Shown here: piece after piece, positions 1 to 54,742 of the stretch | How positions within the stretch are numbered: the stretch's first letter is position 1 | Layout of the letters: the number at the start of each line of letters is the position of its first letter | Source: a virus | Taxonomy: Duplodnaviria; Caudoviricetes | IMG/VR virus record: IMGVR_UViG_3300021961_000129 | Coordinates: 1-54,742 of that record | Reading direction: 5' to 3' (one strand) | Length of the DNA: 54,742 nucleotides | Position numbers and translations under genes: made by a program | Notes under the pieces: generated by a model | What the model saw: only the letters and a program-made list of their open reading frames with translations | Databases searched by the model: none | Told to the model about the DNA's origin: nothing

Positions 1-1716
1 AACTACTATTGGTTTAGATGGATCAGTAGGACTTGGATACCACTGCATTATAACTGCGCCTGGATAGAACTTCTCAATTTCCGCTTTTACTTCATCTCTT
101 GATGGTTTTTTCATTGATGGGAAGAAAAGTTGAAGACTCATCATTGGTCTACCTCTCCATGAGAAGAGTATAGTATAAACATTACCAGTAGATTGTAGTC
201 TTTGATAGTCTTCGGTTCTCAATTGTCCAGGTTGGATGACAGAATCAGCAAGTGGTGAAGATGGGCCACTTAACTTCTTCATTGCAGCAGCCTTTTCTCC
301 TGCATTAGTTGTGCCCTTTGCAAGGTTTCTAATCTTTGCAGTTCTTTGTGCCTGTCTGTGGCCACCACCAATCTCAAAACTCACATTTTCATTTGCTGGA
401 TGAATCTCATTTGGATCATAAGGATTCGGATCTAATGATGCAGGTATTGAGAACATCTTCCAATAACCTTCACCATATTTGCATTCTTTTGCAGTTTGTT
501 TTTTCTTACACTTTGGACAATATCTTACAACCTCTCCCATTTCTTGGATTTGTTGTTTGGTTGTTCCCGTTACAATTGGATCTGGTTTGATGATATCTAC
601 AAACTCATACTCAGTTGCTTTAAAGTCATCTCTCCAATTGGAGAACTCATAACCTTCTTTCTGAGTCTTGTTGCCCCAGTTCTTTGCACCAACTTTACGG
701 CACTTAACTAATGCACCAGATGCATATGCAGAAGGCCAAACCTTATAACGAGATTTTACCTTTGAGTAACATGCGTCTTTCTCTTCAGTCGCAACCATCT
801 TAGCCTTACCCTCTCTGTCGGGATTTGGGTCTTCTTCATTTTTGCGACGGAATGCTTTTTCCTCTTCCTTATCGGAGAGAGCTGCCTTCATTTTGCTGGA
901 ACCACACTTTGGTTTTGTGGTTTGTCCTGGTTGTTTTGCACAGGGTTTTCCTGCGTATTTACCGCCCAGTTGAACCCAACCAGGGGTGCCATCAGAAGCG
1001 CGACTCTTAGTAAACCAGTCACGCAAAGAATTATCACCACTTTTGTTTTCATTAATAGACTCCTCCTTCACACAATTGGGAACTACTTTTTTTCCCTTCT
1101 TTTTCATTCCAAGTTGTTTATATCCATCCCAACATTTTTCTTCAATTTTTTTCTTACGGCCTTGACAATGAGCTTTCTGAGAAAATCCTTTTGGATTATC
1201 GCAATCAATTGACTTCTTATATTTCTCAGACCAATCTTCCTTTACTTTTTCCACCTTTTTTAATTTGGAGTAATAGTTTGGAAGTTCGTCAAGATGTTGG
1301 AGTGCAATCTCTTTTGCTACTTGATTATCAGTAGTATGTTCATGTTCAACTTTCATCCCCATCTCAAGCTGTTTTTCAATTACTGATGGAGATACTTTAT
1401 GCTTTTTTGCGATTTCTTCTACCGACTTATACGACTTGAATGATTCTTTTACTTCCTTCTTTTTCTCAGTATCATCTTCGCCACCATCCATGTGGTCAGC
1501 TACTGTATCAAGATACTCAGATGCCTTAGTGATCTTGGATTGAACCCATGCTTCAAGATCACCCTCACCTTTGAGGTGACGCATCAATCTTTCAATCGCA
1601 GATTTTGCAGTCTTAAGTTCTCCACGAGCCATGGAAAACTCAAAGTCTTCTCCGAGAGGTGCGATAGTTTCTAGGTCTGAGAGAATAGACCATTCCTTAA
1701 AGGTGAGTTTATCCAT
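1..1716 (-). CDS. Modular putative head-packaged protein (>=572 aa, runs off the window edge; absent from ORF track)
   Basis: Manual translation from ATG at 1716 (MDKLTFKEWSILSDLE...) stays open to base 1. It contains short modules (KVEHEHTTDNQVAKEIALQHLDELPNYYSKL, DUF5661-like from memory; EDWSEKYKKSIDCDNPKGFSQKAHC; KCWDGYKQLGMKKKGKKVVPNCV; KDACYSKVKSRYKVWPSAYASGALVKCRK) separated by xxE/EE linkers. Lies downstream of gp16. Confidence 0.85.
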   Translation of the reverse strand, partial: MDKLTFKEWSILSDLETIAPLGEDFEFSMARGELKTAKSAIERLMRHLKGEGDLEAWVQSKITKASEYLDTVADHMDGGEDDTEKKKEVKESFKSYKSVEEIAKKHKVSPSVIEKQLEMGMKVEHEHTTDNQVAKEIALQHLDELPNYYSKLKKVEKVKEDWSEKYKKSIDCDNPKGFSQKAHCQGRKKKIEEKCWDGYKQLGMKKKGKKVVPNCVKEESINENKSGDNSLRDWFTKSRASDGTPGWVQLGGKYAGKPCAKQPGQTTKPKCGSSKMKAALSDKEEEKAFRRKNEEDPNPDREGKAKMVATEEKDACYSKVKSRYKVWPSAYASGALVKCRKVGAKNWGNKTQKEGYEFSNWRDDFKATEYEFVDIIKPDPIVTGTTKQQIQEMGEVVRYCPKCKKKQTAKECKYGEGYWKMFSIPASLDPNPYDPNEIHPANENVSFEIGGGHRQAQRTAKIRNLAKGTTNAGEKAAAMKKLSGPSSPLADSVIQPGQLRTEDYQRLQSTGNVYTILFSWRGRPMMSLQLFFPSMKKPSRDEVKAEIEKFYPGAVIMQWYPSPTDPSKPIVV

Positions 1717-1720
1717 TTTA

Positions 1721-2146
1721 CTATTGATTGGTTAAGTTTTTCTTACCTTGTGCAATTACCTGGTCTCTAGTCATACCAGTCTTCTTCATTTTTGCCTCGC
1801 CACCACCGGCAGCAAAGTCATCCATTGGTTTCTTTGCTGGTGCAGCTGCTGCAGGTTTATTCAATCTATTAGCAAAGTCTTGCTTTGCCTTTGCATCCAT
1901 TGCTCTCCTACCTGCGTGAAGAACATCACTCACACTACTTCCAGACCTCAACGCTGATTTACCACCACCAGCTTTGAGTGCAGCGTGACCACCTCTATCG
2001 GAGAACGCTTTTGAACCAATTTTATTAGCTTCTTTTTCTCTATTCAGTCTAGCTTGATTGGCAATTACGGATTTGGGAACTTGACTTTGTTTCCAAGCCT
2101 CATCAATAGAATACGCTTCCGCACAGAACTCTTTGAAGGATTTCAT
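1721..2146 (-). CDS. Basic Ala/Lys-rich putative internal head protein with capsid-targeting-like N-terminus
   Basis: 141 aa; N-terminus MKSFKEFCAE resembles the T4 internal-protein capsid targeting sequence MKTYQEFIAE; internal repeat GGxxALK/AKMK. Confidence 0.7.
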   Translation of the reverse strand: MKSFKEFCAEAYSIDEAWKQSQVPKSVIANQARLNREKEANKIGSKAFSDRGGHAALKAGGGKSALRSGSSVSDVLHAGRRAMDAKAKQDFANRLNKPAAAAPAKKPMDDFAAGGGEAKMKKTGMTRDQVIAQGKKNLTNQ

Positions 2147-2168
2147 ATTACTTTTAGTGGTCTATATT

Positions 2169-2600
2169 TTATTTAGGGAGATCCCCACCCATAGACCCTT
2201 TGAGGAACTTTTGTAGTTCTGCGGTAGATCCTAAGAACACTGCGTTGTTAGTAACACTAGTTGGCGCAGAAGACTTCTGTTCCTGGTTAATATCTTTCAT
2301 TTTCTTTTGAAGATCAACCAATTTATCTGTAACATCTCCAACATTCTTAATCAGTTGTCCTGCAACTTCATACGCTCTTGGAGAATCAGATTCTTGTGCA
2401 AGTTCTAGAATACCATTAATGGCTTCTTGACCTTTCTCAATAATTGAGTAGAGTTGTCCTCTAGAATACTCATAGTCTTTTTGGAGTTGATCTACAGTCT
2501 CTGTAGGTTTTTTTATTTCAGCAGGCTCCGTCTTGACAATCTCTGATTTGATCGGAGTTGTCTCAATATCTAAAGCTTTATCAATGTCTTCAAAACTCAT
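2169..2600 (-). CDS. gp16: Terminase small subunit (cyanophage type)
   Basis: DYEYSRGQLYSIIEKGQEAINGILELAQESDSPRAYEVAGQLIK and NNAVFLGSTAELQKFLK motifs; synteny after gp15. Confidence 0.9.
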   Translation of the reverse strand: MSFEDIDKALDIETTPIKSEIVKTEPAEIKKPTETVDQLQKDYEYSRGQLYSIIEKGQEAINGILELAQESDSPRAYEVAGQLIKNVGDVTDKLVDLQKKMKDINQEQKSSAPTSVTNNAVFLGSTAELQKFLKGSMGGDLPK

Positions 2601-3649
2601 ACATCAGTTCCCTTAGTGGTACTATAAATTTTACCGTCACCAAAATCATAACGAGACTCACTAAATCCAAAGTCATCGTCAAGATCAATCAATTCATCAT
2701 CAGCATCATTAATTACATTGATTGCAGTTCCTGATGCATGTGTGGTGACAACAGTATTGTCTTGACCTCTGTTTACAAGTAGAGTGTTGCCTGTAATCTT
2801 ACGAATAAACATCGACTCTTCATCAATCTGTATATATGAATTGATGATTAATGCTGTTGCGTCAGAAACATTAAACTGTGTTTTTTCATCGTCAAGATCT
2901 TCAGCAATTACCGTAATTTCGTCATTATTATAATCTTTAATTGCTCTAGGCTCCGCAACATACCTTAGTTGTCTAGAAGCATTAACTCTGTTAGTATCTG
3001 AATAATAATCTACTTGCACTTGTTTAATCAGAGCTTCATTTCCATTTCCAACTGGCCCAAATAGATGCGTTTTTGCAGTAAAATCTAATGTATAAATTAA
3101 TATTCTTCTAGTCGTAAAGTCCCCTTCATACTGATCATCCATTGATATTCTTTCAAGGATCATTGGAATATCTCTTTTTTCTCCAATACTCGATACCAAA
3201 TCTACTGTTAAATTCAAGTGCGGTTGAAAATACGGTAAAATCTGTTCTACAACTTGTAACGCATCTTCATTTAATTTGGACATTATTGAAAGTCTAAAGT
3301 TTACATTATATGGAACAGGCATGAATACCTTAGTTAATTCATCATTATTTGTTTTATCAATAGTTTTGAAAGTTTGCATCGTTGATGACTTTCTTGAAGA
3401 ATCATACTGAATTCCCGTCATTTCAAATGACATTCTTGGAAGAGTAATTGCAACTCTTTTCTTTAAATCTGGAACTTGTTCAATTCTTGCTAGAAACTTC
3501 TGAACCGGTCCATAAGCAATCGGAACAGTAATGATACTAAAATCATCTCCTGCATTATCTTTATGTTTTATTTTAATATCATTAAAAAGTGTTCCGAAAG
3601 CAACAATAGTCTTTCTCAATATTTCGTGATAAAAATAATTTGATATCAT
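2597..3649 (-). CDS. gp15: Tail sheath stabilizer / tail completion protein
   Basis: YFYHEILRKTIVAFGTLFNDI, VPIAYGPVQKFLARI, LPRMSFEM and QVVEQILPYFQP motifs; gp13-14-15-16 synteny. Confidence 0.93.
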   Translation of the reverse strand: MISNYFYHEILRKTIVAFGTLFNDIKIKHKDNAGDDFSIITVPIAYGPVQKFLARIEQVPDLKKRVAITLPRMSFEMTGIQYDSSRKSSTMQTFKTIDKTNNDELTKVFMPVPYNVNFRLSIMSKLNEDALQVVEQILPYFQPHLNLTVDLVSSIGEKRDIPMILERISMDDQYEGDFTTRRILIYTLDFTAKTHLFGPVGNGNEALIKQVQVDYYSDTNRVNASRQLRYVAEPRAIKDYNNDEITVIAEDLDDEKTQFNVSDATALIINSYIQIDEESMFIRKITGNTLLVNRGQDNTVVTTHASGTAINVINDADDELIDLDDDFGFSESRYDFGDGKIYSTTKGTDV

Positions 3650-3677
3650 TACAAGTTTCTTAAAATGTATTAACTAT

Positions 3678-5108
3678 TTAGAATTCTCCAAATGGGTTCT
3701 TCTGACTAAAATCAAGAATTTGGTCAGCAGCCATTTCTATTTCAATATTTTCTGCATAGAGATCTAAGAATTCATTTGTTTGGACTGTTGAAACTTTATA
3801 ACTTCCTGCTGCACCAACGATAGACTCTCCTCTTGCAAAATTGCCGTCTACAACAGCAACTTTAAGAACCCTGTTTACATAATCCCAACTCTTAACATAT
3901 CCAGTAGTTCCCGTTCTAGTTCCAGTAACAACTTCATTATAATCATAATCTCCAAATGTAGTCGCAGTAGGATCTGTGAAGGATATTGTTGGGGTAAATG
4001 TATAACCAGCACCAGCATTAGAATAACGAACAGAAACTACCTGTCCATTGGAGTTTACAACTACTTCCGCCTGGGCATTATTGATATTAGAAGATATTCC
4101 AGTACTTGTTGGAATAAAGATTCTTTGGATAGTTACTTGTGGTGTTGTAGTGTATCCAACCCCACCAGAAGATAGTCCGATTGTTCCAAGAACTCTCGTA
4201 TTAATAACAGCAGTTGCAATTCCCCCACTTCCTCCACCTCCAGAAATAGTTACGATGGGGGGTTCCGTATATCCAAATCCAGGATTTGTGATAAGGATTC
4301 TATCAATAGATAATTTTTGGTTAGATGATCTACTAGTCATAATCGCAACAGCTGTTGCAGTCAATCCGCCAACTGGTGCAGTAGAAATTGAAACTATAGG
4401 TGCCGAGGTATATCCATAACCATCATTGATTAAATCTAAGTATTGAACTGATTTGGAAGATGGATCTGTTGTTGCAAATCCTACGGAAGCTACTGCAGTT
4501 GTTGCACCAGAACCAACCATTTGGATAGTGTAAACATTTCCAAGATCCTTAATAGATTCATTAATTTCAATTCCTGCAGAATCAACTTCTGGGACATCAA
4601 TAATTTCATCTTCGTATTCAAATCTTTCACATCTCAGTTCATAAACGTATAAATTATTGAGTTGATAAAATGGTTTCTTACCCTCAACATATTTAATTTC
4701 AAATAAAGACTCATCAAGAGGAAACCAAATCAAATCTCCTTCTTGAGGTCTATAAGCAACTTTTCTTTCATCTTCTGGCCATAATTTTAATAAAGGTGAA
4801 ATGAAATCGTCATATCTTTCCTTTGAAATCACGAGATTGATTTCATCGTTACTTCTAACACCAAACTTTGTAAGAAGATCTCCATTACCACTGAATCCTT
4901 CAAAGTTCATTAAATAAGCTTCAATACGAAAACTATCATCAAACTTTGATGCAGTGACTTCTTTGATGACCGTATTTTCCCCAATAATCCTTCTAGGCAT
5001 GTATAGAACATCTTGTCCATACATTTTGAGTTGTTCGTTAATTAAATCTTGAATAAGTCTCTGTTCACTGGGAGACCCCTGAAGAAAATAAGAATTGAGT
5101 GGTGACAT
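3678..5108 (-). CDS. gp14: Neck protein with Gly/Thr-rich beta-repeat insertion
   Basis: EQRLIQDLINEQLKMYGQDVLYMPR, RPQEGDLIWFP, PFYQL and C-terminal DFSQKNPFGE; internal GxGYTxxPxVTI repeats. Confidence 0.92.
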   Translation of the reverse strand: MSPLNSYFLQGSPSEQRLIQDLINEQLKMYGQDVLYMPRRIIGENTVIKEVTASKFDDSFRIEAYLMNFEGFSGNGDLLTKFGVRSNDEINLVISKERYDDFISPLLKLWPEDERKVAYRPQEGDLIWFPLDESLFEIKYVEGKKPFYQLNNLYVYELRCERFEYEDEIIDVPEVDSAGIEINESIKDLGNVYTIQMVGSGATTAVASVGFATTDPSSKSVQYLDLINDGYGYTSAPIVSISTAPVGGLTATAVAIMTSRSSNQKLSIDRILITNPGFGYTEPPIVTISGGGGSGGIATAVINTRVLGTIGLSSGGVGYTTTPQVTIQRIFIPTSTGISSNINNAQAEVVVNSNGQVVSVRYSNAGAGYTFTPTISFTDPTATTFGDYDYNEVVTGTRTGTTGYVKSWDYVNRVLKVAVVDGNFARGESIVGAAGSYKVSTVQTNEFLDLYAENIEIEMAADQILDFSQKNPFGEF

Positions 5109-5109
5109 A

Positions 5110-5940
5110 TTAACCTATGAGATCAAGTGGTGGTAGTTCGTACTCGTCCTTAAGTTGTTGTTCCAATTTTTCTACTTCCGCAACACCATCGTCATAAATT
5201 TGTCTTCCATTCAACTGAACTCCACCTGGAAGTAAGACTCCATTGAATTTAATCATGTTCTGTCCCCACTGTTTCTTAATCAGAGCCGTGAGGTATTTCT
5301 TCAACCACCAATCGTTGTAGAGTTTTGGTGCATCTGAAGGATCCACAATTCTATAACAATCAATAATTACATATTCATTTTCACCTACTTCAGACCAATC
5401 AATATCTAGATATAACTTGTGATTTTTCTTGTTAAAACGAATCTGTGCATGAGGATTTAAGAGGAAATCTAGATCCTCCAAATATCTCTTAACCATTGCG
5501 TAATTGAGAAGATCCAATGCACCATAATAATAAACATCATTCAAGAATAATTGATATTTAATATTAAATAAACCATCTGAAACTGTACTTGAATTTATCT
5601 TAAGAATATTATTAACACCAATGATTGAATCTGGAAGTGGAAGATAATTGACTCCTTCCACATAAGTAAGAGAAGTTAGTCCAGCTCCAACGACACTACC
5701 TGAAGTAGATGCAGAACCTACTGGACCTGGTTGAGCTAAGGTTGTTTTAGTTGCTGGAGTAAGTTTATGTTTTAGAAATACTCTGTCTATCCCATCATAA
5801 TGACGTTCATGATAATATTGAATTGCATCATCTATCAAGTTGTCAATCTGATCATCGTCTACATTTATTTCTAAAACCGGCTTACCTAGTTGTTTGAGGC
5901 AGTAATCTTTCAATTCCGCTCTACTAGATGGCTGCGCCAT
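5110..5940 (-). CDS. gp13: Neck protein
   Basis: LKDYCLKQLGKPVLEINVDDDQI and WLKKYLTALIKKQWGQNMIKFNGVLLPGGVQLNG motifs. Confidence 0.95.
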   Translation of the reverse strand: MAQPSSRAELKDYCLKQLGKPVLEINVDDDQIDNLIDDAIQYYHERHYDGIDRVFLKHKLTPATKTTLAQPGPVGSASTSGSVVGAGLTSLTYVEGVNYLPLPDSIIGVNNILKINSSTVSDGLFNIKYQLFLNDVYYYGALDLLNYAMVKRYLEDLDFLLNPHAQIRFNKKNHKLYLDIDWSEVGENEYVIIDCYRIVDPSDAPKLYNDWWLKKYLTALIKKQWGQNMIKFNGVLLPGGVQLNGRQIYDDGVAEVEKLEQQLKDEYELPPLDLIG

Positions 5941-5972
5941 AAAAAAATACCCCTAGTTTCCTAGAGGTATTT
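5941..5972 (-). terminator. Intrinsic terminator-like hairpin after the tail fibre gene, abutting the gp13 ATG
   Basis: Minus strand ATACCTCTAG-GAAA-CTAGGGGTAT followed by a T run. Confidence 0.7.
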
Positions 5973-5975
5973 ATA
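5968..5975 (-). promoter_or_regulatory. T4-type late promoter upstream of gp13
   Basis: TATAAATA on the minus strand ~30 nt before the gp13 ATG. Confidence 0.75.
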
Positions 5976-5992
5976 ATTTATGGGTCGAGTTT

Positions 5993-8900
5993 TCACTCTC
6001 CCTTTAGTTTTTTAATTTCATCACGAAGTTCGTTGATTTGAACTTGTTGTTCTTTAATTGCTTCAATTAGTAATGCAGTTATATTTGAATATGCAACTGA
6101 TTTATGACCATTTCCGTCCGTTGTGACGAGTTCTGGTACAACTTCTTCAACTTCTTGTGCGATGACACCAATTTCAGTTCCGGGGGTCTCAAGTCTTTCA
6201 AACGTTACGCCACGCATGTTGAGAACCTTATCAAGAGCATCTTGAATGGTTTCAATATTCTTCTTGAATCTTACGTCAGAAGAAGCAGTTACGGTTCCTC
6301 CAACCGTCATATTGTTATTTGAAAGATCAATTTGCATGGGCCATACGGAGTTGACCTGTGCAGGAGTTAATGTATCGTTTCCACCACGTTTTACATAGAA
6401 TATACCAGCGTTGTTCTCAATCATTGCTGAGGCACTTGCAGTTGCTCTCAGATAATAGATTGGAGCAGAAGCTCTTAGTTCTACTAAACCTTGTGCAAGT
6501 CTGTTATTTGTGTCAGCAGTAATATCATGAGTAGCTGCTCTGTGAGTTGTTGCGTCAACTCTTGCACCAGTAATGTTACCAGAAGCATCTCTAGCGACAA
6601 TTGTGTTCGCTGTTGCGGCAGTTGCAGAATTTAATCCATCAAGTAAATCAGCACTTAAATTGGTTACGGTAGTTGTTGAAGTAACTGTTAGTGGAGCAGT
6701 TCCAGTTGCAACCGTAGATGTTAAAGTTGTTGCCGAAAGAGCACCAACAAGGGTTAGCGCGCCTGCGCCCGTGAGAGTTGCAGCAAGAGTTGTTCCACCA
6801 TACCACTTAAATGATTGTGTAGTAGTTGGAACTCCAGACCATAAACTACCACTTTCAATACCAAAAGCATAATCCGCAGCAGAAGCGGTAATCGCATTAT
6901 TGAGAACAATCTTAGCGCCAGCACTTCTATTGGTGAATGCAGGTGCAGCCGAACCAGTTGTTCCAAAATCAATCCAGTTACTTGTGGCTCCAGAGAATGT
7001 CAAATCTCCAACTGTTGTTGATCCAGCGGCATTAAGGGTTATTTTACCTGCAGTAAAGTTTCCTGAAGTATCTCTGGCAACAATATTCGCGGTTCCGTTT
7101 GTATAAGTTGAAGAGGATAATAAACCATTATGTAACTGTGCATTTAAATTTGTAACCTCAGTAGTTGAAGTGATTGATAATGGAGCAGTACCTGAAGCAA
7201 TGTTAGAAATTAATCTAGTACCAGTTACTGTGCCTGTAAATGAAGCATTTCCAGAATTTCCGAGAGTAAATACATCAGTTCCACTTGCGTTTCTACCAAT
7301 TAAACTGGTCGTAAACTGTAAATATAGGTTATTTGAAGAGAATTGAATCTTACCAGCCTTTTCTCCAGTCCAAGTTCCAGTAGTGAAAGAGATATCATGA
7401 TTTGCAGCGACTGCTATTGACTGTGTGGTTAATAGTCCCTCTAAAACTGGTGTAGTTGTAAGTGTATATGCAGAACCATTGCCAATAAGTACGGCTCCAG
7501 CAGATGGAGCAGCTGCCAATCCAGTTCCACCTCTTGTTACAGGAATTGTTCCTTGGTGATTAGTAACATCTAAATGATAAGCGGAGTTATTTCCACCCAA
7601 TGTAGCAGCGTCAACATCACCACCAGCAGTAGAAGTTTTAATTTGAATTTGGCCATCACTTCCCACATTAAATGTAGATGTCTTAAATTGAGCAACACCT
7701 AAGGTTGAATATGCATCAATTGTGGGTAGACATCTGTTAAGTCTAATTTCAACATTACCATAATAAGTATTAATTCCAACTCCAAAAGGAGCATTATCTA
7801 CAGAAGTCGCAAAAACTTGAACTGGTTGTGTAGTACCAAATCCAACCGATCCAACTGCCTTAGCCCACTTAGAATCACCTCTTAGATAAGTTTCATTGTT
7901 TGCACTTCCACTACCAGCAAGTCTTGTTGTATTAACAACACCGGATATGATGTTAGAAGCATCAATATCACCACCACCAACTGCTGCCCAGTTTGTAGAC
8001 TCTTGTCCAGATGTATTAACAACATCTGTGAAACTTATATTTTGTTTTGTATAAGAAACAATACCAGTTCCATTGGTTCCCAATGAGATTGGGTCTAAAA
8101 TTAGACCATTAATAGAAGCAAGAGCAGCATTTCTACTTGGATGTAGTGTAAAACTATTTGTGGTTGCAGAACCTACAAAGTAGTAATATCCAGTAGTGAG
8201 TCCAGTTGGTAGTGATCCCACTCCAGCAGCCGCATTAATTTGAACAGGATCTCCCTGCGTAAATCCATGATTAACAAGAATAAGTTGTTGCGTGTTGGTA
8301 ACAACACCAACTCTTGTAAAGGACTGAACACCGGTTCCAGAAGCCGTTAAATCAATTTTAGAATCAGCGCCGACGGCATAGTTTGAGTGAATAGTATAAG
8401 AACCAATTCCGACTTTTTTAACATAATAGATTGTATCTGCAATAAGAGGAGATATTACAGTACCAGTAGTAGTGTATTTAACCGGATCGCCATCACCAAA
8501 TGGTTGGAATGTACTTGTAATTCTATCATTAGTAAAGTCTACATTACCACCGACATCAATACCAGTACCAGTGAAGGAGAAACTGGTACTAATTCCAAGA
8601 TCAGTGGAAATAGCAACTGCATTTCTATCTACAATATAGTCTGGAAGTGCCGTTGTTGGAGCAAATTTTACACCGTTTAAAAGATTAATATAAAGTCTAG
8701 TTTCTACGCTAGCAATTTGAACTGTAAAGTTTGATCCACCAGTTCTACCTCCAATTGGTGTGGGATCATTAACTGTTAATACATCATTAACAGCAAAATA
8801 ACGTCCTCCAGTATTAATAGCAACTGCTTGAACTGTTCCAGCAGCACTAACTGTAATTGTACCAGTAATTCCTGTACCAATACCACTAGCAGTATCAAAT

Positions 8901-11900
8901 CTTACTCCAGTATAAATTCCTGCCTGAGTATATCCAGATCCACCAGTAATATTCTTAAGTGTTAGTGCAACACCTCTAACAAGACCTGTAGTACCATATC
9001 CAACATTAGCAAATGTTAATCCAGTATTTGTTGCAATACCAAGATTGGTATTGACTCCAATATAAGGAGGTCTTGTAACAATACCGGTAACTTCTCCTTG
9101 GTTTAGAACACTCTTAACTACATCACCATCTTCGAAATTATATACAGTATTATTATTTAAAATTAAATATTGAGAATATGTGTCACTAACAAGTACATAT
9201 GGGGATTGTGGTTCAACAACGGTATCACCATTTCCCAGTTTTGTAACTGGAACTTGGTTATGTAGTTGTAGTCTACCAAAGTTATATGGAGTTCTATAAT
9301 AGTTGGAAACTTTTGGTGGAATGAGGTCAGAGTTAATTTGTCCAATTGCATTTAATTGAACAATCGCGTTTGGAATTGCGTTGGTTGATACTGATTTATC
9401 AATAAATCCACCAAGTCTATTATTTAAGAATGTTCTAATAGCTAACTGAGTGGAAACTCTCTTATTAAGTGGTCCTCCTAGTTCATTATCACCCATTCCT
9501 CCATCTGCGGAGAATTCTTCGATCGCAATACCACCAGAAAGTGATAATCTAATAGAATCAAGAGTACCAATGGTTACGGTATTATTAAAGATAATGTTAC
9601 CAGTTCTATTGAATGCAGTAATAAAATCACCAATCTTAAAGTCTCCAAGTTCGTTAGTACCAGATGAGTAAACACGGCCACCTCTTTCACTAACTTGTTC
9701 AGACTTCGTTACTGTTCTACCTCCATTTTGTGGAAGAGCATTATAGTCAATACCTGAACCAGAATATTCCCATGTATGAGAAGAAGAGTTAATAATAGAT
9801 GGTCTGTGCCAGTGTAACTTATAAGTTTCTGGTAGATTTTGAATACCCTGGATTGATTGTCCAGGTAAAGTGGAATCAATCTTGGAATTAGTTGTCCAAT
9901 AACTGGTAATTCCAGCTACAACTGTTACTCCAACTCCAATCGGTGTCTCACTGTGATCTTCTAAATCAAGTACGGTCAATCCATTTGAAACCGCAAAGTT
10001 TCTTCTAGTTCCCTGAGAAAGTTCAACAGAAACGAGTAATTTTCTAGTGGTTTGACTATAAGTAACGGCAATACCGAGGGCTGTTCCGCCGACAACTGTT
10101 TGTGTAATTTCTCTACCAGATACAAAGTTGCAGGTAGTTCCAATACCAGCTGCAAGAGTTAACTCTTGATATGTATTATGTCTATCAATAACGGAAGATG
10201 CGAAGAACTCAAAAGTACTCTTCTGAATAGTATGAATACCAGTAGAAGCAGAAGTTAAATCAACAATTCTTGTTAAACTATCATCTTCAGCAAGTCGGAA
10301 ACTATTAGAATCCACGTAAATAACATAATATTGGTTACCATTAACAAGACCTCCAATAATTCTATTTGGAATTACTTGTTCATCACCAAAGTAAACTACT
10401 GTATCTCCATTACTAAATGGATGACTATTGATATTAATAGTATCCGCAGAAATATTAACTACTCCACCAGCAGTAACTGCAGTTCCAACAAATTCGGAAG
10501 TTACTGGAGATGCCTTAAAGTTTGAAGTTACATCTTGGTTTGCATTGTTAAAGATTCTTGCAACATATAAATCTTGATCAGATCTACCCAAACCAACAAT
10601 CTTCAGAGTAGTTAATCCACCTGAAGTACCAGTTGCAGCAATTCTTCCTCTATCAAAAGCAAATGAATTTGGACTGAATCCAGTAGATCTTAGAGCATAT
10701 AGTCCAAAGTTTGTTGCAGAGTTTGTAATGGATAGATATCCACCAGACTGCGTTAGTGAACCATATCTGCAGAAGATTTGGAAACAAGAAACAACCTGTG
10801 CATAACCATCATTGATAGTTCTCCATCCAATACCACCAAAGGAAACCATGGTAAATGCAGCAGCAACCATGGACTTACCTTGTTCTGGTTGATCGCCAAC
10901 TAGAGGGGTTTCAGCTTCCTGTTTAATTAGAGGAGTGTTGGGTGATTGTACTTTAGAACCATCAACAAGAATACCATTTGCACCTAAGAAAGATAGAATA
11001 GAACAGTTCTGGATATATGGCGATCTTGTAATGAGTGGTTTGTCACTCTTAGTTGCATATCCAATTCTAGAAGTTAGAGAATCATTTGGATCATCAAATG
11101 CTATCGCATAATTCCAAGTACTTAATGGCACACCTGCGGCATCAATACGATCCTTCATTGCAAAACCAGTTACATATACACCATTTCTTACACGGAATAA
11201 ATCTTTGCCGTTATTTAATGGCCTAATAATCGTATTTCTTAAGTTATCGCCAACAATTGCAACGTCATCATATAGAAGAATTGGGTTGTCTTCTATATAT
11301 TCACCAGCTTCAACGATGATGCAAACTGGTTTGGATTGTGTTTGTGGGAATACTTTAGTTGGTGAAGCGGTTGTTCCAAATCCTACGATTGTAGTGATAA
11401 TTCCAACATAGTTAACAATCGCACTTCTTACATCTGCACAATCAGTAAGACCCAAATTAACTGAAGTAATTCCTGACAAACTTCCACTTAATACTGCACC
11501 CGTCAAAATTCCTACCAGAGAATCAATAGTAGAACGAGTGTTTGCACAAACATTTACATTCTTGTTTGTTGATCCAACAGAAACATCATTTTGAATTGTT
11601 AGATCTTGATAATTTAGCCAGTTAACTACTGCACGTTTTGCATATTTTCCTAGACTTGTAAATGCATATGCAGAGGCAACTTCTTCACCTAGTAATCCGT
11701 TTGTCTTTGCAGCACCTGCACCATCAAAGTATCTCTTAGTTGCATAAACAGTATGTTGATTTGTACCATAAGCAACGTCCTGTGCAATAGCATCAACAAT
11801 ATATCCAAGATCTCTAGCACACTTTCTACCGCCAACAACGTTAGTTGATCCAATGCCAACTTCAAATCCAGAAACATTTTTAACATTATATGTTGAATTA

Positions 11901-14900
11901 ACAACAAAATAACCATAATTTGTTGTTGTACCTATTCCAGCAGTACTACCTGAACCGATTGCTGTTGTAACAATTCCGGTAAGAGTAGTAATAGTGGATT
12001 GAACATTAGAACAAGAAGAAGGATCAGTGTTAAATCCTGTTACTGCATCAGCAGTAATGGTTAAATCTCTTTGATTGAGTTGGTTTGTTATAGCCAACTT
12101 CATGTAATCCCTTGCCTTTTCAAATGCATAATTTGATTCTGTTGTCTCACCTACTAGTCCGTTGGTAATTGGTTGACCTAATACGTTAAAATAGAATCCA
12201 GTGAAGGAACGAACGTAGTTATTACCACCGGTAAATACGTCAGTAGCGACTGCCTCAATAAAGAGACTTAGATCTCTTGCACACTTAGTAGATCCAGGAG
12301 AAGATGTGGATCCAATTCCAGAAGTTGCAATTGCGCCTGCAGAACCACTAATTAATAAATTATCAATGTTATAGTAACCAGTGTTTATACCTGTTATTCC
12401 ATTAGAAGTACCGGCACCAATAGTTACTGTAACGATTCCTACGAGAGAATCGATATTAGATCTTACATTTGCACAAGAAAGGGTACTTCTATTATAATTT
12501 GTAAGTGGATCTGGAGTTAAATATAGATTCTGATAATTTAGGTTATTTGTAATTGCCATCTGCATGTATCCAGATGCAGACTTGAATGCATATACGGACT
12601 CGTCTCTTTCTGTGGATCCAATTCCTGTTGGATTTCCGTTACTATAGTAGTAAAGAGCAAACTCTCTAGAATACTTATTACCTCCAGTAAATACGTCAGT
12701 TGCAACAGCATCTACTAAGTATCCTAAATCTCTAGCGCACTTACGTCCTCCTGAAGATCCGGTACTTCCAACGCCAACAGAAGCAAAATATCCATAATTA
12801 GCTGCCGGTAAGGATGAAGTATTTCCTGCTCCAATAGATACTGTTACAATACCTACAAGAGTGGTTACGTTATTTTGAACATCAGTACATGCAATTGTAC
12901 TGGTAACTCCAATAGTCGCACCTCCACTATTGTATAGTGCAGGTCCAGTAGTAATTCCACGGTCTTGGTAATTTAATTGGTTAGATACTGCACCTCTCAT
13001 CAAGGTCATTGCAGATCTAAATGCATAGATTGATTGCGATTCTTCACCTATTAAACTGGTTGTTCCGATACCGGCAAAATAAAATCCGGTAAATTCTCTA
13101 GAGTAACTATTACCTCCAGTAAATATGTCAGCAGAAATAGCATCAACAAAATACCCAAGATCTCTAGCACATTTTTTGAGTCCAACTGGATTTGTTGTTC
13201 CTACACCAACACTAGAACCAACTTCCCATAAATCATAAAGACCTAGATTTATAGCTGGGAAGGTACTAGTATTTCCTGCACCAATTGCAACAGTAGCTAT
13301 ACCAGTTAGAGTTGCGATGGTATTTTGAACATCTGTACATGAAGAAGGACTGGTATTGGAAACATTAGTACCTCCTCCATAAACAGTTGGTCCAGCAGTT
13401 ACTGTTAAATCTTGGATTGTGAGTTGGTTTGAAACTGCGGACTGCATTCCAACTCTTGCTTGATCGAAAGCAAATCTCGTTTGAACTTCTTCACCAGCTA
13501 AACTTGTAGAACCTACACCAACAAAATAGAATCCAGTGAATTCTCTAACGTAGTTGTTGCCTCCTGTAAATACGTCAGCAGAGATAGCATCGACAAAATA
13601 TCCAAGATCCCTCTTACACTTATCTTGTGTAGAAGTTACTTCTGGATATTGATAAACCGTGGCTTCCCAAGCATTATCAATGATTTGTTGTTTGTTTTGT
13701 TGGATTAAACGGTATGCATCTGCATAACGAGATCTTTCCGTTGTTTGAGCTTCTCCTGGTACATAGAAATCGGAATATCCAACGGCTACAGAAGCAAGAG
13801 CCTTATCTACAATTTCTTGTTTGTTCTTCTGAATTAATCTATATCCATCATAATATCTAGATCTAGCATTTGTTTCTGGATCACCTGGGAAATAGAATGG
13901 ATTTGAAGAATCAACATAAACTGCAACAGAAGCAAGAGACTTATCTACAATTTCTCTCTTATTTTCGACAATTAAACGATATGAATCGTAATATCTAGAT
14001 CTTCCGTTTGATGCTGCATCTCCGGGGAAATACCAACTTGAGGGGAAACCTACAGCAACAGATGCAAGAGACTTATCTAAAATTTCTTGATTATTAACTG
14101 TAATTAATTTATGTGCATCGTAATATCTCGACCTTTCATTACTTTCAGTTTCTCCTGGGAAGAAGAATGTTGATCCTACCCCGACAGCAACAGAAGCTAA
14201 AGATTTATCAATAATTTCTTGTCTATTTCTAACTATTAAATTTCTAGCATCTTTTGATCTATGGAAATAATTTGCATTGTTGTTAAGTGGATCGGAAACT
14301 TGGTCATAGTCAAATGATTGAGATACTGTAGTTTGATATAATGTTGGAGGAGTTTGATTGTTAATACAGTATTGAGCAATAAATTTTAAATAGTCTAACG
14401 CAAATATTACTAACTCTTCTTCACCATCAACGTAAGATTCATCTGGATCTGCAACGATATTCCAATAATCAAATCCATTTTCAACTGATTTAGAGTTTCC
14501 ACCAAATCTAACATCATATGCTAGAGCATCAATAGCATTTCCTATTCTCGTTCTAAACGTGGATTGCTCATAATCTGGATAATCTGTAGCAATATTTTCA
14601 AAATTAAATTCTAAGTATGATATTACTTCCTCTTGCATGAAGGTCTTATTGGCATCCAATAAGTCTCCAGCATCAAGATATCTTTGTCCTGGAATTACAA
14701 AACTATCAAAAGAAGCTAACTGAGCAGCTCTCTTAATTGTTCTAACTGGTAGAGATTTGCCATTATAGGCATCATCACCATTTTGTGCGGAAACATAATA
14801 TCTATTTTCAAAAAGACCCGCACCATTAGTAGTAAATCCTAATGTACCATCCGGATTCAATCCTAACAATTGTCCAGCAGTACCTTTAGTTGCTGGTAGA

Positions 14901-16834
14901 GTTAACGTATAGTTAGTTGCAACTCCAGAATTTGAAAGTTCAATTTTTACGGATTTGTCCTGATCATCCAACTGTGTATTAATTCCAACAAAGGTAAGAG
15001 TACTTACACCTACCCTATTAAATGTAGTTATACCTGTATATCTTACATTGGATCCAACTAGATTTGTAATTGTACCAGTATCTGAAATAAAGGTTGAAAC
15101 ACCAGTAATTGTAGCATCATCACCAGAAATACGAATCGATGCACTTCCTACAGTAAGAACACCAGTAATTCTTGCGTCACCTTCAATGATTACGTCAGTA
15201 TTTCCAATACCAACAGTCATACTGCCGATAGTTGCAATACCACTATAATTGATGTCAGAACCATTCAAGTAAGTTATTACACCAACAAATGATTCTAATC
15301 TTTGTATAGTGCCAACTCCAGTTGCATTAAAATAGGTCGCAAAACCAGTATTTGTATATGATGTACTAATAAATGCTGTACCTAATGTTGAGAATCCTAC
15401 TCTAGATGTTGTGGTAACTCCAGAATTTATATAAGCATCACCAATCCAAACTTCATCGATATTACCTACAGTACCAACTCCAGTCGAATAATACAAGTCA
15501 TTAACATAAGCAACACTAGAAACGCCTATAGTAGTAACAACTCCCGAATTTATTCTAGCATTATTAATCCATGCAGTGTCTTGAATATGGACTTCCGTAG
15601 TAACACCTACGTTAATATATGCATTAGTAATTGAGCTTGTCTGGGAGTTGAAACTTGTAGCTATACCCGCGTTTACATTAAGATCGTTTACATTCGCAGT
15701 TTCTATATTGACATCAGTAACGATACCAGAACTTATATAAGCCTGATCTACATGCAAATTTGTTACATTTAAATCAGTTATTATACCAGAAGCAGAATAT
15801 AAATTAGAAACTGATAAATTTGTTGTATATAAATCTGTAATTATACCGGAAGCAGAATATAAATCAGAAACTGATAAATTTGTTGTATATAAATCTGTAA
15901 TTATACCTGAAGATATGAAGGCATTTGTCGAAAGTAAAGTATCCGCTGTCAATCCTGTAATAATGCCAGTAGTAACATATAGATCATCAATATATGCACT
16001 TGAAATTCCTGCTGTTGTTAAAACTCCAACATTTATGTATACATTATCTATAGAAGCTGTTGAAATTCCGGCAGAAGTTATGATTCCAGAATTGACAAAT
16101 AATTCAGCAATATTTGCACTTGAGATTCCAACAGTTGTTAAAATACCAACATTTATGTATACATTATCTATAGAAGCTGTTGAAATTCCGGCAGAAGTTA
16201 TGATTCCGGAATTAATAAAAGCATCTTGTGTGTAAGAAGTTAAAATTCCAGCTTCGCCAATTACAGCTCTAACCGAGTCTAAGAAAGGAGCTATTACCTC
16301 CCCGGCAAGTGTGTCGGTAAAGACAATATCAGCGGTAATTATTCCAACAACATTGTTATGTGGTGATGATACTTCAATGCTGCCGATACCAACTGATAGT
16401 ACTGTTGCACCTACACCGATATAGTCGGAAATTGGTTCAGTAACAAGATAACCTGGTCTAATATTATTTGTAGCAATTCCAGTAATAACATATGGATCAA
16501 GTTCATCCAGAGTACCCTGTCTTACAACTTCTGGATCATAAAATATATTTAAACTTCTTGCCGCTATATTACCCTCAAGAAGAGAGTTACCTACTACTAC
16601 TAATTTATAGTCATTGGTTGTAGTTGTACCAATTCCGATAAAAGCCTTATTTACAATTCCTTGTTCAACAGTTGAGCCAAATCCAGATCCAACTAAATAG
16701 TGACCGCCTGGGTTTACCCCATCATGAACAACCGCTACATCATATGTAGTATCAATAGTTAATTCGCCAACCGCTCCTGTAAAAACCTGATGTTCTGCTG
16801 TGGTTCCTCTTCTAAGCTGTACCTGCTTGGTCAT
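5993..16834 (-). CDS. Giant tail fibre/adhesin (3613 aa): Mtd-like N-terminus, 20-aa beta repeats, pectin-lyase-like domain interrupted by phycobiliprotein-like repeats, C-terminal S74 intramolecular chaperone
   Basis: MTKQVQLRRGTTAEHQVFTGAVGELTIDT (Mtd-N-like); YYVSAQNGDD..PVRTIKRA ... IIVEAGEYIEDNPI..VGDNLR (split pectin-lyase/DUF1565-like start); SDVRFKKNI..IGVIAQEVEEVVPELV..ALLIEAIKE (S74). Confidence 0.9.
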   Translation of the reverse strand: MTKQVQLRRGTTAEHQVFTGAVGELTIDTTYDVAVVHDGVNPGGHYLVGSGFGSTVEQGIVNKAFIGIGTTTTNDYKLVVVGNSLLEGNIAARSLNIFYDPEVVRQGTLDELDPYVITGIATNNIRPGYLVTEPISDYIGVGATVLSVGIGSIEVSSPHNNVVGIITADIVFTDTLAGEVIAPFLDSVRAVIGEAGILTSYTQDAFINSGIITSAGISTASIDNVYINVGILTTVGISSANIAELFVNSGIITSAGISTASIDNVYINVGVLTTAGISSAYIDDLYVTTGIITGLTADTLLSTNAFISSGIITDLYTTNLSVSDLYSASGIITDLYTTNLSVSNLYSASGIITDLNVTNLHVDQAYISSGIVTDVNIETANVNDLNVNAGIATSFNSQTSSITNAYINVGVTTEVHIQDTAWINNARINSGVVTTIGVSSVAYVNDLYYSTGVGTVGNIDEVWIGDAYINSGVTTTSRVGFSTLGTAFISTSYTNTGFATYFNATGVGTIQRLESFVGVITYLNGSDINYSGIATIGSMTVGIGNTDVIIEGDARITGVLTVGSASIRISGDDATITGVSTFISDTGTITNLVGSNVRYTGITTFNRVGVSTLTFVGINTQLDDQDKSVKIELSNSGVATNYTLTLPATKGTAGQLLGLNPDGTLGFTTNGAGLFENRYYVSAQNGDDAYNGKSLPVRTIKRAAQLASFDSFVIPGQRYLDAGDLLDANKTFMQEEVISYLEFNFENIATDYPDYEQSTFRTRIGNAIDALAYDVRFGGNSKSVENGFDYWNIVADPDESYVDGEEELVIFALDYLKFIAQYCINNQTPPTLYQTTVSQSFDYDQVSDPLNNNANYFHRSKDARNLIVRNRQEIIDKSLASVAVGVGSTFFFPGETESNERSRYYDAHKLITVNNQEILDKSLASVAVGFPSSWYFPGDAASNGRSRYYDSYRLIVENKREIVDKSLASVAVYVDSSNPFYFPGDPETNARSRYYDGYRLIQKNKQEIVDKALASVAVGYSDFYVPGEAQTTERSRYADAYRLIQQNKQQIIDNAWEATVYQYPEVTSTQDKCKRDLGYFVDAISADVFTGGNNYVREFTGFYFVGVGSTSLAGEEVQTRFAFDQARVGMQSAVSNQLTIQDLTVTAGPTVYGGGTNVSNTSPSSCTDVQNTIATLTGIATVAIGAGNTSTFPAINLGLYDLWEVGSSVGVGTTNPVGLKKCARDLGYFVDAISADIFTGGNSYSREFTGFYFAGIGTTSLIGEESQSIYAFRSAMTLMRGAVSNQLNYQDRGITTGPALYNSGGATIGVTSTIACTDVQNNVTTLVGIVTVSIGAGNTSSLPAANYGYFASVGVGSTGSSGGRKCARDLGYLVDAVATDVFTGGNKYSREFALYYYSNGNPTGIGSTERDESVYAFKSASGYMQMAITNNLNYQNLYLTPDPLTNYNRSTLSCANVRSNIDSLVGIVTVTIGAGTSNGITGINTGYYNIDNLLISGSAGAIATSGIGSTSSPGSTKCARDLSLFIEAVATDVFTGGNNYVRSFTGFYFNVLGQPITNGLVGETTESNYAFEKARDYMKLAITNQLNQRDLTITADAVTGFNTDPSSCSNVQSTITTLTGIVTTAIGSGSTAGIGTTTNYGYFVVNSTYNVKNVSGFEVGIGSTNVVGGRKCARDLGYIVDAIAQDVAYGTNQHTVYATKRYFDGAGAAKTNGLLGEEVASAYAFTSLGKYAKRAVVNWLNYQDLTIQNDVSVGSTNKNVNVCANTRSTIDSLVGILTGAVLSGSLSGITSVNLGLTDCADVRSAIVNYVGIITTIVGFGTTASPTKVFPQTQSKPVCIIVEAGEYIEDNPILLYDDVAIVGDNLRNTIIRPLNNGKDLFRVRNGVYVTGFAMKDRIDAAGVPLSTWNYAIAFDDPNDSLTSRIGYATKSDKPLITRSPYIQNCSILSFLGANGILVDGSKVQSPNTPLIKQEAETPLVGDQPEQGKSMVAAAFTMVSFGGIGWRTINDGYAQVVSCFQIFCRYGSLTQSGGYLSITNSATNFGLYALRSTGFSPNSFAFDRGRIAATGTSGGLTTLKIVGLGRSDQDLYVARIFNNANQDVTSNFKASPVTSEFVGTAVTAGGVVNISADTININSHPFSNGDTVVYFGDEQVIPNRIIGGLVNGNQYYVIYVDSNSFRLAEDDSLTRIVDLTSASTGIHTIQKSTFEFFASSVIDRHNTYQELTLAAGIGTTCNFVSGREITQTVVGGTALGIAVTYSQTTRKLLVSVELSQGTRRNFAVSNGLTVLDLEDHSETPIGVGVTVVAGITSYWTTNSKIDSTLPGQSIQGIQNLPETYKLHWHRPSIINSSSHTWEYSGSGIDYNALPQNGGRTVTKSEQVSERGGRVYSSGTNELGDFKIGDFITAFNRTGNIIFNNTVTIGTLDSIRLSLSGGIAIEEFSADGGMGDNELGGPLNKRVSTQLAIRTFLNNRLGGFIDKSVSTNAIPNAIVQLNAIGQINSDLIPPKVSNYYRTPYNFGRLQLHNQVPVTKLGNGDTVVEPQSPYVLVSDTYSQYLILNNNTVYNFEDGDVVKSVLNQGEVTGIVTRPPYIGVNTNLGIATNTGLTFANVGYGTTGLVRGVALTLKNITGGSGYTQAGIYTGVRFDTASGIGTGITGTITVSAAGTVQAVAINTGGRYFAVNDVLTVNDPTPIGGRTGGSNFTVQIASVETRLYINLLNGVKFAPTTALPDYIVDRNAVAISTDLGISTSFSFTGTGIDVGGNVDFTNDRITSTFQPFGDGDPVKYTTTGTVISPLIADTIYYVKKVGIGSYTIHSNYAVGADSKIDLTASGTGVQSFTRVGVVTNTQQLILVNHGFTQGDPVQINAAAGVGSLPTGLTTGYYYFVGSATTNSFTLHPSRNAALASINGLILDPISLGTNGTGIVSYTKQNISFTDVVNTSGQESTNWAAVGGGDIDASNIISGVVNTTRLAGSGSANNETYLRGDSKWAKAVGSVGFGTTQPVQVFATSVDNAPFGVGINTYYGNVEIRLNRCLPTIDAYSTLGVAQFKTSTFNVGSDGQIQIKTSTAGGDVDAATLGGNNSAYHLDVTNHQGTIPVTRGGTGLAAAPSAGAVLIGNGSAYTLTTTPVLEGLLTTQSIAVAANHDISFTTGTWTGEKAGKIQFSSNNLYLQFTTSLIGRNASGTDVFTLGNSGNASFTGTVTGTRLISNIASGTAPLSITSTTEVTNLNAQLHNGLLSSSTYTNGTANIVARDTSGNFTAGKITLNAAGSTTVGDLTFSGATSNWIDFGTTGSAAPAFTNRSAGAKIVLNNAITASAADYAFGIESGSLWSGVPTTTQSFKWYGGTTLAATLTGAGALTLVGALSATTLTSTVATGTAPLTVTSTTTVTNLSADLLDGLNSATAATANTIVARDASGNITGARVDATTHRAATHDITADTNNRLAQGLVELRASAPIYYLRATASASAMIENNAGIFYVKRGGNDTLTPAQVNSVWPMQIDLSNNNMTVGGTVTASSDVRFKKNIETIQDALDKVLNMRGVTFERLETPGTEIGVIAQEVEEVVPELVTTDGNGHKSVAYSNITALLIEAIKEQQVQINELRDEIKKLKGE
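11370..14690 (-). repeat. Six nested phycobiliprotein-like protein domains within the tail fibre
   Basis: Five N-halves (RxxDxxxLIxxNxxEIxDKS) in tandem at ~13660-14270, then five C-halves with KC(A/K)RDL (Cys codons near 13617, 13170, 12738, 12282, 11820), all enclosed by an outer domain. Confidence 0.75.
15781..16207. repeat. Near-identical tandem DNA repeats (60-bp and 120-bp periods) in the tail fibre shaft
   Basis: 15781-15840 vs 15841-15900 differ at 2 positions; 16027-16087 is identical to 16147-16207; they encode SGIITDLYTTNLSVSxLYSA / SGIITSAGISTASIDNVYIN repeats. Confidence 0.9.
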
Positions 16835-16870
16835 AGTACTATACGACTCAAATTACTATTTCTTCTGATA

Positions 16871-16877
16871 TATTTAT
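16871..16877 (-). promoter_or_regulatory. Late promoter upstream of the tail fibre gene
   Basis: ATAAATA on the minus strand within the dyad CTGATA-TATT-TATCAG. Confidence 0.65.
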
Positions 16878-16888
16878 CAGATAAAAAA

Positions 16889-19800
16889 TTAAATGATAAC
16901 TACATAAGTTCTTGGAATTTGGAATGGATTATTAATGATAGATGCAGAAATTTCCTGTATATAAATTGTACCAATTCCAATATAAGTAGATTTCGATAAG
17001 GATTCGAATCCTGAAGAGAAGGTGAAGAGACTTCCCGTTGTATCATCATATATTCTTGAAACAGATTCATTAGAAGATCCAAGAACATTAATTGTACCAA
17101 ACCCATCTGGAGCCGGAATAAAGATAATATCTGGATATACAAGTTGTCCAGAAAGTGTTATGACTCCAGATCCAACTTGAGAGTATGTTGCAATTTCCGA
17201 GGTAATTGCAGTTCCATCTAACGTAAATAGTCCAATACCAACAACTGGATAATCAGATTCTATAGAAGTTGTTGCAGATCCATAGATTTGCAGAATAATC
17301 GTGGATTCTGGAGTTTGTGCTGAATAAGACTCGGATTTACCAGATAAAGCAAATAGACTTCCAGATCCACTATAAACATTCGACTCACTTTCAAGAGTAG
17401 TACTGGTAACAAATATTGTTCCTATTCCAGACTCGGAATGGGTCAGTTTAATATTTTGATATGTTCCAGATAATGTATAGAGTCCAAATCCAACATATTC
17501 ATGTAAATCGGACTCTGCAGTTATAGCACTTCCATTAAATTCAAATAGGATTGTATTTTCTTCAGGATTTGCAATAAAGGATACATATGCAGAATCTTGA
17601 CTATCGGATGTAATTTCTTCACTATCACATGTATCATAATCGTTATCTACATTATGTTGTACAAATCTAAATAGTCCTCTTGCCGGATAATTTGGAATAA
17701 AGAATGTGCTTGAATTTCCACTAAGATTTGTAGATCCAGATCCTTCGTAACTATTAGTGATCGATTCTTTAATGAATCCATTGATAACATAAAGTACTTC
17801 TGTTTCTGGAGTTTGTGCGGAGTATACTTCAAAACTCGTTCCAGAAATACTAAAGAGTTGAATATTTTCTGGATCTTGTAACGAGAAACTTTCCTGTGCA
17901 GACGCCGATATCGTTAAAGTTCCAGATCCAAAATATGCATCCGTTTCGGAGTAAGAACCTTCACTAATTTCAAATCCGATTATAATAGATCCATTATTAT
18001 CGAAAGTTATATCAGTTTCATCAAATGTATCAGACTCTGAATCAAATGTACCTAGAATCTGACGTTTTCCAAGATAAACTGTTCCAGATCCAACATAACT
18101 ATCAATTTCAATCTCAATAATAGGTGAAGTTTGTTGAGATATGAATATAGTTCCCGATGTTCCTGGATTTACATCATTGCCATAATATCCATAAACCGCG
18201 ATTTCTCTTGTAGAGGCAATTCCAGAAATTGTTGTAATACCGGAAGAAATATAACCCTTTCTAGTATAGCTCCAAGACTTACCAATTCCAAGGGGAGCAT
18301 AAGGATATTGAACTTGTGGACTAAATCCGGTAATTACATTAAATAATCCAGTTCCAGTATATGGAGTTAATGGGCTATACTTAGCAAGATTATTAGTTTG
18401 ATCAAATTTAAATGTACCAATACCAGAACCAGAGTTGAAATCACCAATTCTAAATCCATATCTATTGGAATATGTTTTAGCGTCACGAGGATTTCCATCT
18501 CCATCTGGGAAGGTTCCAACTCCAACTCCAAACTGAATTCCAGTTGTCCCGATACCAATATTCTTTTCAATACCATAATGAGGTATTAATCTTACTTCTG
18601 GATGTACTAGAGGAGTATTACTAAAGGTAAGTGGAGGTGGATCTACCGTTACATATTCCGAATTTCTATTGTATAATGCACGTTTGTCTTCATCAAACGC
18701 AAATAGTACAGTATCCTCTGGAGTTTGTGCAGAATAAGCTTCTAGTCCAGTTCCAGAAATGTTAATAGAACCAGAAGCATTCCAGGAATCTATATCAGAC
18801 TCTAAAAGTGTTGAAGAAAGGGTAAGAGTTCCAATACCAACTTCTGAGTAAGTAGCCTTAAGATCACTGGATCTTACATCTGAAGTGGATATGAATAATC
18901 CAGAAGTATAAACAAATAATTGTGTATTTACTAGCGGTTCCGCAATAAATTTCTCTATTGCAGTGGAACTTCCAGTTATCTGAATTCCGGTTGTTCCAAT
19001 GCCAATGTTTTCTTCAATACCATAGTGTGGAGTAAAATCAATATTTGGATGTATAAGATTTCCGGATATTGTAAAGAGTCCTGAAGTTCCTGGATCTCTA
19101 TCATCTCCATAATAACCATAAACAGCAATTTCTCTATTAGAAGAAATTCCAGATAAAGTATAAATTGGTCTATCACCATTATATCCCTTTCTAGTATAGC
19201 TCCAAGACTTACCAATTCCAAGAGGAGCATAATCATATGCAACTTGTGGACTAAATCCATTAACAACATTAATGGATCCGAATGGTTTGAGTCCACTACC
19301 AACATTCAGTTGACCATAGTTTTCAAAATTATTAGCAATATTAGATATGAACTGATTATCAGAGAAATCAGTTGCAATGCCTGTTATTAGTTGATAATCT
19401 TCTGCATCAATATCAACAAATTCATTATATACATAAGTTCTACTTTCTCTACCAAAATCTTGTCCAAATAGAGTTCCAGTACCAAGCCAAGAAAATGCAA
19501 ATTGTTCGTTTGTTATAGATCCGGTAAATACAAATGCATAAGTTCCTATGCCAATATTTTGATCTATACCATAATGTGGCGTAAGATCAACTTCTGGGAA
19601 TTGTAGAGGTGTTCCAGAAAGGAATATGGTTCCACTACTAGTATCTGCTGGTTGTGGGTATAGGTGGTCTCCTGGATTCAAGCCATAGACTTGAATCTCT
19701 CTTGTTTCAGCAAATGAAGTCGTAATGAAAAGAGATCCAAATGGATTAATTCCACCAGGTATAAGTGGAGTTGATACAAATCCATTATCTAATCCTGCAG

Positions 19801-20428
19801 CCTGTCCTCCCAATGAGGAGTAATCATCACCAAACAGAGCCTGTTGAGAAATAAATCCATAATCATCAAAATTGGGGTAAATACTTGTATCATCCCAAAC
19901 ATAAGTTCTAGACTCTTTACCTAATCCTAGAATTTCGGAAATGAGTACAAATTGTGTCTCTTCTGGTGTTTGGGCAATATATGATTCATTTGCAGAACCA
20001 GATACAGTTATTGTTCCAGAACCATCTGGGGATGGAGTGTAATCTACATCTGGATAAACTAAATTACCAGATAGAGTGATAGTACCCGAAGTTACATAAT
20101 CTACACCATATACTTGTATTTCTCTGTCCGAAGAGAAAGATGAAATATAAATTGAACCAAAAGGAAAATCTGCAGAAGCCGCAGGTAATGGAAAACTAAC
20201 TAAACCATAATCCGTAAATGGACTGTATATCTGACCAACACTTCCAAATTCTTCATTATCTGTAGTTGGACTCAGTGAAACTAATCCATAATCATCAAAG
20301 GTATCGTAAATACTTGTATCGTCATAAACATAAGTTCTAGATTCTCTACCAAAGTCTGCAAACGTTATTGTTCCAACGGAGACTTCGTTGTAAATGACTT
20401 TTACTACTGCTTGTCCATCTAGATACAA
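16889..20428 (-). CDS. Large acidic, repetitive virion structural protein, C-terminal part (probably frameshift-split from 20419..21174)
   Basis: Ser/Gly/Thr-rich repeats (FGRESRTYVY, PHYGIxxNIGIGT, YSAQTPE); weak TTG start overlapping the upstream ORF; same repeat style as the upstream ORF. Confidence 0.75.
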   Translation of the reverse strand: MYLDGQAVVKVIYNEVSVGTITFADFGRESRTYVYDDTSIYDTFDDYGLVSLSPTTDNEEFGSVGQIYSPFTDYGLVSFPLPAASADFPFGSIYISSFSSDREIQVYGVDYVTSGTITLSGNLVYPDVDYTPSPDGSGTITVSGSANESYIAQTPEETQFVLISEILGLGKESRTYVWDDTSIYPNFDDYGFISQQALFGDDYSSLGGQAAGLDNGFVSTPLIPGGINPFGSLFITTSFAETREIQVYGLNPGDHLYPQPADTSSGTIFLSGTPLQFPEVDLTPHYGIDQNIGIGTYAFVFTGSITNEQFAFSWLGTGTLFGQDFGRESRTYVYNEFVDIDAEDYQLITGIATDFSDNQFISNIANNFENYGQLNVGSGLKPFGSINVVNGFSPQVAYDYAPLGIGKSWSYTRKGYNGDRPIYTLSGISSNREIAVYGYYGDDRDPGTSGLFTISGNLIHPNIDFTPHYGIEENIGIGTTGIQITGSSTAIEKFIAEPLVNTQLFVYTSGLFISTSDVRSSDLKATYSEVGIGTLTLSSTLLESDIDSWNASGSINISGTGLEAYSAQTPEDTVLFAFDEDKRALYNRNSEYVTVDPPPLTFSNTPLVHPEVRLIPHYGIEKNIGIGTTGIQFGVGVGTFPDGDGNPRDAKTYSNRYGFRIGDFNSGSGIGTFKFDQTNNLAKYSPLTPYTGTGLFNVITGFSPQVQYPYAPLGIGKSWSYTRKGYISSGITTISGIASTREIAVYGYYGNDVNPGTSGTIFISQQTSPIIEIEIDSYVGSGTVYLGKRQILGTFDSESDTFDETDITFDNNGSIIIGFEISEGSYSETDAYFGSGTLTISASAQESFSLQDPENIQLFSISGTSFEVYSAQTPETEVLYVINGFIKESITNSYEGSGSTNLSGNSSTFFIPNYPARGLFRFVQHNVDNDYDTCDSEEITSDSQDSAYVSFIANPEENTILFEFNGSAITAESDLHEYVGFGLYTLSGTYQNIKLTHSESGIGTIFVTSTTLESESNVYSGSGSLFALSGKSESYSAQTPESTIILQIYGSATTSIESDYPVVGIGLFTLDGTAITSEIATYSQVGSGVITLSGQLVYPDIIFIPAPDGFGTINVLGSSNESVSRIYDDTTGSLFTFSSGFESLSKSTYIGIGTIYIQEISASIINNPFQIPRTYVVII

Positions 20429-21174
20429 TCTATAATTTGGATAAACTCTGCAGATCCGCTAACAGATAGTTTTCCAAATGGAGTATCTAAGGCTATTACA
20501 TTATCTTGTATAAATTGATAATCAATTACGGAAGTACCGGCATCTTGTGATACCTGTCCAAAATCAAGAGGACCATTAGTACTAATACCAGCAATTAAAC
20601 CATAATCCTGAGTATTATCAAATACTATTGATGATTCGTTATAATCAAACGTTACTCTTTCTAAAGCCGTCTCAGCGACGGTCTGATCGATTCGCAGTGT
20701 ACCTGAAGCTACATAAGGTCTAATAGTTCTTTCTAATCCACTACCTATTTCAAATAGAGTTCCATTTCCTGCCCAAATAAATTTGACATTAATTATTGAT
20801 GTTCCGGACAGAACTAATGGAACGGGAGTAAATGACTCCAAATAAGTTACTGATTGTCCACCTAGACCATCATTATTTGATATACTTCCGAATGGAGTTA
20901 TTGTTCCAGAATTTGATATATAACTATAATCTTCCCTAGGCGTAAAACTATTATCAAATGTTTCTGGCCCAGAGTTATCGTCAAAAGTTAGTAAAGATGA
21001 TGAAAAATTATTTGGATTATTAGGAAAGTCTCCATATGGAATTTCTGATGATGATTGTACAGGTATTTGGGAATAATCTTCGGACGCAGAAATATTTCCC
21101 GAAGTTATGCTGCCATAATCTTCGGTAGAAAAAGAATTTATTCCATCAATAGTGTTATACGTGAATACCCGCAT
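20419..21174 (-). CDS. Virion structural protein, N-terminal part of a probable split gene
   Basis: EDYGSI / DYGLI / PFGxL repeats identical in style to the 1179-aa ORF; ends 10 nt into the next ORF. Confidence 0.7.
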   Translation of the reverse strand: MRVFTYNTIDGINSFSTEDYGSITSGNISASEDYSQIPVQSSSEIPYGDFPNNPNNFSSSLLTFDDNSGPETFDNSFTPREDYSYISNSGTITPFGSISNNDGLGGQSVTYLESFTPVPLVLSGTSIINVKFIWAGNGTLFEIGSGLERTIRPYVASGTLRIDQTVAETALERVTFDYNESSIVFDNTQDYGLIAGISTNGPLDFGQVSQDAGTSVIDYQFIQDNVIALDTPFGKLSVSGSAEFIQIIDCI

Positions 21175-21205
21175 TTAGACTTACCCACAAATGTGAATAT
21201 TAATA

Positions 21206-21238
21206 AAAAGGAGGATCGCCATAAACAAGCAACCCCCC
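21206..21238 (-). terminator. Intrinsic terminator after the 335-aa gene
   Basis: Minus strand GGGGGTTGC-ttgtttatg-GCGATCCTCC followed by a T run. Confidence 0.6.
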
Positions 21239-21273
21239 ATATCCAAAATCAGAATATTTTTAAAAAAATAAAA

Positions 21274-22281
21274 TCAATCAAGAGCCACATTTAGAGTAAT
21301 CTTGATTTGGTCTCCATTATTTTGAATGGAATATGGTCCATTAGTAAATCTTTCAGCATACATAATAGAACTATAAAGAGTTGCCGTACTCAAACCTGCG
21401 ATTCCATTTGGAGTTGGACTTAGAGATGGAGTTGTATAGAACTCATTAGCATTAGGAACAGAGAAAACTGTATAAGTTCCGGAAGATAACGTAGTATTTC
21501 CAGTTCCGGCTGCAACATAAAGAATATCTCCAGCAACTAACTGGTGGCCAGTCATCTGAATTTTACCGTAACTAAATTCAACACTAGGATCTGTAGCGAC
21601 CTGAATGTTATCAATTAGGGCTTTATCCAAATAAACAACTTTTAATGCTCTATCAATACCAATTACTTTGGTTCCTGTTTGAATACCAGCATTTCCGCCA
21701 ACAACCATTCCAAGAGTAAGATCATCAACACTTTGATCTGGATCTACTGTAATATAAAGATTACCTACGACTCCAATTACTGGATCGGTATTATTACCTT
21801 TGGTGACAGTAGTTCCAACACCAACTGTTGCAGCATGTACAACTCCTTGTACAGCAACAGGCATATTATTTGCTCTTGTTACATAATAACCGTAAATATC
21901 ACCAGCATCTCCAGTAAATGTAAAGGTCTGTTCTGGGTAAGTTGCAGTAGTACCAGAACCTACCTGGTTAATTCTCCAACGTGATCCATTTAGGAGAATA
22001 CCTGTTTGTGAGGTATAAGTTTGATCTGTTCTATTATTTACACAGTATGGATAACCTGTATAAGGAGCATATCCATAAGCATTGGTATTTCCAATTCCAT
22101 ATGGTTCAAAATATGCAGTAGCGGAAGGAACATCAGACTCAGCCGGAGTCGTGTTACTTGTGAAAAGTTTTAAAACTAGGTTTCTGGGAGACTGGTCAGC
22201 AAGACTTGCGGTGTGGTTGTTCTGTGCAACCAAGTATCTGAGTGACTCAAGTTCTCCAATATTTGGAACTAATAGTGCCAT
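21274..22281 (-). CDS. Conserved cyanophage virion structural protein
   Basis: MALLVPNIGELESLRYL..LVLKLFTSNTTPAESD..ATYPEQTFTF..YAERFTNGPYSIQNNGDQIKITLN; late promoter upstream. Confidence 0.75.
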   Translation of the reverse strand: MALLVPNIGELESLRYLVAQNNHTASLADQSPRNLVLKLFTSNTTPAESDVPSATAYFEPYGIGNTNAYGYAPYTGYPYCVNNRTDQTYTSQTGILLNGSRWRINQVGSGTTATYPEQTFTFTGDAGDIYGYYVTRANNMPVAVQGVVHAATVGVGTTVTKGNNTDPVIGVVGNLYITVDPDQSVDDLTLGMVVGGNAGIQTGTKVIGIDRALKVVYLDKALIDNIQVATDPSVEFSYGKIQMTGHQLVAGDILYVAAGTGNTTLSSGTYTVFSVPNANEFYTTPSLSPTPNGIAGLSTATLYSSIMYAERFTNGPYSIQNNGDQIKITLNVALD

Positions 22282-22323
22282 TTAAACAACTCCCTGCAGG
22301 TTACGATTTTTAATAACTATCTT

Positions 22324-22331
22324 TATTTATA
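22324..22331 (-). promoter_or_regulatory. T4-type late promoter
   Basis: TATAAATA overlapping the stop of the upstream gene. Confidence 0.65.
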
Positions 22332-23004
22332 ATTTTAATTTTAAAGAGACTAGAAAACGATTTATATTATTCACGGAAATAACATCAAAAGTCAAAATAT
22401 CTCCGGATACAATTGTAGTGTCCCAACCACTTAGATTATCATCACGAACTTTTCTTGAGTTGGTCATTTGTGGATAAACTCCACCAACTATGGAAGTAAA
22501 AGTTGGAAATGTCGAATAATTTGATTTTTTTATATCTAAAGTAAGATCCCCTTGTTGATCTGAAAGAATTACCAAAGATTCTATAAATCCACTTACATCT
22601 AAAGTAACAGAACCTTTATTTCCAGACAACATTGCAATTGAACCACTATCAATTACATAATTAATAGTTCTGGTCAAATCTGCGGTTGTAGCTAAAGCAA
22701 TAATAAAAACATCATCACCTGGGTTTGGAGCTACTGTAAAAATTATATTATCTGTTGAAGTTGTATAATCTTCAATTGGTTCTAAAACTAAATTATTTTT
22801 AACAACAATCAATTGTTGATCATTAATTGGTACGTAAGAATTTCCAGTTGAAGTTAATCCAAAAGTATGGGCTACTCCAGTAAATTGCGAATTAAGTTCA
22901 TCAAGAATTACGTTCCCATATTGAATAGATTTGGTTGGTATTTCATAATCTACACCAATTCTATATGGGCCAGGTTCATTAAGAGTTACTAAGTAATCTG
23001 TCAT
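22327..23004 (-). CDS. Virion structural protein
   Basis: 225 aa; QLIVVKNNLVLEPIEDY..IIFTVAP module typical of tail/baseplate proteins; in the structural operon. Confidence 0.7.
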   Translation of the reverse strand: MTDYLVTLNEPGPYRIGVDYEIPTKSIQYGNVILDELNSQFTGVAHTFGLTSTGNSYVPINDQQLIVVKNNLVLEPIEDYTTSTDNIIFTVAPNPGDDVFIIALATTADLTRTINYVIDSGSIAMLSGNKGSVTLDVSGFIESLVILSDQQGDLTLDIKKSNYSTFPTFTSIVGGVYPQMTNSRKVRDDNLSGWDTTIVSGDILTFDVISVNNINRFLVSLKLKL

Positions 23005-23336
23005 TATGATACTCCTGGAGTTACCAAAACATTTCCTTGAACAGCTCTGCTTCTATAAGAATTGGGAGAAATTAGAATAACATCATAAACATAACGACCA
23101 CCTTCAATTGCATCAGTTGCAGTATATCCCATTGAAACTGCAATTTTTCCATTCAATCTATCTACAAAAGAAAGAGTTAAAGGATATGCAGTTGAAGAAG
23201 TTGGATGTTTTCTTATTGAAGAAATTCCAGTATACCCTGTTAAATTTAATGGTGCATTATTTGTGTTCCTGATTGTAAAGGTGGCTTGAAAGTCAACCCC
23301 TTGTTCAAGAACTAAGTTTACATTCCTTGCCGCCAT
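23004..23336 (-). CDS. Small virion structural protein (Ig-like)
   Basis: NLVLEQGVDFQATF..LNLTGY..GRYVYDV..GNVLVTPGV motif common in T4-like phage structural proteins. Confidence 0.75.
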   Translation of the reverse strand: MAARNVNLVLEQGVDFQATFTIRNTNNAPLNLTGYTGISSIRKHPTSSTAYPLTLSFVDRLNGKIAVSMGYTATDAIEGGRYVYDVILISPNSYRSRAVQGNVLVTPGVS

Positions 23337-23356
23337 TATTAGAACCTGTTTTTAAG

Positions 23357-23363
23357 TATTTAT
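23357..23363 (-). promoter_or_regulatory. Late promoter
   Basis: ATAAATA ~20 nt before the ATG at 23336. Confidence 0.55.
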
Positions 23364-23605
23364 GAGTTACTGTCTAATTTTAATAAAAGAAGTTTCATCA
23401 TATCTTTTATATCATTCAACTCAGATTTAATTTCATCAATTTCATGCATCTTATTTTTTACAGATTCAAACTCTTGCATTTCTTCAATTTTTTTTCTTTT
23501 TAGTTCCAAATACGCATTAAATTCTGAATCGGAACAATTTAAGATTGCTCCAGAAGAAGAATCTCTATATAGTCCCGTACTACCTTCTACCGGAATTAAT
23601 TCCAT
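23360..23605 (-). CDS. Small coiled-coil hypothetical protein
   Basis: MELIPVEGSTGLYRDSSSGAILN..coiled-coil C-terminus; ATG at 23605 preferred over TTG at 23620. Confidence 0.75.
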   Translation of the reverse strand: MELIPVEGSTGLYRDSSSGAILNCSDSEFNAYLELKRKKIEEMQEFESVKNKMHEIDEIKSELNDIKDMMKLLLLKLDSNS

Positions 23606-23606
23606 A

Positions 23607-26600
23607 TTAAATTGAAGCAATGGCTCTTAGATCTTTTATTCTAGGAACAAATGATGAATTTGTTCCTGTCATTAAAATTTTGATTTGGAATCCAGAAAAT
23701 TGAGGTAATGATGTAGCAGTATATTCATATGATGAAAACTCATCTTCAGATGCAGCAGAAAGAACTTGTTTATCTGGCAATCCATTATTATCAGATGGAT
23801 TTATAACTTGTCCGTTTGCATCTAGATTTGTATAACCTGGGAATAATTCCCATAATGGTTCGGTAGTAGCATCAGATCTGAAAAGTCTGTAAAGAACTCT
23901 TATGTCACTTGTGCTATGTCTAAATGCATCAAATAGAACCTTAATATTATCCGCCACTTTTTCTAGAACAACAATTTTACTCAGATAAACAGCAGCAGTT
24001 GGATCTTCAAGGATAGAATTGACTCTAGAATCGGTTGCATAATTGGAAACTTTAGAATTTATCCTATTTGCAATAGTAATTAAATTTACTCTATCCAAAT
24101 CAATCATTGGGGAAACTTTACTTTCATCAGTAGTAAGTTCCAATTCAATTGTAAATGATTTATTACCAGGATAATCCGCTAATTTAGTAGTTTCATTTAT
24201 TCTTGAAGCAATAAGTCTTGGACTGTTAAAAGTATTCGTTTGATTGATAGTTATCTCTTGGAATCCTTGATCAACAAATGCATTCAAATTGCTGTCTGGA
24301 GTAGACGCGGAGAACGTTCTTGCTCTTGCAGAAATGGATGTGCCTTCTGGCAACATTACTTGGAAATTAGGAAGAATTGCATTGAATGGAATATTTTGAG
24401 TTGCCTTAGGGCCCTTAATTGATCCAGATGAAGGAACTATATCATAAGATCCGCAAGACTTATCCGAATTAAAATACAATTCTGGGAATGAATTTGTATT
24501 TCCAGAAGTCCTATCAGTTCCTCCGGTACTCATTCCTACTTTAATATAATAATAATCTAAATCTTGTGGGTACTTAGATAAATCAGTATCCGCTAAACTA
24601 TGAGTTTTATTAATTCTCCTCAATGAAACTCCATTTACTTCATACTTATAAACGGAATCTCCGGATGAATATGAACCGGCAATTGAAGAATCAATCTTTC
24701 TAGTTATTCCAGTAAGAGAGTTTGTTGAGGTAACCACTCCAGTATATTTTATAATCTCGGAATCAATAAGAATATATCCTGGATTTAATGAAGATACAGT
24801 TACATTTTCGAAACTTGTAAATATACCCACAGAACTTACAACTATATTTGAAGTTGAAGATGAAGAATATGAAGAGTTTAAAGTGGATGGTTTTAAATCG
24901 GGCTCTAGTCCAGATAATGTTACTCTATCATTAGTTGAATACATTCCATGATTATTATGAGAAACTCTAAAGTGCAAACCATCAGTAATTTCATTAATAT
25001 AAGTCACATTTGCATTAGGCAATGAACTCGTTCCAGAAGTACCAACATAGAATAAAGCGTCCGTTGTATTTTGTTGTGGTGTACCCTGAACTCTATCTAA
25101 CAATAAGGAATTGAATGCAGAAATAACTCCAACAGAATTTGGAATAGATAAGATCAAATTCTTACCTAAATTATCAGTTTGGGTATAATCAACTGTCAAA
25201 GCGTCTCCATAAACATATCCAGTACCACCTACTGATACTGTAGCTGCAATAGCAACTCCATTTTGTACGCTCAGATTAACTTTTGCTCCGAATCCTTTTC
25301 CAGTTAATGAAATAAGATTTACATTAGAATAAGTTTGGAATGAAGCTGTGAATGCAGATCCAACAGAAGTTAATGATAATGTACTCCCTATTCCTATTGA
25401 TCCAACAACACTTTTCAAGTTACCTCTGAAATTTCCATTATTATTTTGGAGAATTGTTACTCCACTGGTTAAGTTAGAAACCTCAGAGCTTGTTAAACTT
25501 TTTCCAAGTCCAACAATTAAAGATCTGGAAATACAATCCAGAGGATTTGCTTTCAAACTAGCTATTTGTTTGTTACCAATATCCAAAGTTGGATTATAGA
25601 ATCTTACAGTTGATGACCCTTTATAAAAATCTGCTCTGTAGATTGTCAGTTTTAAGTCTTCAAGTTGACTTGGATCCCAAGTTGCACCATTTTGGGATTT
25701 AAATAGTGATCCAAGAAGTGGTTGTTGAGAGACAATAATTTTTTCAGATTCTATTTTACTAATAGTGGTTACATCTTCTTCTCCCATTCTTGAAATGAAT
25801 ACGGTATATTCATCAGAAGCAGACAATAATACCACACAATATGATTTTCCAGTTTCACAATATACTGGGGAGGGAAAAGTAAATGTTGTTTTTTTAGAAC
25901 CATCATCAGAAAGATCAACTTCTGAAGGATCCAGAACAATTTCACCAAAAGGAAGGATTTCCTGAGTAGGAAGTCCGGTTTGCATAGTTCTTATCTGCAT
26001 TGTAATTGGCAGATTTTTAGTATCCTTAGTCTTAAAGAAAACATCAACTTTAGTTATAAAAATACCAGATTCATCAGGAACTTCGAAAGATTGAGCTAAA
26101 GGATCGACCCATCTAGTTTGTGTAGTCGATCTATTACTAAATGTAGTGCTTGCAACTGTCTCTGTTTTTTCTGATTTTATGGTTCTTTCATCAGTTTTTA
26201 CTAACCTTTCTACTTTTGCATTTCTAATTCTTAAAGTTGTTTCTTCAACATTATTAAGAGTTCCGGAGGATGTAAATCTGGTTTCTCCAGTACTATCTGT
26301 GGCTCCAGATATAGTAACATTGGTTGAACTGGTAGTTAATGTAAATGTTTTTGTTCCAGTTTCAAAACTAGGTGTAGAAGCCAAATTTGAATTAGGTATA
26401 AACAATGACCCGATCAAAGTACCTGCAGAATCTGTAACCAATCTAACATTTGTTATTTTTGCTATGGCTCCACTAACCTCACCTTTTAATTGCATTCCAG
26501 TTATTACATTTCCATAGTAACCAGAAGCAGATTGTAACTCTAGAGAAGCAGTATCTATATTTAATAGTGTTGAAGTACTTGAATATGAACTTGAAATAGT

Positions 26601-29600
26601 CTCCGTTGGTGTGTATGGATTTTCTGCATAAATTTGTGTAGCTTGATTATATGGACCGTACTTGTGATTAGGACTTGCCAGTCTTGATCTAAAAGAAGTG
26701 GTTCCAGAAGATCCCTGAATTGCTTCACCTACAGTAAATGTTCCACTGACCATTTGAATTTCGATTAGTTTTGGAACAATATATTTGTTCATATCTACAT
26801 TATCAAAAAATGCATATAATTGAGTTTTTGGTTTTAATCTTTTAGCTATAAATTCAATATTTCTGGATCTCATTACATGAATAACTTCAGTCGAAACAAC
26901 TTTAGATCCAAGATCCACAGTATCAAATTGTTCACTAACTTTATATTGAATTCCTTCTCTGCTTTGTTTTGTAGTTGTTAATGTAGTTACATTAGTAAAA
27001 GTTGTATATTGATCTCTATACTTAATATTTGTAGTAATGGGAATGCCTCTGCCATTTTGGAAACTGCCTCTAGATTCACTTCTACCAATTTCTTTGGATC
27101 CAATGAATATTGAACCCATATTTTTTCTACCGGTTTCGGTTGTTCCTGTCCAAGTAGTTTCCCAAGATCCCCAAGTAATTGGAGACAATCCAGTATTACT
27201 ATCAACACCTAATTGTTGTATAGTAGTATTATAACTACCCTCTTGGTCTACTGTTTTTTTAGATCCTTTTGTCTCTATCCATGTGTCTGTAGCCGGATTT
27301 AATTCTATAGCTCCGATCCAATTTACTACATTAAATGGATTTACATTTTCAACTCTTGTAGCAAATTTATTTTGAAGCCACTGAACATCAGTATATTTCA
27401 AACATACTACATCACCCACTTTGACTGTGTTTGGATTGCCCAAATCTTTAACAAATCGCAAATCTGCATCTGGATTAGAAGTATTTGCTACTCCAACAAC
27501 TGCTTCAGACCCCAAAAGAAGATCTATGGAAGTAGTATAATGTTGAGGTCTCAAATTACCTTCTTTGGTATCAATACTACACTTATGTGATGGATCACCT
27601 AAAGAACCAGAAAAATCAGATTTGAAGTTATCTACAAAAAATCCAGTTTTAAATCTATCCAGACCAGTTGTCGCGTCCTTGAGAGTTAAATTCTTAGTAT
27701 CAGATTCGAGTAATGATAAAGAAGTATAATATTCAACATTTTTTAAACGATCATCAATTCTTGTAATATCTTTCATTCTATAACGTTTGTGAGCTGTAAG
27801 TTGTACAGTCACATCATCTTTATTATAGATATATGGAGGTAATAGTATTGTCGCAATTTCCAATGAAGTTTCTACTTCTGGTGGAACTTGTGGATTCAAA
27901 GAAGGATTTCCTTGATTTAAGAAAAATTGACCATTCTTATTAACATAAAGTTTATCAATTCTGCCGAGATAGTACTCATAAGAAACTACTAAATTTTTAT
28001 CTTTTGCAAAGTTATAAGGTGTTGAATTAGTAGAAGAAGTAAAAGTTCTAGCCTTATGTTCAAAAGGAGAATATGTACTTGTTGAATCGTCATATGGTGA
28101 AACTCTTGGTCTTAAATCAATTATATCATTTGCTCTTATCGTTTCTATGAAAGGCAAATCTGTAGAAAATCTTTCTTTATCATAAGAACTAACTATTACT
28201 ACATCTCCATCATCCGAAGGATCAATATAATAACTATTATAAACAATTTTCAATTTTCTAGTTGGTGCAGTAACATTTTCTTTTCTTACGATATACGAAT
28301 AGTCAGCTATTTCTAGTTCCTGACCCGAAAATAGAATAAAATCGGTGACTATATTTCTATCTCCCTCAATCACTGAAGAAACATTGGCAGTTACATTCGA
28401 CTCTTCAAATACTACTTTTTCATCCTTAAGAAAAGTATTTTCATTGATATAAACAAATTCGACTTGATTTGTCCCGTTATTAGAAACTAAAGTTCCTATA
28501 GCGTTACTATTAAGTCCACGAATCAATTCCCCCTTTACAGAGTTCAAAACATTTACATTAAAATTCGTAAGTTCTAATTTTGGAAGATCTGGTTCATTTG
28601 AATCAGAAGACTCAAATATTCCAAGTAAAGAAACTACGTCAGGAACTCTTAGAGAAATATCATTATCTTGAACTCTAGTACCATAAACTGAGCTGTATGT
28701 TAATCCATCACCTAAAGTAGTACTTCCTACTCCAGAAGCAACATTTGAAGATCTGGTAACATTAAGAACTTCACCTCGATTGTATATTTTTTTTCTAGGT
28801 TTTAATTTTTTCTTTTTAAGGGTTGCTGTTAGTACAGCTGATCCATTTTGAGATAATCCGGTTAAAGTAATAGTTCTACCAGATACAGAAACCTGAGAAC
28901 TAGTAAGAGATTCTATATCTCCATTTGAAAAAACTAAATTATAATCTTCCTCATCAAATTCTTCCAGAGTAACATCTAAACCGGTTTCCAATGTTGCTGT
29001 TAGACTATTGGAAGATATAGTAACATCATATGATTTTCTGAACACAATATCTGCGTCATTTAAATTAACAGATGATATATCAGTATTTTCAAAAAGAGTA
29101 AATAAGAATGATTCTTTAGAATTTAGAAGTTCTGGAACAACTTTATATACATCTGACGATGTTATAGATGAAGTTGGCAATCCTCCACTAGAAACTCCAG
29201 CAACAGATGTTGTAGATTGAACAACTATAGATTTTGTTGTTGCATTAACTGAAGAAACTATGTTATATGTTGGAAGAGTCTGACCAGATTTTGTATATGT
29301 AATTATGTCTCCGGTATTAATTCCAACTCCAAAAGTTTTGTAAGAAGATGTTATTGTACTAATGCCACCGGAAGAAGTAGATATTGATAAAGACGATCCT
29401 TGTGGAGCTAATGCTATTGGTTGCGACAGAACAAGATCAGCAGTAAAGGAAGCACCACCATCCAAACTTACTACTTGTCTAGCATCACCAAGAGAATAAT
29501 CTCTAACAGAAGTAATAGTTCTGGAAACATCCTCGCCATTAATTTTTAAGGCCTCATCTACAAGAAATGTTCCTGCAATTTCATATAGAACCAATTGGTT

Positions 29601-31112
29601 GCTATTTGTTACGTTCTGAACCAAATATCCATATGCAGAACTATTTTTACCTTCAATAAAAGCAGGTGTATTTAATGTAATTGTTGAATTTAAGTTTAAA
29701 TATGTGTATGTCTGTATGTCATATAAAGAAATCTCAAACAAAGTAGAATTATCTTGATACTCTTGATTTTTTAATTTTAAATCATAAACTCTACCAACTC
29801 CGATAGGAATTCCAGAAGCTACTCCTTGAGTGGAAGTTCTATTCGAGTAAAAATTAACTTGACTTGTAGTTCCAAATCCAACTGACAATCCACCAAAAAC
29901 ATTATTCAATTCAAATTGATTTCCAAGACTAAATGGAATCGTTGCTGATTCCACTTTATCCGTTGTTCTTGGTTTATTTACGTCAAGATTAATAGTATTC
30001 AGAGTTTCTACTTCATATCCCCTAACATAAGCTTTTCCTGGAGATATTTGTAAAGTAAGGAGATCTTCAGATGGAGAATTTCCTTGTTTCGTTAGTTGAT
30101 TCCTATTATAGACACCATTATTACCTATGCCATTATTTAAAGTCTCTTTGGCAACTACATTAAAAGGCTTTACATAATAATCACCAGATTCGTCATAGGT
30201 TCTTCTGGCTAATTCTTGAGTTATTAAATTATTCGTATCTTCTTTTTTAGTGAATTTCTGGAGAACTCCGTTTTCAATTCTCATCAATTCAATAAAATTT
30301 TCATCATTAAAGTCGTTTAAACTCTTTTTACTGAGAACCGTAGTAATCTTTAATCTATCTGCACCTGGAGCCGCAAAGTTGGAAAATCCTCTTGCATTAT
30401 CATATAGATCTGAGTTATTCTGAGATGCAGAAGCTAATTCTTCAAGAATTGTCAGTCCTACTCTATAAGATGGTAAATTTGAATATTGATCTAGAATTAC
30501 AGTCTGAGGAAAAACATCAACAAAAAATCCCCTTACAAAATAAACACCCTGTTCAATTTTTGCAGCTGATCCAGTAGATGTAGAAGAAGATACAATTGAT
30601 GTAGCAAATGAAGTATTTTCTCTTATAATTGATATGCCATAATCAATATTCTCAAGAGAAAGTAAATTTTCACCATCCACAAATGTATTAGTATTGAAAT
30701 TTGTTTCACTTGAACTTTGATACTTTATATAAAGAGTATAATTTTCATTGTCAGATTGTACATCTGTAATATAACTTTCTACTTTTGCTGTTACTCCACT
30801 AACTTCTCCCTTAATGGTCTTTCCAATTAATTTATCAATATATAGAGATACCGAGATTCCCAAGTGTGTTGGGTCAATTTGTACACAAGTATATTCGGAA
30901 TCATAAGCAATGCTTCCTGGAATAACTACAGAACCTTCTTTGAAGAAATGTTTTCCAAATTTTTCTACTTGATTTTGTAGAATTGACTGAAGCGTAGTCA
31001 ATTCTCTCGCTTGTATTGGAGTTCCTGGTTTAAATAAAACCTTTTGATAGCCTTTTGTTACATCAAAATCATCAAAATATGGAGAAGCATTTAAATTAGT
31101 GTTTTGTGCCAT
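23607..31112 (-). CDS. DUF4815/VrlC-like large baseplate/fibre-associated structural protein (2501 aa)
   Basis: NLNASPYFDDFD..YQKVLFKPGTPIQARELTTLQSILQNQ, APGADRLKI, LARRTYDESGDY, DPLAQSF and PRIKDLRAIA motifs. Confidence 0.85.
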   Translation of the reverse strand: MAQNTNLNASPYFDDFDVTKGYQKVLFKPGTPIQARELTTLQSILQNQVEKFGKHFFKEGSVVIPGSIAYDSEYTCVQIDPTHLGISVSLYIDKLIGKTIKGEVSGVTAKVESYITDVQSDNENYTLYIKYQSSSETNFNTNTFVDGENLLSLENIDYGISIIRENTSFATSIVSSSTSTGSAAKIEQGVYFVRGFFVDVFPQTVILDQYSNLPSYRVGLTILEELASASQNNSDLYDNARGFSNFAAPGADRLKITTVLSKKSLNDFNDENFIELMRIENGVLQKFTKKEDTNNLITQELARRTYDESGDYYVKPFNVVAKETLNNGIGNNGVYNRNQLTKQGNSPSEDLLTLQISPGKAYVRGYEVETLNTINLDVNKPRTTDKVESATIPFSLGNQFELNNVFGGLSVGFGTTSQVNFYSNRTSTQGVASGIPIGVGRVYDLKLKNQEYQDNSTLFEISLYDIQTYTYLNLNSTITLNTPAFIEGKNSSAYGYLVQNVTNSNQLVLYEIAGTFLVDEALKINGEDVSRTITSVRDYSLGDARQVVSLDGGASFTADLVLSQPIALAPQGSSLSISTSSGGISTITSSYKTFGVGINTGDIITYTKSGQTLPTYNIVSSVNATTKSIVVQSTTSVAGVSSGGLPTSSITSSDVYKVVPELLNSKESFLFTLFENTDISSVNLNDADIVFRKSYDVTISSNSLTATLETGLDVTLEEFDEEDYNLVFSNGDIESLTSSQVSVSGRTITLTGLSQNGSAVLTATLKKKKLKPRKKIYNRGEVLNVTRSSNVASGVGSTTLGDGLTYSSVYGTRVQDNDISLRVPDVVSLLGIFESSDSNEPDLPKLELTNFNVNVLNSVKGELIRGLNSNAIGTLVSNNGTNQVEFVYINENTFLKDEKVVFEESNVTANVSSVIEGDRNIVTDFILFSGQELEIADYSYIVRKENVTAPTRKLKIVYNSYYIDPSDDGDVVIVSSYDKERFSTDLPFIETIRANDIIDLRPRVSPYDDSTSTYSPFEHKARTFTSSTNSTPYNFAKDKNLVVSYEYYLGRIDKLYVNKNGQFFLNQGNPSLNPQVPPEVETSLEIATILLPPYIYNKDDVTVQLTAHKRYRMKDITRIDDRLKNVEYYTSLSLLESDTKNLTLKDATTGLDRFKTGFFVDNFKSDFSGSLGDPSHKCSIDTKEGNLRPQHYTTSIDLLLGSEAVVGVANTSNPDADLRFVKDLGNPNTVKVGDVVCLKYTDVQWLQNKFATRVENVNPFNVVNWIGAIELNPATDTWIETKGSKKTVDQEGSYNTTIQQLGVDSNTGLSPITWGSWETTWTGTTETGRKNMGSIFIGSKEIGRSESRGSFQNGRGIPITTNIKYRDQYTTFTNVTTLTTTKQSREGIQYKVSEQFDTVDLGSKVVSTEVIHVMRSRNIEFIAKRLKPKTQLYAFFDNVDMNKYIVPKLIEIQMVSGTFTVGEAIQGSSGTTSFRSRLASPNHKYGPYNQATQIYAENPYTPTETISSSYSSTSTLLNIDTASLELQSASGYYGNVITGMQLKGEVSGAIAKITNVRLVTDSAGTLIGSLFIPNSNLASTPSFETGTKTFTLTTSSTNVTISGATDSTGETRFTSSGTLNNVEETTLRIRNAKVERLVKTDERTIKSEKTETVASTTFSNRSTTQTRWVDPLAQSFEVPDESGIFITKVDVFFKTKDTKNLPITMQIRTMQTGLPTQEILPFGEIVLDPSEVDLSDDGSKKTTFTFPSPVYCETGKSYCVVLLSASDEYTVFISRMGEEDVTTISKIESEKIIVSQQPLLGSLFKSQNGATWDPSQLEDLKLTIYRADFYKGSSTVRFYNPTLDIGNKQIASLKANPLDCISRSLIVGLGKSLTSSEVSNLTSGVTILQNNNGNFRGNLKSVVGSIGIGSTLSLTSVGSAFTASFQTYSNVNLISLTGKGFGAKVNLSVQNGVAIAATVSVGGTGYVYGDALTVDYTQTDNLGKNLILSIPNSVGVISAFNSLLLDRVQGTPQQNTTDALFYVGTSGTSSLPNANVTYINEITDGLHFRVSHNNHGMYSTNDRVTLSGLEPDLKPSTLNSSYSSSSTSNIVVSSVGIFTSFENVTVSSLNPGYILIDSEIIKYTGVVTSTNSLTGITRKIDSSIAGSYSSGDSVYKYEVNGVSLRRINKTHSLADTDLSKYPQDLDYYYIKVGMSTGGTDRTSGNTNSFPELYFNSDKSCGSYDIVPSSGSIKGPKATQNIPFNAILPNFQVMLPEGTSISARARTFSASTPDSNLNAFVDQGFQEITINQTNTFNSPRLIASRINETTKLADYPGNKSFTIELELTTDESKVSPMIDLDRVNLITIANRINSKVSNYATDSRVNSILEDPTAAVYLSKIVVLEKVADNIKVLFDAFRHSTSDIRVLYRLFRSDATTEPLWELFPGYTNLDANGQVINPSDNNGLPDKQVLSAASEDEFSSYEYTATSLPQFSGFQIKILMTGTNSSFVPRIKDLRAIASI

Positions 31113-31118
31113 GTTAAT

Positions 31119-32714
31119 TTAGAACTCCAGTATGACTTTAATATCTTCTTTTTGACTAGATGATCTTGGTATTGGTTGTCTATTATCTATGTAGATAATC
31201 TCACCAGATTTTTTGTTATACTCAGCTGAGGATATACCAGACACAAAATCAAGTCCTAACTGATATATTCTATTATTTATTGTTGTAGTAATACCATTAA
31301 AATTAGTATTAATAGAAAGAGCAGGTCCAATTATGGAAGAACAATTAATAGTTGTTCCATACCCAGGATCTGGATTTGAAGTAAATGGAATTATCTTATA
31401 TCCTGTCTCACTAGAAGCTAATCCCGTTGATTGATAATATTTCAATACTCCGCTAATTGGATCCCAAGAAGCAACAAAGCCAATAGCAGTTGATCCCAGA
31501 CCAACAGTTTGTTTAATTACAGAATCTACTCCATATGTTGTATTAGTTGTTACGCCAGAAAGTTTTAATGCTTGCAATCCACTAACCAGAGAAGTATTTA
31601 ATACTTCTGTAGAACTGCCAACAACTTTTGGATTTAACATAATTCCAACTCGGGCAAAATCATTTCCCAAAATAATATCAGGATTAGACTCCAAAGTTTC
31701 AAATCTAGAGTATAGAAGAACTCTATAAGAACCCAACTCTCTATAGATATCATAACCATGTCCACCTTTCGGCGGTATGATTACATTAAAAGAAGCAAAA
31801 GATGTTGTACCAATACCCACATTGGTTAATTGATTCAAAGGACCATTTGTTTCGGATCCTGGAGCTCCAGGTTTAAACTGAATTGTACCATAAGTATAAT
31901 TTTTGCCTCCGTCAGTAACAAAAATTTCCGAAACTTTTCCGAAAGAATCAATAGTTATTGTTGCTTTTCCTCCAGTACCATCACCAAGTATAGGTACATT
32001 TGAAAAAGATGTGGAGATTGGTTGGTAATTAGAACCTCTATTTGTAATTAAAACTACCTCTATTTTCCCATCAATAGAATTATTTTTTGTTGATATACTT
32101 TCTCCAGTAAGTCCCCATTGATCAGGAACTGGAATATATTCAATAGAATCGAATTTTACAATTTCTGAAGGTTTTATGGTATATAAGTATTTCCAGAGAT
32201 AACCATCCCCACTAGTTCCCGCTTCTCTTGGTTCTAGATCGATAAATGTTGGTTCGTCATAAGATGGTCTACCTTTAGGGTTTTCTGGATCAGTTCCATT
32301 CTGGAGACATATGTAGACTCTCAGATCCTGATTAATTACATAGTAATTAGATTCATAAAGAGATGATGAATTTGATACTGGAGAAGGATTATAGATGTTA
32401 TAGTCATGTCTATACATTTCATATGTAGTACCAACCGTCCAATTTACTTTTCTTACCAATCTCCTAACATCTTGATTGGTAATTTGTTTCATAGCTATAA
32501 TGCTTTCCTTTATTTGGTTTTCCTCTTGAAATCCGTCCAAAGGAGATGGAGTATTTGTAATCCAATTTGGAGAACCTCCAGAAGCAGGATTTGAAGAATT
32601 TGGCAAACCAATAAAAGTATAATACTTATTAGTAGTGTCTCCTACACCAGAAACACTTTTAATAAAGTTTTCCGCATTTAGTATTCTAAATTGGTCCGAT
32701 ATAATGGCAGGCAT
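31119..32714 (-). CDS. gp8: Baseplate wedge subunit
   Basis: MPAIISDQFRILNA, YYVINQDLRVYICL, DGYLWKYLYTI, PPKGGHG and SGEIIYIDNR..QKEDIKVILEF; synteny gp6-gp7-gp8. Confidence 0.9.
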   Translation of the reverse strand: MPAIISDQFRILNAENFIKSVSGVGDTTNKYYTFIGLPNSSNPASGGSPNWITNTPSPLDGFQEENQIKESIIAMKQITNQDVRRLVRKVNWTVGTTYEMYRHDYNIYNPSPVSNSSSLYESNYYVINQDLRVYICLQNGTDPENPKGRPSYDEPTFIDLEPREAGTSGDGYLWKYLYTIKPSEIVKFDSIEYIPVPDQWGLTGESISTKNNSIDGKIEVVLITNRGSNYQPISTSFSNVPILGDGTGGKATITIDSFGKVSEIFVTDGGKNYTYGTIQFKPGAPGSETNGPLNQLTNVGIGTTSFASFNVIIPPKGGHGYDIYRELGSYRVLLYSRFETLESNPDIILGNDFARVGIMLNPKVVGSSTEVLNTSLVSGLQALKLSGVTTNTTYGVDSVIKQTVGLGSTAIGFVASWDPISGVLKYYQSTGLASSETGYKIIPFTSNPDPGYGTTINCSSIIGPALSINTNFNGITTTINNRIYQLGLDFVSGISSAEYNKKSGEIIYIDNRQPIPRSSSQKEDIKVILEF

Positions 32715-32737
32715 TTTATAAATAGACTTTTCTTTAT

Positions 32738-35700
32738 TTAGTTACTTAAAAGTCCCCTTGTTCTAATAACCTTAGGAGAAGTTGATAAACCACTTATTCC
32801 ATTAAGAGTTTCCGCAAAGAATTTAGCTGGCCCACCTTCAGATAAAGATCTATTTTGGAAATCATAAATTTTACCCCAACTATATCTACCATAAAAATCA
32901 TTTGTTCCAATTCCACTATTATTTTCACCCCTCTTATAAACTTTAATATAATTATCGGTCATTGGAGCAAAATGACAGGTAACTGTAACTATTCCAGAAT
33001 TTGGAGTAGTTACATCTTCAACTCTGTATACTCCATCAATAAAAGTCTTTGCAATTCCAATAATTGAATTTGGAAATTGTCCCATTCCTCCCAATAAAGT
33101 GCTTATTCCTATTAGACTTCCACCAGTTAGTACATTGCTGTCGGTAATCACAAAATAATCTCCTTTTTCCAATTGACTATTATTGATACCAAAAGAACTT
33201 AAAGCAGAATACCCTACTCCTAAAGTACTATTATCATAAGTTTCAGATTTTAAAACAAATTCTATCTTTGGTGATGTAGTTCCTATTCCAGGTGTTCCAG
33301 AAATAAAAGTGTTTATTCCAATAATAACTCCATGATCTCCTTTAACTTTTACCGATCTTATACGCTCAGACGAGAATCTGTCGGGTTCTATCATTACAGC
33401 AGGAGGTTCTGATTGCGAATATCCAAATCCTCCATCAATAATAGTTATTGAAGTTACTATTCCTGTAGTAGAGTTGACTCCAGAAACTGCAGTGGCTCCA
33501 TGGACAACTGGTTCTGAATATATCGCAGTGCCTGCGGATCCTACAGCAATGTATCTACCATTTATACCTAAAGAACTATCAAAAACTAAATCTACAATTG
33601 CATTAGGTTGTAATGTTGATCTTGGAACCCAATTCAATAAGTCAAAAGAATAGAATATATTCCCTAAACTGTTAACAACAACGTAAAAACCATAATTGTA
33701 TTTTATGTTGACCAAATCATCGGTTAAATTGGTAGATAAAACTTCATAAGAATCTCTAGTTATAGATCTCAAAATAACACCATTATTTCCAACAATAATA
33801 AATTTATTTTCCGCATATATAACCTTATTTAAATTAGTTACTACGGGACTTTGATTCAATTCCCAAATTAATCCAGTGTTTGAAGAAACTATAGTACCAT
33901 CATTTCCAATTGCTACAAAATAATCTACCCCAAAAGTAACACTATTGAGATCTCTAAGAGTTCTGGAGAACCTGTTTATAAATCTATCCGTATGTATTCC
34001 AGATCCAACAAATATTGATCCTGCAGCTCCAACAGTAACCCAAGTATTGGATGTTGAACTATAAACAATATCATTAAGAGTTCCAGAATAACCACTTATA
34101 CTTTGGCCAGCAACTCCAAAACCAGGAATAGAAATATCAACATATTTGTCTATCTCAGTCCAAGTAGAAATAGTATTCGAATATCCTACCGATTTTGCTA
34201 TTTTTCCAAAAGATCCTACAGAAATAATAATATCAGAGTTTCCAACTCCAACAGAATATAAAGACTTAAAGTTTGTTGTAGCGCCCAATCCGATATTTCC
34301 AGTTTGCCAATTTATACCATCTTCACTGTCTGCATACAAAGAACTATTACCAACAGCAATTACTCTCTTGCCAAAAATTATAGAATTAAATCTAGAAAAA
34401 GTAGTAATTCCGATAATATTGTCAGATCCTTTCCAGTTATAAATTGGATCTTTAATTTTTATAGCAGAGACTGATATGTTAACTACTGGAGAAAGAGAAA
34501 TTCCATATCCAACTCCAGGATATTCTATATTAATTGCAGAAACGGAAGAAGCAGAGGAAACCACGGAAGTTGCTTGAGCTGGTTCAATAACTTTACTATC
34601 AAAGATAACAACATCTCTCAAATCCTCCGACAAACTATCGGTTCCATCAAAGAATGGGAAAACATTATCGACATAAATTTGTGTATCTTCAAGTTCAACA
34701 TTTCTTATTAATGATGCATTTGGTTTTATTATACTCTGCAAACTTGGTCTTGCTTTTGAATATAATGTTCCATTAATTATCCTATCTTTTTTCTGTTTTC
34801 TCCAACGCAATGGTCTATTTTTAGTCGAATCTGTATCAATACCAACACTACTGTAAGTGAATGTATCTAATTGATCTGAAGAAGTTATTTTTTTAACAAC
34901 TCTTTCAAATTGTGTAATATCAAATAGATCATCTGCACTTTCCTCAATAATAATTTCATCTCCGATTTTAATTGTTTTTGGTGGATCCACTTCCTCAACA
35001 TCAATTGATGATCCTCTATAATATAATATGGTACATTTTGATCCTGGTTTTGGTGCCTCTTTAAATGAAACTCTACTTCCTTGGAATGTATAGGCGTCAA
35101 TGGGATTTTGTAATATATCATTAATAAAGATGAAAATATTATTTGTTATATCCAAATCAGACCCAGTAAGTGTTTTAAGACTTAGAATTTGTTTAACACC
35201 ATTTACTTCAACTACTAAACTAAATTTCTTTCGGAATCCATTGAAATTTGAAGAAATATCTTCGAATAGAATAAACTGACCAGGATAGAAGGAATGGAAT
35301 TTATCAGTTTCGACTTCTTCAACAGTAATTCTAAATTCACTAAACCCAACACCAACATTTGGATCTGTTGTTATTCCTGAGACTTTAAGAATATCGCCAA
35401 CTCGATATCCTTTGCCAACCTCATCAAATTTGAATGATATTATACTAGATCCCATACCAACTTCAACAGTAACCTTTGCATCCTGACCAACTCCAGAACT
35501 TCCAGTTATATAAGAAACCGGTAGATTACTATATCCAGTAGGTATACCAATGTTTATAATTGGTAAAGATGTTGATGTATATCCAGAACCAGCATTTACA
35601 ATTGTAAATCCAGTAATTGTACCACCAGAACCAACTGTTGCTGTAAAACTAGCTCCTGTACCAATGGTGGAAGCGATACTAATTGCAGGAGGATTTCGAT

Positions 35701-38700
35701 ATCCACTTCCATTTCCAATAAGTGTTATTGTGGAAATAGTTCCAGAAGCAGAAACAGATACAGTTGCAGCTGCCCCTATTCTTGGTTGATACCCAAATCC
35801 TGTGGTAATTGCAACTTTGGATATTCTTCCTGCAGATGGAGTACCAGATAAGAATCTTATTACATTATTCGGAGTTCCATCAATAGTAAAATCTGATTGA
35901 GGAACTTGGAAAACATTGTTTATAAAAACAAATGGATTATTGCTAATATTTGTTGCACTATTAACATCATTAAATAACACTTCAGTATTTTCACCACCAG
36001 ATTTTAAAGTAAATTCTGTGGCTGCTATTCCTGTAAAAGATAAAGATATATCATCAACTATAATATTTTTATTTTTCGGTTCCGAAGCATCAAAAGATCT
36101 AGAAAAAACTCTTCCCGCAAAAATTGACCCTGTTTGTAGTCCTATTGGTCCTATTTTACCATAAGGAGCTGTACTAAAGTGAATAATATCCTTGACAATA
36201 TTGAAATTACCAGTTAAAACTGTACCAGAAACTCCAACCGTATGAATTCCGGTGTTACTTCCTAAAAATCCTCTTTCAACTTCAACAAAATTGGAAGAAG
36301 TCACTCCAGAAGACTTTACTAACATATACTCTTCACTAAAATTCAAAATATCTCCTGTTTTTAATGAAGATATTCCTGAAGTTATTTCCAAAATTGTTGT
36401 TGATGAAGTAGAAACTGGAGATCCTAGATTTACAATTAAAGATTTTCTCGTTAAAGGGCTTTGAACTACACCATCAACAGATATTATTGAACTGCTGTTT
36501 GGATCTTTATAACTAAATATATGATTCCCTGTACCAAGTCCAGTAATATCTAGAGTTGTACCAGAAGTAGATAATCCAAAAAGTCTAAATTGATTATCAT
36601 TTAATTTAAAGACAAATAGTGACTTAGGAAGTACATTTGTTCCCAATTCTGAAGGACTGAAGGATACATAGTCATTTGTAGATCCCCCAAGATATGTACC
36701 AGCAACAGATATTATAGACGTATATGCATATCCAGAAGCTCCATATACTACTTTTACATCCGAAATATAACCAGAATTATTTCTAGTTATATTAAATAAA
36801 GATCCACTAAGATCTGTAGAAGGCACATTTGTATAAACTTCATTTGCTCTAGTTTGAATTCCTGTAGGTCCGACTTTCGAAACAACAAAACTGAGATCGT
36901 TTGTTGGTGAACTCCCTCCCAAATAAGTTCCGGCTACAGAAACTACATCACCAACAGAATATCCTTCACCACCAGAAACTAAAACTAAAGAAGTTGAAAT
37001 TGGTTGGCCGGTAGTAACATTATAAGAAATGAAAGCATTAAATTTAGCATCTGTACCTATTCCACTTGTGGCCAATCCAACAACTTGGAGATATTCTCTA
37101 AAACTTGGCCCAGCAGGAACAAGTACTGTAGATATTCCCGTTATAGATGTTTGTATAGCTACTGGATATCCTTGTTCCAATATTGCAGTTCCTGTTAAAT
37201 TGGAGTTATCGATATTCATTAAAACAGAAGTAATACCAATAACATATGAAGTTGTGGCGATTCCAATAGGACTTCCATCTGTTTCATATATTAATTCGTG
37301 ACCTGTTTGGAAATTGTGATTTGGAACAACAAAGGTATTTGTTTCTGATGATATTCCATTAACACCAGAATTAGAAGATTCGATAATATGGCTAAAGAGT
37401 GGAGTTCCTTTATTTTTTAATTTAAATGTACTTAGTCCAACTATTTGACCACCTCTGGTTAAAGATGGATAAATTATGGAACTTGGTGCTGCAGTAGTTC
37501 CAATTCCAATTATTGATGTTATTATTCCAACATAATTTCCTATTGCAGTCCAAACATCAGCACAACAATTTTCACTATACGTAGGACTACAAACTTCATC
37601 AGATAAAATTCTAGAATCTATATATTGTGTAGTTGAAATAAAAGCTCTTTGAATTGAACCGCCATTTACATAATTATGTGTTATAGTTGATGGTCCTGGA
37701 TTTATTCTAAATCTTGTGGAATCAATAATTTCAACTTCATAAACAAATCCTTTTGGAGACAATGGACCATTTCCATCTGGACCATTCCCCAAATTCGGGA
37801 AAATAGCTGTGTTTATTCCGCCGCCAGAATCACAAGAAAATACCAAATCTTTCAACACAACATAATTTTTTGTTGTAGTAGAAAGTCCATGACTAGTTGT
37901 GGTTCCTACAGTAGCGATACCAGTTATGTTATTATAAACAACAGAAGAAACTCCAACAGTATTTGCAAGTTGATATGATGTTTTCACACCAACGTTATTG
38001 ATAATATATTTCGATAAATCTACGATATATTTGAATCCAGATATAGTTTCTATAGTTTCTCCACTTACGTAATTTGTGCCAATTCCACTCCAATAAGCTA
38101 ATCCAGCTTCTATTGATTTATTGTTTGATTTATATTTAACATCATGAGAAACTGCATCGATAATATATCCAACATCCCTTTTACAAATACTTCTATCCCA
38201 GTCAATATTTGTAGTTATTCCTGGATAAGTAGCTGTGATAAATCCAACAACTTCTTCCATGATAAAATCTCTATTTGACTGAAGTAAATCGGAAGCATCA
38301 GCATATCTACCATCTACTTGCTGTAAAGAAGATCCATCAAATTGATCCGATATATCGTCAATTCTAAGAACTTTATTTGTTTTATTAAGAATAAATGGTC
38401 TTAGATTGATTCCATCATTAAAATAAACCGATTCTACGGAACCATCTTCTAAAGTAGTATCTTCATACACTCTAACAAAATTTGGCCTATCATACATAGA
38501 AATTTCATTATCAAGATTAATACTTAAAGAAGAATCAGTTTGTAATATCTTAGGCTTCATGTTAGTTGAATTGGAAGATCCAACAACTGTAGGTTCAGTA
38601 TAAATTACAAGATCGGAAAACTCTTTAAATCCTGAAGGGTGTACTGTAGATCTTACAGATTCTCTCCATATGTTATATGGAACATCGCTCTTTATAGAAT

Positions 38701-41700
38701 AAGAAAATTTCTGATAATAAAAATTATCGGAAATTCTTTGTTGATAATCATTCAAAATTCCAACAGCATTATCAACTGAAGAAACCTTGTCTCTAAATGG
38801 ACCTAAAGTTGATTTTAAATCAAATATATTGAAATATTCAACAACCCCTTCAATTTTTGAATTTTCCCCATAAATTTTATCACCAACACTTAATGCACCA
38901 AAACAATCATTCAACCTAAGTTGATTTAATTTGTTATCCCAACCGTTCTCCATTACAACGGCACTAAAAGTTCTGGAAGTAACTTTTTCTGTTGACTTAT
39001 AACTGGCCTCATCATTTAAAACCATTTCTAAAATAGGCATATCTTTTTTATTGATTACAATGCCTAAGTTTAGTTCATCATTATAAACTCCAAATGTTCC
39101 GGTGGATATTCCGGACATGTCATATGTCAAAGTATTATTTGATGTGTTTACACCTACAACAGGGAAAAATGCGTAATTATATGAAGATGAATTAAAATTG
39201 GCATCTGATTTAGTTTCAGAAGTTAATCTGCAATTTTCTATAAAAATTTCATCTCCAATTGAAAATGGAAATTTCACTTCAGTTGATCCATATCCAGTTG
39301 TTATCAATGGGTTAGATCCTGGAGTATTACTTAATTCTAAAGTAACTAATGAGGAAAGATATGTAATATTATCAATTTCATATCCGTTAGAATTTCTAAT
39401 TGAAATAATTTCCAGAGGTGACCCTAGAGATGTTGAATTTTGAACTATATCAACTTTAGAAACGGATCCATTGTTCAGATAAGATCTAAGTTTTATATTA
39501 GGATTATCCTTAACTAGTAATTCTGGTGGATTATTATATTTTACTCCCCCGGATATAATTTCAATTTTTTCAATAGTTCTAATATCTTTTATACCACAAA
39601 CTGTAGGAACACTAAGTCTTGGAGATAAAGTAGGATCTGTAGGATAATCAAATCCATCTTTAATTCTTTCATAGGAGGCTACTCTACCAATTTTTGGAGA
39701 TATTAACTGAATTACAGCATTGATTCCATTTGAAGTATTAATTTCTTTAATAAATGGAAGTTTTTTGTATCCTCTGCCTCCAAAATTAATTCTTAGATCA
39801 TGAATAGGACCGGAAGCAGATAGAGAATTTGTAGTATATGTATATTCGCTAGAATTTAAGCTCGTAAGTTCAAAGTAATCCAGTTCCTTGTTAATGTTAA
39901 AAGATAATTTTTTATTATCCACAACATTTATAATAAACTTGGAATTTAATGAGTGGTTTACTATTTTTACTTTATTATTTCCAAAAACAGTAGTATCAAA
40001 ACTTAATTGTTTTTTCGATTCTTCAACTGGATTTTTAGAAACTAAATTATAATAAAATACAGCAGGAAAATGTTTATTTGAAGTATCTAAAGTAACATAA
40101 GCCTGACTATTTCCAGGAGTTCCATTTCTAACTATAGCAAAAGTATCATCAACAGATCCAATGATATCTAGCCTTCTTGAACATTGAGAATCGGAATAAA
40201 AATTCAAATCCAAATCTAAAAGACTAGAATCGGATAAATCAAATTTAATAATACTGCCTTTGAAAAATTCTAATGGAGGATTAATAAAATAAAGTTGCTG
40301 AGAAGATGATCCAGTAGAAGAAAATATTATGTTATTGGATTTTTTAATATCACTTTCAAAAGCACATAACTTTATTTTATTAAAATCTTCCTTTAAAACA
40401 TAATAAATTCCTCCATTTAATAATCCATTTATTGGAGTAGATGCAAAGTAAACTACCTTATCACCTGTTTTTACTTTTATATTAGAAGAAGACAAGTCAA
40501 TTGTACTGTCTTGTCCATCCATTACGTCCGAGTTGGAAAAAATTATCTCATTTGCTAATAATTTTCTATTAATTGCATCATATTTTAATTTTACTTCATT
40601 GGTAGAAGTACTTAATATTTTAAAGTCAATAGAATCACCAGATGACAATTCATGATTTTCAGAAGTAGTTACTATTCCAGAAGATCTCTGTAGTATTCCT
40701 TTTATTTGTGGGTTTACTGTTGCGAGAGAATGAGCATATCCTATAACACCAAAAGCCTCGGTCAAATTCCAAAATTCCAAAGAATTAAAGTTTGTACCAA
40801 TTCCTGAAGAAGTTGTAAATCCTAATGTAGACAATCCGACATAATTTTTACCAAGATTTACAGCATAAACTTTCTGATTTTGTTCTAATTTAAAAGATAT
40901 TCCAGAACCAACATTGTTTACATATAAAGAAGTTCCTGCTATTCCTGGATGATAAATTAATTCTTGACCTGTAAAGAATTTATGTCCAGGTAAGTATATA
41001 CTTCTTTCAGGAATAAACCTGGATTCTATAGAAGAAGTACCTAATCCAACAATACTTCTTACTACGCCTGCAGTTCCTGTACCGACAGATTCTTTTGGAT
41101 CAAAAAATGTTACTTTATTTTCTAAACTAAGATCATTTGTTAAATTTTCTATTTTAAACTCAAATGTTTTTGGTAATAGTGTAACGCTTTCTATACCAAC
41201 AGTATGAACTCCTGTATTTTCTAATCTATTTACATAAAATCCAGATTTCTGAGATGATACTCTAGTAATTAATAATCTTTCTGTTCCTATTCCTATAAAA
41301 TCATTGTCATTAAATCCACTAACATCTTTTACTGATATAAATGTGGAAACTCCAGTATTGGCTTCAATATCAATATTTTCTAAAAGATCTACTGTTTTAT
41401 TAACAACTTTAATCTTTCTAAGACCCTCTAAAGAAGAAGCTGTAATTGTAGATATTCCAGAAATCAAAATAATTTCATCATTTACAAGACCATGAGGAGA
41501 ATCGCAAATTCCTGTAACTTTTGTACCTCTAACAATAAAAGATATATTTTCGATTTTCTCATTGTTAATAGAAAACTGAGAAACTTCCTTACCTTTAACT
41601 TCAGAAACTACAATATTAGCTCCTGTACCTTCAGTTTCAGTATTATCTAAAACTACAAAGTCATTAACTTTATATCCAGTCCCTGGTGAAAATATTGATA

Positions 41701-44700
41701 CGCCTTCGATATTAGAAGATTCAACATCATAAACTCTAAATTCCTGTTTATATACATCAGAAACCTTATCAATAAGTTCATAAGAAGAATTTGGATTTTC
41801 TAAGTAGTACGGAGCAATATTTCTACTTAAACTGGTACTGAAAATATTAAAATCTTGATTAAATTTTGGAATGAAATTATTTTCGACTGGAATATCATAA
41901 AACTTTGGTCCAACTACATATGGATAAACCGGGGTAGCAATATTGGTTGCATCTATGTTTACCGAATAAAAATAAGCGTATGTTCCGTTAGGATATTGTG
42001 GAGTTACACAAAATCTTCCATTATTTTCATCTAGATCATTTGAACCAGTGTATTCGTAATCATTTACAAAATAACCTGGTTCAAATGATTGTGGTCTCAA
42101 TTGTGGATTGGTTATTAAATTTAAAATATAACTAGATTTTATTTGTTTTACAGGCCCACCAAGAGTTTCACTAAAACCATATGGACCGTATATTGGATTT
42201 CCATCATATGCATATCCTAAAATGGGAGAATGGGATAATTTTCCAGAAACTTCTTTATTTGTCTCAGTAAAATTATCGGAAAGAGAATATCTTAATTTTT
42301 TAGGAATATAAAAATTTATATATTGTAATTCTAGATCTTTGTTTTTGTTAGGGTATATAAATCCGTCATCTTCGGGAAGTATTTGATTTTTTAATTTTAC
42401 AACTTGATTTATTTTCCACTCAGTAACATTTGCCAAAAATTTGGCATTAATTCCTCTATTAGTAAGAGTAAGTTGAGTATCAGAAGTTCCATATCCAATT
42501 CCACCTCTCAAAATATTAACAGATGTTAGTTTACCATCGGAATCCACAATCGGATCAATCTCAGCAAAAGATCCAGATCCTGAAATAACAATATCAGAAT
42601 CTTTTCTATATCCTCTGCCTTGATTTATTATTTTAACATCAACAATTGTTCCATTAATAACAATTGGTTTTAATATTGCTTGTGATTTTACACTAGAAAT
42701 ACCAACATTTGGCCTCTTATGGAAATTTATAATATCTGTACATCCATAGGAAACTCCACCATCTTCAAGATAAACATCTACAATTGAACCTAAAACAATT
42801 GGTTCTAAAATTGGTTCAATTATAGTTGTTGATCCAATTGCTGATGTACTTTCTATTTGTATTTTAATAGGAGGATATCCAACAATATGTGTACCCAATC
42901 CCAAACTATTAAATTTTGAATAATTTTTTTCAATAAAGTTTAAATTACTTAAAGTAGTACCAATACCAGCAGGAGCTAATTTAAATTTATTGGAATCTAT
43001 AACATCCACATAATAATATATTGAAGTTGATAATCCAGATATAGGAGTACCCGTGGTAGAATATTCTACCAAATCTCCATTACCAAATCCGTGATTTTTA
43101 GCAAAAAAGTAAGAATCAAAGGTATTAATTCCAATAGTATTATTATCAGCAGATAAAATAGAAGGAACTTTAATCTTCCTATTTGAATATCCTTGACCAG
43201 AATCTTTTACGTAAACTTCCGTAATGGTGTTTTTATTTTTTAATGAATTTAAATAATGAATTCCAGAACTAATTCCTGAAATATTAATTTCATTTTGTTT
43301 ACTTATAGAATCATTAAGATTATTATATAACTTAATAACATTATCAGTTAATATGCCGACATGATAATGTGCTCCATCCACAAATCCAGGAACTGGAGAA
43401 TTAGTGTTTGAATCATAAACTATTTCTTCCCCATCCTCAAAAAGAACTCTATTTAAAAATGTGATGGTATTATTTGCTATACTTACATCATTATCCGCTT
43501 TAAATCCAATTTGAATTCTAGATTTGACTAAATTAGATTCCAGAGAACATCCTCTGCCATTTCCCCCACTAATGGTAATTTTTGGTTTGGATTGATAACC
43601 TACTCCTGGAGAAACAATTTTTATTTTTTTAATACTTCCCGATAAATTCACATGGGCTTTTGATAATCTACCATTATCATCGATAATTTCTATTGGTGGT
43701 GGAGTAACGACATCGTAATTTTCGCCAGTATTAATTACTTCAATGGATTGCAAACTACCATAGTAAATATTTTCATCAAAAAGTGTTGGTGACAATAACT
43801 CAACTCCATTTGATAAAAGACCCAAAGCTCTGTCGTTAGTTGTTCTTTTATTTGGATCATCAAATAATCTAGAGTTTGAAAATAAAGGGAATTGTTTGAC
43901 GATTTTTTGATTCTTTAAAGTTTTATTTTCAAATCCGGCTTTCACAACTTGATCTGAGGTTATTCCGGATTTTACATTTATATATTTTTTAGAAAAAACA
44001 TCAGATTTACTATAAGATAATTTAAAATTATTTGCATCCACTCTCGTTACATAATAATAACCAGTTGAAATTCCGGAATCTGGATAATATGAGTTATAAT
44101 AGAGAACATCACCAGACACATAATTATGTGACGGAGTATTAAAAACTGTAGTAATTCCGGAACCTTGGGTACTTACTATTTTTTTATTATCTGTAACAAA
44201 AATTGTATAATTGGGAGTTCCGGTAGAAGTAACATAAAAATTAGATTGATCACTATCAATATAAGTATTTTGAACTCCTGACGGTATTATATTAGAATCC
44301 GGAAAATAATTTGAATAATGATTGGTTTTGTAAATTTTCTTTCTTAAATATTTTGCCTTGTTAATATCAAAATTTTCGTTTAAATTCTGTATTAAAACTC
44401 TATTTGAAAATCTTCTTATTCTATCTCCAGTTTCAAATTCTACAGTAACAATTTTTACTTCTACTTTATTACTATTTTCATCAATTAATTCAACAACCTC
44501 ATTTTGATAAAAAGCAACAGAATCATATAAAATGATTCTAAACTTATTTGTATCTACTTGAGAAGTTAGTTTGATGTTATGTGTTGTTGGTAGATTATAA
44601 ATCCAACTATTAAATTGAACAGAACTTACTAAATTTTTTCCAAATCCAGAAAGTTTAACCCTATCACCAACTCTCATACTAGAAGTAGAAGAGAAATCTA

Positions 44701-45901
44701 CAGTATCAATAACATTAATGATTCTAAAATTTACTGGAGTGGTATTTCCTATACCTACATAGCTAAAAGCAAATTTATTTTCAACAATATCCAATCCATA
44801 TTTAAGATCTTTAGTTATTCCACTGACATCTAAAAACTGATTTGTTGTTTTATCACCATATGTCAACTCAATAAAATCAGAATTTTCAGGTTTTACAAGT
44901 ATTTTTCCACTTTTTGAAAATCCAATAGTAGAATCAACTAAAATACTATTAGATCCAGAGGGAACTTCTTCTAAAATTTTAGTTTTGCCAGATACTTCAA
45001 AATTGCCTCTTAGAGACGTAGAATCTAATGATATCTCATAAAAAGATTTATTATCGACCGGTCTATATTCTACATTAAAAATAGATGCACTTACTGTACC
45101 CACACCGGAAATGTTTTGATATAAAAAATTACCTCTAATACTTATCGGATCTCCACCAGAAATCTTTTCTACAAGAATATTTTTTGTAGAGAAGAAAGAA
45201 TTTGAAGATGGAACTAAAGTATAATCTTGTGGTTTTATAATTTCAATATCTTTTCCATATAAAATTTTAAATAAAAGTTTATATGAAGAATCCGTACCCT
45301 TTGAAATATAAAAATCTTTAGCACTGGTTAATATATTTTCAATTGAAAGTCCTTCAGAAAAATCTCTATTTTCAAATCCAGGAAAAAATTCATTTTTAAA
45401 TTTTTCAAAAAAGTTAGTTAAGAATAAATTGCTTAAGTTTAAAACTGTAGAGTTGACGAAATGTTCTGAAGTTTGAGTTTCAGAAAAATTTAAAAATTCA
45501 GATTTTTCTAAAGATTCAATTCTGTCAATACCACTAAATCCTCTTACACAACCATTAAAACTATTTGTAGTTTTTGATGTATATGTAATAATTTCGTCAT
45601 CTATTTTAAACAATCCATATGAATCTGGCCAACCGCGTGTAGACTCAACGTATATAATATCATCAAATGCAAGAACGTCAGAAGTTAAAATTGTAGATTT
45701 CTGTAGGTCTATAGAATTGAATTTTTCTATATTTTTATATTTTTTGACATTGACAGCTAAGTCAATAGCACCAGACTGATGTTCTAATGACTTATAGTAT
45801 TGTCTCAAAAATTCAACAAATAATGGAGACTCTTGAGATAGAAATTCTGGAATCTGAGACTCCAGTATGGCATCGATTTTAACTCTTTTAATTTCTGACA
45901 T
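32738..45901 (-). CDS. gp7: Giant baseplate wedge initiator (4387 aa) with YHYH-like, phycobiliprotein-like and beta-propeller inserts
   Basis: ILESQIPEFL..FLRQYY, KDFYISKGTDSSYKLLFKILYG, DNFYYQKFSYSIKS..VHPSGF; located between gp6 and gp8. Confidence 0.88.
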   Translation of the reverse strand: MSEIKRVKIDAILESQIPEFLSQESPLFVEFLRQYYKSLEHQSGAIDLAVNVKKYKNIEKFNSIDLQKSTILTSDVLAFDDIIYVESTRGWPDSYGLFKIDDEIITYTSKTTNSFNGCVRGFSGIDRIESLEKSEFLNFSETQTSEHFVNSTVLNLSNLFLTNFFEKFKNEFFPGFENRDFSEGLSIENILTSAKDFYISKGTDSSYKLLFKILYGKDIEIIKPQDYTLVPSSNSFFSTKNILVEKISGGDPISIRGNFLYQNISGVGTVSASIFNVEYRPVDNKSFYEISLDSTSLRGNFEVSGKTKILEEVPSGSNSILVDSTIGFSKSGKILVKPENSDFIELTYGDKTTNQFLDVSGITKDLKYGLDIVENKFAFSYVGIGNTTPVNFRIINVIDTVDFSSTSSMRVGDRVKLSGFGKNLVSSVQFNSWIYNLPTTHNIKLTSQVDTNKFRIILYDSVAFYQNEVVELIDENSNKVEVKIVTVEFETGDRIRRFSNRVLIQNLNENFDINKAKYLRKKIYKTNHYSNYFPDSNIIPSGVQNTYIDSDQSNFYVTSTGTPNYTIFVTDNKKIVSTQGSGITTVFNTPSHNYVSGDVLYYNSYYPDSGISTGYYYVTRVDANNFKLSYSKSDVFSKKYINVKSGITSDQVVKAGFENKTLKNQKIVKQFPLFSNSRLFDDPNKRTTNDRALGLLSNGVELLSPTLFDENIYYGSLQSIEVINTGENYDVVTPPPIEIIDDNGRLSKAHVNLSGSIKKIKIVSPGVGYQSKPKITISGGNGRGCSLESNLVKSRIQIGFKADNDVSIANNTITFLNRVLFEDGEEIVYDSNTNSPVPGFVDGAHYHVGILTDNVIKLYNNLNDSISKQNEINISGISSGIHYLNSLKNKNTITEVYVKDSGQGYSNRKIKVPSILSADNNTIGINTFDSYFFAKNHGFGNGDLVEYSTTGTPISGLSTSIYYYVDVIDSNKFKLAPAGIGTTLSNLNFIEKNYSKFNSLGLGTHIVGYPPIKIQIESTSAIGSTTIIEPILEPIVLGSIVDVYLEDGGVSYGCTDIINFHKRPNVGISSVKSQAILKPIVINGTIVDVKIINQGRGYRKDSDIVISGSGSFAEIDPIVDSDGKLTSVNILRGGIGYGTSDTQLTLTNRGINAKFLANVTEWKINQVVKLKNQILPEDDGFIYPNKNKDLELQYINFYIPKKLRYSLSDNFTETNKEVSGKLSHSPILGYAYDGNPIYGPYGFSETLGGPVKQIKSSYILNLITNPQLRPQSFEPGYFVNDYEYTGSNDLDENNGRFCVTPQYPNGTYAYFYSVNIDATNIATPVYPYVVGPKFYDIPVENNFIPKFNQDFNIFSTSLSRNIAPYYLENPNSSYELIDKVSDVYKQEFRVYDVESSNIEGVSIFSPGTGYKVNDFVVLDNTETEGTGANIVVSEVKGKEVSQFSINNEKIENISFIVRGTKVTGICDSPHGLVNDEIILISGISTITASSLEGLRKIKVVNKTVDLLENIDIEANTGVSTFISVKDVSGFNDNDFIGIGTERLLITRVSSQKSGFYVNRLENTGVHTVGIESVTLLPKTFEFKIENLTNDLSLENKVTFFDPKESVGTGTAGVVRSIVGLGTSSIESRFIPERSIYLPGHKFFTGQELIYHPGIAGTSLYVNNVGSGISFKLEQNQKVYAVNLGKNYVGLSTLGFTTSSGIGTNFNSLEFWNLTEAFGVIGYAHSLATVNPQIKGILQRSSGIVTTSENHELSSGDSIDFKILSTSTNEVKLKYDAINRKLLANEIIFSNSDVMDGQDSTIDLSSSNIKVKTGDKVVYFASTPINGLLNGGIYYVLKEDFNKIKLCAFESDIKKSNNIIFSSTGSSSQQLYFINPPLEFFKGSIIKFDLSDSSLLDLDLNFYSDSQCSRRLDIIGSVDDTFAIVRNGTPGNSQAYVTLDTSNKHFPAVFYYNLVSKNPVEESKKQLSFDTTVFGNNKVKIVNHSLNSKFIINVVDNKKLSFNINKELDYFELTSLNSSEYTYTTNSLSASGPIHDLRINFGGRGYKKLPFIKEINTSNGINAVIQLISPKIGRVASYERIKDGFDYPTDPTLSPRLSVPTVCGIKDIRTIEKIEIISGGVKYNNPPELLVKDNPNIKLRSYLNNGSVSKVDIVQNSTSLGSPLEIISIRNSNGYEIDNITYLSSLVTLELSNTPGSNPLITTGYGSTEVKFPFSIGDEIFIENCRLTSETKSDANFNSSSYNYAFFPVVGVNTSNNTLTYDMSGISTGTFGVYNDELNLGIVINKKDMPILEMVLNDEASYKSTEKVTSRTFSAVVMENGWDNKLNQLRLNDCFGALSVGDKIYGENSKIEGVVEYFNIFDLKSTLGPFRDKVSSVDNAVGILNDYQQRISDNFYYQKFSYSIKSDVPYNIWRESVRSTVHPSGFKEFSDLVIYTEPTVVGSSNSTNMKPKILQTDSSLSINLDNEISMYDRPNFVRVYEDTTLEDGSVESVYFNDGINLRPFILNKTNKVLRIDDISDQFDGSSLQQVDGRYADASDLLQSNRDFIMEEVVGFITATYPGITTNIDWDRSICKRDVGYIIDAVSHDVKYKSNNKSIEAGLAYWSGIGTNYVSGETIETISGFKYIVDLSKYIINNVGVKTSYQLANTVGVSSVVYNNITGIATVGTTTSHGLSTTTKNYVVLKDLVFSCDSGGGINTAIFPNLGNGPDGNGPLSPKGFVYEVEIIDSTRFRINPGPSTITHNYVNGGSIQRAFISTTQYIDSRILSDEVCSPTYSENCCADVWTAIGNYVGIITSIIGIGTTAAPSSIIYPSLTRGGQIVGLSTFKLKNKGTPLFSHIIESSNSGVNGISSETNTFVVPNHNFQTGHELIYETDGSPIGIATTSYVIGITSVLMNIDNSNLTGTAILEQGYPVAIQTSITGISTVLVPAGPSFREYLQVVGLATSGIGTDAKFNAFISYNVTTGQPISTSLVLVSGGEGYSVGDVVSVAGTYLGGSSPTNDLSFVVSKVGPTGIQTRANEVYTNVPSTDLSGSLFNITRNNSGYISDVKVVYGASGYAYTSIISVAGTYLGGSTNDYVSFSPSELGTNVLPKSLFVFKLNDNQFRLFGLSTSGTTLDITGLGTGNHIFSYKDPNSSSIISVDGVVQSPLTRKSLIVNLGSPVSTSSTTILEITSGISSLKTGDILNFSEEYMLVKSSGVTSSNFVEVERGFLGSNTGIHTVGVSGTVLTGNFNIVKDIIHFSTAPYGKIGPIGLQTGSIFAGRVFSRSFDASEPKNKNIIVDDISLSFTGIAATEFTLKSGGENTEVLFNDVNSATNISNNPFVFINNVFQVPQSDFTIDGTPNNVIRFLSGTPSAGRISKVAITTGFGYQPRIGAAATVSVSASGTISTITLIGNGSGYRNPPAISIASTIGTGASFTATVGSGGTITGFTIVNAGSGYTSTSLPIINIGIPTGYSNLPVSYITGSSGVGQDAKVTVEVGMGSSIISFKFDEVGKGYRVGDILKVSGITTDPNVGVGFSEFRITVEEVETDKFHSFYPGQFILFEDISSNFNGFRKKFSLVVEVNGVKQILSLKTLTGSDLDITNNIFIFINDILQNPIDAYTFQGSRVSFKEAPKPGSKCTILYYRGSSIDVEEVDPPKTIKIGDEIIIEESADDLFDITQFERVVKKITSSDQLDTFTYSSVGIDTDSTKNRPLRWRKQKKDRIINGTLYSKARPSLQSIIKPNASLIRNVELEDTQIYVDNVFPFFDGTDSLSEDLRDVVIFDSKVIEPAQATSVVSSASSVSAINIEYPGVGYGISLSPVVNISVSAIKIKDPIYNWKGSDNIIGITTFSRFNSIIFGKRVIAVGNSSLYADSEDGINWQTGNIGLGATTNFKSLYSVGVGNSDIIISVGSFGKIAKSVGYSNTISTWTEIDKYVDISIPGFGVAGQSISGYSGTLNDIVYSSTSNTWVTVGAAGSIFVGSGIHTDRFINRFSRTLRDLNSVTFGVDYFVAIGNDGTIVSSNTGLIWELNQSPVVTNLNKVIYAENKFIIVGNNGVILRSITRDSYEVLSTNLTDDLVNIKYNYGFYVVVNSLGNIFYSFDLLNWVPRSTLQPNAIVDLVFDSSLGINGRYIAVGSAGTAIYSEPVVHGATAVSGVNSTTGIVTSITIIDGGFGYSQSEPPAVMIEPDRFSSERIRSVKVKGDHGVIIGINTFISGTPGIGTTSPKIEFVLKSETYDNSTLGVGYSALSSFGINNSQLEKGDYFVITDSNVLTGGSLIGISTLLGGMGQFPNSIIGIAKTFIDGVYRVEDVTTPNSGIVTVTCHFAPMTDNYIKVYKRGENNSGIGTNDFYGRYSWGKIYDFQNRSLSEGGPAKFFAETLNGISGLSTSPKVIRTRGLLSN

Positions 45902-45902
45902 T

Positions 45903-47771
45903 TTATCTTACTTTCTTTCCGTTTAAATAACTTGATGTTGCAACATATTGTGTGGCAGAAATATTTTCACCAGAACTAATAGTATCTTCAATCATATTTA
46001 CCACAGAATTTTGAACGTCAACTTGTAAATACAAATCTTTTAATCCTATTACATCATTTGATTCTGGTATTGCTTGAATTTCAATAAAACCATTTGACAA
46101 AGAAGATGATGTAATGTTAACTACATCAAGAAGGATTTCTCCCCTTCCATAATCTACTGATCCTGCAGTATTCTTAACAAGAACAGGAATATTATTTTCT
46201 AATTTAAAGAAAAATATTTTTCCTGTATTTTCGGAAACTTGAACGTCAGCCATGTAAATGACTTCCGAAACTCCGTCAATGGTAAAACCAGTTGATTTAA
46301 TAGAATATCCATCTTTTTTAATATGAATTTTATTTCCAAAACATATTTCATAAGTTGCAAAAGTATTTAAGGCGGGAGTTAGATCCCTTCTCATTTTAAC
46401 TTTAGTTATATTAGATGTAATGGATTTATCCGAATTATCTATAAGTGAAACAACTTTACTATATTTGAATCTTCCTCCAAAATTATTCACATCAGATGAA
46501 CTTGAATATGTAGTTAATGTGTTTAAAACTTTTGAACGTACTAATTCGGGTCTTGTTGAAGCATTAACATTATAGTAAACAGTACTATCGACTTCAACAT
46601 AAAGATACGATAGATCTATAATTTCTGGTCTAATTCCCGCAATAGAGTATTGTTTTAACGATCTGATAATATCCTGTTTAGTAATCTCAGACAAAAAGTT
46701 ACCATTTCTTGGCTTAATAGATATAAAAACTTTACCATACTCTGGTGGATCTAATTCTTCTCCGCCATATGCAGTAACAGAATCAACATTTGGATAAATG
46801 TATGGGATTAAACCTTTATAATCATTTGATGTTACGGCTCTAAATTGTGAGGCGTAAATTCTTGGGGCTAAATATTTGATAGAATCTATACTTTCAATTT
46901 CATCCCCATTTTGTGATGGAGATTCCGTAATCAAAAGTGATATACCAGAAGTTACGTCAAATAAATTATTATCTACCAATCTTCCAGAAAAAGTAAAATT
47001 GCTAGCTCCATTTCCAGAAGTTCCATTAGTTACAATATAACTTACCTCAATTCTACTATTATTACTTGGACGTTTTCCTAAAATATTATCACCAAATAAA
47101 ATTTCATACTTTTGATCTGATATTTCTTGTATCAAAAATATTCTAGAACTGGAATTTACATTTAAAATATTATTATATGCGGTATAAATTTCTTCAACTT
47201 CATCAATAACCTTGACTCTTATTGTAGAAGTGTCTATATTGGCATTAGGTAATATAAATTTTTGATTTGGTTGTGAATAATTTACTATAAAAGTACTTGT
47301 TAAATATACTCCTTCATATATTTCTAAGTTGGAAAATAGAGCTTTGCCGTTTGAATCGACAGGAGTAGTAATATCTTCCGGTATAGAAAAAATATAATTA
47401 CCATTTGTTACAGCACCAAGAGCTACTTGGCCTGCAAATATTTTTACAGTTCTGGCATTAGTTTGACTCATGTCAATACTAAATGTTACTTTTGCTTTTG
47501 AAGATCTCTTTGATCTAGGAACATATCCAATATTACGTGCAAGGGAGACAACATTTTCTCTAAGAGATGCACTATCAAGAAAAACTTCATTAACTGCCAT
47601 GTTTGTGTTGTAGGCAGTCAAATAACTATTATATGCTAATAAATCAATCAACGTAGAAAAGTTAGAACCTTCAAAATCAAAATCAGTGAAATTGCTATTG
47701 GCACGCAAATAATCTTTGATTTGAGTTCTTAGATCCCCGAAGTCTAAATTTGTAAATTGATTGAATGACAT
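45903..47771 (-). CDS. gp6: Baseplate wedge subunit
   Basis: LDFGDLRTQIKDYL..FTDFDFEGSNFSTLIDLLAYN, VVSLARNIGYVPRS, RAVTSNDY and YGKVFISIKP. Confidence 0.95.
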   Translation of the reverse strand: MSFNQFTNLDFGDLRTQIKDYLRANSNFTDFDFEGSNFSTLIDLLAYNSYLTAYNTNMAVNEVFLDSASLRENVVSLARNIGYVPRSKRSSKAKVTFSIDMSQTNARTVKIFAGQVALGAVTNGNYIFSIPEDITTPVDSNGKALFSNLEIYEGVYLTSTFIVNYSQPNQKFILPNANIDTSTIRVKVIDEVEEIYTAYNNILNVNSSSRIFLIQEISDQKYEILFGDNILGKRPSNNSRIEVSYIVTNGTSGNGASNFTFSGRLVDNNLFDVTSGISLLITESPSQNGDEIESIDSIKYLAPRIYASQFRAVTSNDYKGLIPYIYPNVDSVTAYGGEELDPPEYGKVFISIKPRNGNFLSEITKQDIIRSLKQYSIAGIRPEIIDLSYLYVEVDSTVYYNVNASTRPELVRSKVLNTLTTYSSSSDVNNFGGRFKYSKVVSLIDNSDKSITSNITKVKMRRDLTPALNTFATYEICFGNKIHIKKDGYSIKSTGFTIDGVSEVIYMADVQVSENTGKIFFFKLENNIPVLVKNTAGSVDYGRGEILLDVVNITSSSLSNGFIEIQAIPESNDVIGLKDLYLQVDVQNSVVNMIEDTISSGENISATQYVATSSYLNGKKVR

Positions 47772-48169
47772 TAGACTCTACTAGGTTGTAATACGAAATC
47801 TATAGTTTGGTTGGGAAATGGAAGCCCAACAATATTATATTTAATACTGACATTCAAATCATTAGAATCTTCAGGATAAGAAACTAATACTGACGATAAT
47901 TGAATTCTAGGTTCAAAATTTTTTAATAAAGTTTTGATTTCTAGTTCCAATGAACTCGCCAGTTCAGGTGTCTGAAGTTCGAAAACAGAGTCTTCTGTTT
48001 GCGTACCGATTAAATTATTAAAAAATCTTTCACCTACTCTCGTTTTAACTAAATTTATTACAGATTTTTTAATAGAATCCGCATCATTTAATGATAAAAT
48101 ATCGTTTGTGACAGGATTTCTCACAAATGACAGACTAATATCTTTAAATTTGCGAGAAATACTGACCAT
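47771..48169 (-). CDS. gp25: Baseplate wedge subunit / sheath initiator
   Basis: FKDISLSF..NPVTNDI..SIKKSVINLVKTRVGERFFN..NFEPRI. Confidence 0.93.
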   Translation of the reverse strand: MVSISRKFKDISLSFVRNPVTNDILSLNDADSIKKSVINLVKTRVGERFFNNLIGTQTEDSVFELQTPELASSLELEIKTLLKNFEPRIQLSSVLVSYPEDSNDLNVSIKYNIVGLPFPNQTIDFVLQPSRV

Positions 48170-48184
48170 TACTCAAACTAAGGG

Positions 48185-48191
48185 TATTTAT
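48185..48191 (-). promoter_or_regulatory. Late promoter for the gp25-gp6-gp7 operon
   Basis: ATAAATA ~16 nt upstream of the gp25 ATG. Confidence 0.65.
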
Positions 48192-48208
48192 TATATGTAT
48201 AATACATT

Positions 48209-48499
48209 TTACCACTTTTTACCGTATGTTGGCTCTGTGCCATACGACCAATCATCATAATCATCATCATTACGAATTTGTTCATGTAGTTTGGTTTGTT
48301 TTTTTGCTCTTTCCATGAAAAAACCATACCCATAAGTATAGTGACCGCTATACTCTTTCCCACTAAAACTTGCTGGTTTTGCCTCTAAATCTTCAATTTT
48401 TGTAAAAAATTCATCGGCCGCATAATCCGTAATTAATTTTGTGGTTCCCCACATTTTTTTCATATAATTTGAGTCTCTATCTACTGGTAAATTTGACAT
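48209..48499 (-). CDS. Conserved cyanophage hypothetical protein
   Basis: 96 aa, PVDRDSNYMKKMWGTTKLITDY..LHEQIRNDDDYDDW; GGAG RBS upstream. Confidence 0.7.
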   Translation of the reverse strand: MSNLPVDRDSNYMKKMWGTTKLITDYAADEFFTKIEDLEAKPASFSGKEYSGHYTYGYGFFMERAKKQTKLHEQIRNDDDYDDWSYGTEPTYGKKW

Positions 48500-48541
48500 T
48501 TTAGCTCCTGATTTATTAAATCAGAACTTTTTACGGGGTTG

Positions 48542-49009
48542 CTATCCCGAAATTTCTTCTGTCATTACCGATTTATACTCATCACCAAGTATTTTTTTCA
48601 AATATTCTTCATTCCAATACGTGTAGTATTCAGTCTGACCTAATTTTTTACGAATTTTACTTAATTTTGACTTAGATTGACACAAAATTAGGTTAAATTT
48701 CTTATTATTTGTCTGAACTCCATTAATAAAAGTTGGTTGTGATGCACAATCTTCGAAAAATGTGTAATAGGGGAACTTTTCATTATAAACTTCGACCCAT
48801 TTTTTAACAACATCAAGCCTCCAAAAATCATCTACAATAAAAATGATGACATCATACCCAGATTCGGGTACAATTTCATCAATTGGGCACTCTACTATTT
48901 TTGTATTTGATTTAGAAGCATATGGGCAAACAGAAAAACCTCCGAGTTCTTCTCTTTCTTTGGCTACTTCGTTAGCCCATTCTTGAATATATGCTTCTTT
49001 TTCGTTCAT
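48542..49009 (-). CDS. Hypothetical protein with CPYA motif (DUF1415-like, tentative)
   Basis: 155 aa; LGGFSVCPYA N-terminal motif and YYTYW C-terminal motif. Confidence 0.65.
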   Translation of the reverse strand: MNEKEAYIQEWANEVAKEREELGGFSVCPYASKSNTKIVECPIDEIVPESGYDVIIFIVDDFWRLDVVKKWVEVYNEKFPYYTFFEDCASQPTFINGVQTNNKKFNLILCQSKSKLSKIRKKLGQTEYYTYWNEEYLKKILGDEYKSVMTEEISG

Positions 49010-49010
49010 A

Positions 49011-49175
49011 TTAACCTGCTGCTAGTGGAGAATTTGGATTTGGTTTATTTGGATTTGAACCAACTCTTGCTTGGGAAGCAACATCATATCCAAATACATT
49101 TACTTCAGGATTTGTTGGGGATGCTGGAGAATCGGATGGATTTGGTCCAACTTTTGGTGTTAATTCTTCTGACAT
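49011..49175 (-). CDS. 54-aa Pro/Asn-rich small protein (not in ORF track)
   Basis: Manual translation MSEELTPKVGPNPSDSPASPTNPEVNVFGYDVASQARVGSNPNKPNPNSPLAAG*; CTAAATA late-promoter-like site at 49203-49209. Confidence 0.6.
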   Translation of the reverse strand: MSEELTPKVGPNPSDSPASPTNPEVNVFGYDVASQARVGSNPNKPNPNSPLAAG

Positions 49176-49209
49176 TGTAATAAAAATATAATAGTTTAGA
49201 ATTATTTAG

Positions 49210-49362
49210 TTATTTACCTTGACCTCTGTATGGCTTACGAGCCTTATTACGACTTGTTGCTGCATATTTGGTTCCTGCACCTTGACCTTGACGAGTCAAT
49301 TTCGGTTTCCCAGGCATATAACCAGTATTCTTATTCAATCCACCTTTTGCTTTTACTGCCAT
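49210..49362 (-). CDS. 50-aa highly basic small protein (YRGQGK C-terminus; not in ORF track)
   Basis: MAVKAKGGLNKNTGYMPGKPKLTRQGQGAGTKYAATSRNKARKPYRGQGK*; GAGGT RBS at 49371-49375. Confidence 0.75.
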   Translation of the reverse strand: MAVKAKGGLNKNTGYMPGKPKLTRQGQGAGTKYAATSRNKARKPYRGQGK

Positions 49363-49469
49363 TTTTAATTACCTCACATATGGTTTTATTTTCGCGCCAG
49401 AATTGTTTTAAAACGCGCCGAGTATAAGTTTTCTAGGGGATTCAAAGAACCCCCTTAGAGACCCGTATA

Positions 49470-50222
49470 TCAAATGATACGAGTCTTTTCGTGACCCACA
49501 CGAATCTTCGGATCACACCAGATTTCAAATCCTGCCTCTTTAGCATCAAGACAGAACGAAACGTCTTCACCACACATATCTTGAACTTCCCCAGAGTCAA
49601 AGACTTGCATCTTAGGAGCGAACCAGGGATACTCTAGAGACTCGAAGACACCTTTCTTAATTAGAACCCAACCAAAACCAGTATAGTCTACAGTGAAAGG
49701 CTTACGGCGTTTCGTCATAGTCTCTCCGGTCTCATGATTCATGACTCCACCATTGTTTTTAAAGTCATCTTCTTCCAACCAGTGAGCAACTGAAGTAGTC
49801 TGGCCATCTTCGGTCATGTACCAACCAGCAGCAATGTCCTTATCCATTGCAACGAGACGATAAAACTTTTCAGTATCAAAGACAATATCGTTATCAATCC
49901 AGAGTTGGTAATCATAATTCAAACGACCATCCCAAGGAATCTGTTTTGGTCCACGAAGAACATTTGCACCCAAGACTTTGCAACGTGCAAAGTTAACCAT
50001 GGAAGAGTAATCCTGTGAAATTTGAATACTTGCACCGTTTTGCACAAGATCAAAACAAAGTTGAACAAAATTCTTCAGAAAGATATATGAACATCCTCGA
50101 CCTGGTAGACAAAAAACAATTGATTTGCCACGAATAGTTTCTTTAGCAGCTTGCAAATCAAAATCGTCTTCGTTTTTCTTTGGAGTTGGCGCTGTAGCTT
50201 TAATCGTAAATCCTTTAGACAT
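49470..50222 (-). CDS. GT-A fold glycosyltransferase-like protein
   Basis: LWIDNDI (DxD), VDYTGFGWVLIKKGVFE, GEDVSFC and DPKIRVGH motifs. Confidence 0.8.
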   Translation of the reverse strand: MSKGFTIKATAPTPKKNEDDFDLQAAKETIRGKSIVFCLPGRGCSYIFLKNFVQLCFDLVQNGASIQISQDYSSMVNFARCKVLGANVLRGPKQIPWDGRLNYDYQLWIDNDIVFDTEKFYRLVAMDKDIAAGWYMTEDGQTTSVAHWLEEDDFKNNGGVMNHETGETMTKRRKPFTVDYTGFGWVLIKKGVFESLEYPWFAPKMQVFDSGEVQDMCGEDVSFCLDAKEAGFEIWCDPKIRVGHEKTRII

Positions 50223-50266
50223 AAAATCAGAATAGCAATGTAGTTATTTTACCACCACAAGTCAAT

Positions 50267-50434
50267 TTATGCAATGGTTTCTGTGTTATTTAGAACGTAT
50301 GTAATTTGAGAATTCCAAAGATCTTTCTCTAAAGAACAGTAAGCTCTAATGATTTCAATCTTATGATTCAAATCACATTGTTGAACATTTTTTGCTACAA
50401 TATGATTATCTACTAAAATGTTATAGACATTCAT
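50267..50434 (-). CDS. Small hypothetical protein
   Basis: MNVYNILVDNHIVAKNV...; ATG at 50434 overlaps the end of the upstream small ORF. Confidence 0.5.
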   Translation of the reverse strand: MNVYNILVDNHIVAKNVQQCDLNHKIEIIRAYCSLEKDLWNSQITYVLNNTETIA

Positions 50435-50570
50435 CTTCAATCTTTTCCAATAAATCTTCAATTTCATTTTTCAATGATTCATTAATTACAAGAATTTTAT
50501 CAGTATAAAGACGATATTGAATACAATCAATTAGTAAATCTTTTTCCTCATAGTTCAATTTAAGTTCCAT
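50421..50570 (-). CDS. 49-aa acidic hypothetical protein (not in ORF track)
   Basis: MELKLNYEEKDLLIDCIQYRLYTDKILVINESLKNEIEDLLEKIEDECL*; fills the gap between neighbours. Confidence 0.55.
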   Translation of the reverse strand: MELKLNYEEKDLLIDCIQYRLYTDKILVINESLKNEIEDLLEKIEDECL

Positions 50571-50612
50571 ATATTCTTTTATGTTCATTTCAAAAATTAT
50601 ATATGATTTTCT

Positions 50613-51125
50613 TTAGCCATATTTTACCATACTTCCAGTAATTTGCAATGCATATCGATCTACAAGACTCATATTATAAAAACTATGTGGTGTATCATTT
50701 TCCCAAGAAAAACAATCTCCAGACTTCCATCCAGAAAATGACTGATCTTTGATTAAAATAATTTGACCAGGTTCCCAATCTTCCAACATAATTACAGATC
50801 TTACAATAGTCTCTGTAGTAATATTGAAAAGTTCTTTATATCTTGTATATGAATCACTATGATATGGTAAGTAACTTGCAGGTTTAAAAAGATTCACTGC
50901 ACTTACCAAATTATTCAATTCAGAAAAAAATGAAAATACGTACTCATGAACACAAGAAGGCATTGGGTTTGGTTCAAGATACTTATAGATATTCAAATTT
51001 TCTCTATTGTGCCCTGATGAAGTATATTGATCAATCTTATAGTCATCATGAAATGGTGCTTCTGTATATGATAACTGTTTAAAATCTTCAATATTCCACT
51101 GAGGGTGTATATGAAATTGTTTCAT
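50613..51125 (-). CDS. 2OG-Fe(II) oxygenase / cupin superfamily protein
   Basis: LPYHSD (HxD), distal PHSFYN His and RYALQITG Arg; ATAAATA late promoter at 51144-51150. Confidence 0.75.
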   Translation of the reverse strand: MKQFHIHPQWNIEDFKQLSYTEAPFHDDYKIDQYTSSGHNRENLNIYKYLEPNPMPSCVHEYVFSFFSELNNLVSAVNLFKPASYLPYHSDSYTRYKELFNITTETIVRSVIMLEDWEPGQIILIKDQSFSGWKSGDCFSWENDTPHSFYNMSLVDRYALQITGSMVKYG

Positions 51126-51378
51126 TCATAATATCGTTTTGAATATTTATTGAAACCCTGTGGGAGTTTTGTGGCCGGCAAAAAAATTTTTGAATACTTA
51201 TGGCTTTTCGAGCGCTTTTTGGGGTCGTTATAGATTAGGGTAGTGAGCGTTTTTTATTTTAGGGGGCCACCGCGCCCCGCGCTATAACAAACCGCCCGCC
51301 AAATAACTGCTCAAACTGCACGAAGACAACGAGCATAAGAACGCAGAAGCTTTTCGTTGTCGTGTAACGAATAGCTGT

Positions 51379-51413
51379 GTCCCCTCCAAGTGCTCATAAG
51401 CCTCAGAGGGGAC
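51379..51413 (-). terminator. GC-rich hairpin downstream of the early small-ORF cluster
   Basis: GTCCCCTC (51379-86) ... GAGGGGAC (51406-13) perfect 8-bp inverted repeat just after the 51430 stop; no strong U tract. Confidence 0.45.
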
Positions 51414-51429
51414 TGCTGCTCATAAGCCC

Positions 51430-51675
51430 TCAGCCACTGGTCTTGAAGTATGCTGCACCGTTGCCCTCAGTGACAGCATTCTGTGCATGTGTGGCATGCC
51501 CATTGTATGCCTGACCGCGACGGTTAGTGTTAGTCCGAGGGCCATTCGTGCGGCTCATGATCAGTTCAGACTTCTTAGCCTTACGGGTGGGGAGCACAGT
51601 GTACTTGAGCTGCCCTTGAGTGTCAGCAATCAGGAGATCCAGTTTGCTTGCCTTTGCGATGTCAATGTTGGTCAT
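51430..51675 (-). CDS. Hypothetical basic protein
   Basis: 81-aa ORF, co-oriented, ATG start. Confidence 0.65.
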   Translation of the reverse strand: MTNIDIAKASKLDLLIADTQGQLKYTVLPTRKAKKSELIMSRTNGPRTNTNRRGQAYNGHATHAQNAVTEGNGAAYFKTSG

Positions 51676-51718
51676 GATGTTGTTAACGAAAGTGTGTGTG
51701 GTTAGAATAGACGAATGA

Positions 51719-51997
51719 TCAGAGCTCTTGCATCATCTCAATCATTTCCTCCTCATTGATTGCTTCATCATCCCAACGAACACCGTCACGAGTCTGTACC
51801 AAATGACGACCAATCTGCCCATTCATCATACAACGAACAAACTTAGCCCAAGGGGTCTCGGTGTCACTGCAGAACTCAACACAAGCCTTTGCAGTGTTAT
51901 AGAGAAACTGATCATTTCCAATCCACAGAGCAGCATTCCAGGTCTCATAGTTGCTCCAGCCGTTGTAGGTCTCTTGGGTGGTTTGGGTGTTGGTCAT
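51719..51997 (-). CDS. Conserved phage hypothetical protein (YNGWxNYETWNxxLW family)
   Basis: TYNGWSNYETWNAALWIGND..LY..TRDGVRW; ATG at 51997 preceded by GAGG. Confidence 0.8.
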   Translation of the reverse strand: MTNTQTTQETYNGWSNYETWNAALWIGNDQFLYNTAKACVEFCSDTETPWAKFVRCMMNGQIGRHLVQTRDGVRWDDEAINEEEMIEMMQEL

Positions 51998-52019
51998 GTG
52001 TGTTCCTCTCAACATGGCT

Positions 52020-52076
52020 AAGATACCAGGCCTGGCTCCCTCTGGCATCTTTTGTGGCCAGTTGTACGGCTGTCCA
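52020..52076 (-). promoter_or_regulatory. Sigma70-like early promoter with upstream dyad
   Basis: ATGCCA (52048-43), 17 nt, TATCTT (52025-20); imperfect palindrome TGGACAGCCGTACAACTGGCCAC just upstream. Confidence 0.55.
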
Positions 52077-52262
52077 TAATGTCTCGGATCTCAGCTAATC
52101 TATGGTATACTCATGATCCTCTGTGGCTTGAGCTTAACATAAGCACTCTAGCCTAAGCTTAAGCACTCAGCCCTTTTATGAAACTCCACAGAGTAATTAT
52201 ACAAGCCTCAGAGGGCTTATGTCAAGAGCTGAACTTCTGTTCTCTTGGAGTGCTCATGAGGC

Positions 52263-52581
52263 TGTGGAAAAAGTATAAAAGTTTTCCACAGATTCCTCAT
52301 AAGGCTGTGGAAAACTCCAAGGACTTATGTGTAGCAAATTGTCAAGGTTCTGGGAGTTACTTTGTGTGCGTCCGGAGACTTATGTCGGGGGTCTCTTGAC
52401 ATTTATGCGATCGTGTGATAGCCTGCCCGCTTAGATCACAAGGTCTCAGAGGCTTTTTCATAAGCTATCAGAGGGGCCACAGAGAGAACAACTAGAGAGA
52501 AAGCTTAAACACAGCTATGTTTTTTTAGCCATTTATTTTAAGCTTAATTTTCCACAGCTTTTTCAACAGCATTGTGGAAAA
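52263..52581. promoter_or_regulatory. Cluster of DnaA-box-like 9-mers (TTTTCCACA); candidate origin or DnaA-binding locus
   Basis: Perfect copies at 52263(-), 52282(+), 52306(-), 52548(+), 52573(-); one-mismatch copy at 52560(+). Confidence 0.65.
52396..52424 (+). promoter_or_regulatory. Plus-strand sigma70-like promoter
   Basis: TTGACA (52396-401), 17 nt, TAGCCT with extended -10 TG; no plausible plus-strand ORF downstream. Confidence 0.5.
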
Positions 52582-52677
52582 GCTTTCAAAACTCATTGTT
52601 AGCAACTCTTTGAGGACTAAGAGTATGTAACTCCACTCCTCTCTAGGTGTTGTTTCAGTGGAGAGCTTATGGGTCAT
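52525..52677 (-). CDS. 50-aa hypothetical protein (tentative)
   Basis: MTHKLSTETTPREEWSYILLVLKELL...; start overlaps the end of the upstream ORF; 3' part overlaps the DnaA boxes. Confidence 0.4.
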   Translation of the reverse strand: MTHKLSTETTPREEWSYILLVLKELLTMSFESFSTMLLKKLWKIKLKING

Positions 52678-52795
52678 AAGACTCAGCATCTACACTACCT
52701 TGAGAGCAATCATCATAGAACAGCTCTTCCTCTGTTTTATTCGCATAGTGATCCATGATCTCTTGCTCAAAGTCAAAGAAAGCTTCTTCGTTCAT
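52667..52795 (-). CDS. 42-aa acidic hypothetical protein
   Basis: MNEEAFFDFEQEIMDHYANKTEEELFYDDCSQGSVDAESYDP*; ATGA coupling to the upstream gene. Confidence 0.55.
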   Translation of the reverse strand: MNEEAFFDFEQEIMDHYANKTEEELFYDDCSQGSVDAESYDP

Positions 52796-52977
52796 TTGTT
52801 CTTCCTCATGTTGTATTCTCCGAGATTCTCTACATAAACCTCGTTGACACTTTCGTTACCTTGGAGTTCTAGAAGTTCTCTCCAATTCCATTCATTAGGA
52901 CTCACACAGTTAGTAGCATCAACTGTGAAGTCTATAGTAACCCTGTACCGTGTAACTTTGTTGTTGATTGTTTGCAT
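52792..52977 (-). CDS. Hypothetical protein
   Basis: 61 aa; RYRVTIDF..PNEWNWRELLEL. Confidence 0.65.
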   Translation of the reverse strand: MQTINNKVTRYRVTIDFTVDATNCVSPNEWNWRELLELQGNESVNEVYVENLGEYNMRKNK

Positions 52978-53018
52978 TGAGTGTGTGTCCTTTAAGTGTA
53001 AGAAACTACATGAGTATT

Positions 53019-53189
53019 TTATACAAGTTCAGTGTTAAAGTCAACTGTTTTGTTGTACTTTTCAAACACTTCTTTTGTTACTTCTTCTGTGAAGTAATCT
53101 ACGATCTGATTGTAGCAATCTTCTTGTTGTTTGAGTGTAAGATTGTTCACCCAATTACCAGAGATAAAAGTCACTTGTGCTGATGGCAT
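53019..53189 (-). CDS. 56-aa hypothetical protein
   Basis: MPSAQVTFISGNWVNNLTLKQQEDCYNQIVDYFTEEVTKEVFEKYNKTVDFNTELV* (manual translation). Confidence 0.5.
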   Translation of the reverse strand: MPSAQVTFISGNWVNNLTLKQQEDCYNQIVDYFTEEVTKEVFEKYNKTVDFNTELV

Positions 53190-53302
53190 TTTTCTTGGAA
53201 ATAGTTAGCATAACTGGGGTTCGCACAACTATCACGAACAGTGGCAAAGATGAACAGCGTCAGTGGGACGATTGCGATAGCAAAGAGTGTGGTTCGGTTC
53301 AT
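53171..53302 (-). CDS. 43-aa small membrane protein
   Basis: MNRTTLFAIAIVPLTLFIFATVRDSCANPSYANYFQEKCHQHK*; hydrophobic helix plus Cys pair; ATGA coupling. Confidence 0.55.
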   Translation of the reverse strand: MNRTTLFAIAIVPLTLFIFATVRDSCANPSYANYFQEKCHQHK

Positions 53303-53490
53303 GCGTTGTTGATTAGATCTTGTTCAATCTGTTGGAGCATGTTTTCTGTCCAAGCTTGTGGATCTGCGAGACCTTTGTTTGCGTAGAGTTTGCTATACCT
53401 CAGACCATAAAGATCTGGATTCAGGTGTTGCAACTCTTCAAGAGTTTGAGCAATCCGAACGTTGAGATTGTGTTGATCAGTTGTCATCAA
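53299..53490 (-). CDS. Hypothetical protein
   Basis: ~62-63-aa ORF in the tightly packed minus-strand cluster (ATG at 53487 likely). Confidence 0.6.
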   Translation of the reverse strand: MMTTDQHNLNVRIAQTLEELQHLNPDLYGLRYSKLYANKGLADPQAWTENMLQQIEQDLINNA

Positions 53491-53522
53491 TCTGTGAATC
53501 GTTGTGCGGTTTGATTATACCA

Positions 53523-53714
53523 TCAGAACTCAATCGGTTCAAGCGTTGCTACTGCGGCAAGGTCACGATGAGCACCTTTGTATCCTACGAGAATCTGCTC
53601 AATCATAGGGCTTTCAACATACTCATAGCCCCCTGCGAGTGCATTGAGAACTTGTAGCATCTCATGTCCGTTGCGAGCAGCGCGAAGTTGGGCGATTGCG
53701 GTTTGACGAGTCAT
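53523..53714 (-). CDS. Hypothetical protein (A.NG.E.LQ.L family)
   Basis: MTRQTAIAQLRAARNGHEMLQVLNAL. Confidence 0.65.
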   Translation of the reverse strand: MTRQTAIAQLRAARNGHEMLQVLNALAGGYEYVESPMIEQILVGYKGAHRDLAAVATLEPIEF

Positions 53715-53757
53715 TGGAAGAATGTGGAGTTAGAGTAAAGAAAGAGGGATTACTTAA

Positions 53758-53880
53758 TCAGAGAATGAAACACTCAACTTCACCAGATTTAATGTCATCC
53801 AGAATCTGCAGCAGTTCGTTACCATTGGTAGCAAATTGATCCAGAACTTGAATAAAGAACTCTTTGCGGGTGGTGATCAT
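53758..53880 (-). CDS. 40-aa hypothetical protein, paralog of 53523..53714
   Basis: MITTRKEFFIQVLDQFATNGNELLQILDDIKSGEVECFIL* (manual translation). Confidence 0.6.
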   Translation of the reverse strand: MITTRKEFFIQVLDQFATNGNELLQILDDIKSGEVECFIL

Positions 53881-53902
53881 TTTAGGAAAAAAAGTGTGGT
53901 GA

Positions 53903-54173
53903 TTTGAGTGTCTTTAAAGCGCATCTCATTCTCAAAATAATGTTATGCGGATTGCATCAGCTGAGGATAGAAGTTCTTCACCTCTGCGATCAGGATGTCG
54001 TCACTGTGACGATCAAGATCTTTCTTGATGTACATAAACAACAACATAAGGGCTTCGTCTATCTCCATCTCATCAATGACTTCGTTGATGTAAGCAGTTT
54101 GAAGCTTTTGACGATCCATGATGTAAAGAATGGAGTGGGTAGTTTGAGTGTCTTTAGAGCGCATCTCATTCTC
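53903..54173. repeat. 31-bp intergenic direct repeat, two copies
   Basis: TTTGAGTGTCTTTA(A/G)AGCGCATCTCATTCTC at 53903-53933 and 54143-54173. Confidence 0.9.
53943..54119 (-). CDS. Acidic helical hypothetical protein
   Basis: MDRQKLQTAYINEVIDEMEIDEAL..SDDILIAEVKNFYPQL; ATG at 54119 preferred because the longer start spans the intergenic repeat. Confidence 0.65.
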   Translation of the reverse strand: MDRQKLQTAYINEVIDEMEIDEALMLLFMYIKKDLDRHSDDILIAEVKNFYPQLMQSA

Positions 54174-54192
54174 TATTCGCAAATGACGAATG

Positions 54193-54420
54193 TTAGACGG
54201 TTTGAGTTACTTCCTCAACCATTTCTTGCAGTTCATCATCATCATAATAGTGCGAGAGTTCTTCCATCAATTCCGACTCATTGTAGTCGTCCATGTTATC
54301 AACAATCGTGTCAACGGCAAAAGCACACAAATCGCGGATGTCCATGTTATCAACAACTCGCTCGGCATACATGAGAACGAGTTTGGAAAGCTGGTCTTTG
54401 GAAAGTGTCATTGTAGTCAA
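54193..54420 (-). CDS. Acidic helical hypothetical protein, paralog of 53943..54119
   Basis: LVLMYAERVVDNMDIRDL..YNESELMEELSHYY. Confidence 0.7.
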   Translation of the reverse strand: MTTMTLSKDQLSKLVLMYAERVVDNMDIRDLCAFAVDTIVDNMDDYNESELMEELSHYYDDDELQEMVEEVTQTV

Positions 54421-54590
54421 ACAGTTGCAGGGGACAGAGATACTTCAACTCGTTTCAGATTCAGTCCAGCGAGTTGATCAAGAACGCGATTGTGAATCTT
54501 ATCACAAGCATTCTTTGCACGAGATTGTTCATACCAAATGGTACAACATCCGTCGTTGGTTTCTACTTGGATTCGGATCGTTTGCATCAT
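54417..54590 (-). CDS. 57-aa hypothetical protein
   Basis: MMQTIRIQVETNDGCCTIWYEQSRAKNACDKIHNRVLDQLAGLNLKRVEVSLSPATV* (manual translation). Confidence 0.6.
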   Translation of the reverse strand: MMQTIRIQVETNDGCCTIWYEQSRAKNACDKIHNRVLDQLAGLNLKRVEVSLSPATV

Positions 54591-54740
54591 TCAGAGTCGG
54601 ATGAATTGATCAGCGTGCTTATACTTTTTACGAAGAAACTTTACACCAGAGTGAAAAGAATAAGTCTTCGGCAAAAGTTCATAATTGACTGAAGGATAGC
54701 CGTGTTTGTTATGAATCTTGGAGATGACTTTGATCCACAT
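54591..54740 (-). CDS. Hypothetical protein (may begin beyond the window edge)
   Basis: MWIKVISKIHNKHGYPSVNYELLPKTYSFHSGVKFLRKKYKHADQFIRL*. Confidence 0.45.
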   Translation of the reverse strand: MWIKVISKIHNKHGYPSVNYELLPKTYSFHSGVKFLRKKYKHADQFIRL

Positions 54741-54742
54741 GG

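Follow-up and report, generated by a model that had tools for sequence, protein, structure and literature searches.

Subunits of the phycobiliprotein family PF00502 reside in the phycobilisome and share a helix E that starts with K-C-x-R-D-[IL]-G-Y-[YF] and carries a Cys at the Cys84 site. The pigment at this site is covered by the loop between helices B and E, and in phycocyanin both attachment sites lie on different faces of the fold. The core-membrane linker ApcE has a single phycobiliprotein-like domain with a PB-loop insertion, and photocobilins, bilin-binding globin-like photoreceptor domains, are also counted among the closest known systems. A further comparison is with the trimeric tail fibres of phages, T4-type ones among them, that end in an S74 intramolecular chaperone; to our knowledge, no described phage fibre carries the fold of a light-harvesting protein.

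The window analysed here, a stretch of 54,742 nucleotides of DNA from a virus of marine cyanobacteria, encodes a giant ORF with the following tail-fibre characteristics: an Mtd_N-type N-terminus (aa 5-40; Pfam PF18454, E 2.2e-9), a C-terminal Peptidase_S74 intramolecular chaperone (aa 3519-3571; PF13884, E 2e-15) and matches to the tail-fibre families phrog_5342 (E 8.9e-223) and phrog_4527 (E 1.4e-178). Homologues are annotated as short tail fibre, tail protein, gp7 or structural protein. Phycobiliprotein-like domains had been predicted between positions 11370 and 14690, and the array found at aa 721-1822 closely matched that span. Its parts are listed below; Cys1 denotes the Cys of the C-x-R-D motif and Cys2 that of the second Cys-bearing helix.

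5993-16834, minus strand: giant tail-fibre ORF (P0001), 3613 aa, from the ORF list, Pfam and PHROG
11369-14674, minus strand: whole phycobiliprotein-fold array, aa 721-1822, a degenerate outer copy around five nested copies
14357-14674, minus strand: degenerate outer copy ("domain 0"), helices A/B and E-G, aa 721-826, partial HMM match
13634-14266, minus strand: N-half helix pairs N1-N5 (helices A/B), each opening one nested domain, aa 857-890, 901-934, 945-978, 991-1024 and 1034-1067
13265-13735, minus strand: innermost contiguous domain (N5 and C1), aa 1034-1190; Cys1 aa 1073 (window 13616-13618), Cys2 aa 1166 (13337-13339)
12815-13189, minus strand: C-half 2 (helices E-H), aa 1216-1340, partner N4 by split-pair fold; Cys1 aa 1222, Cys2 aa 1316
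12401-12757, minus strand: C-half 3, aa 1360-1478, probable partner N3 from bracket order; Cys1 aa 1366, Cys2 aa 1454
11939-12301, minus strand: C-half 4, aa 1512-1632, probable partner N2 from bracket order; Cys1 aa 1518, Cys2 aa 1608
11474-11839, minus strand: C-half 5, aa 1666-1787, probable partner N1 from bracket order; Cys1 aa 1672, Cys2 aa 1763
11369-11446, minus strand: orphan Cys-capped helix, aa 1797-1822, Cys at aa 1799 (D-C-A-D-V-R)

The original prediction had counted five copies of a KC(A/K)RDL motif, and exactly five were present (aa 1072, 1221, 1365, 1517 and 1671), all of which fitted the predicted pattern through (GG/GT)N. A second-Cys helix was likewise located in each unit, an extra one occurring at aa 1799, and the helix reported to precede the motif was identified at aa 1043-1068 as the last of the five repeated N-half helices.

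Relationship of the units to phycobiliproteins

Searches with Pfam gave a marginal score for the array. The whole protein matched PF00502 at 24.5 bits against a cut-off of 22.2 (E 2.9e-5; aa 1036-1098, profile positions 30-101 of 155) and the N-half array alone at 24.8 bits; the innermost unit alone scored 21.0 bits, below the cut-off, and no PF00502 match was obtained for the four outer C-halves or the degenerate copy (0/5). In a single-sequence search of the whole PDB sequence set at E ≤10, phycocyanin alpha accounted for 22 of 24 matches, including the top 20 (best E 0.0034). When a profile of the unit was searched against PDB sequences, all 57 matches were phycobiliproteins or proteins engineered from them (best E 1.4e-4), and hhalign aligned the unit with 24 CpcA sequences over 85 columns at a probability of 94.2% (E 1.1e-7). 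A precomputed PF00502 match was moreover present on most listed homologues. These last three results argue against a chance or convergent likeness of a helical repeat to phycobiliproteins, which is regarded as extremely improbable.

Consistent with the original prediction, Cys1, Arg and Asp aligned column for column with the Cys84, Arg86 and Asp87 positions of CpcA, CpcB and ApcF, both in PDB alignments and with hhalign, and the helix E start of PF00502 subunits, including the Cys at the Cys84 site, was found in the unit. The phycocyanin strings given in the original prediction were also compared with actual sequences: CpcA reads K-C-A-R-D-I-G-Y-Y in PDB chains and cyanobacterial loci, and CpcB has invariant C82 and C153, the latter within G-D-C-S. 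The sequence match was confined to helices B-E, and no likeness of the C-terminal half of the unit to phycobiliproteins was detectable by Pfam, PDB profile search or hhalign.

An AlphaFold two-level model (pLDDT 76.9, pTM 0.81; N4 and N5 helices pLDDT 88-97) showed a globin-like fold with helices A-H, in which the phycobiliprotein globin-like helices A, B, E, F, G and H were present. Foldseek never reached an E-value of 0.001, the best values being 0.039 and 0.0044. The closest phycobiliproteins were CpcA by sequence, and phycoerythrin and phycocyanin beta chains by fold. Together with the PF00502, PDB profile and CpcA matches, the fold comparison supported the prediction of globin-fold, phycobiliprotein-derived domains, and the nested units are almost certainly true phycobiliprotein relatives by homology.

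The X/Y helices of phycobiliproteins were absent, the unit beginning at approximately residue 29-32 of matched chains; in the two-level model, a helix of the outer domain occupied their place (model 39-219 vs chain 7-177). Since the unit lacks the X/Y hairpin, alpha-beta pairing of the known kind would not occur, and (alpha-beta)3 phycobilisome discs are not expected from virion-fibre units.

Equivalence of Cys2 to phycocyanin beta Cys155, as originally proposed, would be one of position and not of sequence. In the model, Cys2 is residue 200 and the alignment ends at residue 219, opposite phycocyanin beta residue 172 in 11 rows; this distance of 19 residues is also that of C153 from the end of the 172-residue CpcB. 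Cys2, capping helix H, would thus correspond to the beta-Cys153/155 site, as judged from alignment ranges and not from a residue-level structural alignment. By sequence the unit is of alpha type, far nearer to CpcA (94%) than to CpcB (29%, with an alignment that ends before the Cys2 region), so that the equivalence would be positional and involves no sequence match.

These observations are best explained, with near certainty, by capture of a cyanobacterial phycobiliprotein gene, closest by sequence to alpha-type CpcA or allophycocyanin, by a T4-like cyanophage ancestor. The globin-like core of the captured gene (helices A-H, without the X/Y dimerisation hairpin) then became a module from which giant proteins of the virion fibres and baseplate are built. 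With a light-harvesting fold turned into a virion part, host-gene capture would take a new form, one that serves structure and not metabolism.

Nested order of the half-domains

Pairing of N-halves with C-halves around a contiguous innermost domain, on which the original prediction had based its proposed splicing, was supported by the order of the halves and by split-pair folding. In 109 of 121 homologues, N- and C-halves formed balanced bracket words (e.g., N10 C7 N2 C5), and related loci read NNNCCC, NNCC and NNCCNNCC. Split-pair folding of N4 with C2 gave an ipSAE of 0.65 (runs 0.57-0.69), the best control giving 0.00; of the reference pairs, 58 of 80 solved complexes and 2 of 110 mismatched pairs attained this mark, counts that apply only approximately here because the analysis used its own alignment. 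Contact agreement among the N4/C2 runs was at least 68% and partner pLDDT at least 59.

In domain 0, the HMM match began after the Cys1 column, the C-x-R-D positions read F-x-T-R and the later D...GGN was retained. Domain 0 would itself be a split domain, with the orphan Cys-capped helix, a counterpart of which stands after the nest in related loci (alignment A1), as its probable helix H. If so, the five-deep nest would occupy the G/H loop of domain 0. The module is very probably nested recursively five deep, with domain 0 as a sixth, degenerate copy whose G/H loop houses the nest.

In this architecture, each A/B hairpin is parted from its E-H helices by the next whole domain, which is inserted in the B/E loop; as a consequence of nesting, the chain goes out via the N-halves and returns via the C-halves. 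The array would then form a string of approximately six beads that starts and ends at one point of the fibre. In contrast to ApcE, the array has whole copies of one domain set inside each other five deep, and the G/H loop serves as an additional place of insertion. Nesting in relatives was at its deepest ten levels. Such depth is extreme for recursive insertion and might offer a principle for designing rigid protein rods, and the limit of domain insertion becomes a testable question.

Attachment residues and possible pigment binding

It is proposed, at a probability of roughly 0.45, that the five intact units bind a linear tetrapyrrole covalently at Cys1 and probably a second pigment at Cys2. 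Arg and Asp would hold the pigment at Cys1, the Cys84 site. The pigment could come from enzymes of the host or of the phage during infection, and the phage T-type lyase CpeT would be the natural candidate for the Cys2 site. A literature search found no paper on these fibre domains.

At clearly less than even odds, the unit could instead be a rigid bead without pigment, suited to nesting, that makes the fibre longer or branched. Its Cys, Arg and Asp would then serve folding, helix capping, or disulfides formed between domains or between chains in oxidising sea water. Several differences from phycobiliproteins fit such a role. The B/E loop, which in phycobiliproteins covers the Cys84 pigment, was 9-11 residues shorter in the innermost unit and consisted of a whole domain in the outer units; and the units have their own near-invariant polar set, not found in CpcA (Asp +14, Asn +20, Tyr +30, Glu and Asn in 634 units), which points to an altered and, for a bead, self-contained internal network. 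Both changes, like the absence of the X/Y helices, suggest an altered pocket and count against pigment binding. The number of units per protein moreover varies from 3 to 23, as with spacer repeats. No report of coloured phage particles was found in the literature search. These phages are not known to have a lyase that acts on the Cys84 site, and passages of PMC10665884 ascribe only T-type lyases to clusters A and B. Conservation of the attachment residues is more difficult to reconcile with a bead. Among 634 unique units, which were otherwise approximately 50% identical, Cys1 was conserved in 100%, Arg in 95%, Asp in 100% and Cys2 in 97%, in line with the conservation that the original prediction demanded of homologues; purely structural repeats rarely retain a polar C-x-R-D triad to this degree. 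In degenerate copies of helix E that still fold into the array, Cys, Arg and Asp were replaced together (11/11). Of 685 complete units, 54 had Cys1 but no Cys2 and none had Cys2 but no Cys1, and the outer degenerate copy in the window showed the reverse, with Cys2 present and Cys1 absent. An obligate intradomain Cys1-Cys2 disulfide, one of the findings named beforehand as contrary to pigment attachment, is therefore unlikely, and the two Cys sites are on different faces of the phycobiliprotein fold.

Occupation of the pocket by something other than a bilin is considered improbable. Candidates would be a metal ion, a ligand from the host surface, or a covalent cross-link formed internally by the Cys/Asp/Asn/Tyr/Glu set, and the role of the domain would lie in binding a receptor or stabilising the fibre. 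In favour of this reading, the five further near-invariant polar residues adjoin C-x-R-D, and the adjoining D...GGN was retained in the degenerate copies that had lost C-x-R-D, which indicates two separable motifs. However, no known family with such chemistry was matched, the residues in common with phycobiliproteins are exactly those that hold the pigment, and neither the restriction to phages of bilin-making hosts nor the link with CpeT would be accounted for. Retention of the attachment residues in five copies makes pigment binding, and light sensing by a virus particle, testable.

Distribution, gene context and light-dependent adsorption

The domain was detected in 263 of 50,697 phage records, every one a cyanophage, and the domain family comprised 1307 cluster representatives (E ≤0.001) among 1.84 billion proteins. 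A CpeT or bilin reductase, for which a look-up had been suggested, was not found in the window, which represents approximately 25% of a genome. Among 15 distinct T4-like cyanomyoviruses, domain and CpeT occurred together in 10, the domain only in 2, neither in 3 and CpeT only in 0, a significant CpeT match thus being missing in 2 of the 12 domain-bearing myoviruses. The co-occurrence (one-sided Fisher p = 0.022, n=15) is anecdotal, as the three phages without the domain may all belong to a single group of relatives.

According to passages of PMC6628666, adsorption in darkness is seen in P-SSM2 and P-SSP7 and is lacking in P-HM1 and P-HM2, light-dependent adsorption is cited for Synechococcus phages, and that of S-PM2 does not rely on host photosynthesis. 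The domain was present in P-HM1, P-HM2 and S-PM2 and absent from P-SSM2 and P-SSP7. A pigmented arm might act as a light sensor that gates adsorption, although this is doubtful. It would be similarly speculative to suppose that cyanomyovirus particles bear covalent phycobilins on nested arms of phycobiliprotein fold in their fibre and baseplate proteins, that ho1, pebS, pcyA and cpeT serve at least in part to pigment the virion, and that the arm is the photoreceptor for adsorption. Why cyanophages carry genes for bilin synthesis and a lyase, a puzzle above all in Prochlorococcus phages, and what causes light-dependent, photosynthesis-independent adsorption in some cyanomyoviruses, become testable questions. 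In S-PM2, Syn1 and a further locus (L040), cpeT, a 2OG-Fe(II) oxygenase gene and the giant domain-bearing gene followed one another in this order on the same strand.

Phycobiliprotein domains in a giant tail-fibre protein

A single minus-strand ORF of 3613 aa carries the features listed below. Its ends, an Mtd_N-type N-terminus (aa 5-40, E 2.2e-9) and a C-terminal Peptidase_S74 intramolecular chaperone (aa 3519-3571, E 2e-15), both detected with Pfam, identify it as a phage tail fibre, and PHROG tail-fibre families matched it with E-values down to 8.9e-223. The virus record is an estimated 25% complete. The range of the array was nearly identical to that in the original prediction.

Features of the fibre ORF and its phycobiliprotein (PBP) array
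Window 5993..16834, minus strand: giant fibre ORF, 3613 aa, single ORF
Window 11369-14674, minus strand: complete array
From aa 721, minus strand: degenerate, outermost sixth copy without Cys motif
Aa 857, 901, 945, 991 and 1034, minus strand: five N-half helix copies (N1-N5), ahead of the Cys1 motifs
Aa 1072, 1221, 1365, 1517 and 1671, minus strand: five K-C-[AK]-R-D-L motifs (motif scan), containing Cys1
Aa 1166, 1316, 1454, 1608 and 1763, minus strand: Cys2, at the start of each unit's last helix
From aa 1799 (helix aa 1797-1822), minus strand: additional, orphan Cys-opened helix

Four independent lines of evidence (Pfam, PDB sequences, profile-profile comparison and fold) established that the fibre units are phycobiliprotein domains, as had been predicted. 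The Pfam phycobilisome family PF00502 matched aa 1036-1098 (24.5 bits against a cut-off of 22.2, E 2.9e-5, profile positions 30-101 of 155); the innermost unit alone scored 21.0 bits, below the cut-off, and no Pfam match was obtained when the other five array pieces were searched separately. A search with a single unit against 177,635 distinct PDB sequences gave 24 matches at E <=10, of which the top 20, and 22 overall, were C-phycocyanin alpha; in the best match (E 0.0034), Cys1 was aligned to Cys84. When 22 innermost units, taken from the window and from related viral contigs, were combined into a profile, all 57 PDB matches were PBPs or proteins engineered from PBPs (best E 1.4e-4), extending to allophycocyanins, phycoerythrocyanin beta and phycoerythrin alpha. 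Comparison by hhalign with alignments of phycocyanin alpha (CpcA) and beta (CpcB), each of 24 sequences from cpcBA loci of cyanobacterial genomes, gave a probability of 94.2% for CpcA (E 1.1e-7, 85 columns) versus 29.3% for CpcB (E 5.8e-4). A template-free AlphaFold model of the two-level segment aa 967-1364, based on a 21-row alignment, reached a pLDDT of 76.9 and a pTM of 0.81 (innermost unit: 82.9 and 0.82). Foldseek lists were filled with PBPs at TM 0.55-0.75, with best E-values of 0.039 and 0.0044, never 0.001. Sequence likeness was confined to helices B-E. The uniformity of the PDB matches, the hhalign E-value and the structure comparison ruled out a chance likeness. These data show that a captured PBP core has been turned into a virion module.

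In the N-terminal third of the fibre, aa ~190-560 (window ~15150-16270, minus strand) contained many short Gly/Ile/Thr/Ser-rich repeats of ~20 residues each. The array flanks, aa ~690-720 and 1825-2330 (window ~14675-14760 and 9845-11362, minus strand), resembled a right-handed beta-helix domain that starts ahead of the array and resumes behind it. For aa 1825-2330 and the stretch ahead of the array, no match came up in Pfam or among PDB sequences, and a precomputed PF07602 match was present in a single homologue, P0201. Judged from its sequence context, the PBP array may be an insertion into a beta-helix domain of the fibre.

Nested arrangement of the units

When N-halves (helices A/B) and C-halves (helices E-H) were read along the protein, their order was N C N N N N N C C C C C, starting with the degenerate copy, rather than an alternating tandem. 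Recursive insertion predicts balanced bracket words, such as N10 C7 N2 C5, which two separate repeat arrays do not. Perfectly balanced words were found in 109 of 121 homologues, N10 C7 N2 C5 itself occurred in 20 proteins, and related viral loci showed NNNCCC, NNCC and NNCCNNCC.

Pairing across the nest was investigated by folding N4 (47 residues) and C2 (158 residues), its predicted partner, as two chains. The ipSAE was 0.65 (runs 0.57-0.69) against 0.00 for the best control; the mark used is attained by 58 of 80 complexes of solved structure and by 2 of 110 mismatched pairs, counts that are rough here because the alignment was purpose-built. Contact agreement between runs was at least 68%, partner pLDDT was at least 59, and the modelled interface on C2 involved helices E, G and H, the ones that the A/B hairpin contacts in the PBP fold. 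The model supports pairing of N4 with C2, and its pass may reflect likeness to solved PBP folds. The original idea of splicing each N-half to a C-half was borne out by both the bracket words and this fold.

Together, these results strongly support a nest of modules with the B/E loop as insertion point. The orphan helix at aa 1797-1822, along with the same tail in related loci, suggests that the degenerate copy houses the five-deep nest in its G/H loop. Such a nested chain would exit and rejoin the fibre at one point, giving a string of beads. In the structure comparison, chains of ApcE showed ranges of ~190 residues with only 118-127 residues aligned, a gap attributable to the PB-loop, a known insertion in this part of the fold. 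The ApcE PB-loop provides a cellular precedent for domain-loop insertion, at a far smaller scale than the phage nest.

Three homologues (P0059, P0061 and P0108) contained 21-23 C-x-R-D units each, at a spacing of ~108 residues, with few recognisable N-halves. Their bracket words were unbalanced and Cys2 was absent from several units; these proteins may represent a more compact, tandem version of the module.

Candidate bilin sites and CpeT

Cys1 and the following Arg and Asp shared alignment columns with Cys84/Arg86/Asp87 of CpcA and C82/R84/D85 of CpcB, so that the correspondence originally proposed for CpcA held column for column. Cys2 is residue 200 of the model, immediately ahead of the last helix (H201-220). 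In 11 structure-comparison rows the alignment ended at model residue 219, paired with phycocyanin beta residue 172, which, if the helix is ungapped, places Cys2 on residue 153. C153 was invariant in the 24-sequence CpcB alignment, and one study assigns this position to T-type lyases (PMC10452541). Equivalence of Cys2 to phycocyanin beta Cys153/155 is plausible from these alignment ranges. The predicted match to beta-Cys155 would be a positional one with no counterpart in sequence, the unit being alpha-like.

The 121 homologous giant proteins provided 634 unique near-full units, in which Cys1 was conserved in 100%, Arg in 95%, Asp in 100% and Cys2 in 97%, and five more polar positions were kept at 94-100%. 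Iterated profiles identified 685 complete units, with both Cys in 631, Cys1 alone in 54 and Cys2 alone in none. Degenerate copies were comparable in 11 of 19 partial matches (the window's protein and ten relatives), the other 8 beginning too late in the profile. In all 11, Cys, Arg and Asp were replaced together while the adjoining D...GGN motif stayed; this loss as a block indicated that the C-x-R-D triad behaves as one functional unit. The degenerate copy of the window's protein retained a Cys2-type helix which, together with the Cys1-only units, indicated that the two Cys vary independently. The same observations argue against an obligate intradomain Cys1-Cys2 disulfide, a reading that was rejected.

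Domain and CpeT, the T-type bilin lyase, were scored in 22 reference records. T7, a P-SSM2 duplicate and five podoviruses, which had neither, were set aside. Of 15 distinct T4-like cyanomyoviruses, 10 encoded both, two the domain alone (S-ShM2, P-SSM7), three neither (P-SSM2, S-SM2, S-SSM7) and none CpeT alone, an association with p = 0.022 in a one-sided Fisher test that ignores relatedness. CpeT was found in 2 of 41 related IMG/VR contigs, a count that is little informative as these contigs are 4-77% complete. Three loci carried cpeT, a 2OG-Fe(II) oxygenase and the giant domain-bearing gene in this order on one strand.

Loci with cpeT, oxygenase and giant gene, all on the same strand
LN828717.1 154408-167723: S-PM2
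GU071105.1 19938-33236: Syn1
1125-13826: IMG/VR contig L040

In Syn1, the giant gene is followed by the gp12 short tail fibre. In the remaining genomes, cpeT was at least 50 kb away from the domain-bearing gene. The oxygenase beside cpeT might modify the fibre. In P-SSM4, from which cpeT is reported absent in PMC2984593, a 148-aa ORF (AY940168.2 16642-17064) matched CpeT (PF06206, E 2.4e-10).

The conservation pattern fits a ligand site that is kept whole or given up whole. We estimate a probability of roughly 45% that bilin binding at Cys1 has been retained by the intact units, probably along with binding at Cys2; loading would occur inside the infected cell, with CpeT as candidate lyase for Cys2. 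The main rival, somewhat less probable, is a bead without pigment in which the conserved residues are needed for folding or cross-linking. Neither CpeT nor a bilin reductase was found in the window (record ~25% complete). A fibre made light-responsive by such a pigment is rated as rather unlikely. PMC6628666 reports that P-HM1 and P-HM2 fail to adsorb in the dark and that P-SSM2 and podovirus P-SSP7 succeed; it also cites adsorption of Synechococcus phages as light-dependent, and in S-PM2 as independent of photosynthesis by the host. With S-PM2 as third light-dependent phage, the domain was present in three light-dependent phages and absent from the two dark-adsorbing ones, a comparison of five phages only.

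Distribution of the module

The unit was present in 263 of 50,697 phage records, all from cyanophages (Synechococcus 188, Cyanophage 58, Prochlorococcus 16, Marine 1), in proteins annotated as short tail fibre, tail protein, gp7 or structural protein. Megablast of the array region against the same 50,697 records gave no match. Among 1.84 billion proteins, 1307 cluster representatives matched at E <=0.001. When 185,579 species genomes were scanned with degenerate patterns based on an alignment of related viral loci, 13 pattern matches and no relatives resulted; with patterns this narrow, the outcome speaks weakly for absence from cells. A search for short stand-alone forms gave 204 matches of 730-1920 aa; the 120 of these that were listed were all multi-unit, and none provided a single-domain link to cellular PBPs. 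Automatic Pfam matches on homologues were present in databases; a literature search, outside subscription journals and supplements, found no paper on PBP-like domains in phage structural proteins.

Two homologues, P0200 and P0228, are labelled by NCBI as 'Candidatus Nanopelagicaceae bacterium' MAGs. Most likely these are phage contigs that ended up in the bin of a freshwater actinobacterium, a hint that the module occurs in freshwater cyanophages too. In the window itself, a second giant ORF (4387 aa, 32738-45901, minus strand) contained one PBP-like unit at about 37478-38308, with C-x-R-D at aa 2573 and HMM matches at aa 2572-2658 and 2750-2808.

What the first reader, a model, noticed from the sequence alone, without database searches (positions are those of the whole stretch)
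11370..14270. Russian-doll nested domain architecture: five N-halves followed by five C-halves
Seen: exactly five tandem ~44-aa N-terminal halves (RSKDARNL, RYYDAHKL, RYYDSYRL, RYYDGYRL, RYADAYRL) precede exactly five ~145-155-aa C-terminal halves. Only the innermost pair is contiguous. An outer sixth domain (starting RYLDAGDLL, lacking the first Cys) is closed by a final CADVRSAIVNY helix after all five. Inference: each domain is inserted into the loop before the Cys84-equivalent helix of the previous one, giving an out-and-back stalk of stacked globin domains rather than beads on a string, which requires coordinated duplication of both halves.
Basis: partly seen in the sequence, partly recalled or inferred. 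Interest (0 to 1): 0.8.

Follow-up and report, generated by a model that had tools for sequence, protein, structure and literature searches.

The report
Nested phycobiliprotein-like domains in cyanophage fibre
A cyanophage tail-fibre gene encodes six phycobiliprotein-like helical domains set one inside another like Russian dolls, an unusually deep example of a rare but known way of building proteins.

Summary
It lies in a 3613-aa tail-fibre ORF (window 5993-16834, minus strand). Five ~44-aa N-halves (aa 857-1071) are followed by five ~127-154-aa C-halves (aa 1072-1797). An outer domain opens at aa 718 and is closed by one helix at aa 1798-1826.

The unit is a phycobiliprotein-like globin fold. 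Pfam Phycobilisome scores above its cut-off, and structure matches to phycoerythrin, allophycocyanin and ApcE reach Z 14-16. The Cys of each C-half aligns to Cys84 of C-phycocyanin alpha.

The nested reading is well supported:
- Among non-fragment relatives with adjacent N-halves, 45 of 49 representatives, 44 of 45 IMG/VR ORFs and 105 of 108 further proteins have balanced, properly bracketed N/C strings, with depth 2 to 10.
- AlphaFold2 models of N4-N5-C1-C2 and N2..C4 give pTM 0.75 and 0.72. Whole globins align across N4 plus C2.
- Residue couplings learned from contiguous domains favour last-in-first-out pairing in 44 of 49 proteins.

Not shown: the stalk geometry, the N1-C5 pair structurally, and any need for coordinated duplication.

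Recursive self-insertion is already known from cyanobacterial RNA polymerase SI3, at six levels. I therefore call this a new variant of a known kind, in a fold and a setting where I found no description.

The parts
14555..14683 (-). Outer (sixth) domain, first helix pair, aa 718-760 (RYLDAGDLL...)
   Evidence: The iterated N-half HMM hits aa 718. The same start, PG[QG]RY.DA, is present in homologues.
14267..14554 (-). Outer domain, helices E to G equivalent plus linker, aa 761-856. It lacks the first Cys.
   Evidence: Partial C-half HMM match at hmm 6-67. Homologues L008 and L014 keep CKRDVGY at this place.
14135..14266 (-). N-half 1, aa 857-900 (outermost of the five; proposed partner C5)
   Evidence: The R.KDARNLI type is always the first N-half in 30 distinct homologues with 2 or 3 levels.
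14003..14134 (-). N-half 2, aa 901-944 (proposed partner C4)
   Evidence: pLDDT is 77-83 in the 4-level model.
13865..14002 (-). N-half 3, aa 945-990 (proposed partner C3)
   Evidence: pLDDT is 70-87.
13736..13864 (-). N-half 4, aa 991-1033 (partner C2)
   Evidence: Globin alignments start at this helix and end in C2 in both models.
13622..13735 (-). N-half 5, aa 1034-1071 (innermost, contiguous with C1)
   Evidence: The Pfam Phycobilisome match at aa 1036-1098 spans the N5/C1 junction. It aligns to helix B of C-phycocyanin alpha.
13175..13621 (-). C-half 1, aa 1072-1220 (innermost)
   Evidence: Together with N5 it matches phycoerythrin 5aqd_M at Z 15.8 and 15.6, and ApcE 4xxi_A at Z 14.1 and 14.5.
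12743..13174 (-). C-half 2, aa 1221-1364
12287..12742 (-). C-half 3, aa 1365-1516
11825..12286 (-). C-half 4, aa 1517-1670
11444..11824 (-). C-half 5, aa 1671-1797 (AYGTNQHT type, outermost of the five)
   Evidence: This type is always the last C-half in 30 distinct homologues.
11357..11443 (-). Closing helix of the outer domain, aa 1798-1826 (DCADVRSAIVNYVGIITTIVGFG)
   Evidence: Partial C-half HMM match at hmm 88-116. A trailing TDCADVR..NYVGIITTI helix is conserved after the nest in homologues.
5993..16834 (-). Whole tail-fibre ORF, 3613 aa: Mtd_N at aa 5-40, the nest at aa 718-1826, Peptidase_S74 chaperone at aa 3519-3571

Best explanation
Residues 718-1826 of this cyanomyovirus tail-fibre protein form a recursively nested array of six phycobiliprotein-like (globin-fold) domains.

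The chain first lays down the front part of an outer domain. It then lays down five two-helix front halves, which correspond to helices A/B of phycobiliproteins. It turns at the one contiguous domain (N5-C1). On the way back it passes through five back halves (helices E to H, each opening with K-C-x-R-D). Each back half completes the domain whose front half was made last: N5-C1, N4-C2, N3-C3, N2-C4, N1-C5. A final single helix closes the outer domain.

Five of the insertions sit in the B-E loop, just before the Cys84-equivalent helix. The sixth sits before the last helix.

Shown here: the repeat anatomy, the fold family, the equal and bracketed numbers in relatives, and the N4-C2 pairing in two models.

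Inferred:
- The termini of each domain lie at one end and the B-E loop at the other, so recursion would give a linear stack in which both chain ends return to the entry point. The whole array could then sit as an insertion in the fibre.
- Nest depth (2 to 10 in relatives) would set the length of this arm.
- I take its most likely role to be a rigid side arm or spacer of tunable length that displays conserved pockets.
For: Fold family:
- Pfam Phycobilisome scores 24.5 bits against a cut-off of 22.2, at aa 1036-1098.
- phmmer against the PDB finds C-phycocyanin alpha at E 0.005, with the Cys aligned to chain residue 84 and R-D aligned to residues 86-87.
- VIA gives Z 15.8, 14.6 and 14.1 to phycoerythrin, allophycocyanin and ApcE, repeated at 15.6, 14.2 and 14.5.
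- The top Foldseek rows are nearly all phycobiliproteins.

Nesting, comparative evidence:
- 45 of 49 non-fragment representatives with adjacent N-halves are balanced bracket strings. They show 24 distinct architectures. Counts are equal in 45 of 49, against a shuffled mean of 9.5 and a maximum of 19 in 10,000 shuffles.
- 44 of 45 complete unique IMG/VR ORFs are balanced, as are 105 of 108 further proteins.
- The same holds in named isolates S-PM2, S-RSM4, Syn1, DSL-LC03 and S-SCSM2R.
- Types are ordered as a palindrome. The KDARNLI-type N-half is always first and the GTNQH-type C-half always last, in 30 distinct homologues with 2 or 3 levels.

Nesting, structure:
- The 2-level model has pLDDT 72.2 and pTM 0.75. 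The 4-level model has pLDDT 69.9 and pTM 0.72, with N-helix blocks at 70-91.
- Globins align almost whole over ranges that begin at N4 and end at the last helix of C2. These are 1ith_B with 134 of 141 residues over 1..348, and 6td7_A over 2..350. In the second model they are 1eca_A with 135 of 136 residues over 90..438, and 4b4y_A with 137 of 149 over 90..433.

Nesting, couplings:
- Column pairs were learned from 635 contiguous N-C domains. They favour last-in-first-out pairing over the permutation mean in 44 of 49 proteins.
- With two non-contiguous pairs, that pairing wins 24 of 28 (nominal p 9e-5).
- With three or more, it is top in 7 of 21 against 2.2 expected.
- In the window protein it ranks 5 of 120, and the first-in-first-out order ranks 108 of 120.
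Against: - I never saw coordinates or contacts, so pairing is read from aligned ranges and confidence only.
- Both models are of middling confidence (pLDDT about 70, linkers below 50). The discontinuous-domain rows have Z of only 6.0-6.8, a level the tool calls common for helical bundles.
- Among the 50 rows shown, none spans N3..C3 or N2..C4.
- Within the window protein, the similarity matrix of N-halves does not mirror that of C-halves under nested pairing. Its rank is 35 of 120, or 6 to 37 depending on the columns used.
- The window protein's own coupling rank is 5 of 120. It falls to 27 of 120 when training uses only non-nested proteins.
- Exceptions to balance: P0004 has 9 N and 10 C. P0085 is balanced only at a laxer threshold. 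P0087 and P0146 belong to a distant family with poor N detection. L101 is a split ORF. P0164, P0169 and P0231 are also unbalanced.
- The proteins are related, so the p-values are nominal.
Confidence: 0.85

Rival explanations
1. The bracket pairing is the same but it is made between chains. In the trimeric fibre, each N-half would complete a C-half of a neighbouring subunit (3D domain swapping), so the array would be an interlocked bundle rather than three separate hairpin arms.
For: Tail fibres with a C-terminal Peptidase_S74 chaperone are trimers; that is established knowledge of the family, not tested here. Equal numbers and residue couplings would look the same under swapping. The linkers are long and of low confidence.
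Against: Monomer models reach pTM 0.72-0.75 with intra-chain packing. The N5-C1 junction is a one-residue kink, which fixes at least the innermost pair in cis.
Confidence: 0.08
2. The five N-halves fold on their own as a helical solenoid or coiled coil. The five C-halves would then be truncated four-helix beads on a string, and the equal numbers would reflect side-by-side packing rather than shared domains.
For: The N-halves are regular 44-aa tandem repeats. Within-protein similarity does not mirror nested pairing.
Against: The N-half is homologous to helix B of phycobiliproteins and is contiguous with the C-half in hundreds of tandem domains. Globins align across N4 plus C2. Bracketed strings such as NNNCNNNCCCCC stay balanced. 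Couplings learned from contiguous domains carry over to the bracket partners.
Confidence: 0.05
3. The equal numbers are an accident of repeat expansion, or an assembly artefact in one metagenomic contig.
For: The window is a 54.7-kb fragment of a viral record. Repeats can collapse in assemblies, which is a possible cause of the P0004 exception.
Against: A 96-97% identical protein with the same 5+5 string occurs on other contigs (P0002, P0152). Cultured isolates show the same grammar. Shuffled counts never reach the observed agreement.
Confidence: 0.02

Closest known systems
SI3 insertion of cyanobacterial RNA polymerase beta-prime (RpoC2): recursively nested sandwich-barrel hybrid motif domains
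   Same: Copies of one domain family are inserted into one another repeatedly, giving A1-B1-C-B2-A2 strings. A survey of 2.7 million ECOD domains reports this as its deepest case, at six levels (PMC13114784; I read the abstract and passages via the find mode).
   Different: The fold differs (all-beta SBHM against an all-helical globin-like fold), as does the setting (a cellular enzyme against a phage virion fibre). The phage family goes deeper: up to 10 successive N-halves before the first C-half. It also uses two insertion sites within one domain.
Phycobiliproteins (C-phycocyanin alpha, phycoerythrin, allophycocyanin) and the bilin-binding domain of ApcE
   Same: The fold is shared (Z 14-16). 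The Pfam family is matched. The K-C-x-R-D motif aligns to Cys84-Arg86-Asp87. From memory only, ApcE also carries a loop insertion between helices B and E, which is the site used here.
   Different: Identity is only 11-18%. Most alignments start at chain residue 25-50, so the N-terminal X-Y hairpin is probably absent. There is no evidence of bilin, of alpha/beta pairing or of ring assembly. The domains are part of a virion protein, not an antenna.
Tandem (beads-on-a-string) arrays of the same domain in other giant cyanophage virion proteins
   Same: The same N-half plus C-half unit, about 30% identical, occurs 10-20 times per protein as contiguous NCNCNC... strings, for example P0047 and P0116.
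   Different: There the units follow one another. Here they are inside one another.
Ordinary single-level domain insertion (A1-B-A2)
   Same: A host domain is interrupted by a guest whose termini are close together.
   Different: Usually there is one level, and host and guest belong to different families: 65.8% of events in PMC13114784 (abstract). Here there are six levels of one family.

Membership tests
Phycobiliprotein family (Pfam PF00502, globin-like fold) | Sequence match to the family profile above the curated cut-off | tested here: met
   The score is 24.5 bits against a cut-off of 22.2, at aa 1036-1098. Only the contiguous N5-C1 unit matches. Many relatives carry a precomputed PF00502 hit.
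Phycobiliprotein family (Pfam PF00502, globin-like fold) | Globin-like helical fold superposable on solved phycobiliproteins | tested here: met
   5aqd_M gives Z 15.8 (rmsd 3.4, 143 aligned), 8or7_A Z 14.6, and 4xxi_A Z 14.1 (rmsd 2.2, 118 aligned). The matches repeat in the second model. The model itself has pLDDT of about 70.
Phycobiliprotein family (Pfam PF00502, globin-like fold) | Cys84 / Arg86 / Asp87 chromophore-site motif on helix E | tested here: met
   KCKRD aligns to K83-C84-A85-R86-D87 of C-phycocyanin alpha. Across 1068 distinct C-half rows, Cys is kept in 97%, Arg in 93% and Asp in 98%. The outer domain of the window lacks the Cys.
Phycobiliprotein family (Pfam PF00502, globin-like fold) | Covalently bound bilin | not testable with these tools
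   This needs spectroscopy or zinc-blot analysis of virions or of recombinant protein.
Phycobiliprotein family (Pfam PF00502, globin-like fold) | N-terminal X-Y helices and assembly into alpha/beta monomers and trimeric rings | tested here: inconclusive
   Most structural alignments begin at chain residue 25-50. One row reaches residue 1 by using the neighbouring N-half. Assembly was not tested.
Recursive (nested) domain insertion | A domain made of two sequence segments that flank a complete inserted domain | tested here: met
   Shown for N4 plus C2 only. Near-whole globins align over ranges 1..348 and 2..350 and 90..433 and 90..438, each spanning the inner domain. Z is 6.0-6.8 and no coordinates were seen.
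Recursive (nested) domain insertion | Equal numbers of opening and closing segments in properly bracketed order, across relatives with different copy numbers | tested here: met
   45 of 49, 44 of 45 and 105 of 108. Exceptions are listed in the report.
Recursive (nested) domain insertion | Last-in-first-out pairing of segments at every level | tested here: inconclusive
   At population level, 44 of 49 proteins score above the permutation mean. For the window protein the rank is 5 of 120. No structural read-out was obtained for N3-C3, N2-C4, N1-C5 or the outer domain.
Phage tail fibre with intramolecular chaperone | C-terminal Peptidase_S74 domain and phage tail-fibre family matches | tested here: met
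   PF13884 matches at E 2e-15, aa 3519-3571. Mtd_N matches at aa 5-40. PHROG tail-fibre families match. All 160 matching phage records are cyanophages by organism name (95 Synechococcus, 54 Cyanophage, 10 Prochlorococcus) except one named 'Marine'.

The most novel reading that the evidence does not exclude
The nested domains may be working bilin-binding sites rather than mere scaffolding, so that the virion fibre would carry covalently attached phycobilins.

Three observations point that way:
- Every C-half keeps the Cys84-Arg86-Asp87 attachment motif: 97%, 93% and 98% of 1068 rows.
- In S-RSM4 and Syn1 the homologous fibre gene lies within about 1 kb downstream of the phage cpeT (lyase-like) gene.
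- The role of cyanophage bilin-synthesis genes is described as a mystery in PMC3037559 (passage read).

A pigmented or light-responsive tail fibre, with nest depth setting the number of chromophores, would give those auxiliary genes a virion-side purpose.
Probability: 0.15. Interest if true: 0.95.

Novelty: new variant of a known kind. Interest (0 to 1): 0.72.

Why it matters
Recursive self-insertion of a domain is rare. The deepest case in a recent survey of 2.7 million domains has six levels. This phage family reaches six levels here and ten in relatives. It uses a helical globin fold, and it keeps a simple bracket grammar in 194 of the 202 non-fragment proteins scored. That makes it a natural system for asking how discontinuous domains fold, how nests grow, and how far insertion can be pushed. 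It is also a template for designing rigid arms of adjustable length.

For phage biology, it shows that giant cyanophage fibre and baseplate proteins are built largely from a host-like light-harvesting fold with its chromophore motif intact. Sources label these proteins only 'hypothetical protein'. The five literature searches I ran on this point found no description of it.

Tried and rejected
(1) Folding the whole nest (aa 716-1826, 1111 aa) was prepared but not run. In the MAFFT alignment A2, with 31 homologues of other depths, the columns of N2, N3 and C3, and most of C2, had no coverage. A trial with pure nests misplaced the middle C-halves in the same way. I therefore folded two nest-consistent sub-constructs whose rows all had the same depth: A1 with 12 distinct rows from the 27 loci, and A3 with 13 rows from loci with at least 4 levels.

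(2) Complex prediction with C5 (alignment A5) and N1 (alignment A4) as separate chains gave no answer. The score was 0.18 and 0.16 against a mark of 0.32, and the controls were not run. This is evidence neither for nor against.

(3) I ran a Mantel-type comparison of N-half and C-half similarity matrices within the window protein. Nested order ranked 35 of 120 with all columns, and 6 to 37 with other column choices. Parallel order ranked 11 to 31. The result is inconclusive and is dominated by linker context.

(4) Foldseek against the PDB gave no match at E <= 0.001. The best was 0.064, although the rows were phycobiliproteins.

(5) The flank after the nest (aa 1827-2345) gave no Pfam family and no PDB sequence match.

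(6) CpeT (PF06206) was not found in the window's own record. That record is only this 54.7-kb fragment, so the result is uninformative.

(7) The 418-aa insert that splits a C-half in L078 gave only sub-threshold Pfam hits.

(8) Rows dropped from the counts:
- 11 fragments among 60 representatives, and P0001 itself.
- Incomplete or duplicate ORFs among the 105 locus ORFs.
- Proteins with more than 7 or fewer than 2 non-contiguous pairs, and near-duplicates above 80% identity, in the coupling test.

(9) Supplementary files of papers were not consulted. PMC13114784 and PMC3037559 were read as passages only, and 10.1101/2024.12.13.628456 held none of my search terms.

Full report
WHERE IT IS. The finding lies in one ORF, window 5993..16834 on the minus strand, 3613 aa. 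The protein opens with an Mtd_N domain (aa 5-40) and ends with a Peptidase_S74 intramolecular chaperone (aa 3519-3571). It matches PHROG tail-fibre families. A tblastn of aa 700-1850 against 50,697 phage records hit 160 records, all from cyanophages apart from one labelled 'Marine'. The best was Synechococcus phage DSL-LC03, Kyanoviridae, at 52.6% identity. The window is the whole of a 54.7-kb viral record.

THE OBSERVATION. Five N-halves start at aa 859, 903, 947, 993 and 1036. Five KC[KA]RDL C-halves start at aa 1073, 1222, 1366, 1518 and 1672. The closing CADVRSAIVNY helix is at aa 1799 and the outer RYLDAGDLL start is at aa 718. N-halves are 38-46 aa long and C-halves 127-154 aa. Identities are 32-67% among N-halves and 40-62% among C-halves. 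The DNA shows the two periods directly: 129-138 nt and 432-456 nt. Only N5-C1 is contiguous. The outer domain's start lies outside the coordinates that were given.

WHAT THE UNIT IS. Pfam Phycobilisome matches aa 1036-1098, across the N5/C1 junction, at 24.5 bits against a cut-off of 22.2. phmmer against PDB sequences finds only C-phycocyanin alpha chains at the top (E 0.005). In that alignment the N-half lies on residues 39-64 and the KCKRD motif lies on K83-C84-A85-R86-D87.

The AlphaFold2 model of aa 991-1364 matches phycoerythrin (5aqd_M, Z 15.8), a far-red allophycocyanin (8or7_A, Z 14.6) and the ApcE bilin-binding domain (4xxi_A, Z 14.1, rmsd 2.2 over 118 residues). Sensor globins and haemoglobins follow below. 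Foldseek's best rows are nearly all phycobiliproteins, though with E >= 0.064. Across 1068 distinct C-half rows from relatives, the Cys is kept in 97%, the Arg in 93% and the Asp in 98%.

TEST 1, NUMBERS OF HALVES IN RELATIVES. I built N-half and C-half HMMs from the window, iterated them on 150 representatives from a scan of 1.84 billion proteins, and wrote each protein as a string of N and C units.

- Leaving out the window protein, 60 representatives have adjacent N-halves and 11 of these are fragments. Of the other 49, 45 are balanced, never-negative bracket strings, with 24 different architectures. Depths are 2 (20 proteins), 3 (12), 4 (7), 5 (2), 6 (3) and 10 (1). Counts are equal in 45 of 49, whereas shuffling the C counts gives a mean of 9.5 and at most 19.
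- Among IMG/VR contigs fetched with two pattern scans, 44 of 45 complete, unique ORFs are balanced.
- In a third set of 109 proteins from the 90%-cluster search, 108 have adjacent N-halves and 105 are balanced.

Strings include NNCC, NNNCCC, NNNNCCCC, NNNNNCCCCC, NCNNNNCNNNCCCCCC and ten N, seven C, two N, five C.

Named isolates follow the same grammar:
- S-PM2 p091: NC NNNN CCCC.
- S-RSM4_214: 7 N and 7 C.
- Syn1_032: NNNCCC, followed by two single N-C units.
- DSL-LC03 and S-SCSM2R: an outer domain plus NNCC.

Exceptions:
- P0004 has 9 N and 10 C.
- P0085 is balanced only at a laxer threshold.
- P0087 and P0146 belong to a distant tandem family in which N-halves often go undetected.
- L101 is a split ORF with the missing N-half in the neighbouring frame.
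- P0164 and P0169 are unbalanced. By their lengths of 3342-3347 aa they probably belong to the L078 family. In that family a 418-aa insert splits one C-half, which can then be counted twice.
- P0231 is unbalanced.

In 30 distinct homologues with two or three levels, the first N-half is always of the R.KDARNLI type and the last C-half always of the YG.NQH type, as in the window's N1 and C5. The types are thus ordered as a palindrome.

TEST 2, FOLDING. A whole-nest fold was not sensible, because homologues of other depths leave the middle units uncovered in the alignment. I folded two sub-nests whose alignment rows all have the same depth.

- aa 991-1364 (N4 N5 C1 C2, 13 sequences): mean pLDDT 72.2, pTM 0.75.
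- aa 901-1670 (N2 to C4, 14 sequences): mean pLDDT 69.9, pTM 0.72. The N-half helices score 70-91 and the linkers fall below 50.

The tool gives no coordinates, so I read pairing from structural-alignment ranges.

- In the second model, erythrocruorin (1eca_A) aligns 135 of 136 residues over 90..438, and a neuroglobin (4b4y_A) aligns 137 of 149 over 90..433.

These ranges begin at the first residue of N4 and end in the last helix of C2. They hold more aligned residues than C2 alone could supply. That is what a discontinuous N4+C2 globin domain predicts. Their Z values (6.0-6.8) are modest. No such row appeared for N3-C3 or N2-C4, because the list of 50 was filled by the inner domain.

TEST 3, RESIDUE COUPLINGS. 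I learned the 30 most strongly covarying N-column/C-column pairs from 635 dereplicated contiguous N-C domains, leaving out P0001 and P0002. I then scored the non-contiguous bracket partners against every other assignment within the same protein.

- Last-in-first-out pairing lies above the permutation mean in 44 of 49 dereplicated proteins.
- With two non-contiguous pairs it wins 24 of 28 (nominal p 9e-5).
- With three or more it is the single best assignment in 7 of 21 against 2.2 expected (Fisher p 3e-4).
- For the window protein it ranks 5 of 120, and the opposite order ranks 108 of 120.
- Training only on proteins without any nest gives 42 of 49, and rank 27 of 120 for the window protein.

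The proteins are related, so these p-values are nominal.

THE OUTER DOMAIN. The iterated N-half HMM hits aa 718. The C-half HMM hits aa 764-828 with its first part (hmm 6-67) and aa 1798-1826 with its last-helix part (hmm 88-116). Relatives keep the same three pieces around nests of two or three levels. Some keep CKRDVGY where the window has lost the Cys. The sixth domain thus uses a second insertion site, before its last helix. This rests on sequence only.

WHAT IS NOT SHOWN.
- The stalk geometry is not shown.
- The N1-C5 pair is not shown structurally. A two-chain prediction gave no answer; see Tried and rejected.
- It is not shown whether pairing is within a chain or swapped between chains of the trimer.
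- The way nests grow is not shown. My within-protein similarity tests could not decide.
The flank has no Pfam or PDB sequence match.

COMPARISON WITH WHAT IS KNOWN. Recursive insertion of one domain family into itself has been described for the SI3 region of cyanobacterial RpoC2. A 2026 survey of 2.7 million ECOD domains names this six-level case as its most complex (PMC13114784, abstract and passages). The phage nest is the same kind of architecture in a different fold and setting. It is deeper in relatives, and a tandem version of the same domain exists in sister proteins.

Five searches for phycobiliprotein-like or globin-like domains in cyanophage fibres found nothing relevant, and one candidate preprint held none of the terms. 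Precomputed Pfam lists do flag PF00502 on many relatives, which their sources call 'hypothetical protein'.

VERDICT. The nested reading is supported at about 0.85. It is a new variant of a known kind. Interest is 0.72.

Noticed in passing
L108 5435-5959 and 6913-20361 (S-RSM4); L109 7480-8019 and 8725-19689 (Syn1): In two cultured cyanophages, the cpeT (phycobiliprotein-lyase-like) gene lies within about 1 kb upstream of the giant fibre gene that carries the nested phycobiliprotein-like domains, on the same strand.
   Followed up: partly
window 37457-38308 (minus strand; aa ~2534-2817 of the 4387-aa ORF 32738..45901): A second virion protein in the window carries one domain of the same family. 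It reads N-half, C-half head, an ~80-aa gap, then the closing helix, so it is itself a split domain.
   Followed up: partly
L078 11816-13069 (aa 1289-1706 of a 3366-aa ORF); the same in L086: In the ten-deep relatives, one C-half is split straight after its Cys helix by a ~418-aa insert of another kind. This is a third insertion site. The insert gave only sub-threshold Pfam hits (Cthe_2159 carbohydrate-binding, Fn1_2).
   Followed up: partly
window aa 1166, 1310, 1454, 1608, 1763, 1799 of the fibre ORF (nt ~11438-13339): Every C-half, and the closing helix, has a second conserved Cys at the start of its last helix (C..V...I..L.GI.T). A disulphide with the first Cys or a second attachment site are both possible. 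Neither was examined.
   Followed up: no
proteins P0026-P0151: There is a large, more distant family (~30% identity) of 1.3-6.4-kaa proteins with 10-20 contiguous copies of the same domain in tandem (NCNCNC...), often followed by a 340-510-aa gap and a few more copies.
   Followed up: partly
window ~15400-16260 (aa ~190-480 of the fibre ORF): The N-terminal part of the fibre has a long run of ~20-aa repeats (…SGIITSAGISTASIDNVYINVG…, …ASGIITDLYTTNLSVS…), probably a beta-solenoid shaft.
   Followed up: no
P0004 (2483 aa): This is the only well-detected, apparently complete relative with unequal halves (9 N, 10 C). Its N-halves are nearly identical to one another, so collapse of a repeat during assembly is a plausible cause.
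   Followed up: partly
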